This document shows positions 1 to 38,065 of a stretch of DNA of 38,065 bases, one piece after another. The notes under the pieces are model-generated. The model was not told the origin of the DNA. It did no database searches and worked only from the letters and a program-made list of their open reading frames with translations. Position numbers and translations under genes: made by a program. Within the stretch, counting starts at the first letter, position 1. Each line of letters starts with the position of its first letter. The DNA is from a bacterium. Its GTDB lineage: Bacteria; UBA6262; WVXT01. Location of the stretch: assembly GCA_046759165.1 (NCBI GenBank), contig JBHIBS010000017.1:1-38065 (forward strand), in the 5' to 3' direction.

Positions 1-82
1 ACTGAACAAACATCTTTTCCGTACCCCCCACAGTCAAACCAGGAACAACTTGCAATAAATTAAGCCGTCTCAATTTAGGCAC
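1..82 (-). CDS. Glycosyltransferase family 4, N-terminus (runs off the window edge)
   Basis: Manual translation from GTG at 82: MPKLRRLNLLQVVPGLTVGGTEKMFVQ, the beta1/GGxE start typical of GT4; not in the ORF track. Confidence 0.75.
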   Translation of the reverse strand, partial: MPKLRRLNLLQVVPGLTVGGTEKMFVQ

Positions 83-121
83 CTAAACCATAATTCAAAG
101 TCTATCAGTTTGCTTTAAACT

Positions 122-418
122 CTATTTCTCTATGGTTGTAATTTCAAATATAACTGTCCCGCCGTCGGTAATTTCGTAGGGTTTAAGGCACTGGACACAA
201 ACCTTTCCTGCCTTGTTCGCAAGCCCCAATTTTTCTGGAGCAATACCAGTCATAAAGCATCATAATAAAGCATAATTGAAGCCAAGGAATGCATACAGAT
301 GTTATGACTCTCTAGGATTTACTTTATATCCTTCACCGAGCACAATCCTGTCCCTAACACTATACACGGGGCATATTCTCTTAATCTCAATTACCTTGAC
401 TACCAACTTACCAGCCAT
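122..418 (-). pseudogene. TIGR04076-family-like small Cys protein, double frameshift
   Basis: ATG at 418 after GGAG; MAGKLVVKVIEIKRICPVYSVRDRIVLGEGYKVNPRES* / second frame NICMHSLASIMLYYDAL* / back to GIAPEKLGLANKAGKVCVQCLKPYEITDGGTVIFEITTIEK*; CPVY, CMH and VQC..GGTVIFEI motifs recognised from memory. Confidence 0.7.
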
Positions 419-706
419 ATTTTCTTCTCCGTCCTTTACCACAGGAACAGTCTTCTATAATGTTCGTCTATAAACGGATACTTAATCAGAGTCCATATCA
501 CTTGTAATACATTTTCCACCATATTTTCCTTTCTTATTTCCCAGAAGCTAATTTCTAGCCAAGAATATAATATTGCAAAGCTCATTTTCTATCTTTGACT
601 TAAAGAAAAATAGACTATGCGATAACTTTGAGATTAATCAAATTATGAAAATGAAAATTAAATAATTTATTCCCTTCTTCATGCTAGAGAAGTTTACTAT
701 ATAGAT

Positions 707-1285
707 TCAAATATTGCACAATTATTCAATTATTTTATAAAATGAATATTTTCCTTTTTGTAGTTTCTCTGGGTTTTTTTTCATAGAATAAGCAAATTCT
801 TCCTTCTTCAATAGAAAGATCATAATTCACTTAAATTTCTCATCATCTAAAGGATTAAATAGTTGCCCATTTCTACCATCTTCTATTAGGTCTCAATTGC
901 CCGGAATGTCCCAGACAGCGCAAGGCAATCCCGAAGCCATTGCCTTCAGAATTCTAATCGTCCCCAATGCAGTAACATTGCCAGTGTATTCCGCAACATC
1001 AAAACTCACCCTGACATAACTCTGTCCGTTTAGATAATAGATCTTATTAGGTTTTACGTTATCTATAACATTCTGTAATCTGCTCAGAATCAGATAAATC
1101 TCATAATGCAGGAAGAACTTTGCCCACGGCGTGTGAAGATCGACATAAATATGATTTATTCTCTCTGTGATAAAGGTGCTTGGTCTTCTGATTACTCCAT
1201 GCACTTCATATCCTTTTGATGGCAAAAATTCTGCTAAATATGATCCCTCCTGTGTTATAATCGACGTAATCAGCACTTTTTTCAT
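707..1285 (-). pseudogene. gmd: Chimeric pseudogene: GDP-mannose 4,6-dehydratase N-terminus fused to a GT4 C-terminus
   Basis: First ~113 aa match Gmd with a degraded GITGQDG motif (SIITQEG), then AMASGLPCAVWDIPGN*DLIEDGRNGQLFNPLDD.. GT4 tail with in-frame stops at 893, 827, 722, 707. Confidence 0.85.
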
Positions 1286-3210
1286 ACTACAATATCCCCA
1301 TCAGTAAAAACTCTATGCCATAATTCTAACATAAAAAGAGCCCATAGGCGATAGCCATGGTCTCGTTTTCCCAAGATATGCTCCTGAAATAATGCCTCCA
1401 CTTCTTTCATATCAAAATAACCTCTTTTCGCTTTTGGGGAAAGGACAATTTCCCTGAAATAATCCTTCCATTGATGACGAAACCATTCTCCAACAGGAAT
1501 ACCAAATCCCTGTTTAGAACGGTGCAGGATTTCACGAGGAAGTAAATCCTGAAATGTTCTTTTTAGAATATACTTTTGAGAAAAAATCTTCATTTTCCAT
1601 GAAGATGGAAGGCTGGAAGTAAATTCGAGTATGTGATGGTCCAGAAATGGCGACCGTGCTTCAAGGGAATTCGCCATTGTAGCCACATCCATCTTTATAA
1701 GTAAATCCTCCGGAAGATAGGCATTGATATCAGTATAAAGAGCTCTGTCAATAACCCCGCTTGCTGGCGCCCGCTGAAATAAATTGCCGAGATATTCATA
1801 AGTATCAATATCTGAAAATCTATTTTTCATCTCATGAGAATAGATCCGTTTTTTTAAAAAATTATTAAAGAAACAATGCCAGATGACGTTTCTACGAGAA
1901 GGAGATTCATTTAATGCAGACAAAAGCCGTTTTGCATAACGAATGGGATTCCGTTGAGATGATTCAATATCAGGAATTAAATTCAAAAATTTTGAAAATA
2001 ATTTATCAGGAATTATTTGAAAGGGCAAAGCCATAAGAGTAAAATTTCTTAAGGCAGAATATCTCAGATAACCGGCAAAATTCTCATCTCCCCCATCTCC
2101 ATTTAAGGCAACTTTTACATATTGACGTGTCATCTTAGCAACATAGAAACTTGGTAAGGCTGAGCTATCAGCATAAGGTTGGTCATAATGCCAGACAATC
2201 TTAGGTAAAATATCAATATAATCTGGTTTAACGATAAATTCATGATGGTCACATCCAAATTTCTTAGCAAGTATTCTAGCATATTTTAATTCTGAAAATT
2301 CTTGTTCTTCAAATCCAATAGAAAATGTTTTTACCGGTTGAGATGATAATTGACTCATCAATGCCACAATTATGGAAGAATCATGCCCGCCAGAAAGAAA
2401 TGCACCTAAAGGAACGTCAGCGATCATCCTAATCCCGACAGCATCTCTCAAGAGCGACCCGATTTTCTCCTTGGCTTCATCAAAAGTCAAATCTATCTTA
2501 TGGCTGAAATTTAGCGACCAGTACTTGCAGCTCTTTATCCTGCCCTGTGAATCAACAACCATAAATGAAGCGGGTGGAAGGCGGAAGACATTTTTAAATA
2601 TCGTCATAGGCGAAGGAATGTATTGATATGTTAAATAATAATGAATTGCTTTCAGATTAACCTCCTTCTTAAATTCCGGTATTACCAGAAATGACTTTAT
2701 CTCCGAAGCAAAATAGAACTTATCACTTATCCTCATATAATATAGAGGCTTCTTCCCAACTCGATCCCTTGAAATGAAGAGGCAGTGTTTATTTTCATCC
2801 CACAGGGCAAAGGCGAACATTCCATTCATATATTTGAGGCAGTCAATCCCATAATCCTCATACAGATGAACGAGTACCTCTGTATCGCTCTTTGTGTAAA
2901 AATGATGACCCTTTTTTTTAAGATTATGCCGAAGTTCCTGGAAATTGTAAATCTCACCGTTTAATATAACCAATATTGAGTTATCCTCATTATGAATTGG
3001 TTGCTGTCCTGTTTCCAAATCGATAATACTCAGCCGCCTGATCCCCATCCCTACATTACACTTTCCATCATTTTGCATTTTGTATTTTGGTTTGATATAG
3101 TATCCCTCCTCATCCGGTCCCCGATGAATTAGTTGATCGTTCATCTTTTTCAATAATTCTTCAGATACCGGTTCATCACTAAAATTCAATATTCCACAAA
3201 TTCCGCACAT
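1282..3210 (-). CDS. asnB: Asparagine synthase (glutamine-hydrolysing) family amidotransferase, probably glycan-modifying
   Basis: MCGICG Ntn nucleophile, HRGPD, RRLSIID, NGEIYN, LSGGxDSS, GDGGDE, SLEARSPFLD; located among glycosyltransferases. Confidence 0.93.
   Translation of the reverse strand: MCGICGILNFSDEPVSEELLKKMNDQLIHRGPDEEGYYIKPKYKMQNDGKCNVGMGIRRLSIIDLETGQQPIHNEDNSILVILNGEIYNFQELRHNLKKKGHHFYTKSDTEVLVHLYEDYGIDCLKYMNGMFAFALWDENKHCLFISRDRVGKKPLYYMRISDKFYFASEIKSFLVIPEFKKEVNLKAIHYYLTYQYIPSPMTIFKNVFRLPPASFMVVDSQGRIKSCKYWSLNFSHKIDLTFDEAKEKIGSLLRDAVGIRMIADVPLGAFLSGGHDSSIIVALMSQLSSQPVKTFSIGFEEQEFSELKYARILAKKFGCDHHEFIVKPDYIDILPKIVWHYDQPYADSSALPSFYVAKMTRQYVKVALNGDGGDENFAGYLRYSALRNFTLMALPFQIIPDKLFSKFLNLIPDIESSQRNPIRYAKRLLSALNESPSRRNVIWHCFFNNFLKKRIYSHEMKNRFSDIDTYEYLGNLFQRAPASGVIDRALYTDINAYLPEDLLIKMDVATMANSLEARSPFLDHHILEFTSSLPSSWKMKIFSQKYILKRTFQDLLPREILHRSKQGFGIPVGEWFRHQWKDYFREIVLSPKAKRGYFDMKEVEALFQEHILGKRDHGYRLWALFMLELWHRVFTDGDIVV
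3069..3089. repeat. 3 x 7-bp tandem repeat inside asnB
   Basis: CATTTTG CATTTTG TATTTTG on + strand; 21 bp, frame-preserving. Confidence 0.65.
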
Positions 3211-4322
3211 TATTTCATCACATCCTCATAACTCTTAATCATCCTATCCAAAGTAAATTCTTCCTTTATTTTTCTATAGCTATTTTCTGTAAGAATTTTA
3301 CACAAATTTTTATTCTCAAGCAATTTAATCACCGCTGATGTCAAAACCTTTTTATCACCAAGTGGAACTAAAAGACCTGTTTTTCCAGTTTCAATAATTT
3401 CATTCACACCGCCCGGACAATCAACCGAAACAATAGGAACTCTACAAGCCATTGCTTCTAAAACAACGTTAGGAAACCCTTCATATAAAGAAGTCAAGGC
3501 GAAAACTTTTGCTTTTTTAAAATATGGATATGGATTATTAATATAACCAGGTAAAATTAAATTTACTCCCAAAGATTCTGCTTTCTGTTTAAGATGTTTC
3601 TTTAAAGGACCGTCACCCAAAATAACCAGAGATAAGCTTTTAAGTTCTGCCATTACTTCAATTAAGAAATCATAATTTTTCCATTTATGTAATCCCCCAC
3701 AAGCAAGCAAATAATTCTGGAGATTGATTTCATATTCACTCTTTAATTTTTCTATCTTTTTCAAATCTATCCCATTGGAAATTACTTCAATTTTCCTTTT
3801 TGAAATATCAAAATATTTACACAAATTCTTCTTAACATTATGTGAGACTGCGATGATTTTTTCTGCTTTGTGATAAAATAGTGAGACAACTTTCTTTCTC
3901 AATTTTGAAAGAAAATATCCTTTTATATCTATCTCTGACAATGTTCTTTCACTTATCAAAAAGTCTGTTTTGGTAAGAATGCCTGCTAAAATTGAAATTA
4001 AGTTTATTCCCCAGAGAAAGGATAATATCTTGTCAGGTTTAATCTTTTTAATTAAACCAATAAGTTTAAAGGTTAAAAAAATCGAAGCTGGTCTTAGTTT
4101 TGTACTCAAATCAAAAATGGGAACATCTTCCGGCACGACCTCTCTCTCCATTCCTGTCAAGTGAAAAACAGCAAGATTCGGCTCAAATTTTTTTCTATCA
4201 ATGTGTCTTAAAATATATTGCATTTGCTTCTCTGCTCCACCACCGTACATGCAATAGATTACGAAAAGAATCTTTTTGCTCTCATTAGAAATTTGCGAAG
4301 CTCGTGATGTTACCAGAACCAT
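3210..4322 (-). CDS. Glycosyltransferase family 4
   Basis: GGAEKQ N-terminal motif; YEGFPNVVLEAMACRVP (ExxxxxxxE) signature. Confidence 0.92.
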   Translation of the reverse strand: MVLVTSRASQISNESKKILFVIYCMYGGGAEKQMQYILRHIDRKKFEPNLAVFHLTGMEREVVPEDVPIFDLSTKLRPASIFLTFKLIGLIKKIKPDKILSFLWGINLISILAGILTKTDFLISERTLSEIDIKGYFLSKLRKKVVSLFYHKAEKIIAVSHNVKKNLCKYFDISKRKIEVISNGIDLKKIEKLKSEYEINLQNYLLACGGLHKWKNYDFLIEVMAELKSLSLVILGDGPLKKHLKQKAESLGVNLILPGYINNPYPYFKKAKVFALTSLYEGFPNVVLEAMACRVPIVSVDCPGGVNEIIETGKTGLLVPLGDKKVLTSAVIKLLENKNLCKILTENSYRKIKEEFTLDRMIKSYEDVMK

Positions 4323-5476
4323 TAGTTTAGGACTCCCTTGTATAAATTTATATATGCTGGAACTATAGAATTTATTGAATAGCGTTTTAGAATTTTTTTT
4401 CTTGTTTGACTACCGAAATCTTTAGAGGATTTTTCATCTTTTAATAACGTCAATATAGCAGATGCAAGTTCTTTACTACTCGCTGGTTTTACTAAAATTC
4501 CATCTTTATCATCATCAATTAAGTCAACAATACCTCCAATCTTTGTTGCTATACAAGGAAGCCCACAAGCCATTGCCGCCAAAAGTGCATTAGGCATCCC
4601 TTCTGAAAGTGAGGGTAAAACAAATATGTCGCTTGCCTGAAGATATTCAGAAATATTATCCTTTTTTCCTAAAAATTTTATCTTATCCGATAAATTTAAA
4701 GCCGATGCTTTATCTTTTAAACTTTTCATCAAAACACCATCTCCGATGATCAATAAAACTGCTTGAGAATATCCAATAATTACCTTAGACCACGCGTGAA
4801 TCAAATAGGAAATCCCCTTTTCTATGGAAAGACGACCGACAAAAGTAATAATTTCTTTATCTGTTGGCAAAAAAAGTTCATTTCTTAACTCGCTTCGTTT
4901 TTCATTTGAAATAGGGTAAAATTTCTCGGTATTCACAAAATTCGGAATATCAAGGATTTGCTCCTCTTTAATACCGATCTCTATCAATTCGTTTCTCATT
5001 TCTCTGGTAATAGCAATAAATCTATCAACTGCTTTACTTATTCCCAATATAATCTTTGACCCTTTTATTTCTTTAATCCTTACAATATCTCCGATTCCAA
5101 ACTTGCTGATGCCAGCAATTTTAACAATAACCTTTTTCTTTAATAATTTTTTAACTAATATTGCAGATACAGTATGAAGATAAAGAATATGACAGTGAAT
5201 AACATCATATTCTTTTCTTTTTCTCCATAGAAATATAAAAGTTGTTAATAAATAACTCAACCCATAAATAAATCCCCATTGAGGAGCAATTATATCTCTA
5301 TATACTATCAATCCATTTAAATTCTCTTTTCTTTTTAGACCCTTTATCCTCTGAGTAAGAACAAATACTTTTGCTCCGTCTTTTAACAACTCCCTTGCTA
5401 ATGCTTCTGCTTGTTGCTCTGTCCCACCAATAACAGGATAAAAATATGAACATATCATGCAAACCCTGGTACTCAT
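4322..5476 (-). CDS. Glycosyltransferase family 4
   Basis: YPVIGGTEQQ, VGRLSIEKG, SEGMPNALLAAMACGLP (second Glu of ExxxxxxxE replaced by Ala). Confidence 0.92.
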   Translation of the reverse strand: MSTRVCMICSYFYPVIGGTEQQAEALARELLKDGAKVFVLTQRIKGLKRKENLNGLIVYRDIIAPQWGFIYGLSYLLTTFIFLWRKRKEYDVIHCHILYLHTVSAILVKKLLKKKVIVKIAGISKFGIGDIVRIKEIKGSKIILGISKAVDRFIAITREMRNELIEIGIKEEQILDIPNFVNTEKFYPISNEKRSELRNELFLPTDKEIITFVGRLSIEKGISYLIHAWSKVIIGYSQAVLLIIGDGVLMKSLKDKASALNLSDKIKFLGKKDNISEYLQASDIFVLPSLSEGMPNALLAAMACGLPCIATKIGGIVDLIDDDKDGILVKPASSKELASAILTLLKDEKSSKDFGSQTRKKILKRYSINSIVPAYINLYKGVLN

Positions 5477-6423
5477 TATTGCTTCCTACCCTTAACCGCT
5501 ACTGGAAAATCTAACAATTCGATATCTTTTAGTCCGGCTTCCTTAAACCAATGTATAACCTCGCGATAAGTATGTTTATGTTGATATTTTGGTGAATACC
5601 AGTCAAAAGTATCGAGCACTCTCCATTTCCAATCGCAATGATTACTCATGGGAAAAGTTAGGTCAATCAATGTTCCGACCTTCGGGATTTTTTTAAAGTA
5701 ATAAAAAGGAATCGCTAAATGAGATAAATACCATAATAACTTTTTGGGTATATGGACAGTAAAAAGCCTGTAAAAATCAGTAAATTTATTTTTAATACAA
5801 GTATAACTCTTTTCATTAGAATAAACCCAGATAGCAATTTCTCCTCCGCTTTTCAAAAGACCGGCGAGGTTCATAAATGCTTTCTTAGTATCAGGAGTGT
5901 GGTGTAAAACGCCTATGCTGTAAATATAATCAAAACTATTCTTTTTCAGGGGTAAGTTCAAAACATCTGCTTGTATAATATGAAGATTATCAAATTTTTT
6001 TAGATTTTCATATGCAGAATTTACAGCAAAGGATAAATCAATTCCTACTGCTTCCTTTGCATAGGGCTGAACTACTTCCATAAATCGTCCCATACCACAC
6101 CCAGCATCCAAAACAATCTTATCTCTTAACTTTTCTAACTCAATACCTGTCTTTTCTACAAATGTATCCTTAGATTCACTTCTTCCTGTTGCGCTGTCCA
6201 GTTGTGTTGTTTTATGAATTGTCCATTCAAAACTAAAACTTTTCACATATTTATCTGTTTCTACAAAACGAGGAATAAAATCTATAATTTGATATTCTGC
6301 TTGACAAACTGGACATTGAAAAATGCCGCTTTTAATCTCACTGTTTACACTTTTGAATTTACCTATACCTAAACCGGCATTACACTTAGGGCAGCAAAGG
6401 AGTTTTAATAATTTATTTTTCAC
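5476..6423 (-). CDS. Class I SAM-dependent methyltransferase with N-terminal Trm112-like Zn-ribbon
   Basis: CCPKC...CPVC...IPRF N-terminus; VLDAGCGMGRF motif I; YSIGVLHHTP. Confidence 0.88.
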   Translation of the reverse strand: MKNKLLKLLCCPKCNAGLGIGKFKSVNSEIKSGIFQCPVCQAEYQIIDFIPRFVETDKYVKSFSFEWTIHKTTQLDSATGRSESKDTFVEKTGIELEKLRDKIVLDAGCGMGRFMEVVQPYAKEAVGIDLSFAVNSAYENLKKFDNLHIIQADVLNLPLKKNSFDYIYSIGVLHHTPDTKKAFMNLAGLLKSGGEIAIWVYSNEKSYTCIKNKFTDFYRLFTVHIPKKLLWYLSHLAIPFYYFKKIPKVGTLIDLTFPMSNHCDWKWRVLDTFDWYSPKYQHKHTYREVIHWFKEAGLKDIELLDFPVAVKGRKQ

Positions 6424-6431
6424 TTTCCCTC

Positions 6432-7961
6432 TTACATTTTTTTACTTTTAGCTATCCTCTTAAGATACCTCTTGTTAATAGAATCAAGCAAACGCTTTTC
6501 AAAAAATAAATTAAACCAGCGATATTTCCACCGGATTCGATATATATTTTTCAAAATCCCATAAAATGTCCTATGAAATATAGTCTTTTGCGAAGTAGGT
6601 TCAAAAAAATATGGCAAAATATACAAGTCAATATAATTAACAAATTTTTGATACTTCATTGACCTCCAGGGGCAAGGATACAGACTATAATGATCTACAT
6701 AACCCCAATTGACCAAATTTTTAGGGGGGATAAATCCTTCTTTAATTGCTTGGTTATATAACTCCGTTCCTGGATAAGGAGTATAATTTACAACGGACAT
6801 CGTAGAGATTAAAGAGCGATATTTTTTTAGGATCATATCTACTAATTTCCAAGTAGCTAAAAATTCTTTTTTTATATCTATGGTAGGTATTCCTACCATA
6901 ATACTTAAGTAACTTTTAAAATTATAATTTCTCATACGCTCAAAAAGAGCGATTATATCATCAACCGCGATATTCTTCCCAATTGCTTTTAAGGCTTGAT
7001 TACTTCCCGATTCAATTCCAATTGAAAATTCGTGTATCCCTGCTCTTTCCATCAATTTCCATTCCTCATCACTATAGGACATCAAAGTATCTACTCTGGT
7101 ATCAACCGTCATAAAATTTACTTTTATATTTTTCTCAATAATTTTTTTACAGATTCCCAAAATTCTCTTCTTATTGATAAAAACTTCAGGGTCCACAAGC
7201 CGAATAGAATCGATTTGGTAAGAATTTACCAAATACTCTACATCTTTAACTACTCTTTCTGGAGTTAGACCAGTCCATTTCCTTCCTGAAAATATGGGTT
7301 CTGCACAAAACTTACAATCATATGGACACCCCTGAGAAGTATAATAATCAAGAGAGCGTCCCCATAAAAAATGGTAGCGGATACATCGGTTTGCATCGAC
7401 TAAATTATATGGTAATGACGGGAATCGATTAATATCTTGTAATGTCCTGTTTGGGGTTTCTACAATTTTTCCATTTTTTGTCTTGTAAAATATACCTGAT
7501 ACTCCTTCTAAAGATTTACCTTCCTCTATGTGAAAAAGAAGCTCCTTAAAGGCAATTTCTCCTTGTCCCTTAACCACGATATCGACATAAGGATTACTTA
7601 AAGTTTCTTTTGGTGCCGAAGTTGGCCAATATCCTCCCCAAATAATGGGAAGCAAAGGATTATTTTTCTTTACAGCCTGAGATACTTTCAGAGCGTCAAT
7701 AATCTGGTATCCAGCTATAGTGGATACTCCAAAGCAAAGAGCTTCCCGACTGTATTTAACAGCTTTCTCTAAATAGCTCTCATCGGTTGTAGCGTTAATA
7801 ATAACCACATTATATTTGTCTTGATTAACCATCCTGGCCAAAGCCAGTAAAGGAAGAGGGAAATAATTTTGAGCATCGGGTGTAGGTTTAGGATAAAATA
7901 AGACAATGTCTTCTTTAATAATCATCATTTTTCCATTTTTTTGTTTGTTTAAATCTGGCAT
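6432..7961 (-). CDS. Cobalamin-binding radical SAM protein (class B methyltransferase-like)
   Basis: PLPLLALA, IIWGGYWPT, VVKGQGE B12-domain motifs; SQGCPYDCKFC; GIESGS; YTPYPGTEL. True start may be the ATG-ATG near 7928. Confidence 0.9.
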   Translation of the reverse strand: MPDLNKQKNGKMMIIKEDIVLFYPKPTPDAQNYFPLPLLALARMVNQDKYNVVIINATTDESYLEKAVKYSREALCFGVSTIAGYQIIDALKVSQAVKKNNPLLPIIWGGYWPTSAPKETLSNPYVDIVVKGQGEIAFKELLFHIEEGKSLEGVSGIFYKTKNGKIVETPNRTLQDINRFPSLPYNLVDANRCIRYHFLWGRSLDYYTSQGCPYDCKFCAEPIFSGRKWTGLTPERVVKDVEYLVNSYQIDSIRLVDPEVFINKKRILGICKKIIEKNIKVNFMTVDTRVDTLMSYSDEEWKLMERAGIHEFSIGIESGSNQALKAIGKNIAVDDIIALFERMRNYNFKSYLSIMVGIPTIDIKKEFLATWKLVDMILKKYRSLISTMSVVNYTPYPGTELYNQAIKEGFIPPKNLVNWGYVDHYSLYPCPWRSMKYQKFVNYIDLYILPYFFEPTSQKTIFHRTFYGILKNIYRIRWKYRWFNLFFEKRLLDSINKRYLKRIAKSKKM

Positions 7962-9497
7962 TGACCAGTCCCCAGACCTTATTTATCTCCTCCAACCCCA
8001 TCAACAAAGAAATTCCAATAAAAATAATCATTCCTATTATTCCTGAGACTACCAATCGCAAAGTTTGCTGCATAACTGAATTAAAACTAAGAAGACTTAT
8101 GGACAGTTTAAATGAGAAAAAAACACATACGCCCATAATAAAAGAAGTTAATCCTATTTTAGCTATTTCATCTAAAACATATTTCCATGCAGATAAATCA
8201 TTTTTCTTTTTAAAAAGCCGAAAAGGAGAAACATTGTTATTAGATATACTCCCGAGGTAGAGAGAGCAATTCCTGCGGCGGGAGGATTGATAATTCTTAT
8301 AAAAAGAAAGTTCAAGACTATGTTCATTATTACTCCGACGATGGTTATTTTTAAGAGGCTTGCCATATCTTGTAAAGCAAGGAATACTCTTCCCAGAATC
8401 ATTCCCGCTGTATAAAAGAAAAGCTGGAAGGAATAGCAAATAAGAATTATTGACGTTAAATTTGTTGCATGGGAATCAAATAGCCCTCTCTGGAATAAGA
8501 GCTTTATTATCGGTTTTGCAAAGATAACTAAAATCGCAGTTAACGGTATAAATATAAAGCTAGACATCCTTATGCTTTTGGTAAGAGAATCCTTCATTTC
8601 TTCAATCTTATTTTCAGCAACCTGAGATGAAAAGAACGGGAAAACTGCGATAGCAATAGATGAAGAAAAAATTATCAAAGGAACCTGAACAAGTTTTCCT
8701 GCATAGCCGAGAGCAGCAATACTCCCGGGAGCAAGATAGGAAGCCATAATCCTGTCAACAACGATATTGAATTGAGAGGCAATAATAGCTATGAAAAAAA
8801 TAAAACCTAAAGATATCATTTCTCTTATTGCCGGGTGTTTCCAGCTAAAATCAAAGTAATGATAATACCCTTTTCCCTTTGTAATAGGAATTAGGAAAAG
8901 GAACTGCAGAATTAGACCTACAAGTAACCCATAAATAAGGGTAAAAATACTCAGCTGTTTTATAAAGAATAAAATAAACAAAATTGTGCTGATTGTAATA
9001 AACATTTGAGAAAAAGCCGGCCAAGCAAAATGCTCAAAAGCATTAAGAATGCCGGCCATAATCCCTATCAGCCCACTAAAAATAAGGGTAAAGCAGACTA
9101 CACGCAACATCTTTATTGCTAAACTAATCGTTTCTGGTTTTAAACCATGGAAACCAAATCTGATAATCCAAGGAGCGAAAATATAAAGAAATAAAGAGGC
9201 AAAAATAAAAAAAATAAAAAGATAATTTGTGACTACTGAAGAAATACGATTTGCTTCTTTTTTGTCTTTAAGTTTATACCTAATAAATATAGGAATAAAA
9301 ACAGCTCCAAATGTTGATAATAGAACGTTATTTATTAAATTTGGAACAGTAGTTGCTGCATAAAAGGCATCCATCGCCTTTGTAATTCCAAAATAATTTG
9401 CGACAAGGATTTCCTTTCCTAAACTTAGTATATGCCCGGAAGTACTTGCAATTATTAAAATCGATGTTGCTTTTGCTATCCTCAGATTTGTGTCCAC
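7915..9497 (-). pseudogene. murJ: MurJ/MviN-family (MOP) flippase split by a -1 frameshift near 8183-8215
   Basis: LGKEILVANYFG..DAFYAA, VDRIMASYLAPGSIAALGYA, LFQRGLFD; ORF stops at 8172 while the last two TM helices continue in the 7915 frame (KYVLDEIAKIGLTSFIMG...). Probable start GTG 9497. Confidence 0.8.
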
Positions 9498-9501
9498 AAT
9501 T

Positions 9502-9678
9502 TTAAGCCCCAAAATAAACTTCCTGAATATAGAAGGAAATAATTCGGGAAATAAAAGACTTGTTTAATATCTTAATTCGGGCATTTTCTCCTACCATCTT
9601 TAAATTCTCCTCTGACTGAACAATTCTCGCTAAAAAAGATAACAATTCCTCTCTCGTTCCAGAGAGAAATTTGTAATA
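9502..9678 (-). pseudogene. Orphan GT4 C-terminal remnant
   Basis: Manual translation YKFLSGTREELLSFLARIVQSEENLKMVGENARIKILNKSFISRIISFYIQEVYFGA*, matching the (M)GENAR..I...Y tail of GT4 proteins; N-terminal part missing. Confidence 0.65.
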
Positions 9679-9686
9679 TCACAAAA

Positions 9687-10493
9687 TCAATCCTTCTTAA
9701 AAATGAATTCATTATTTCCATGCCCACCGCCTGCAGTTTTTAGATACTCCAATTGAAATCCTCTTCTATGATAGAATTCAAAAATTTCTTCTGGCCTTGC
9801 AACCTCAAACGGCCATCCTCCTACCCAATCTACCCAATCGTGATATTTATTCATTCCTCTCTTTCGTTGCGTTCTCTCTAATTTACGACGAGAAAGCATC
9901 TTTCTTAAACAGTGCCTGATTTCAAAAATCATCATTATGGAAAAGACATATACCGGTTTTAGCGAACTAGGTAATCTAGCGTAGAATTTTTTTACCTTTT
10001 TCCACATCTGACTGAACATACCCTGGTCATTATAAATGGCAATAAATAACTTACCTCCTTTTCTGACGAGGGGAACCACATTCTCTAAGGCCTGCCACAT
10101 CTGCCCAGTATGGTGAAGTACGCCCCAGGAATAAATTATGTCAAAGGTTCCTATTTCGAAGAGAAATTTTGTATCTAACACAGACCCTTGCTTAATTACC
10201 CAATTCTCACTGCTTCTATAATATCTATACTTTAAAGTTCTGGTGGCATTTACGCTCTTTGCGGAGCAATCAAAAGAATAGACTTTCTCAGCATTAAGCC
10301 GCATCGCCGCTAATGAAAATAAACCACTCCCACATCCAACATCAAGAAAACTTTTTCCCTTAAATGATTCTAAAGCCAAAGCCCCCTGCAATGACCCAGT
10401 TGCTTCTTTAATAGTATACTCCTTAATATGATGGATAAACGACTCCCAGTTTTTTCCAAAGTCAAAATTTTGGTTTTTCCTTTTATCTATCAT
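9687..10493 (-). CDS. Class I SAM-dependent methyltransferase (glycan-cluster type)
   Basis: FDFGKNW, FLDVGCGSGLFS, YSWGVLHHTG, DWVGGWPFE. Confidence 0.9.
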   Translation of the reverse strand: MIDKRKNQNFDFGKNWESFIHHIKEYTIKEATGSLQGALALESFKGKSFLDVGCGSGLFSLAAMRLNAEKVYSFDCSAKSVNATRTLKYRYYRSSENWVIKQGSVLDTKFLFEIGTFDIIYSWGVLHHTGQMWQALENVVPLVRKGGKLFIAIYNDQGMFSQMWKKVKKFYARLPSSLKPVYVFSIMMIFEIRHCLRKMLSRRKLERTQRKRGMNKYHDWVDWVGGWPFEVARPEEIFEFYHRRGFQLEYLKTAGGGHGNNEFIFKKD

Positions 10494-10777
10494 TTACACT
10501 CGTAATCCTTACGGCTATATCCATGCATCAAAATTGAAATTTTATTTTCGCTAATTTTCCTTTTTAGAAATTCCACTAGCTCTTTATTGTCGCTTATCGG
10601 GAATATTCTATCTCCCTGCCAATATTCCCTGGGAATCGCTCCACTTTTTGTGCAGGCGTGGAAGGGAACAACGGATAAAGATACTGGCATTTTATCCCAA
10701 ATTTTTCCATATACACTCTCCAATTGCTCTGATTTTGTAAAATAATTGGTATCGTGGTCTACCAGTGCAAATCTCAT
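10490..10777 (-). pseudogene. Truncated DUF2334/polysaccharide-deacetylase-like N-terminal fragment
   Basis: 95 aa; FALVDHD (cf. RDDD), VSLSVVPF, MHGYSR (cf. HGYxH); ends right after the metal-binding motif. Confidence 0.6.
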
Positions 10778-11919
10778 TTAATTATTTCCTTATATACTTG
10801 TAGATACTTCCGGGCTACCACACCTATGGAGTAATTTTCTTCAATTGTCCGTCTTGCCTCTCGGCCCAATCTATGAGCAGCTTCAGGCCGCCTTAGTAAT
10901 GTTATTATTCCTTTTGCAAGTTTGTCCACACTGCCCGCCTGAACTAAAATTCCATTCTTTTTGTTCTCAATTACTTCTTCTGTCCCACCTATCTTAGTAG
11001 CCACGATCGGCAGTTCTGAAGCCATCGCTTCAAGCAGTGCATTAGATAATCCTTCCGCAAAGGAAGGAAAGACAAAGCCACTACCAGTTTGAAGGTATTC
11101 ATTGACATTATCAACGTGACCCGTAAATCTTACAGATCCAATGATTTTTAACTCTTCCGCTAAGTTAATTAAGCCATTTTTCTGGGAACCATCGCCTACA
11201 ATAAGGAGGTAACTTCCTTCTCTATCTTTTAAGACTCTTTGCCAGGCTCTAAATAACATTGCCAGTCCTTTAACCGACTCGAGTCTCCCCGAGTAAATCA
11301 GAATTGGCAGTGATGGAAAGTTAAAGCGTCTCTTTAAATGCTCCTTTTGCAGGTCATCGACTGGATGAAAAAGGGTTGTATCTACACCATTGGGAATCTT
11401 TGTTACCTTCCTTTTAGCAAATCCATAGTTTATCGATTCCCTCTTCACTTCCTCACTGGGACAAACGAAAACGTCACCATATTTCATTAGAAGTTTAAGC
11501 TTTGCCCTTCCAAGAAAAGTTCTATCGGAAGCTTTGATATCTCCAGTTTTCCCGGCGCCCGCAAATTTCACAATAACCTTCTTCCTTAACACTTCCCCTG
11601 CGATTGTTGCTGTAATTGCTGGGGAAGATGCTAGATGGGCATGGATAATCTGGTATTTCCTTCGATTTTTAACGAAGAAAAGAAATGATGAAAACATAAA
11701 CAACAAAGAAGCAACAGTTCCCGACCCCAGAGTGAACAATCTATAAATCGGAACTCCTCCTACCTCTTCAAATCTCTTCAGTCCTTTTAACCTCTGGGTA
11801 ATAACAAAGGGATTTATATTTCGCTTGCTTAATGCCTTGGCGAGCCTTAAAGCTTGAATTTCGGCTCCTCCCAAAACCGGAGGAAAATACGCAATAATCA
11901 TGCAGACTCCAATTTTCAT
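10774..11919 (-). CDS. Glycosyltransferase family 4
   Basis: FPPVLGGAEIQ, IPNGVD, SGRLESVKG, AEGLSNALLEAMAS. Confidence 0.93.
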   Translation of the reverse strand: MKIGVCMIIAYFPPVLGGAEIQALRLAKALSKRNINPFVITQRLKGLKRFEEVGGVPIYRLFTLGSGTVASLLFMFSSFLFFVKNRRKYQIIHAHLASSPAITATIAGEVLRKKVIVKFAGAGKTGDIKASDRTFLGRAKLKLLMKYGDVFVCPSEEVKRESINYGFAKRKVTKIPNGVDTTLFHPVDDLQKEHLKRRFNFPSLPILIYSGRLESVKGLAMLFRAWQRVLKDREGSYLLIVGDGSQKNGLINLAEELKIIGSVRFTGHVDNVNEYLQTGSGFVFPSFAEGLSNALLEAMASELPIVATKIGGTEEVIENKKNGILVQAGSVDKLAKGIITLLRRPEAAHRLGREARRTIEENYSIGVVARKYLQVYKEIIK

Positions 11920-11932
11920 AGATCACCCTGAG

Positions 11933-12043
11933 TCAACATTGTTTCTCAGCGCTGTCCTTATGAAAGAAAGATGTATCCGGAATGTTACTTTCCTTTCGGA
12001 AGGACTCCAGAGGTGTCTTTATCTTTTTCAAAATTCTTTTCAT
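11933..12043 (-). CDS. Possible 36-aa ORF or gene remnant
   Basis: MKRILKKIKTPLESFRKESNIPDTSFFHKDSAEKQC*; ATGA overlap with the regulator stop, ends just before the SD of the next gene. Confidence 0.3.
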   Translation of the reverse strand: MKRILKKIKTPLESFRKESNIPDTSFFHKDSAEKQC

Positions 12044-12543
12044 AGGAAAATTTTTTTCGGGATAACTTTCAAGAAGGTATTAACTAGGGTTTGCATTTTC
12101 TTCACTTTTCTGAATTTTTCTCTGTAGAACTGAGCCTTCTTTTTCTCCTCTATAGGAAGGCTACTTTCCATCTCAGATATGACCTTCTCAAATCTATCTA
12201 TACCCTCTAACATCTCATTTAGTCTTTGTTGTATGCCGATTTTAAACCTGTTAATTACTATTTTTAAGGTATCAGGGTTTGCCTCGTAAAAATCCTTTCT
12301 GGAACCCTTCACCCATACCTTTCTGACCGCACCCCACTTCTCCAATTCCCGAATATTTGTACTTACACTTCCCTTGCTTATTTTCAATCTTTCAACCATG
12401 TAATCGAGACAAACTGGCTCATCGCTTAGGAAAAGCAATGCGTATAGTTGTCCCACAGTTCGGCTAAGTCCCAGCCGACCACTCAGCTGCCCAGCAATTT
12501 CTGCGAATTCATCTCTTATTTTCTCAAGTTCAGGACTTTCCAT
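12040..12543 (-). CDS. GbsR/MarR-family (COG1510-like) transcriptional regulator
   Basis: GLSRTVGQLYALLFLSDEP, wHTH LKISKGSVSTNIRELEKWGAV, KGSRKDFYEA. Confidence 0.88.
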   Translation of the reverse strand: MESPELEKIRDEFAEIAGQLSGRLGLSRTVGQLYALLFLSDEPVCLDYMVERLKISKGSVSTNIRELEKWGAVRKVWVKGSRKDFYEANPDTLKIVINRFKIGIQQRLNEMLEGIDRFEKVISEMESSLPIEEKKKAQFYREKFRKVKKMQTLVNTFLKVIPKKIFL

Positions 12544-12577
12544 AATTTTTGGGCTTTCTAATCATTGGTTTAGTACG

Positions 12578-12593
12578 TTTAGAATGTTCTAAA
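12578..12593. promoter_or_regulatory. Operator-like palindrome TTTAGAA-TG-TTCTAAA
   Basis: Perfect 7-bp arms overlapping the predicted transcription start of the regulator promoter. Confidence 0.6.
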
Positions 12594-12596
12594 TCA

Positions 12597-12625
12597 AGTA
12601 TATGATAATTTTGCAATTTTGTCAA
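12597..12625 (-). promoter_or_regulatory. Sigma70 promoter for regulator/glycan operon
   Basis: TTGACA-17 bp-TATACT on the minus strand. Confidence 0.8.
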
Positions 12626-12699
12626 GCCCTATTTTGGACTTTTCTTCCGCCAAAGCTATGCTGGCAGGGCGAAGCTCCGGTACAGTATTGGTTCAAAGC

Positions 12700-14841
12700 T
12701 TACTCTGACGGGAGTTCTACTGCTGAGATCGTATTCTCAATTAGCTTAAGGTTGATCCTGTAAAGTTCATTTTGAGGGTCCAGTTCTATCGCCCTTCCGA
12801 TCTCATCTATTGCTAAGTCGTACCTCTTCTGGATAAAGTAGACGCCGGCAAGGCCGCTATGGGCGTCTGCGGAATAGGGATTCAATTTCAGGGCTTTTCT
12901 GTACTCAGGAATAGCTTGAATTGGATTCCCTTCATCCATCCAGTACCTTCCCAGCCCCACATAAACACGAGAGTAATCAAATTCAAATAATCTATTTTCA
13001 TAATCTCTCCCCGAGGAAATCAATTGGGGAAGGAGTTCTTTCAACTTTAAGATATTGTAGAATTCTTCCTTGGCTCTTTTGATCTCTTTTAAACCTAAGT
13101 GGCTCTCTCCCAGTCGTAAGCGGGCTAATAGATAGTATGGTTCTATATCAACTGCTTTTTGATATTCAGGCTTTGCGTTCTTAAACTCCTGACGGTCGAA
13201 GTAGTAGGAACCGAGCGCGAAGTGAAAAAACGGATTGTAAGGGTTATGCTTCACTGCCAGTTTAAATTCCCTCAAAACGTTTACTTTATCTTTAAGGTGA
13301 TGGTAAATATGGCCTAACTCTTCATGGTAATCCGCCTCTGTGGGATGCAATTTTATAATCTTCTTATAGATTGAAACTGCTCTATCCTGTTCTCCTTCTC
13401 CCCTGTAATAATCGGCCAATTCCCTATGGTATTGAGCATTTAAAGGAACGAATTTCACGGCCTTTCTAAGTTCACCCCTATGTGCATAGTGATTTCCAAG
13501 ATAGATTAGTGAGACAACGAGAAGCAAAATTGTGAGAATAGAAATCGATGTCCCTCTTAGCCACCCTGGAACTTGAACGTCGGAAAGCGAGCCGAGTTGC
13601 TCGTTAGGCGAAATCTGGGATAGGAATAGTTTACGATTATGAACCATAATCTCTGCTATAAAAAAGACTAAAATATAGGTTATTGCCGGCAGGTGGAGAT
13701 TAAAATAGAAAAGACTTTGTGTTAATACTGCTAAAGCACCTGCCGAAGCGGCAATTACCTCAGCTTCGGAATTTAGGGAAAGATTACTACTTAATAATTT
13801 CTTTGCTCCCTTCACAATTATGTAAAAAACGGAACATACAAGAAATAGTACAATCATTCCCAACTCAGTACCTATTTGTAAATACTCATTGTATGCAAAT
13901 TTTATATAAGTCCCATAGGCAGAGGGGAAACTCGCAATCCGAAGATTGGCAAAGTTTCCCGGGCCCAAACCCAGGAACGGATGTGCTGAGATTATTTCAA
14001 GACATCGACTCCAAATTCTGAATCTCTGGAGGAAGAGCTCTTTCAGAGTTTCCCCTCCCAATAATTGAAAAACTTTCATCGCAGAAGGAAAGATTAGAAA
14101 TATTCCTATGATGGTAAGGATTACACATACTGCCGGTTTCTTATATAGGAAAATAGTTACAAATATAATTGCAACTAAGAGAGCAAGTACTCCACTTAAC
14201 GAGCGAGTCAAAACCAAGCATATAAACATTAGAAGCGTAGATATGAGATAGAAGGCAAAGGTAATTGTATGTTTACCAATTATATATTTAGTGCTTACAT
14301 TAACGGTAGTTGGACCACTCCACTTTCTACAAGTTAGTAGTTCAGATATCCCCAGGGTTATTCCTACTGCTAAGTAACCTGCTAAAAAGTCAGGAGTGGG
14401 AAGAGTTGCTTTAACTTCTAAATGAAGGAAAGATTGGAATAGACCAATGGCTGCAAGAATTGAAGCGGAATTGAAGATTATTTTAAATAGATAATTTCCT
14501 CTCAATATGCCTTTATCCGCTAAAAGTTCTACTAAGAGAAGATAGAGGAGAACAGAAGTGACTATTTTTATAAAAGAGAGAACGGAATTGTGGAGATATG
14601 TCGAATTGAGTACTGAAAAGAAGGAAAAGAATAGAATGAGACAAACTGGAAGATGGAGTGAAGGAGAGATGTAGAATTTTGTCCAAAGAGAGTTAAAATT
14701 TTTCCTTTTTGCTAAATAGAGAATTGATAAAATGAGGATTATCGCCTGGACTAAAGAGCGCGGAAATATCTCCTCTCCGCCACTGAACCAAGGGATATAT
14801 AAAAAGATAGCTATTAAAACTAAACTAATTATTCCCGACAT
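12700..14841 (-). CDS. O-antigen ligase (Wzy_C)-like membrane protein with C-terminal TPR repeats
   Basis: Many TM helices; RFRIW...HPFLGLGPGNF...AYNEYLQ; FNLHLPA; ~250 aa of TPRs. Confidence 0.85.
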   Translation of the reverse strand: MSGIISLVLIAIFLYIPWFSGGEEIFPRSLVQAIILILSILYLAKRKNFNSLWTKFYISPSLHLPVCLILFFSFFSVLNSTYLHNSVLSFIKIVTSVLLYLLLVELLADKGILRGNYLFKIIFNSASILAAIGLFQSFLHLEVKATLPTPDFLAGYLAVGITLGISELLTCRKWSGPTTVNVSTKYIIGKHTITFAFYLISTLLMFICLVLTRSLSGVLALLVAIIFVTIFLYKKPAVCVILTIIGIFLIFPSAMKVFQLLGGETLKELFLQRFRIWSRCLEIISAHPFLGLGPGNFANLRIASFPSAYGTYIKFAYNEYLQIGTELGMIVLFLVCSVFYIIVKGAKKLLSSNLSLNSEAEVIAASAGALAVLTQSLFYFNLHLPAITYILVFFIAEIMVHNRKLFLSQISPNEQLGSLSDVQVPGWLRGTSISILTILLLVVSLIYLGNHYAHRGELRKAVKFVPLNAQYHRELADYYRGEGEQDRAVSIYKKIIKLHPTEADYHEELGHIYHHLKDKVNVLREFKLAVKHNPYNPFFHFALGSYYFDRQEFKNAKPEYQKAVDIEPYYLLARLRLGESHLGLKEIKRAKEEFYNILKLKELLPQLISSGRDYENRLFEFDYSRVYVGLGRYWMDEGNPIQAIPEYRKALKLNPYSADAHSGLAGVYFIQKRYDLAIDEIGRAIELDPQNELYRINLKLIENTISAVELPSE

Positions 14842-16564
14842 CTATCCTGGTTTGCATCTCTCTGGCTAATTCGATTATTCTTCGCCGGTAATCACCATTT
14901 TGCCTTTCGCAGGCTATGGCAGACTCCATGTAAAGAATAGCCTTCCTGTAATCCTTCTTTAACTCGTACAAATAGGAGAGACTAGCATAAAATGGGGCAT
15001 ACCACGGCAGCCGCTCAATTGCTTCTTTCAACTCAATTATCGCTTCGTCCAAGTAACTCGAGTAGCCTTCTCTCCTGTATTTGGCTAAATATACCCCTGC
15101 AAGTCCGTGATGGTACCAGGAGTTCAACCGGTCCAACTCGACCGCTCTCCCGTATTCAAATTCTGCCTTTCCTATGTTCTTCTTTTCCACTTTCACTAAA
15201 TTTTCTAGATTTCTAATCTCCAAAAGCCGCTTACCCAGCTTGTAATGGCGATTTGCCAGAAATAGTCTGGTAACCCCTACCCCTACTCCCAAAATCGAAA
15301 AAGTAATTGCTCCTGTAAGTATTAGTCTGTTGGTCCTTCCTAATTGACGTCTATGCACTACGGGCCCTCCTACTCGGCAGTTTCTGCCTTCCGCCTTGGG
15401 GCCACCAATTAATAGACCCAAGAGAACCCAAAAAAGTATTGCATTCGCCGGAATAGATAGATTATAATCGATGAGATTATTAGACAATATGGCAACAAGG
15501 CTCCCAAATGCCCCGACTTCAAAAGAAAAGAATTTGAAACCCTTACATAGAAATTTAATACGCTTCCAAACTGCAAACAGCAACCAGAGGAAAGCACCCA
15601 ATCCTATGACTCCCATATCTGCTGCAAGCTGTAAGAAATAGTTATAAGCATATGATGGATTTAATCCTGTAAGTTTATACTTGGCATAGGCTGTTTCGAA
15701 CCCACCAAGACCAACCCCGATTAGGGGTCGCTCGTAAACCATCCTCAACGTTCCCCACCACCATAGAATGCGATTATAAACCTGTAATTGCGTGAGTTTA
15801 AGAAGTAGGAGAACTGCAATAAATACGGCTGTGGCGATAAATATATATCGAAATTTAATGAAGATTTGCTTCCCATACTTGAAATAGAGAATTGCAGAAA
15901 TCCCAAGAATTACCCCTATAATCCCTCCCAAGGATTTCGTCAGGAACAAGCAACCAATCATTAATAAGCAACCAACTATATAAAAGAGGTAGGATTTGAT
16001 AAATTCCGAGTTAGTCCAACTTTGTGCAGATAGAATCAGTGCTGTGGTAAATGGAATCACCATCGCTAAATATCCAGCTAAAATATTGGGATTAACCATT
16101 GTCCCAGTCGCCATATTCCCTCTAATGAATTGGTATATCCCGGTTATGGAAAGGAAGATACCAACTAATAATAATAAACGAATTAAATTCTCTTTCTGTT
16201 TCTTTTCTATTATAGTAGTTACCAAGTAGAACAAAAGCAGGTAATTGAGCAAATTGAAGATTTCGTTTCTGGTATTAAATCTGTTGGTTGAAAAGAGAAA
16301 GGAGATGCAAGCCACGCTCAAAAAGATCGCTAGAGGAAAGGAAACCCTCTTAAGCTGAACGCGGAATGGGGCCCTTGCTTCTAAAGTAGACGGGGGAAAC
16401 CATAAAAGGAGGATGCTATATAGTAGGAGAGCTAAAAGGGATAAGAGATGGACAACGGTCGGCGCCCAGATATCCAGGCTCGCACGAGCAAGAGGGGAGA
16501 ATATAAGAATCAGACCTAAAATTGCATAAATAGCCTTTTTTGGTATATATTTGTAATTCTCTAT
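14825..16564 (-). CDS. O-antigen ligase (Wzy_C)-like membrane protein with C-terminal TPR; probable start upstream of the ORF-track TTG (16321)
   Basis: NPNILAGYL, RILWW...PLIGVGLGGF...AYNYFLQ, DYNLSIPAN; frame stays open 81 codons upstream with two more TM helices, beginning at ATA 7 nt after AAGGAG. Confidence 0.8.
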   Translation of the reverse strand: MENYKYIPKKAIYAILGLILIFSPLARASLDIWAPTVVHLLSLLALLLYSILLLWFPPSTLEARAPFRVQLKRVSFPLAIFLSVACISFLFSTNRFNTRNEIFNLLNYLLLFYLVTTIIEKKQKENLIRLLLLVGIFLSITGIYQFIRGNMATGTMVNPNILAGYLAMVIPFTTALILSAQSWTNSEFIKSYLFYIVGCLLMIGCLFLTKSLGGIIGVILGISAILYFKYGKQIFIKFRYIFIATAVFIAVLLLLKLTQLQVYNRILWWWGTLRMVYERPLIGVGLGGFETAYAKYKLTGLNPSYAYNYFLQLAADMGVIGLGAFLWLLFAVWKRIKFLCKGFKFFSFEVGAFGSLVAILSNNLIDYNLSIPANAILFWVLLGLLIGGPKAEGRNCRVGGPVVHRRQLGRTNRLILTGAITFSILGVGVGVTRLFLANRHYKLGKRLLEIRNLENLVKVEKKNIGKAEFEYGRAVELDRLNSWYHHGLAGVYLAKYRREGYSSYLDEAIIELKEAIERLPWYAPFYASLSYLYELKKDYRKAILYMESAIACERQNGDYRRRIIELAREMQTRIDVGNN

Positions 16565-16587
16565 CCTCCCTCTCCTTGGGGCAGTAG

Positions 16588-16653
16588 ACCCCGTTGAAAT
16601 TCTATTTCTAACGGGGCCCTCGCAAAGGGATAATACAAAATTTCTAACGGGGT
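16588..16653. repeat. REP-like palindrome CCCCGTT(A)GAAAT...ATTTCTAACGGGG with a second right arm
   Basis: Hairpin 16589-16616 plus TTTCTAACGGGGT at 16641-16653; same family as 22453-22483. Confidence 0.75.
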
Positions 16654-16717
16654 AAAACTCTCTTTAGAATCTTTTTACAAGGCAACCACAAATCCATCAC
16701 CAATACCCTATTATTAA

Positions 16718-18526
16718 TTAATCGTGCATAACATGGGGGGTTAAGAAAATCAGAAGTTCCAGCGTCCGTTTCTGTGTCTCTTTCTTCTTAAACAAGTAAC
16801 CTAAAATGGGAATATCGCCTAAAACGGGCACCTGCATTGCTGTCCCTTTTTCTGTCTCACTAACCAGTCCACCAACCACCACTGTCTGTCCTTCGGTCAT
16901 TGTAACTCTTGTCGTCGCCTTCCGGTCTGTGGTTTGCGGCCCCGCATCAGTATAACCCACAAAATCTTTCACTGCCACGCTAACATCCAGGCCTATCTGA
17001 TTACCCGTCGGGCTAACTGTAGGAGTAACATCGAGAGTAGTTCCAATCTCCAGTTGCCCTAGCGTCTCAGTAGCCGCTCCGTCAGTAACTATTGTCTGCT
17101 TATAGGGGATTGTATCGCCCACATGGATATGTGCTGGACGGTTATTCTCCACCACAAGGGTCGGATTAGACAATGTCCTTGTTTTGGTTTTCTTTGCCAG
17201 AGCCCTTAAAGTGAGAGCGAGGTCTGCTCCACTCATTATTGTGGCTATGTTTAAGGTTGATGGAGTGCCCAGACTAAAGGGAGAAGCCATCTCTTCTGTT
17301 TTTCCGGTCATGGTTGTATCACCGAATTCACCACCGGCAGCAAAGGTTTTAGTCACGCTCCAATCTATTCCCAGATCCACACCCTTACTGATATCGACTT
17401 CCATAATCCTTGCCGTAATTTTTATCTGTGGCTTCTTGACATCGAGTTCCTTAATGAGTTTAGAAAGCTTCTCTATGCCCTCTGCTGTGGAAGTTACAAT
17501 TAAGGCATTTGTGACATCAGCTACACTAACAATAGTATACTTCTTTTCTTCTTCTGTTAATGCCTTATCAATAGTATCTTTAACCTCTGAGGGATTTCTA
17601 TTCTTCAGCAAAAATGTCTTTCTATAAGTTGGCATTTTGTTTTTATCTACAATTTTGATAACATTTTCAGAATATTGAATTGCTATCAGGCTCTTCTGTT
17701 CCAGAACAGTCTTTAGTGCTTCATCGAAGGGAACGTTGTGTAAGTGGATGGTAACCTTCCCTTCAACGTCCTCAGCTGGGACAAAATTCATCTCGGTTTT
17801 CAAGGCAAAGAAGCGAATTACTTCTGATATGTCAGCATCAACGAAATCTAAGCTCACTGGCTCCTGACTGATTGGACCCATTACCTCTCCTATCGCCATT
17901 CGTCTTTTCCTCTTCTCCACTATTGGCAGTTTAGCCAGCCTTCTCTCCCTTTCCTCTCTTCTTATCTTCTCTACCAGCCTTCTATGCTCTTCATCTTGAA
18001 TGTTTGGTGCAATCTCTATTTTCTTTGTTATCTTCGGCCTTTTCTCTCTTTCTACTTTCACTATTTCAGGCACTTCTTTTTCTACCCTCTCTATCGCCTC
18101 TCTACCAAAAATAGTTAGGATAATCTGTTTCTCAGTGGCGGTAGACTCGTAATCAACCGACCTCGCCAAGTCGAGAACTACCCGAGTTATCTTAATAGGT
18201 TCATTCTGATACTGACCAGAACGGATTCTCTTAAGCAAGAAATCGCCTACATCTAACTCCTTCTGCTTCCAGTTGTGAACTGTATTAGTCATCTCCACTA
18301 CCAACCTTGGCGGATTGGTGATCTTGAAACAGTGGTATTTTATGGGCCCAGTAGTGGTAATTATGATGTTCGACTTAGTTTTACTGATCTTCTGAACTTT
18401 CACATTGGTCAATTCCTCCCACTCAGGCACGGGGTTCTCTTCCTCGGCAACTAGGCCAACGTTTACAAAACTGACTAGCCCTAACACCAACGTAAATACT
18501 ATACTAGCAAAAAGTAGTTTTCTCAT
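16718..18526 (-). CDS. pilQ: Type IV pilus secretin with N-terminal AMIN domain
   Basis: Signal peptide MRKLLFASIV (ATG 18526 after AGGAG), NPPRLVVE, SLDFVDADI, QIKITARIMEV, VPVLGDIPILGYLFK; follows pilMNOP. Confidence 0.93.
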   Translation of the reverse strand: MRKLLFASIVFTLVLGLVSFVNVGLVAEEENPVPEWEELTNVKVQKISKTKSNIIITTTGPIKYHCFKITNPPRLVVEMTNTVHNWKQKELDVGDFLLKRIRSGQYQNEPIKITRVVLDLARSVDYESTATEKQIILTIFGREAIERVEKEVPEIVKVEREKRPKITKKIEIAPNIQDEEHRRLVEKIRREERERRLAKLPIVEKRKRRMAIGEVMGPISQEPVSLDFVDADISEVIRFFALKTEMNFVPAEDVEGKVTIHLHNVPFDEALKTVLEQKSLIAIQYSENVIKIVDKNKMPTYRKTFLLKNRNPSEVKDTIDKALTEEEKKYTIVSVADVTNALIVTSTAEGIEKLSKLIKELDVKKPQIKITARIMEVDISKGVDLGIDWSVTKTFAAGGEFGDTTMTGKTEEMASPFSLGTPSTLNIATIMSGADLALTLRALAKKTKTRTLSNPTLVVENNRPAHIHVGDTIPYKQTIVTDGAATETLGQLEIGTTLDVTPTVSPTGNQIGLDVSVAVKDFVGYTDAGPQTTDRKATTRVTMTEGQTVVVGGLVSETEKGTAMQVPVLGDIPILGYLFKKKETQKRTLELLIFLTPHVMHD

Positions 18527-18549
18527 TCGACCTTCTCCTGTTCGAATTC

Positions 18550-19029
18550 TCATTCTTCTGTTTTCAATATCAGCTCTCGAATGACATTATCACTGGTAAT
18601 TAGAATTACCTTATCTTTTCTCACTATAGCTGCCACACCGTTTACAACCCTATTGTAATTATCTATTAGTTTGCCACCTTTAACTACATATCCTCTCCCC
18701 CCACCAGCATCGATCAGGGCATAGCGGTCCCTGGATGAAGGAGAAATCATAATTCCTGTTAATTTCAATCTACTTAGGTCAATTTCTATACCTCTTTTAC
18801 CAACCCTTCCAATTGCCTCCGCCCTCTCCTCAGGAGGAGCAAATGGATCCCTGCACTTCTCACCCGCATATCTATACCTGACTTGCCTCTCCTCTTTTAT
18901 TTCTTTAGCTGTGACAATCTCCTTCTCTTTTACGGGCTTTCTGGAGACTGGCTTGGTCTTCTTCTTGGGACAGCCGTTGAGCCCCAGGAGAATTAGAAGA
19001 AAAATAATTCTAATGATTTTACTATTCAT
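18550..19029 (-). CDS. pilP: PilP-like lipoprotein
   Basis: Lipobox LNGC, Y-x-Y...RDPF motif, LKLTGIM; position between pilO and pilQ. Confidence 0.75.
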   Translation of the reverse strand: MNSKIIRIIFLLILLGLNGCPKKKTKPVSRKPVKEKEIVTAKEIKEERQVRYRYAGEKCRDPFAPPEERAEAIGRVGKRGIEIDLSRLKLTGIMISPSSRDRYALIDAGGGRGYVVKGGKLIDNYNRVVNGVAAIVRKDKVILITSDNVIRELILKTEE

Positions 19030-19568
19030 TATTCTTTGAAAGTGTAGGTATAAAGTTGAAAATCTGCTAAAACGCCTTTCAGTTTTTCCTCTTCCTTTTC
19101 CACTATTGGTGTTAAGCTTAAATTTCTGACATGAAAAATTCTCTGATATTGACCTATTTCAGCCAGAAAGTATGCCAAATTATGGTAGTTAGTCTCCAAA
19201 GTCATTCGAAAAGGATGGGATATGTAATATTGCTTAAGTTCTTCCGCTCGGGGCTGAAAATCAGAAATGTCGACCTTAAACTTTCGTCCAGCATCGGTTA
19301 TGTCTCGCAACACGCGAGGAATTTCCTTCTCTCTTGGTAACCTTTTTTCTGCTTCTTCCACCTTAACTTTGAGTAGTTCGTAATCGGTTTTTAGCTGATC
19401 CAGACGATTTGCTCTTTCTCTGGCGACTTCAAGTTTTGCTCGCTTTGCGACCAATTCCTTCTGAACCTTTTTCAACTTAATGTCGAGCGGACCATAGGCA
19501 TATTTATAGAACATAAAAAAAACTAAGAGTCCAAGGATACCCAACATTACTTTCTGTTGTTTTGTCAT
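19029..19568 (-). CDS. pilO: Type IV pilus assembly protein PilO
   Basis: Single TM, coiled coil, LPREKEIP, YHNLAYFLAEI. Confidence 0.9.
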   Translation of the reverse strand: MTKQQKVMLGILGLLVFFMFYKYAYGPLDIKLKKVQKELVAKRAKLEVARERANRLDQLKTDYELLKVKVEEAEKRLPREKEIPRVLRDITDAGRKFKVDISDFQPRAEELKQYYISHPFRMTLETNYHNLAYFLAEIGQYQRIFHVRNLSLTPIVEKEEEKLKGVLADFQLYTYTFKE

Positions 19569-19593
19569 CTTATTGTCTCAATCAAAGATATTC

Positions 19594-20154
19594 TTAAGTG
19601 CCCTGCCTGTACTCACAGGTTACCCCGAAGTTTCTTATTACTTCCTTTCCCTCTTTCCTTTTTTCGCTGGTTATCTTGCTGAGTTCAACTTTAGAAAAAT
19701 TCTCAGCCTCACCCAATTTAGTAATAAAGTCGGCAATTGCATAGTTATCGATAGCCGAGGCCTCAATGGTAATATTTAAGAAGTCAGACTCACTTTTGGT
19801 CACCAGGGAGGTTAACCACACTCTGGAAGGAACTGTCCTTGCCAAATCCTCCAATAGTCGGGGATAGATCAAGCGATTTCCCGTCAAGCGCCGAATGACA
19901 TCCAACTTCTTAGCCAGAGCTTCCTTGGACTTCCCTATCTCATCAACCTGTTTAACTATCGGTTCCAAAAGGACAAGTTCTTTCTCAATTCTTCTTGACT
20001 GACTCCTCAAGCGACCATATTGTCCAACCTTTAAGAAGTATAGTCCCAAGAATCCTCCTACCACCAGAATAGCTATACTGGAAAGGAGAAGCCTTTTCTC
20101 CCGCAGAGTAACTTTCTTCTCTATCTCTTTGGGCAGTAAATTAATCTTAATCAT
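19594..20154 (-). CDS. pilN: Type IV pilus assembly protein PilN
   Basis: MIKINLLP motif, TM, coiled coil, PSRVWLTSL. Confidence 0.93.
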   Translation of the reverse strand: MIKINLLPKEIEKKVTLREKRLLLSSIAILVVGGFLGLYFLKVGQYGRLRSQSRRIEKELVLLEPIVKQVDEIGKSKEALAKKLDVIRRLTGNRLIYPRLLEDLARTVPSRVWLTSLVTKSESDFLNITIEASAIDNYAIADFITKLGEAENFSKVELSKITSEKRKEGKEVIRNFGVTCEYRQGT

Positions 20155-20285
20155 CTTTTAACTTTTGGCCTCTTTCCGACTACGGCATCCCGCCTGTATT
20201 GACTGCATTTGAAAGATACTTTGAGAAGAGCTTTTGGAATTTTAGCCAAAAAACAGGGCGACTTCTTGTCTTCCAAACAAATCAT
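20151..20285 (-). CDS. Putative 44-aa basic Cys-containing small protein between pilM and pilN
   Basis: SD GGGGGTGAT 6 nt before ATG; MICLEDKKSPCFLAKIPKALLKVSFKCSQYRRDAVVGKRPKVKR*; ATGA overlap with pilN start. Confidence 0.45.
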   Translation of the reverse strand: MICLEDKKSPCFLAKIPKALLKVSFKCSQYRRDAVVGKRPKVKR

Positions 20286-20399
20286 TCTCCGATCACCCCC
20301 AAAAGCGAGGAGCAATCTTGATTATTGCTGAGATCTTTGGCAATACTCAAGGACCAGAAAATCCTCAGCGAGCGAAATTCAATCCGAAGCCTGTCTTTC

Positions 20400-21509
20400 T
20401 TATTTGGTATCACCTTCGCGCCTACTGGCCAGTCCTACAGCCACAGCAAATAGCGGGGCCAGCTTCTGCCAATCCGCACCCGGGATTTTCGTTGTATCCA
20501 TTCCCTGGAAAGGATTATTTATATCTACGGGCAACCCCAGTTCATCAATCAAAAATCTATGCAAGTTCTTCAATCTCGAACTGCCACCACTCAGGATAAC
20601 CCTCTCCACGCTCTTTTCTCCCCCAGTTTGCGCCTGGTAGTAATCGATTGACCTCCGAACCTCTCCCACAAGTTCGCGGATAAGTGGCATCATGATGGTG
20701 GAAACCTGGACTTTTGTTTCATCTTTGGCAACTATACTTTCCAATTCTTCTTCTCCGCCTGTTAAAGTTAAACCATGCTCCTTTTTTAGATTTTCTGCCT
20801 CTGAATACTCAACTTGCAAATTTCTCTGAATTGCCCTGGTAAAACTACTGCCAGCAATGAATATATCGCGCACAATTTTTGAAACGCCATTTTCGAGAAT
20901 ATTAATGTTGGATGTTGTCGCTCCGAGATTGAGCAACATCACCGTCTCTGCACGCTCTTTATCCCTGGTAATTTCATAAGCATTTTCTAAAGCAAACGCA
21001 TCTACGTCTATTATTAAGAGCTTTAGCCCCACACCCTCGATAATCTCTAACCGTTCTTGCAAAAACTCCTTTTTCGCTCCCACCAAAACTGTCTCCATTT
21101 TTGGTTGTCCATCTTCCATAACGTCGCCTAATATGTGTGTACTTATATTGACTTCACGAATGTCGAATGGAATGTAAGGTTCAGCTTCAAATTGGATGGT
21201 CTTTTCCAGATCGGAAGGGCTCATTCGGGGAAATCTCACATAACGAACAATTACCGCATTTCCAGAAACCGAAGTAGCAACCTTTTTCGTGCTTATTCTT
21301 GTAGTCGAGAGGAGGCTCTTTAGAGCAGAAGTCACCACTGCCTTTCTCTCTTCAGAAGAAAGCTCTTCGATAGAACCCGAGGGAATTTCACTAATCGCAT
21401 ACTTAGCAAGGCTCCATCTGGCAGTGGTTCCTTTCAATTCCACGAGCTTAATGGAGTGAGTCCCGATGTCTATACCCACTAAATCTTTACCGCTACTGAA
21501 TATTCCCAT
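20400..21509 (-). CDS. pilM: Type IV pilus assembly protein PilM (actin-like)
   Basis: VGIDIGTHSIK, FEAEPYIPF, IDVDAFAL, ILSGGSS, AVAVGLA. Confidence 0.95.
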   Translation of the reverse strand: MGIFSSGKDLVGIDIGTHSIKLVELKGTTARWSLAKYAISEIPSGSIEELSSEERKAVVTSALKSLLSTTRISTKKVATSVSGNAVIVRYVRFPRMSPSDLEKTIQFEAEPYIPFDIREVNISTHILGDVMEDGQPKMETVLVGAKKEFLQERLEIIEGVGLKLLIIDVDAFALENAYEITRDKERAETVMLLNLGATTSNINILENGVSKIVRDIFIAGSSFTRAIQRNLQVEYSEAENLKKEHGLTLTGGEEELESIVAKDETKVQVSTIMMPLIRELVGEVRRSIDYYQAQTGGEKSVERVILSGGSSRLKNLHRFLIDELGLPVDINNPFQGMDTTKIPGADWQKLAPLFAVAVGLASRREGDTK

Positions 21510-21532
21510 TTTTTTCCTTTGGTTTCAATCAT

Positions 21533-21562
21533 ATAATATACAATAAAATATTCATTTGTCAA
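21533..21562 (-). promoter_or_regulatory. Sigma70 promoter for pilMNOPQ
   Basis: TTGACA followed by TATATT (16-bp spacer) or TATTAT (18-bp spacer). Confidence 0.6.
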
Positions 21563-21612
21563 CAATTTTTATCCTATCGCCAAAAACAGAATCGAAGGTT
21601 ACTAAAATTTTC

Positions 21613-22437
21613 TCATCTACAAATATAAATTAAGTGAGAGTAAATCCGATTAAATCCTGGCTGGAACAGAAAAACCAATATTGTTCCCAGAGAAATATAG
21701 ATTCCAAAAGGAACGGGCTGAAATTTCTTATATTTACCAGCAATTCTCAATGCCCCCCCGGTTATAGCACCCAGGAGGCTTGCTAAAAATATTACCCAGA
21801 GCACATTCACTGCCCCCAAGAAAGCACCTACTCCAGAGATTAGCTTTATATCTCCACCTCCCATAGCCTCTCTTTTAAACACGCTCCTCCCCAATAAGCC
21901 AATTAAATAGAGTATCCCGCCACCTATAAGAAGGCCCTGAAAAGAAGAGAGAACGAGAGACAATTCTTTAGAATTACTTATTATTATCCAGCTATGCTCT
22001 CTAAGAAAGGAGTTGAAAGGTGAAGAAAACAGGCCGAGAATAATTAATGGATAGGTGAATTTATTTGGGATGGTATAGGTTTGAAAGTCTATTGTCGAAA
22101 CGATAATCAAAGACAATACTAAAAGAAAGAAAATTATTATTGTTAAAGGGGAATCCTGGAACTTCTGATAGGTGAGAAGGAAGAGAAATCCCGTTATTAG
22201 TTCTATCAAAGGATACTGAAGAGATATCCTTCTCCTACAGTAACGACATCTCCCTTCGAGGAGACCATAACTTATTAAGGGTATATTGTCATACCACTTA
22301 ATTTGCTTTCCACATTTAGGACAGTATGAGCCTGGCTGGATTATCGATTTTCCTCGGGGTACCCGATAGATGCAGACATTGGCAAAACTGCCAAATCCCA
22401 AACCTAAAATGAAAATGAGAAGATAAAATAATAAAAC
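21613..22437 (-). CDS. pilD: Prepilin peptidase/N-methyltransferase; probable start upstream of the ORF-track TTG (22401)
   Basis: GSFANVCIYRVP, CPKC...CRYC, catalytic ID and GGGDIKL, PFG; first TM helix VLLFYLLIFILG lies upstream of 22401. Confidence 0.92.
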   Translation of the reverse strand, partial: VLLFYLLIFILGLGFGSFANVCIYRVPRGKSIIQPGSYCPKCGKQIKWYDNIPLISYGLLEGRCRYCRRRISLQYPLIELITGFLFLLTYQKFQDSPLTIIIFFLLVLSLIIVSTIDFQTYTIPNKFTYPLIILGLFSSPFNSFLREHSWIIISNSKELSLVLSSFQGLLIGGGILYLIGLLGRSVFKREAMGGGDIKLISGVGAFLGAVNVLWVIFLASLLGAITGGALRIAGKYKKFQPVPFGIYISLGTILVFLFQPGFNRIYSHLIYICR

Positions 22438-22452
22438 CTCGGACCTCCTTCA

Positions 22453-22483
22453 CCTCGTTAGAAATCAAAGATTTCTAATGGGG
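22453..22483. repeat. REP-like palindrome, second copy
   Basis: CCTCGTTAGAAATC-AAA-GATTTCTAATGGGG; supplies the stop codon of the TPR gene. Confidence 0.75.
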
Positions 22484-23164
22484 GATTACCATATTTTCTA
22501 AATGGCTCTTCGCTGTTGATCTCGCCCACTCATTTCTGCTTGTGGCAAGAATATTTTCCCAGATAGCTATTGCCTTTCCATATTTTCCTTCAGCTTTATA
22601 AATATTGGCGAGAAAAATCTTAACCACTTCAGGGCAGTCTCTATATCTAATCGCCTCCTCCAGAAGAGGAACAACTTTATCATACTCTTTCGTCTTGGTA
22701 TAAACAATCGCTGCTATATAGAGGCGGAACTTCCAGAATTTCGGATTATTCTTAATTCCTTCTCGAAGAAGCTCGATTGCCTGATCGTATCGCCCGTGAT
22801 TAAAGGCAAGAGAGCCACCGCCGAATAGATATGCATAATGGAAATAAGGGTCGAGCCGAACCACCTCCTGACACATGGGCAGTAAATTCTCGTACTCCCC
22901 TCTCTCGTGATGGTGTGGCAAATGAGTGTGCTCTTCTTCTTTTTCCAAAGCCCCATAATACTGCAGGAGTCTTATCCAAGCTAAATCTGAACAGAGTCGG
23001 CGAAGACCGAGCAGGCTCCCCCAGAAATAGATAAAAGAAGAAGGCTTCACCTGTACTATCGATGGCAGAGGAAATTCAAACCTCCTCTCTACCTGGTACT
23101 CAGAGAAAAGAGATAAGCCAAATAGGAACAAGATCAGAATGAGTAGCGAAATGGGCTTCTTCAT
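22475..23164 (-). CDS. TPR protein associated with the pilus ABC system (Myxococcus PilG/Geobacter XapA-like)
   Basis: N-terminal TM, SDLAWIRLLQYYG, LDPYFHYAY, TPR helices; adjacent to the ABC ATPase/permease. Confidence 0.7.
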   Translation of the reverse strand: MKKPISLLILILFLFGLSLFSEYQVERRFEFPLPSIVQVKPSSFIYFWGSLLGLRRLCSDLAWIRLLQYYGALEKEEEHTHLPHHHERGEYENLLPMCQEVVRLDPYFHYAYLFGGGSLAFNHGRYDQAIELLREGIKNNPKFWKFRLYIAAIVYTKTKEYDKVVPLLEEAIRYRDCPEVVKIFLANIYKAEGKYGKAIAIWENILATSRNEWARSTAKSHLENMVIPH

Positions 23165-23192
23165 TTCCTCATCTCAATGAGTCAGAAAACCA

Positions 23193-23966
23193 TCAGAACT
23201 CTTTCCGGGAGAAAACAATAACTGAAAGCCAGGTGGCTACGCTTGCGTAAATTAAGGTATAGGCTACCTGCCAGAAAATAGTAATTCCATCTAAGGGACC
23301 GGGGTAACCCAGGTAGTCCTTAACATTCAAGTACTGAAAATTGGGCAAAAGATAGTAGATTGCTTTTAGAAATATTGTGATTTTTAATCCCTTTTCCAGC
23401 AATACATGATTTAGATATTTCAAATGGTCGGTAACATGACCCAGAATCCATAAGAAGAAAGCGGCAGAGATGCTCGAAATTGCTGAAGTCGAAATCAGAG
23501 AAATAAGAATTGCCAAAGCGCTTATAATTATCACTTTAAGGAAAATAAAAGTTACTGCCAGTAAGAACCTGAAGTCGAATCTCCAACCCTTAATGAATAG
23601 AAGAAATAGGAGCGCAGAGGACATTAAGAGAATATTAAACAAGGAGATAGAGAGAATACCAACGTAACGACCCCAGATATATTCGAAGCGCCTCACCGGT
23701 CTTACCAGAATGAGAGAGACGCTCCTATTCTCCATCTCCCCCAAGACGAGACCAACTGCTGCAAAAACAGCACTAAGGAAAGCAAATATTTCAATTGAAC
23801 CCAGTCCAATATCTAAGATTACCCTCGTCTCCTCTTCTCCTGAAAGCATGGAGAAGAGAACAGAACTCACTATGATCACCAAGGCAAATAGAAGAATAGT
23901 ATAAAAAATCTTGTGCCTGATGTTCTCTTTAACCGTATATTCTCCAATTGCAAATATCTTCTTCAT
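23193..23966 (-). CDS. ABC-2-type permease (Myxococcus PilI-like)
   Basis: About 6 TM helices, EMENRSVSLILVRPVRRFEYIWGRY, YYLLPNF. Confidence 0.85.
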   Translation of the reverse strand: MKKIFAIGEYTVKENIRHKIFYTILLFALVIIVSSVLFSMLSGEEETRVILDIGLGSIEIFAFLSAVFAAVGLVLGEMENRSVSLILVRPVRRFEYIWGRYVGILSISLFNILLMSSALLFLLFIKGWRFDFRFLLAVTFIFLKVIIISALAILISLISTSAISSISAAFFLWILGHVTDHLKYLNHVLLEKGLKITIFLKAIYYLLPNFQYLNVKDYLGYPGPLDGITIFWQVAYTLIYASVATWLSVIVFSRKEF

Positions 23967-24697
23967 TATACTTCCTCGGACACAGTCTCTGCAAAAAGGT
24001 CCTCCAGGCTAACTTCCAGGCCTCCCAACTCAACTACTCTTTTCAATTTTCCCTTATGTAGAATTCCTACCTGGTCGCAGACTCTCTCTACCTCTGTAAC
24101 GAAATGTGAACTCAAAAGTATTGTCTTTCCCTCCTCCTTTAACCTCAGAATTGTCTGGCGCATCTTCTTAACTCCCAGAGGGTCGAGTCCAGAAGTGGGT
24201 TCATCCAATAGCAAAAGTTCTGGGTCGTGCAGAAGAACTTGAGCCATACCTATCCTCTCCAGCATTCCTTTAGAAAAGTCGGTTAAACGGTCGTTTCTGT
24301 TCTCCCTGAGGTCTACCAAATCTAATGTTCTTTCTACTCTATTTGCTCTCTCCTTTAGAGAAAAGTTATAAAGCTTACCATAAAAATGGAGTATCTCACT
24401 CGCCGTAAGATACATAAGGAAACAGGGAAATTCGGGAAGATAACCGACCCTGGAGGGTAGAGATATGTGGGGGACCCTCTGCCCAAAAATATAGGCGGAG
24501 CCTTTTGTTGGAAACAGCAAACCTACCAGAAGCTTAAGCAGGGTTGTCTTTCCTGAACCGTTCAGGCCTAAAAGCCCAAAAACCTTTCTATCTTCGATTT
24601 CGAGATTTAGATTCTCCAGAGCATTGGTCTTCTTTGACGTGAACAGGTATTTTCTCTTATATATTTTTGTCAGACCTTCTGTTCTGATGACAACCAT
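23966..24697 (-). CDS. ABC transporter ATP-binding protein (Myxococcus PilH-like)
   Basis: Walker A GLNGSGKT, signature FSKGM, Walker B LLLLDEP, SSH switch. Confidence 0.92.
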   Translation of the reverse strand: MVVIRTEGLTKIYKRKYLFTSKKTNALENLNLEIEDRKVFGLLGLNGSGKTTLLKLLVGLLFPTKGSAYIFGQRVPHISLPSRVGYLPEFPCFLMYLTASEILHFYGKLYNFSLKERANRVERTLDLVDLRENRNDRLTDFSKGMLERIGMAQVLLHDPELLLLDEPTSGLDPLGVKKMRQTILRLKEEGKTILLSSHFVTEVERVCDQVGILHKGKLKRVVELGGLEVSLEDLFAETVSEEV

Positions 24698-24704
24698 TAG
24701 ATAA

Positions 24705-24788
24705 TAAAAAATAGGTTGATGGTTAATTAATTACTTATCAATTATCATGCCAATTTGTTTAATTCCATTAATTAACACATCAACCTAT
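24705..24788 (-). terminator. Long-stem hairpin plus U-tract downstream of pilA
   Basis: Arms 24711-24731 and 24767-24788 (21 bp, one bulge), 35-nt loop, followed by TTTTT on the minus strand. Confidence 0.65.
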
Positions 24789-24802
24789 GCAGATTCAAAG
24801 GA

Positions 24803-25210
24803 TTACCAGGTATTAACTACGTCGCCTCCCGAATCAACGTGGGTGCAATTAACGTTGCCCGTTCCAGCACCATCATAGAACCACAGGCCATCATCGCCAG
24901 CAACAGCAGTCTCTGCATTCGTCTCCGCATGCCCCATGCTACTAGGAAGCAAGACTGTAGGAACCGCATCTAAGTAAGTTGGGACGAGGGCAGCTAATGT
25001 CGCTGGCCAAGTACCATCGGTAGCACCGTAGCAGATAGACATAGCTGACCTGATGGCTCCGAGGTTACCCTGGGTCCTCGCCTCCCTGGCTCTGTCAATC
25101 AGATTAGCAAATCTGGGGATGGCGATTGCGGCCAAGATGCCAATAATTGCCACCACAATCATTAGCTCAATCAAGGTAAAACCTTTGCTCTTCCTATGAA
25201 TTCTCAACAC
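24803..25210 (-). CDS. pilA: Type IVa major pilin
   Basis: Class III signal MLRIHRKSKG/FTLIELMIVVAIIGILAAIAIP (E5, P22); own promoter, perfect SD and downstream terminator. Confidence 0.9.
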   Translation of the reverse strand: MLRIHRKSKGFTLIELMIVVAIIGILAAIAIPRFANLIDRAREARTQGNLGAIRSAMSICYGATDGTWPATLAALVPTYLDAVPTVLLPSSMGHAETNAETAVAGDDGLWFYDGAGTGNVNCTHVDSGGDVVNTW

Positions 25211-25215
25211 TCTAT

Positions 25216-25265
25216 ATCACCTCCTTTCTATGATATATGTTACCACACTTTTCCCCAGCTGTCAA
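25216..25265 (-). promoter_or_regulatory. Sigma70 promoter (extended -10) and full SD of pilA
   Basis: TTGACA-17 bp-TAACAT preceded by TGn; AAAGGAGGTGAT at 25216-25227. Confidence 0.75.
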
Positions 25266-25290
25266 CTAATTTTCAAATTAAAAGCCGGTT

Positions 25291-26520
25291 TTACCTGCCA
25301 ACCAGCGCACCGATCTGGAACATAGGCATATACATCGAAATGGCAATAGCGCCAATGATAATACCCATAAAAACAATGACTACTGGCTCAATCATGGAAG
25401 TTAGACCTGAAACAGCAGCGTCGACTTCCTGCTCATAAAACTCGGCAATTTTCGATAACATTGCGTCTAAGTTACCTGTCTCCTCGCCCACTGAAATCAT
25501 CTGGGTTACCATTGGTGGAAAGGCACCACTTGCCCTCAAGGGCTCGGATATTCTCTCTCCTTCCCGAATAGCTTCCTTTGCTGCCAGGACAGCTTTTTCA
25601 ATGACTCTATTTCCTGAAGTCCTTGCCACAGTGTCGAGAGCCTGAAGTATTGGAACGCCACTTTTAACCAGCGTCCCGAGAGTCCTGGTAAATTTAGCCA
25701 CAGCTACCTTTCTTAATAGCGCCCCGAAAATGGGCAGTCTGAGCAGCAACCTGTCTATACGCATACTTCCCGCCTCTGTCTTATAGTATTGTCTTAGACC
25801 CACAACAAAAGCAATAAGACCAATAATTATGAAGATAATATAATGCTTAAGAAAATTACTAAGCATAAGGAGTATCTGGGTAGGAAGCGGCAACTGGGCA
25901 CTCACCTGTTGGAATATTTTAACAAAGGCAGGGACAACCACCGTCACCAAGAATGTAGTAACGCCACCGGCAACAAGGGCAATCACTGCCGGATAGACCA
26001 TTGCTGATTTAATCTTTCCTCGCAATGTGGCGGCAGCCTCCTGGTAGCCTGAGATCCTCTCGAGAATAACATCCAAGATACCTCCAAGTTCTCCAGCCTT
26101 CACCATACTGACATATAAGTCACTGAATACTGTAGGGTGCCGGCTGAGAGCTTCAGTAATCGATGTTCCTGACTCGATGTCCTCTCGCACAGTGGTGATA
26201 ACTTTTTTGAAAGCCGGATTATCTATCTGGTTCATAAGGATTGTTAAACCCTGAACAATCGGCACACCAGCTCCAATCAGTGTGGATAGCTGCCGGCTAA
26301 ATAGAACGAGGTCCTTATGTCTTACTTTTCGTTTCAAGAAGTTTATACTATCCAGAGCATCTCTTAAAGCATTCTTTTTAGATTCTCCGATTTCCAAAAC
26401 GATAAACCTCTGGCGTCTGAGGCGATCGATAACCATCCTCTGTTCTCTCGCTTCCATTGTCCCCGTCAAAACATTTCCCTGGGGACTCCTGACCTTATAA
26501 CTGAAGAGTGCCATTCTCAC
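25291..26520 (-). CDS. pilC: Type IV pilus platform protein PilC
   Basis: FSRQLSTLIGAGVP, KIKSAMVYP, VGEETGNLDAML, SMIEP. Confidence 0.95.
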   Translation of the reverse strand: MRMALFSYKVRSPQGNVLTGTMEAREQRMVIDRLRRQRFIVLEIGESKKNALRDALDSINFLKRKVRHKDLVLFSRQLSTLIGAGVPIVQGLTILMNQIDNPAFKKVITTVREDIESGTSITEALSRHPTVFSDLYVSMVKAGELGGILDVILERISGYQEAAATLRGKIKSAMVYPAVIALVAGGVTTFLVTVVVPAFVKIFQQVSAQLPLPTQILLMLSNFLKHYIIFIIIGLIAFVVGLRQYYKTEAGSMRIDRLLLRLPIFGALLRKVAVAKFTRTLGTLVKSGVPILQALDTVARTSGNRVIEKAVLAAKEAIREGERISEPLRASGAFPPMVTQMISVGEETGNLDAMLSKIAEFYEQEVDAAVSGLTSMIEPVVIVFMGIIIGAIAISMYMPMFQIGALVGR

Positions 26521-26521
26521 C

Positions 26522-27616
26522 TCACCTCTTGTTCTTCATCCCCACCACCACATCCTCTTCCTTCTTGCAAATTCTCTTTAAATCCTCGACATCCGGACTC
26601 TCTGTCAAGGCCTGAGCGTAAGTGATCTGCCTACGCGTGTAGAGGTCGTAGAGGCTCCAGTTCATTGTCTGCATTCCAAATTTTCCTCCTGCCTGCATAG
26701 CTGAAGGAATCTGCTCGGCCTTCTCTTCCCTTATCATATTCCTGATGGCTGGAGTAATCCTTAAAACTTCCACTGCCAGGCATCTCCCGTTGCCATTCGC
26801 TTTGGGGAGTAATCTCTGACAGAAAACGGCTTGCAGGACAAAGGATAACTGAGAACGAATTTGCGGTTGCTGGTATGGAGGGAAAACATCTATGATTCTA
26901 TTAACTGATTGTGTGGCATCTGTTGTGTGCAGAGTGGCAAAGACCAGATGCCCTGTCTCAGCGATTGTTAGTGCGGAAGCAATAGTTTCCAGGTCACGCA
27001 TTTCGCCAACCAGAATGAAATTTGGGTCCTGGCGAAATACATGTCTTAGTGCCTCGGCAAAGGAAGAAGTATCACTACCTACCTCTCTCTGGCTGACTAT
27101 ACAACTCTTGTGGGCATGAATGTACTCGATGGGATCCTCAACTGTAACAATGTGTCCGCTCCGGTGCTCGTTAATGTAATTTATCATTGAAGCAAGGGTT
27201 GTCGTCTTACCACAGCCGGTAGGACCTGTTACTAGGACCAAGCCGGCAGGCAACTTAAGCACGTCAAAAACTACTGGTGGCAGTCCGAGTTCCTCAAAAG
27301 TCATAAAATAGTTAGGTACTGCCCTCAGAGATGCAGCTACGATCCCTCGTTGCCTGAACACGTTCATTCGAACACGTCCTATGTTTTTGATTCCAAAGGA
27401 GAGGTCGAGCTCGTTTGTAGATTCAAATCTCTCTTTCTGTTTATCGGTTAGGAGGCTATAGATTAGTCTCTGACATTGGTCCGGGTGAAGCTTCTCATAT
27501 TCTGTGGGGACAAGTTCTCCATCAATCCTCAAGGTAGGTGGAGCATCCACTGTTAAGTGCAAATCGGATGCTCCCTTGTCCATGGTTAATTGAAGTAATT
27601 CATCAATAGAGACCAA
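26522..27616 (-). CDS. pilT: Type IV pilus retraction ATPase PilT
   Basis: ASDLHL, GPTGCGKTT, EDPIEY, GEMRD, TLHT, AIRNMIRE. Confidence 0.95.
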   Translation of the reverse strand: MVSIDELLQLTMDKGASDLHLTVDAPPTLRIDGELVPTEYEKLHPDQCQRLIYSLLTDKQKERFESTNELDLSFGIKNIGRVRMNVFRQRGIVAASLRAVPNYFMTFEELGLPPVVFDVLKLPAGLVLVTGPTGCGKTTTLASMINYINEHRSGHIVTVEDPIEYIHAHKSCIVSQREVGSDTSSFAEALRHVFRQDPNFILVGEMRDLETIASALTIAETGHLVFATLHTTDATQSVNRIIDVFPPYQQPQIRSQLSFVLQAVFCQRLLPKANGNGRCLAVEVLRITPAIRNMIREEKAEQIPSAMQAGGKFGMQTMNWSLYDLYTRRQITYAQALTESPDVEDLKRICKKEEDVVVGMKNKR

Positions 27617-27634
27617 AAATCACTCCTTCTAATA

Positions 27635-29383
27635 TCATCCGACATCAGCAAATGTGACCCTCATCACCTCTTCAACTGTGGTTACACCTGCCAAAAGTTT
27701 CTTGATGGCAGCCTCTCGTAAAGTTAGCATGCCACACTCTCTCGCTTTTGCCTTGATCAAATGCGTCGATTCCCTATTTATGACAAGCTCCCTTATATCG
27801 TCAGTAATTTCCATAACCTCAAAGCACGCTGTCCGTCCCCGATAACCAGTGTTACTGCAGTTATCACACCCTTTGCCCCGATACAGGGTCACTTTCTTTT
27901 CACGTTTTATCTCTTCATCTTTGACTCCGATACCTGAAAGGAAATCGGCCGGAACCTCGTAGGGTTCCTTACAATGTTTACAGATTACCCTAATTAATCT
28001 CTGAGCAACAACCATAACTACTGTTGAAGTGGTCAGGAAAGGTTCGATGCCCATATTATTCAAACGGGTCACAGCACCCGGAGCATCGTTAGTGTGAAGA
28101 GTAGAAAATACTAAGTGTCCCGTCAGTGCTGCATTAATGGCGATCTCAGCAGTCTCAGTATCCCGGATTTCACCAACCATAATTATATCCGGGTCCTGAC
28201 GCAAAAATGACCTCAGACCAGCCGCAAAAGTTAAACCGATGTCCGGTTTTGCCTGTACTTGGTTGATGCCTTGCAGGACATATTCTACAGGGTCTTCTAT
28301 GGTGATGATGTTACGGTCAGGATAATTGAGAGTGCTGAGAGTAGAATAGAGGGTGGTAGATTTACCAGAACCGGTTGGCCCTGTATCCAGGATGATTCCA
28401 TAAGGCACTTCGATATTCTTCTTGTAAATGGAAAGAACTTCTGATTCAAATCCGAGCTTGGTCAAATCGAGACACAAAGAGGAAGCATCCAGAATACGCA
28501 TAACCACTTTCTCGCCGAAGGAAGTAGGTAGAACAGAGACCCTCAGGTCAACCTCTTTATCCATCACTCTAATCTTAATTCTACCGTCCTGGGGCAAGCG
28601 GCGTTCAGCAATGTCCAGTGAAGCCATAATCTTTAACCGAGAAACAACTGCATTCTGCAATTTCTTGGGCGGGGCAGACACTTCATGTAAGACCCCATCG
28701 ATTCGATAACGCACCCTGAGCATCTTCTCATAAGGCTCGATATGGACGTCCGAAGCCCCTGATTTGACAGCTCCGGTCAAGACAAGGTTCACGATCTTAA
28801 TTACCGGCGCCTGTTCTCCAGCCGTCTCCAGAGCAATGATATCCTCTCCTCCGGACTCGCTCATTCTCACTACCTCTACATTTTCCTCACCCTCTGCCGA
28901 GAGTTCCATCTCTTTCAAGATATCTCCCATAGAGCCTTTAGCTCCATAATACCTCTCAATAGCATTCGTAATCTCACTGTCTGAGGCAATCACTACATTA
29001 ATTTCTTTCCCTGTCATCAGTCTCAGATCATCAATGGCAAAGACATTTAATGGGTCACTCATTGCTATTGTGAGGGTTTTCCCGTCAAGCGCAATTGGAA
29101 TTAGGGTTTGATGCCTTGCGACGCTCTCTGGAACACTTTTAATGACCTCTTCGTCAATTTCCCCATATTCAGATAGGCTAACGTAAGATACACCGCACTG
29201 TTTACCCAGGAAAGCTAATAAAACATCCTCAGTAATATAGCCCAGTTCCATGAGGACTTCACCCAACTTGCCTCCCCTGATTTTTTCTTCCTCTAAAGCT
29301 TCTTGCAATTGTTCGGCTGTAATTATCCCCACTTCTACTAATAAGTCACCCAATTTCTTTCTTATTGCCACACCCCTAGCCAT
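27635..29383 (-). CDS. pilB: Type IV pilus extension ATPase PilB with N-terminal MshEN-like domain
   Basis: ASDVHIEP, GPTGSGKST, RQDPD, CKHC...CDNC, GYRGR. Confidence 0.95.
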   Translation of the reverse strand: MARGVAIRKKLGDLLVEVGIITAEQLQEALEEEKIRGGKLGEVLMELGYITEDVLLAFLGKQCGVSYVSLSEYGEIDEEVIKSVPESVARHQTLIPIALDGKTLTIAMSDPLNVFAIDDLRLMTGKEINVVIASDSEITNAIERYYGAKGSMGDILKEMELSAEGEENVEVVRMSESGGEDIIALETAGEQAPVIKIVNLVLTGAVKSGASDVHIEPYEKMLRVRYRIDGVLHEVSAPPKKLQNAVVSRLKIMASLDIAERRLPQDGRIKIRVMDKEVDLRVSVLPTSFGEKVVMRILDASSLCLDLTKLGFESEVLSIYKKNIEVPYGIILDTGPTGSGKSTTLYSTLSTLNYPDRNIITIEDPVEYVLQGINQVQAKPDIGLTFAAGLRSFLRQDPDIIMVGEIRDTETAEIAINAALTGHLVFSTLHTNDAPGAVTRLNNMGIEPFLTTSTVVMVVAQRLIRVICKHCKEPYEVPADFLSGIGVKDEEIKREKKVTLYRGKGCDNCSNTGYRGRTACFEVMEITDDIRELVINRESTHLIKAKARECGMLTLREAAIKKLLAGVTTVEEVMRVTFADVG

Positions 29384-29439
29384 AGTTCCTCTAAATCCTC
29401 TCTAACCTAGAAAAGCATAAAGTAAACTTCCTAGTTTTT

Positions 29440-29468
29440 AGTATAGCATAGCCCTTTCACTTTGTCAA
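29440..29468 (-). promoter_or_regulatory. Sigma70 promoter for pilBTC, -35 embedded in the coaD 3' end
   Basis: TTGACA-17 bp-TATACT with TGn extension. Confidence 0.8.
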
Positions 29469-29948
29469 CAGCTTTATTCTCAAGCGTGCCTCAACCTGTC
29501 GAGGAACGAGTCCCTCTACCCTGCCCTTCAGGCTAACTACTTCCTTGACTATGCTCGAACTCAAGTAAGTATACGCCTCTGCAGGCATCAGGAAGACCGT
29601 TTCGATATCTGGTGCTAACTTGCGGTTCATTAATGCCATTTGAAACTCATATTCGAAGTCAGACACTGCCCGTAGTCCCCTGATGATAATATTTGCTCTC
29701 TTCTTCTTCACGTAGTCGACTAACAATCCATCGAAATGGGAGACCACAACCCCTGAAAGTCTTCTGGTTGCCTCTCCCAGCATCTGCATTCGTTCATCCA
29801 TAGAAAATAATGCTTTTTTGGTGGGATTTTCAATCACTGCCACTATTAGGCGGTCAAATAACTGAATTGCTCTTTTTATTACGTCAATGTGTCCATTGGT
29901 AACCGGATCGAAACTCCCTGGATAAACAGCAATTTTCTTCTTTCTCAT
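29457..29948 (-). CDS. coaD: Phosphopantetheine adenylyltransferase
   Basis: YPGSFDPVTNGH, RGLRAVSDFEYEFQMA, SSSIVKE; ATG 29948 after AAGGAG. Confidence 0.97.
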   Translation of the reverse strand: MRKKKIAVYPGSFDPVTNGHIDVIKRAIQLFDRLIVAVIENPTKKALFSMDERMQMLGEATRRLSGVVVSHFDGLLVDYVKKKRANIIIRGLRAVSDFEYEFQMALMNRKLAPDIETVFLMPAEAYTYLSSSIVKEVVSLKGRVEGLVPRQVEARLRIKLLTK

Positions 29949-29987
29949 TTTTTGCTCCTTCTTTATGTTTTTATTGCACAAAACTAA

Positions 29988-32051
29988 TTATCCCACACTT
30001 GCTAGGCCGAATCTCTTTCTAAATTTCTCTTTAAACATTTGTCTAATTACTCCGTTTTCCGGAAGAGTTAGAAAAGGGTCTCTATTAATCAGATGGAAGG
30101 CTGCCCGGCGTGCCAGTTCTAATTCACGATAGTCAGAAACAATATTACCAATTTTAAATTCAGGAAACCCGTGCTGTTGAGTGCCAAAGAATTCCCCAGC
30201 ACCGCGCAACCTCAAGTCCTCTTCTGCGATGCGAAATCCATTGTTAGTTTCCATCATAATTTGTAATCTTTTTTTTGCTTCCTCTGTTTTAGGTTGTCCA
30301 AGCAAAACGCAAAGGGACTGTTCAGTACCTCTCCCCACCCTTCCCCGCAATTGGTGCAGAGTAGCCAACCCAAACCTTTCGCTGTGCTCAATAACCATCA
30401 AACAGGCATTGGCCACATCGATACCCACCTCAATTATGCTAGTGGTAATCAAAATATCAAATTCCTTGTTCAAAAATTTCATCATCACGTGTTCCTTCTC
30501 TTCACTCTTCATCTGGCCGTGCAGGAGACCAACCCTGAAGTCTCTAAATACAGTAGCTATCAATCTCTCTGCCATTTTCACTGCAGCGCGTAATTCCAAC
30601 TTATCCGATTCATTAATTATTGGATAGACAATATAAGCCTGCTGTCCTTTTCTCACCCCTTCTATAACCATCAGATAAGCCTCCTCCTCAGAAAGTCTCT
30701 GGGTGAGGACCTTTCTCCTTCCAGGCGGCAATTGATCGATTACAGAAACGTCCAGATCTCCATAAACTGTTAGGGCTAATGTGCGAGGTATTGGCGTGGC
30801 TGTCATTACCAGAATATCCAGATTTTCTCCCTTCTTCCTCAACCTTGCCCTCTGCATAACTCCAAACTTATGCTGTTCGTCAATGACTGCCAGAGCTAAA
30901 TTGGAAAATTTGACCCCCTTTTCAATTAATGCGTGAGTGCCGATAATTATCTGAGATTCGCCCCGGGCAATTCTCTGGTAAAGTTCTCTCTTCCTCTTCT
31001 GTCCCATTCTCCCTGTGGCCAATTCCACTTTAACTTCTAAACCCTCTAGCATCTGGCGCAAGGTTAGATAATGTTGTTCAGCCAGAATTTCAGTGGGAGC
31101 CATCACTGCAGCCTGATACCCGTTCTCCACAGCTAAGAGAAGAGCTGCCAGCGCCACCACTGTCTTACCACTTCCCACATCTCCCTGGAGCAGCCTGTTC
31201 ATTGGCCTGGGCGATATGAGGTCATCAAAAATTTCTCTGATTACTCTTTTCTGAGCAGAGGTGAAATCGAAAGGTAACTTCTGTTTGAAGGCTGTTAAGA
31301 GATTTTTTTTCACCCGATACTTCCTATTCTTCTCCATCATCTTCACACGCCGTCTTCTCAACGCCATAGCCAATTCCCAGAAGAAAAATTCCTCAAATAT
31401 GATTCTTCTCCGGGCCGCCTCTCCCTTTTCCCAGCCGGAGGGAAAGTGCATATTATATACAGCTTCTTGATAAGGCATCAAGTTATATTCTCTGAGGATG
31501 GTTTCAGATAGGGTCTCTTTTAAATAGGAAAGGTATGAATCGAGCGCTCTCTTAATCAGCGTCCTTAAGAAACGCAGATTCAGTTTTGGGGTAACTTGAT
31601 ATATGGGGACAATTCTTTTAGTATGAATTAAGTCATCTTCTTTTCCTGCTAGTTTCTCGTAAGTAAAATTGGTAACCTGCAAATCACGAAAGGTGCGTTC
31701 AAATTTCCCGTGCAGAACAACTGAAGTGCCAGGAGGGAGGGAATCTTTCAAGTAGAGCTGGTTAAAGCAGACCATTGTTGCCCTGCTACTGCCATCTTCA
31801 AGGAGAATCTTCAGAAGGGGCTTTCCACCTTTGGTAAATGTAATCTGATGCTCGGCAACTACTGCCAGGACTGTGGCTTCTTCCCCATGGGTGATTTGTG
31901 CAAAGAGCTTCAAACGGGCGCGATCTTCATGTCGGAAGGGAAAATAAGTAACAAGGTCTCCCACTGTCTCAATGCCGATTTTCTTCAATATTCTTGCTCT
32001 CTCGGGTCCCACACCCTTCAAGAACTGAACCGACATATTCAAATCTTTCAT
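29988..32051 (-). CDS. recG: ATP-dependent DNA helicase RecG
   Basis: LKGVGP, QGDVGSGKT, DEQH, TATPIPRT, LHQLRGRVGR, DLRLRG. Confidence 0.97.
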   Translation of the reverse strand: MKDLNMSVQFLKGVGPERARILKKIGIETVGDLVTYFPFRHEDRARLKLFAQITHGEEATVLAVVAEHQITFTKGGKPLLKILLEDGSSRATMVCFNQLYLKDSLPPGTSVVLHGKFERTFRDLQVTNFTYEKLAGKEDDLIHTKRIVPIYQVTPKLNLRFLRTLIKRALDSYLSYLKETLSETILREYNLMPYQEAVYNMHFPSGWEKGEAARRRIIFEEFFFWELAMALRRRRVKMMEKNRKYRVKKNLLTAFKQKLPFDFTSAQKRVIREIFDDLISPRPMNRLLQGDVGSGKTVVALAALLLAVENGYQAAVMAPTEILAEQHYLTLRQMLEGLEVKVELATGRMGQKRKRELYQRIARGESQIIIGTHALIEKGVKFSNLALAVIDEQHKFGVMQRARLRKKGENLDILVMTATPIPRTLALTVYGDLDVSVIDQLPPGRRKVLTQRLSEEEAYLMVIEGVRKGQQAYIVYPIINESDKLELRAAVKMAERLIATVFRDFRVGLLHGQMKSEEKEHVMMKFLNKEFDILITTSIIEVGIDVANACLMVIEHSERFGLATLHQLRGRVGRGTEQSLCVLLGQPKTEEAKKRLQIMMETNNGFRIAEEDLRLRGAGEFFGTQQHGFPEFKIGNIVSDYRELELARRAAFHLINRDPFLTLPENGVIRQMFKEKFRKRFGLASVG

Positions 32052-32085
32052 GATAATTACAAAAATAGTAAGGTAGCACGCAACC

Positions 32086-32285
32086 TTTGTGGTTAAAAAG
32101 GCAGTTTATTCGTCTCTGGCAATTTTTTTAACGTTGCGGGAGCCATCTCTCCATAGATGCAAAAGCAAACTCGTTCCGACTACGTCGGAACTCGGACAAG
32201 CTTTTGCTAGATTAGAAAGATAGCCGAGATGGCTTCCTCACTAAAAATTGCAACGCTCCTCACAAACTGTCCTTTTAACTACAAA
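32086..32285. repeat. ~200-nt nested inverted-repeat element (MITE-like or structured RNA)
   Basis: Five nested arm pairs: 32086-107/32264-285, 32119-127/32243-251, 32138-149/32226-237, 32159-166/32200-207, 32173-180/32184-191. Confidence 0.8.
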
Positions 32286-32318
32286 AGATTTTTTGTGCTT
32301 TTTGATACTAAAATACTC

Positions 32319-32347
32319 TTGCAATTATTTTTATATTTTGCTAAACT
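32319..32347 (+). promoter_or_regulatory. Sigma70 promoter for rpmB
   Basis: TTGCAA-17 bp-TAAACT with TGn extension; GGGAGG SD downstream. Confidence 0.65.
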
Positions 32348-32373
32348 ACTAAAAATCTTATGGGAGGACGCAA

Positions 32374-32565
32374 TTGCCTAAGAAATGCGTAATCTGCGGT
32401 AAATCTGTGCGCTCTGGTTCCAATATCAGTCACTCCCACCACAAAACAAAACGAAAATTTAAACCCAATTTACAGAAAGTGAACATAATTCTAAATGGAA
32501 GAAAAAAGAGAGCCTACGTATGTACGCAATGCATTGCCGGAGGCAAAATCATAAAACCCGCCTGA
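32374..32565 (+). CDS. rpmB: 50S ribosomal protein bL28 (Zn-binding C+ form)
   Basis: CVICGK..GSNISHSHHKTKRKFKPNLQ..VCTQC; TTG start. Confidence 0.96.
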   Translation: MPKKCVICGKSVRSGSNISHSHHKTKRKFKPNLQKVNIILNGRKKRAYVCTQCIAGGKIIKPA

Positions 32566-32578
32566 AGTCCTTGCCAAT

Positions 32579-33565
32579 TCAAAAAATTAGACTCAAAGAA
32601 CAGAGATAACTATAAACAGGACCCTGGATACCATCGAGATAATATCTCTTGACGGCAAAATCTAAAAGATATAAGCCTCTGTTGTAACCAAAACCACAGG
32701 TATAATTCACTTTCCTCTTTTCACTCAAATTCTCACCGAACATTCCCAGCCGAAGAGAAGTATTGCGAGCAAGAATATACTCCAACCCGAAGTGGTAAAC
32801 TGCCAGGGATTTCGCACCACCATTTTCTTTTGCATAGAATCTCTGCTCAAAATCGGAAGCAAGGGTCAAAAGTTCTGCTATCTTCATCCCCATACCTACT
32901 CTGAGATTTAATGGCAAGCGATCTGAACGGTAGTCACTCCAGTAGATGTAAGCAGGACCATTCTCTAAGGAAATTCCAAGCTTGAGTAATGGTGAATGAG
33001 TGTAAATTATCCCCCAATCTAAACCCCACCCATTTCCTGTAGAGATGTTTGCGTGAGGCGGAGGGCCATCTTGAGCAATTCCCAGCGAGCCATACAGATA
33101 GCTTATATTCATGCCAAAAGAAATCTTTGAACTATAGGGAATAGCAAAGGAGAAGGTATATTTGTTGATATTAATCTCTCGCTCGGAGTAGGGGAGGTTA
33201 TCTTCTTCTCTGAAATTGGATAACGATCGCCAGCTCAACCCGCCCCGACTACTACAAAAAGATAAGTAAGTGAACCACTTGCCCTGCAAGGGCTCTCTGT
33301 TTACAATATCCTCTCTTTTCGCCCCACTCCTTGCCAGATCAAACATAAGAGTACATAGATTGCTCTCTAAGAAAACCAATCCAGCAGGATTCCAGTAAGG
33401 AGCATCGGCGTTGTCGACTAAAGCAACAAACGACTCCCCCATTCCGCTTGGCTTCGCTCCTATAGGTATGCCGTCAAAAGAATTATAGAGAATGGGAGAA
33501 GACTCTTTAGCAAAACAGAAAATAGCTGAAAAGAATATTAGAGAGACAACAATGGAAACCTTCAA
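32579..33565 (-). CDS. PorV/PorQ (FadL-like) outer-membrane beta-barrel protein
   Basis: Signal peptide, IGAKPSGMGESFVALVDNADAPYWNPAGL, amphipathic strands, C-terminal Phe. Confidence 0.75.
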   Translation of the reverse strand: MKVSIVVSLIFFSAIFCFAKESSPILYNSFDGIPIGAKPSGMGESFVALVDNADAPYWNPAGLVFLESNLCTLMFDLARSGAKREDIVNREPLQGKWFTYLSFCSSRGGLSWRSLSNFREEDNLPYSEREININKYTFSFAIPYSSKISFGMNISYLYGSLGIAQDGPPPHANISTGNGWGLDWGIIYTHSPLLKLGISLENGPAYIYWSDYRSDRLPLNLRVGMGMKIAELLTLASDFEQRFYAKENGGAKSLAVYHFGLEYILARNTSLRLGMFGENLSEKRKVNYTCGFGYNRGLYLLDFAVKRYYLDGIQGPVYSYLCSLSLIF

Positions 33566-33591
33566 TATAGTCTCCTTGAAGGAAGTTTATA

Positions 33592-34704
33592 TCATCCATT
33601 ACATTTTTTGACTATTTTCTTTATTGTTCCTCCTCCCAGGACCACATCTCCATCGTAAAAGACTAGCGCCTGACCAGGAGTAGCTGATCGAACAGGCTTT
33701 CTGAACCTGACTAATGCTCTTCCATCACCCAGAGGAGATACTACTGCTTTCTCCCCTGCGTGGTTGTATCTTATTTTAGCTACTACTTCCAGGTCTTCTT
33801 CCGCTTCTTCCTGTAATATGAAATGTAAGTCCTCTGCAATAAGTTCCTCAGAAAATAGCCCCTTTTCAGGACCCACGGCGATCCTGTTATGCTCAGGATC
33901 TATTGAAATCACATAAAAAGGTCTTCCATAAGCTCCGATTCCTCTCCTCTGACCAACAGTATAAGAAGCTATACCCTCGTGCCCACCCAGAACATTTCCG
34001 TTGACATCAACTATCTCTCCGGGAATGGAAGGGAAGTGAGAAGATAAAAATTTTCGGTAATCTCCATCTATAAAACAGATCTCTTGACTTGCTTCCTTCT
34101 CAGCTACAGACAAGCCAAATTTTTTGGCGATCTTTCGGACCTCTTCCTTCCCGTAACCTCCTAAAACCATTAAAATTCGTGCCATCTGCTCTTGTGTTAG
34201 AGTATACAAGAAGTAGGACTGTTCTCCATTCCCTTGTACTCCTTTTCTCAGAAGATATCGTCCGGACTTCTTTTCTATTCTGGCGTAATGGCCTGTGGCT
34301 AAATATTGAGCCCCTAACTCTTCTGCTTTTTCCAATAGAAGTTTGAATTTTATCTCCCGATTACAGAGAATACAGGGATTGGGAGTCCTGCCTCTCCGGT
34401 ACTCCTGGCAGAAATGGTCAATAACCTTCTCCTGAAATTCCTTCTGGAAATTTAAGACATAAAAGGGAACTTTCAACTTGAGCGCCACACTTCGCGCATC
34501 ATTGATCCCCTGTAGACTACAACAGCGATTCTTTCGGAAGGATGGATGAAGAGTCTCCTCACAAAAAGGATAGAGGTACATAGATATTCCGATTACATCG
34601 TATCCTTCCTCTTTCAGTATTGCTGCTGTAGTCGAGGAATCGACCCCGCCAGACATTGCCACCACTACTCTTTTCATCATTCGATACTCTCTTAGAAATA
34701 GCAC
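33592..34704 (-). CDS. mnmA: tRNA-specific 2-thiouridylase, C-type
   Basis: AMSGGVDS, TPNPCILCN, ATGHY, QSYFL, SQEICF, YTVGQRRG, TPGQ; start may be ATG 34680. Confidence 0.96.
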   Translation of the reverse strand: MLFLREYRMMKRVVVAMSGGVDSSTTAAILKEEGYDVIGISMYLYPFCEETLHPSFRKNRCCSLQGINDARSVALKLKVPFYVLNFQKEFQEKVIDHFCQEYRRGRTPNPCILCNREIKFKLLLEKAEELGAQYLATGHYARIEKKSGRYLLRKGVQGNGEQSYFLYTLTQEQMARILMVLGGYGKEEVRKIAKKFGLSVAEKEASQEICFIDGDYRKFLSSHFPSIPGEIVDVNGNVLGGHEGIASYTVGQRRGIGAYGRPFYVISIDPEHNRIAVGPEKGLFSEELIAEDLHFILQEEAEEDLEVVAKIRYNHAGEKAVVSPLGDGRALVRFRKPVRSATPGQALVFYDGDVVLGGGTIKKIVKKCNG

Positions 34705-34712
34705 CCTTTCTT

Positions 34713-34799
34713 CTTTTAAGCTCTTAATCTTTTAGTCTTTTAAACTCTTAGTCTTTTAGTGTTTTAAGCTTTTAGTCTTTTAGTCTGTTAAGCTCTTAT
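34713..34799. repeat. Degenerate 8-bp tandem array with 24-bp higher-order period
   Basis: CTTTTAAG CTCTTAAT CTTTTAGT / CTTTTAAA CTCTTAGT CTTTTAGT / GTTTTAAG CTTTTAGT CTTTTAGT / CTGTTAAG CTCTTAT. Confidence 0.9.
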
Positions 34800-35209
34800 C
34801 ATTCGAACTCTATCTGAATGACCCCAAGGGGACAGGCGGGTAGGCAGAGCCCACAGAGGAGGCATCTGTCCCGATCGAATTCCAATTTCCAGCTCTCTGT
34901 ATTCATTGAGAGCGCCTTTGGACTGCAGACAGCTATACACGCCCCACACGAGATACATTCCTCATCATTTAGTTTTATATCCTTGGCCAGTGGCTGGATA
35001 CCAACTTTCTTATCTTCCAGATATTTCACACCTTTATTAATTACTTCCGTGTCCCCTTCCAATTCCAGCACCATTTTCCCTTCCTCTTTAGGTGTGACCT
35101 GAGCGCGCAGGATATTTAGAACTAAATCGTAATTCTTGACCAGGCGGTAAATTATTGGTTGATCAACCAATTCGGGAGGAAAAGTTAAAACTATTCTCTT
35201 TTTCGCCAT
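34799..35209 (-). CDS. NIL domain + 2[4Fe-4S] ferredoxin (MA1822-like partner of ASA sulfurtransferase)
   Basis: PIIYRLVKNYDLVLNILRA; CISCGACIAVCS and CLLCGLCLPACP. Confidence 0.9.
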   Translation of the reverse strand: MAKKRIVLTFPPELVDQPIIYRLVKNYDLVLNILRAQVTPKEEGKMVLELEGDTEVINKGVKYLEDKKVGIQPLAKDIKLNDEECISCGACIAVCSPKALSMNTESWKLEFDRDRCLLCGLCLPACPLGVIQIEFE

Positions 35210-35227
35210 CCAAACCTCCTCAACTGC

Positions 35228-36385
35228 TCAGACATTAATGTCTAAAGGCTTAAATTTCTCATCCACCGGTAGTCGTTGAATAGGCTCTTGTAAAAAGAAT
35301 TTCCCCTTTTTAATCCAATCTTTCAGAATCTGAGCTATCTCTCTGGCTTTGTAAAGGCTGGAGAGTGGTGCAGTGGGAATTTTCTTCCCTCTTATTTCGA
35401 TTTCGCCGCTCCTTAACTCCTTATAGCTTACTCTGCCCAGACTTGGTTTTTCTCTTCTGGGAAGACTGTAATCAACCACTGTAGTATATATCTCATCGTC
35501 AGAGACGGAGACAAAATGTGCCATCTCTTCATCGAGGATAGGAATGGGTATCCCAATCCCTACAATAAGGGTAACACCATACCTGTAGAAGATTGCTGCC
35601 CTCAAAAAATTGCGGCTCATCTGTTTCAAATTGCCTATCAGACAAAGGGTACCTGCGGGAGCCATCGGTATTTTAGTTTTCTCATTCCTCACTTGGAGGG
35701 GATTATGTTGTGTTCCCTCCCAGGCAATGTAACCCTGTGCTCCGCCGAGAAATATCCTGCTCCCCACACCAATAGTGCGATATAAAGGATCGTTAATTAG
35801 AGGGGAAAGCTGTGAACAGTTACAATAATTTGCATTGCCGAAGTTTGGCAATAGAACGCCCATATATGTATAGATTGTTCTATCCGATGAGTTAGTAGCT
35901 ACTGAATAATTTTGATAAGCGTTCCTTGGATTGAAAAGAATTGCCTGATTGATTGAGCTTAAGGTAATGTAAGATTCGAATTCTTTTCTGGGATAACAAT
36001 CTGTTCCATATGCAGTAGCTTTAAGCCTCACCTTTTTACCCGAGATCAAATCCTCAATCACATGTGCCCCACCATATTCCATCCCTCTGGCCTCAGAAAG
36101 CTCAGTTGCTCCAATATAAGCATCAACTGCCGCTACCCCCGCATAAGCTGGAACATTGTTCAGCCATACCTTCTGCATCTTTATAGGCGGATCGGTATGC
36201 CCGAAATTCAGTAAAGCTCCAGAGGAACACATTGGCCCAAAGGTAGCTGTGGTTACCACGTCTACTTCCTTAGCAACTCTCTTTTCCCCTTTCCCTCTTA
36301 CGAGGTCAATAACCTCTTCAGCAGTTACCACCACGGCTTCACCCTTTCTAATCTTTTCATTAATCTCTGCAAAAGTTTTAGCCAT
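35228..36385 (-). CDS. L-aspartate semialdehyde sulfurtransferase (DUF39/COG1900, MA1821-like), homocysteine biosynthesis
   Basis: EINEKIRKGEAVVVTAEE, VDVVTTATFGPMCSSG, TDCYPR, NPRNAYQNY, GIGIPIPIL; no C-terminal CBS domains. Confidence 0.9.
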   Translation of the reverse strand: MAKTFAEINEKIRKGEAVVVTAEEVIDLVRGKGEKRVAKEVDVVTTATFGPMCSSGALLNFGHTDPPIKMQKVWLNNVPAYAGVAAVDAYIGATELSEARGMEYGGAHVIEDLISGKKVRLKATAYGTDCYPRKEFESYITLSSINQAILFNPRNAYQNYSVATNSSDRTIYTYMGVLLPNFGNANYCNCSQLSPLINDPLYRTIGVGSRIFLGGAQGYIAWEGTQHNPLQVRNEKTKIPMAPAGTLCLIGNLKQMSRNFLRAAIFYRYGVTLIVGIGIPIPILDEEMAHFVSVSDDEIYTTVVDYSLPRREKPSLGRVSYKELRSGEIEIRGKKIPTAPLSSLYKAREIAQILKDWIKKGKFFLQEPIQRLPVDEKFKPLDINV

Positions 36386-36407
36386 CCATTCCTCCTATGC
36401 AAATCTT

Positions 36408-37208
36408 TTAACCGTCAATCTTGAGCCTCTTCTTCCCGATGTCATCGATTACCTTCTGGTGTCTTTTGCAAAATTCGGGCTTATTCAACTGCGCATTTAT
36501 CACTTCCTCCTGCCAGTGTGCATTATAAAGCCTACATTTGTTATCTTCACAAAAGGGCTCACCCGATATGGAAAAAAATAGAGCCTGCATGCAATAGCCT
36601 TTCATTACTTCGGTCAGCCGTGGATCGTCGTAGTCAATAAACTTCTCTCTAAATCTATTCTTCAGGGTAATTGTATCAATTCCCAATTGCTTCTGTAAAT
36701 AGAACTTTCTCGGCTTAGCTGGAGCTTCCACGATGCCTGTAGTGGAAATAATGGAGGGAAACCCATACACGCTTACCCGGGCATGGTAACGACGGTTATT
36801 TTCATCCCAAGTACCGAATAGTTGGTCTGTAAAAATAATCACCAGACAATGCCAGTTACGTTCTTCCTCTTTTATCAAGTCCTGATATAATGCCTGGAGC
36901 TTCAAGCCATCGTAAAGTATGCCAAAACTTCTATTCTCTGAATTTTGGAGTCTCCTTTTCTCGTATTCCACCTCAGCAGCTAGTGGATGAAAAGTGGGGT
37001 AGTGGCTGCGAAGGTCTCGAATCTTACATCTGGCTATCTCCTCAGCCAACTCTCTTAGGGAGGAATCCTCCATTCCCTTCGTAACTTCAGCAATGAAATT
37101 GCCCCTAACCTCAACCTTAACGCCACCCGACTTCTCCTTCAGATACCGCGCTATTTCCGTAATGTTTAGGGATTGAGTCTTGCTACCATCATAAAGAAAA
37201 ATTTTCAT
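36408..37208 (-). CDS. Uncharacterised archaemetzincin-like protein (DUF6775-like from memory)
   Basis: [19 protein letters not shown]-x4-C ([15 protein letters not shown]) and C-x2-H (FCKRH); no HExxH. Confidence 0.65.
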
Positions 37209-38002
37209 TTCTCCTTGATACTCAACTTTTCCAATACTATCTCCGCACCTCTCTTTCCAGAAAAAAGCATTGCACCAAAAGTAGGTCCCATCCTAGGAAG
37301 ACCATAAGTAGTGGCCACAGCCATGCCCACTACTACAAGGCCGGGATAGGCTTCCCCAGTATGCTCCACTACGAGATTCTCAGACCTCTCAAGCCACATT
37401 GCTCCAAAGCCCTCCATCTTTATTAGTTTCCTCTCTTCAAGTTTTCTCACTACCGAGGCATCGTGTCCAGTCGCATCGATTACCATTCTGGCTTCTAAGG
37501 CCACAGGGTCAACACAGGTGATCTCACGAGGTAAAGACGATATAGGAGTCCAGTTGACTACAGCACCATTCACTCTACCTCCTTCCCGGAGCACAAGGTC
37601 GTCAAAAACGGTCATACTGGCAAACTTCACACCACTGTCACAGGTAGCTCCAATAAGTTTCGAACAAGCATGAGGTCCATCTGCTACATAGAGCCCCTCG
37701 CTCACTTCCTCATACGGCACAGCCAGTTCTTCCAGGATTTTCTGTGCAGGTTCTCTCACTGTTATTTTATTCATTAAGTACCCACCAATCCAGAAACCCC
37801 CACCAAGATAATTATTTCTCTCTATAATTAAGACTTTAAGTCCTTTGGTGGCCAGTTCTTTTCCCGCCATTAGTCCACTGGGCCCACCACCCACAATAAG
37901 ACAATCGCTTTCCACATACTCGGAAAACTGCCTGGCAAACTCATCTACAATAGCTCGAGTAACCTCTTTTTCTCCCACTGGTGCAAATAGTTTCTTGTCC
38001 AT
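37205..38002 (-). CDS. thi4: Thi4-family adenosine-diphosphate thiazole synthase, Cys type
   Basis: [37 protein letters not shown]. Confidence 0.93.
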
Positions 38003-38065
38003 ATTCTTCTCCTTTCGCTTCGCTCAATCCGACCGGGGCGCTCACCGTCTCGCGCCCGCGCCTTT

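Follow-up and report, generated by a model that had tools for sequence, protein, structure and literature searches.

A Cys-type Thi4 gene overlapping an archaemetzincin-like DUF6775 gene: a conserved module and a possible accessory partner of a suicide thiazole synthase

Introduction

The suicide thiazole synthase Thi4 is among the costliest enzymes known, one protein being spent per thiazole, and its replacement or rescue is a declared goal of crop engineering (PMC10127261; 10.1101/2020.04.29.067249). In the stretch of DNA analysed here (the window, 38,065 nucleotides), a thi4 gene of the Cys type overlaps a gene for a protein of the DUF6775 family, raising the question of what such a partner does for a Thi4. 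Clustering of Cys-type Thi4 with DUF6775 has been described by Oliveira-Filho, Van Gelder, Obe, Voiniciuc, Wilson and Hanson (bioRxiv 10.1101/2025.09.23.678117; ACS Omega 2026, PMC13325395), who proposed an archaemetzincin-like model, a metallochaperone idea and possibly non-suicidal operation. By their account, none of five DUF6775 proteins was soluble when expressed on its own, so the metallochaperone idea could not be tested; ICP-MS of the inclusion bodies detected no metal, which the authors deem uninformative; and one such Thi4 complemented more weakly with the host thiF and thiS deleted. The sequence-only reading of the window knew of no described system of this kind, which is outdated, as the association, the fold and the accessory (metallochaperone) hypothesis were already in print in 2025–26.

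The pairing thus being known, what is new here is that DUF6775 has a second, near-invariant set of residues (His, Arg and acidic ones) and that the Thi4s linked to it carry two extra cysteines without exception, together with TPP-riboswitch thiC-thi4-DUF6775-cinA operons in Chloroflexota, and one DUF6775-MnmA fusion. The words ‘riboswitch’, ‘CinA’, ‘pyrophosphatase’ and ‘hydrolysis’ have zero occurrences in the main text of PMC13325395, and the second residue set, the two Thi4 cysteines (Cys113 and Cys121) and the MnmA fusion go undiscussed in its introduction, results, conclusion and tables S1–S4, its supplementary alignment figures S1–S5 being the part that may bear on conserved residues.

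Results

A thi4-DUF6775 overlap heads a run of sulfur-using genes

The coupling of Thi4 to a 266-residue protein through a shared ATGA, claimed from the letters of the window, was confirmed on the minus strand at 37205–37208 (Table 1), and an AAGGAG was found 2 nt 5′ of the DUF6775 ATG. The DUF6775 protein matched PF20565 with 325.8 bits (cut-off 27), its residues 2–256 of 266 aligning to positions 4–258 of the 259-position profile, and also PF22529 (DUF7001) with 288.8 bits. Both genes belong to a one-strand run, thi4-DUF6775-HcyBio-NIL ferredoxin-mnmA, with the HcyBio gene 22 nt downstream of the DUF6775 gene and mnmA as the final sulfur-using gene. Rfam yielded no match at gathering score in the window, and the 166 bases on its thi4 side, where it reaches just 63 nt upstream of thi4, gave chance-level matches only; scanning 32000–38065 for promoters and terminators gave no decisive signal.

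Table 1. Coordinates of the gene pair, its neighbours and the residues discussed in the text
Feature	Coordinates	Strand	Evidence
thi4, Cys-type ADP-thiazole synthase, 265 aa	37205..38002	−	Pfam PF01946, E 2.8e-68
DUF6775 gene, archaemetzincin-like protein, 266 aa	36408..37208	−	PF20565, E 2.5e-97
ATGA shared by thi4 stop and DUF6775 start	37205..37208	−	
HcyBio (COG1900-type homocysteine-synthesis sulfur-incorporation enzyme)	35228..36385	−	PF01837, E 3.4e-159
NIL-domain 2x[4Fe-4S] ferredoxin, usual HcyBio partner	34799..35209	−	PF09383 and Fer4 families
mnmA, tRNA 2-thiouridine synthase	33592..34704	−	NF001138, 426 bits, cut-off 284
Thi4 Cys163 codon (TGT), sulfur-donor position, within ITCVDP	37514..37516	−	
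Thi4 Cys113 codon	37664–37666	−	Cys in 63/63 full-length sequences (62 locus Thi4s and the window)
Thi4 Cys121 codon	37640–37642	−	Cys in 63/63 full-length sequences (62 locus Thi4s and the window)
DUF6775 Cys3His site, C220-x4-C225 and C247-x2-H250	36459..36551	−	197/197 sequences
DUF6775 residues 209–213 (ALFFS), expected metzincin HExxH place	36570..36584	−	Spacing from G216 and C220
DUF6775 RYHAR 140–144, near-invariant R140, H142, R144	36777..36791	−	H142 in 197/197 and 135/137
DUF6775 NAHWQ 229–233, near-invariant N229, H231, Q233	36510..36524	−	H231 in 197/197 and 131/137

The window shares with the system of PMC13325395 the PF20565 family, the Cys-type Thi4 partner and sulfur-relay neighbours including MnmA and HcyBio, as well as the structural reading, i.e. 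an archaemetzincin-like protein with three Cys and one His and no HExxH. It is a further instance of that system, with the ATGA overlap and the five-gene run as features of its own.

The window Thi4 is assigned to the Cys-dependent type

The window Thi4 scored 248 bits (cut-off 148.3) against NCBIfam TIGR00292, which is named for the sulfide-dependent Thi4 (EC 2.4.2.59) yet does not tell the two Thi4 types apart, and its closest solved relatives were 6hk1, 4y4n, 4y4m, 7rk0 and 1rp0. The TCVDP motif with its Cys163 was found where it had been claimed, and this residue aligned gap-free to the sacrificial active-site Cys of Arabidopsis THI1 (1rp0); in the sulfide-using enzymes the position is His (6hk1, 4y4n, 4y4m) or Met (7rk0), and their loop is three residues shorter. 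By family and donor residue, the window protein is thus classed as the Cys-dependent type (EC 2.4.2.60).

Cys163 was kept in all 63 full-length sequences compared (62 Thi4s from the loci described below and that of the window), and so were Cys113 and Cys121, at whose aligned positions none of the five solved Thi4s has a Cys. A Methanobacterium MB1 Thi4 that lacks a DUF6775 neighbour has Met at position 121, a single comparison made by eye from Table S2 of PMC13325395. As a backdrop, a survey of about 1000 prokaryote THI4s contained 199 unique non-Cys sequences (PMC8454699).

DUF6775 keeps a Cys3His site and lacks the metzincin catalytic site

The AF2 model of the DUF6775 protein (pLDDT 90.2, pTM 0.88) found its best structural matches among archaemetzincins (M54; AmzA 2X7M, 3ZVS, 4AXQ; 3LMC), the Foldseek search placing 3lmc (E 7.7e-4) and 2x7m (E 1.0e-3) at the top with probability 1.00 and 3zvs and 4axq next, at modest TM-scores of 0.41–0.45 on the query and 0.55–0.64 on the target. 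These matches, together with the retained Cys-rich site, support the archaemetzincin-like character that had been proposed for the partner. Profile searches gave no match of the window protein to PF07998 (peptidase M54) at E ≤ 0.01, only PF20565 and PF22529 being found, and the DUF6775 profile run against solved-structure sequences at E ≤ 10 returned two chance-level matches and zero archaemetzincins. The named Atlas clusters that lie nearest DUF6775, outside it, carry PF07998, which is a lead only.

The archaemetzincin motif G-x3-C-x4-C-x-(M/L)...C-x2-(C/H) is kept in DUF6775 with nearly equal spacing, the C-x4-C and C-x2-H pairs fitting the G-x3-C-x4-C-x-M...C-x2-C part of the motif quoted in PMC13325395; DUF6775 has a Cys3His site in place of Cys4. 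In a divergent set of 137 sequences (the window protein and 136 representatives, 30–51% identity), C220, C225 and C247 were present throughout and H250 in 135, with Cys in the other two. C61, C121 and C206 are not conserved, which leaves the three of the metal site as the only invariant cysteines of DUF6775.

The archaemetzincin HExxHxxGxxH is replaced. At its former positions 197 related sequences have Ala at 209 in 180 cases, Leu, Ile or Val at 210 in 195 with Glu in none, and His at 213 in 137, and position 219, that of the third zinc ligand, is Phe in all of them; the window protein reads A209, L210, S213 and F219, and neither HExxH nor HxxEH occurs anywhere in it. Having lost the catalytic zinc site, DUF6775 is, on these alignments, not a metzincin protease. 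The protein is also about 85 residues longer than archaemetzincins and has invariant residues of its own: H142, H231, E79, D195, K203, Q208 and Q233 are conserved in 197/197, most of them at ≥90% in the divergent set (Q233 in 134 of 137). Judged by conservation, the near-invariant H142, H231, E83, D195, R140, R144, Q208, N229 and Q233 are candidates for a second site, which they could form. All the motifs reported from the sequence (C-x4-C, C-x2-H, RYHAR at 140, NAHWQ at 229, no HExxH) were thereby recovered; the label ‘non-catalytic’ given to the protein holds for the ancestral metzincin site, whose ligands are replaced, and does not extend beyond it, given that the second polar set could make a new site.

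A profile search of 1.84 billion representatives retrieved 568 members at E ≤ 0.001. The 150 matches listed of these 568 were all DUF6775 family members, with no bridge to M54 among them, and all had the stand-alone size of 168–350 aa that is usual for the family. A search for fused forms brought up only one longer form (519 aa, 45% coverage); neither this protein nor six forms of 302–350 aa had extra Pfam domains, and no Thi4-DUF6775 fusion was seen, which by the tool's own account is weak evidence. One DUF6775-MnmA fusion was recorded.

The thi4-DUF6775 module is conserved and specific to the Cys type

The best 80 of 426 confirmed genomic DUF6775 matches were examined as loci (numbered with L), of which 74 are informative, since six of the 13 loci without an adjacent thi4 have less than 400 nt of upstream DNA. 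In 67 of the 80 (67/74 informative loci) the gene directly upstream of DUF6775, in the same orientation, is thi4; ten of these pairs overlap, 52 are 0–35 nt apart and five are spaced more widely, the partner starts at relatives' loci being estimated from alignment; by such estimated starts the 4-nt overlap also occurs at L001–L005 and L066. In three informative loci thi4 is 1.8–4.7 kb away from DUF6775, and four of the 74 (L019, L044, L047, L052) have no thi4 within the fetched flank. The adjacency check with Cys- versus His-type Thi4, suggested along with the sequence-only reading, was run starting from DUF6775: the donor residue is Cys in 69 of 70 locus Thi4s, the remaining one being cut by a contig end, and His or any other residue in none. 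The pairs at informative loci span at least 17 phylum labels in bacteria and archaea. Thus, the thi4-DUF6775 pairing is more than chance and makes up a module that is conserved and restricted to the Cys type of Thi4.

A mirror-tree comparison of Thi4 and DUF6775 gave a Pearson correlation of 0.66, a value reached by none of 999 permutations, and the Spearman co-divergence was 0.52 for Thi4-DUF6775, 0.48 for Thi4-HcyBio and 0.57 for DUF6775-HcyBio; the mirror-tree was dropped as evidence of co-evolution because the HcyBio control gives similar rank correlations. In the DUF6775 family tree archaeal and bacterial groups are interleaved, which makes transfer of the module between lineages probable. 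Table S3 of PMC13325395 has DUF6775 near Thi4 in 26 of 40 genomes; in haloarchaea and several methanogens the surroundings of the Cys-type Thi4 lack it, hence the chemistry in itself does not depend on DUF6775. The same table has DUF6775 adjoining Thi4 in ammonia-oxidising Thaumarchaeota, by which an anaerobe-only gene was ruled out.

Neighbours range from plain thiamin operons to sulfur genes

In Chloroflexota, all four loci with thiC upstream have a TPP riboswitch followed by thiC-thi4-DUF6775-cinA, and no sulfur-relay gene adjoins the module in these operons. CinA comes directly after DUF6775 in five loci, and ThiE lies directly 3′ of it at L059 and L063. Sulfur-mobilising or sulfur-using genes were found in 53 of the 80 loci (ThiF 24, HcyBio 21, cysteine desulfurase 20, CysK-like 19), counts that, including those for L043–L080, come from phmmer with a few chosen seeds, miss ORFs below 50 aa and undercount the short ThiS. 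In the closest relatives (L001, L002, L005), a class-V aminotransferase of the cysteine desulfurase type is encoded just upstream of thi4; other neighbours vary by phylum. A Cys-type Thi4 had been called unexpected beside sulfide-using enzymes, and such company is indeed repeated, with HcyBio in 21 of 80 loci, but it is no constant of the module, which in Chloroflexota sits in a plain thiamin operon.

Discussion

The reading that we favour, at a probability of roughly 30%, is that DUF6775 is a dedicated accessory of Cys-type Thi4 that binds it at about 1:1 and loads or holds its metal at family-specific His and carboxylate residues. The two-gene module would then comprise the thiazole synthase followed by its accessory, and in the window it heads the one-strand run with the sulfur-using HcyBio, NIL-ferredoxin and MnmA genes. 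DUF6775 derives from an archaemetzincin-type metalloprotease, with the catalytic zinc site lost and the structural Cys3His site kept; co-produced with Thi4, it would load or hold the metal, Fe2+ or a similar ion, that is weakly bound in the active site and needed for the Thi4 sulfur transfer, after Oliveira-Filho et al., and this activity is predicted at H142, H231, E83 and D195, not at the inherited site. Judged by motif spacing, the Cys3His site corresponds to the structural one of archaemetzincins, so it says little on metal delivery. Physical binding, any non-structural metal and the direction of transfer are the parts that we infer.

In favour of this accessory reading, 62 of the 67 adjacent pairs overlap or lie no more than 35 nt apart, the paired Thi4s are of the Cys type, the TPP-riboswitch operons and the ThiE neighbours tie the module to thiamin, DUF6775 usually stands alone as a protein, and the insolubility of DUF6775 expressed alone might fit an obligate subunit. 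The metal part has a parallel in the non-Cys Thi4s that cluster with metal-binding TRASH proteins (PMC8454699). Like DUF6775 with its predicted metal site, TRASH-domain proteins are of a metal-binding kind and have genes adjoining Thi4 in many archaea and bacteria, and these small, Cys-rich proteins are proposed to serve the Thi4 metal; unlike DUF6775, they have an unrelated fold and motif and are paired with non-Cys (sulfide-dependent) Thi4s (PMC8454699). Counting against the metal part, many neighbours are sulfur-relay genes, not metal genes; counting against the accessory reading as a whole, the co-divergence signal is unspecific, four of 74 informative loci lack thi4 in the flank and three more have it 1.8–4.7 kb off, and some Cys-type Thi4s, those of haloarchaea among them, do without a DUF6775 neighbour.

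Those sulfur genes lead to another explanation, unlikely in our estimate, in which DUF6775 enables multiple turnovers of Cys-type Thi4 by guiding sulfide or persulfide so that Cys163 is spared, or by re-sulfurating the dehydroalanine. The exclusive pairing with Cys-type Thi4 (69/70, His 0), the sulfur genes in 53 of 80 loci and the desulfurase-type gene before thi4 at the closest relatives would suit it, as would the extra invariant C113 and C121 of the linked Thi4s (63/63). Pairs of cysteines such as these are of the kind used by persulfide-relay enzymes. The Met at position 121 in the unpaired Methanobacterium Thi4 points the same way, and so does the thiF/thiS-dependent strength of complementation (PMC13325395). 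A precedent is LarE, which like Cys-type Thi4 gives up a Cys sulfur and is left with dehydroalanine and for which a route back is known; its repair, though, uses a small-molecule persulfide and no dedicated protein, and there is no sequence relationship (cited in PMC13325395). Against such turnover, DUF6775 has no conserved free Cys, so the usual persulfide carriage is impossible, the Chloroflexota operons have no adjoining sulfur-relay gene, and no Cys-type Thi4 is known to be catalytic, the catalytic cereal THI4s being non-Cys and hence rejected as a precedent. In its boldest version, which is rather unlikely, DUF6775 would be the first dedicated rescue factor of a suicide enzyme, docked on Thi4 and restoring or replacing the Cys163 sulfur, with its His/carboxylate site and Thi4 Cys113 and Cys121 drawing on sulfide or on a persulfide relay; the ‘single-turnover’ thiazole synthase would then be catalytic in many pair-carrying prokaryotes.

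The same conserved residues lend themselves to a product-handling role, in which DUF6775 would bind the tightly held product ADP-thiazole and release it or hydrolyse it to thiazole phosphate at a new active site in place of the lost protease site: the near-invariant R140, R144, K203, Y99, Y170, Y205, W232, H142, H231, E83 and D195 may resemble a nucleotide or phosphate pocket, the module occurs in TPP-regulated thiamin operons and adjoining ThiE, and we know of no enzyme assigned to the step from ADP-thiazole to thiazole phosphate. We hold this role to be distinctly unlikely, as non-Cys Thi4s yield the same product and yet none was among the 70 Thi4s at DUF6775 loci, and as CinA, directly after DUF6775 in five loci, is a better candidate for hydrolysis because its N-terminal domain family includes an ADP-ribose pyrophosphatase. 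To our knowledge, eukaryotes do without DUF6775, and so do haloarchaea (Table S3, PMC13325395). Co-travel of thi4 and DUF6775 in a mobile sulfur/thiamin cluster with no direct functional link would agree with the interleaved tree, from which transfer of the module is probable, and with a rank co-divergence with Thi4 no stronger than with HcyBio; it is nevertheless quite improbable, since neighbours shift by phylum while the order, strand and spacing of thi4 and DUF6775 are fixed in 67 of 74 loci, and a pair that outlasts the reshuffling of its neighbours bears what is usually the mark of a functional pair. Suicide enzymes need clearing, and the metzincin-like fold (the 3lmc and 2x7m matches) and the Pfam label of probable metallopeptidase would agree with DUF6775 being a protease or protease adaptor that removes spent (dehydroalanine) Thi4. 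Such disposal is highly improbable, with neither the three zinc ligands nor the catalytic Glu of the ancestral site retained in the window protein and Glu in 0 of 197 at its position; moreover, the fixed order and the overlapping or very short junction suggest a stoichiometric co-production that a catalytic protease would not need.

The association itself being published, the value that remains lies in function, for which the DUF6775 residues to mutate and the two extra Thi4 cysteines are handles, and the riboswitch-controlled operons tie DUF6775 to thiamin synthesis, not to general sulfur metabolism. If the partner keeps Cys-type Thi4 metallated or turning over, it would change the view of this enzyme class and would offer a ready engineering part.

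A Cys-type thi4 overlaps a DUF6775 gene

At one end of the window, the stop codon of a thi4 gene and the start codon of a DUF6775 (PF20565) gene have four bases in common, ATGA, and an AAGGAG precedes the latter by 2 nt, confirming the overlap with a 266-aa protein described in the sequence-only reading. The window Thi4 scored 248 bits against NCBIfam TIGR00292 (cut-off 148.3), and its residue 163, in TCVDP, is the Cys that reading had named (TGT, 37514-37516). In pairwise alignments to solved structures, its loop nwtp...reitC-vdp matched Arabidopsis THI1 (1rp0) gap-free with both cysteines superposed, while the Cys163 position is held by His in 6hk1, 4y4n and 4y4m and by Met in 7rk0, whose loops are 3 residues shorter. 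Since Cys163 aligns with the 1rp0 Cys where sulfide-using enzymes have His or Met, the alignment assigns the window Thi4 to the Cys ('suicide') type. TIGR00292 nevertheless labels it 'sulfide-dependent adenosine diphosphate thiazole synthase' despite the sacrificial Cys; as the model does not split the two types, automatic annotation will mislabel the entire Cys-type group.

Along its entire length, the partner protein matched Pfam DUF6775, a 'probable metallopeptidase family', at 325.8 bits (cut-off 27), as well as the overlapping Pfam model DUF7001, and no NCBIfam model. It carries C220-x4-C225, C247-x2-H250, RYHAR at 140 and NAHWQ at 229 and has no HExxH, all as first read. HcyBio (COG1900-type homocysteine-synthesis enzyme) and the NIL-domain ferredoxin, directly after DUF6775, constitute a sulfide-dependent homocysteine route; the sole NCBIfam match of HcyBio was methanogenesis marker 16 at 146 bits, far under the cut-off of 364. 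The other window genes are of type IV pilus, polysaccharide, recG and cytidylyltransferase-like (PF01467) kinds, and the pilus cluster, including its secretin, points to a diderm host, whereas the closest DUF6775 loci come from 'Clostridia' MAGs and the closest named protein from an Elusimicrobiota MAG. The window stops 63 nt upstream of thi4, and Rfam gave no match in this short leader.

Coordinates of features in the window and in related loci (L numbers, from the best 80 of 426 DUF6775 genomic matches)
Locus	Feature	Position	Strand	Description
Window	thi4, Cys-type	37205..38002	-	265 aa; Pfam PF01946, E 2.8e-68
Window	DUF6775 gene	36408..37208	-	266 aa; full-length Pfam DUF6775 match
Window	HcyBio	22 nt downstream of DUF6775	-	same strand as thi4
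Window	NIL-domain di-cluster ferredoxin	18 nt after HcyBio	-	same strand
Window	HcyBio and NIL-domain ferredoxin together	34799-36385	-	
Window	MnmA	94 nt after NIL-domain ferredoxin	-	same strand; tRNA 2-thiouridine synthase
Window	type IV pilus cluster	16718-29383	-	secretin, PilO, PilN, PilM, prepilin peptidase, PilC-like protein, two ATPases, a pilin
L043	TPP riboswitch	267-368		
L061	TPP riboswitch	6302-6405		
L062	TPP riboswitch	89-195		
L071	TPP riboswitch	4860-4959		
L061	DarT-domain ORF	7891-9066	+	ssDNA ADP-ribosyltransferase domain
L025	Rrf2 gene	8118-8582		directly upstream of thi4
L070	Rrf2 gene	8755-9177		directly upstream of thi4
L026	Rrf2 gene	1575-1820		downstream of DUF6775
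L070	DUF6775-MnmA ORF	9992-11917	+	single 641-aa ORF, Elusimicrobia MAG
L065	thi4 as two ORFs	5685-6484		5685-5909 and 5909-6484
L056	DUF6775 gene, then BioB-like gene	38-643		contig MNXB01000108.1; DUF6775 gene cut by contig start

DUF6775 genes pair with Cys-type thi4 across genomes

DUF6775 relatives numbered 3029 at E≤1e-5 in a 90%-clustered protein set, and a search of 1.84 billion cluster representatives found 568 at E≤0.001. When one genome per GTDB species was scanned by pattern, 426 matches were confirmed; the best 80 of these were fetched with flanks of up to 10 kb, and their ORFs were called and searched with five window proteins. These loci, all MAG contigs, are mutually related and picked by similarity to the query; 63 entered a tree, with 17 phylum labels. 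Within this set, thi4 lay directly upstream on the same strand in 67/80 loci, or 67/74 when six with <400 nt of upstream DNA (L035, L039, L041, L050, L056, L063) are set aside; it lay 1.8-4.7 kb upstream in three (L011, L059, L074) and was not found in the fetched flank of four (L019, L044, L047, L052). By alignment-estimated partner starts, the junctions (median 17 nt) were overlaps in 10 loci, gaps of 0-35 nt in 52 and gaps beyond 35 nt in 5. The donor position was Cys in 68 of the 70 aligned Thi4 ORFs, the other two being fragments short of it, and Cys also in the separately aligned L070 Thi4; counted per locus, Cys was present in 69/70, one was cut by the contig end, and none had His or another residue. 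The sequence-only reading had named adjacency with Cys- versus His-type thi4 as a check, and on the Cys-type side the pairing held up. According to the accessible text of PMC8454699, a survey of ~1000 prokaryote THI4s kept 199 unique non-Cys sequences, and the clustering partners of non-Cys thi4 are TRASH-domain genes instead.

From bacteria to archaea, the linked Thi4s differ unusually little (58-100% pairwise identity, median 73%; DUF6775 median 49%), and in the DUF6775 tree archaeal groups are interspersed with bacterial ones, suggesting transfer of the module between domains. The split thi4 of L065 reflects a frameshift, which could come from misassembly or mark a pseudogene. DUF6775 also occurs away from thi4: the two copies of one MAG (L039, L047) both have an NFACT-R_2/ThiI-type PP-loop gene behind them and no adjacent thi4, which is likewise not adjacent in L019 (DUF6775 beside FdhD and a BioB-like gene), L044 and L052 (beside a ThiI-like gene). 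The family may thus serve, or travel with, other sulfur-inserting enzymes.

Two further cysteines, C113 and C121, are invariant in 63/63 full-length DUF6775-linked Thi4s (62 locus Thi4s plus that of the window, codons 37640-37666, minus strand) and absent at the aligned positions of five solved Thi4s; they are new as far as checked. In Table S2 of PMC13325395, as accessible, an Omnitrophica Thi4 with a DUF6775 neighbour has both, and the Methanobacterium MB1 Thi4, with no DUF6775 within ten genes, has Cys113 and Met at 121. This by-eye comparison of one sequence with one makes a position-121 Cys tracking DUF6775 a possible lead only.

The association has been described before

The sequence-only reading knew of no described system of this kind, which did not hold: Oliveira-Filho et al. 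(bioRxiv, September 2025; ACS Omega, June 2026, PMC13325395; one work in two versions) had already reported the clustering. In its accessible parts, 'suicide' Thi4 genes have DUF6775 as their most frequent neighbour, in about two-thirds of >400 genomes and in 26/40 genomes of Table S3, followed by ThiF, CysK, ThiS, NifS, MnmA and others. An AlphaFold 3 model of DUF6775 resembled archaemetzincin 2X7M and also 3LMC; it has three Cys plus one His but lacks HExxH, and the authors proposed a metal chaperone whose linked Thi4s are possibly non-suicidal. Five expressed DUF6775 proteins, one from an archaeal metagenome and four others, were all insoluble, and ICP-MS found no metal in the inclusion bodies. 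The window module is therefore an already known instance of a published association, whose authors read the structure alike and hypothesised along similar lines; a full-text search found no other literature linking archaemetzincin and Thi4. In Table S3, DUF6775 adjoins Thi4 in ammonia-oxidising Thaumarchaeota but is missing next to Thi4 in haloarchaea and several methanogens, so DUF6775 extends beyond anaerobes and not every Cys-type Thi4 requires it. The L056 genome, Elusimicrobia bacterium CG1_02_37_114, is scored in that table without DUF6775 near thi4 but does hold the gene, so 26/40 is probably a lower bound.

DUF6775 has lost the archaemetzincin protease site

Among solved structures, the confident AlphaFold2 model of DUF6775, from a 38-sequence alignment (pLDDT 90.2, pTM 0.88), best matched 3lmc (E 7.7e-4) and, at E 1.0e-3, archaemetzincin 2x7m, then AmzA (3zvs, 4axq), with nothing further convincing, so the predicted fold agrees with the archaemetzincin likeness first suggested; sequence-level searches did not reach that family. 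From the archaemetzincin motif HEXXHXXGX3CX4CXMX17CXXC, quoted in the accessible text of PMC13325395, the window protein keeps G216-x3-C220-x4-C225-x-L227-x19-C247-x2-H250, a spacing by which HExxH would fall on residues 209-213, where the sequence is ALFFS. Among 197 DUF6775 members, 180 have Ala at position 209 and 195 have Leu/Ile/Val at position 210, where Glu never occurs; His stands at position 213 in 137, and all have Phe at third-ligand position 219. These substitutions indicate that the ancestral protease site was lost family-wide, and the metal site kept is, as judged from the motif, the structural one of archaemetzincins.

Besides F219, residues H142, H231, E79, D195, K203, Q208 and Q233 are present in 197/197 sequences. 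In a divergent alignment of 137 sequences (the window protein and 136 representatives 30-51% identical to it), H142, Q233, Y99, S155, G158, A164 and Y170 are conserved at ≥97%, and E83, R140, R144, D195, R197, Q208, N229 and H231 at 90-97%. Polar near-invariants in such number suggest a site for ligand, metal or catalysis, or else an interface of great precision; this second conserved layer is not discussed in the accessible text of PMC13325395. No Cys outside the metal site is conserved among the 197, making DUF6775 unlikely to be itself a persulfide carrier.

Sulfur-related neighbours and TPP-riboswitch operons

Neighbours were counted by phmmer over the same best 80 of 426 loci, with seeds identified by Pfam: ThiF (24/80), HcyBio (21), cysteine-desulfurase type (20), CysK-like (19), NIL-ferredoxin (18), NFACT-R_2/ThiI-type PP-loop (12), other PP-loop (12), Rrf2 regulators (10), short ThiI-like (9), MnmA (9), BioB-like (4) and ThiE (2). 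At least one sulfur-mobilising or sulfur-using gene was present in 53/80, in agreement with PMC13325395. The closest relatives (L001, L002, L005; 74-87% identity) have a class-V aminotransferase of the cysteine-desulfurase type directly upstream of thi4, and such a gene may lie just past the window end. In L070, DUF6775 (residues 3-257) and a complete MnmA (259-635) share one ORF directly after a Cys-type thi4, which could be a real fusion or a stop lost between neighbouring genes; no other DUF6775 fusion was found among the family matches listed. Rrf2-family regulators, of a type sensing Fe-S or cysteine status, are encoded upstream of thi4 in L025 and L070 and downstream of DUF6775 in L026, and the Rfam scan found no TPP riboswitch in L025 or L070.

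Rfam scans of 36 loci detected TPP riboswitches in four, all Chloroflexota, each directly 5′ of thiC, after which thi4, DUF6775 and cinA come on the same strand (4/4); cinA directly follows DUF6775 in L050 as well. No sulfur-relay gene adjoins the module in these operons, which ties DUF6775 to thiamin synthesis itself. CinA, whose N-terminal domain family presumably includes an ADP-ribose pyrophosphatase, is on that ground a candidate for ADP-thiazole product hydrolysis or NAD recycling. The L061 operon additionally holds the DarT-domain ORF between thiC and thi4, without counterpart in the other 79 loci. 'Riboswitch' and 'CinA' do not occur in the main text of PMC13325395, and the riboswitch operons are new as far as checked.

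DUF6775 as a probable dedicated partner of Thi4

Genomic and published facts together led us to infer, at a probability of about 0.8, that DUF6775 is a dedicated, roughly stoichiometric partner of Thi4. This is based on the constant gene order, thi4 and then DUF6775, with junctions that overlap or are very short in both prokaryotic domains, the exclusive pairing with the Cys type, the lost protease site, thiamin-regulon membership in one phylum, and the published insolubility of DUF6775 made alone. Mere hitch-hiking of the two genes is improbable.

How the partner would act is more tentative. Metal loading or holding, the published idea and the one favoured here, is possible, argued for by the TRASH proteins beside non-Cys Thi4s as a parallel, the labile Thi4 metal, the fact that DUF6775 offers no free Cys, and the operons in which sulfur-relay genes are lacking; the activity would then sit at the His/carboxylate residues rather than the Cys3His site. 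Sulfur re-loading or repair of Thi4, which we consider doubtful, would instead fit the specificity for the Cys type, the neighbouring sulfur-relay genes and the two additional cysteines of Thi4. Product release or hydrolysis is unlikely, since no non-Cys Thi4 was found beside DUF6775 and CinA suits that step better, and a disposal protease, in a family without the ancestral protease site, is very improbable indeed. Co-divergence analysis did not discriminate among the metal, sulfur, product, disposal and hitch-hiking readings.

The observation is correct and the module real, widespread and specific. Its functional test is sharpened by the mutable DUF6775 residues, Cys113 and Cys121 of Thi4 and the riboswitch operons, and its interest is kept by a family of ~570 clusters that is tied to a famous suicide enzyme.
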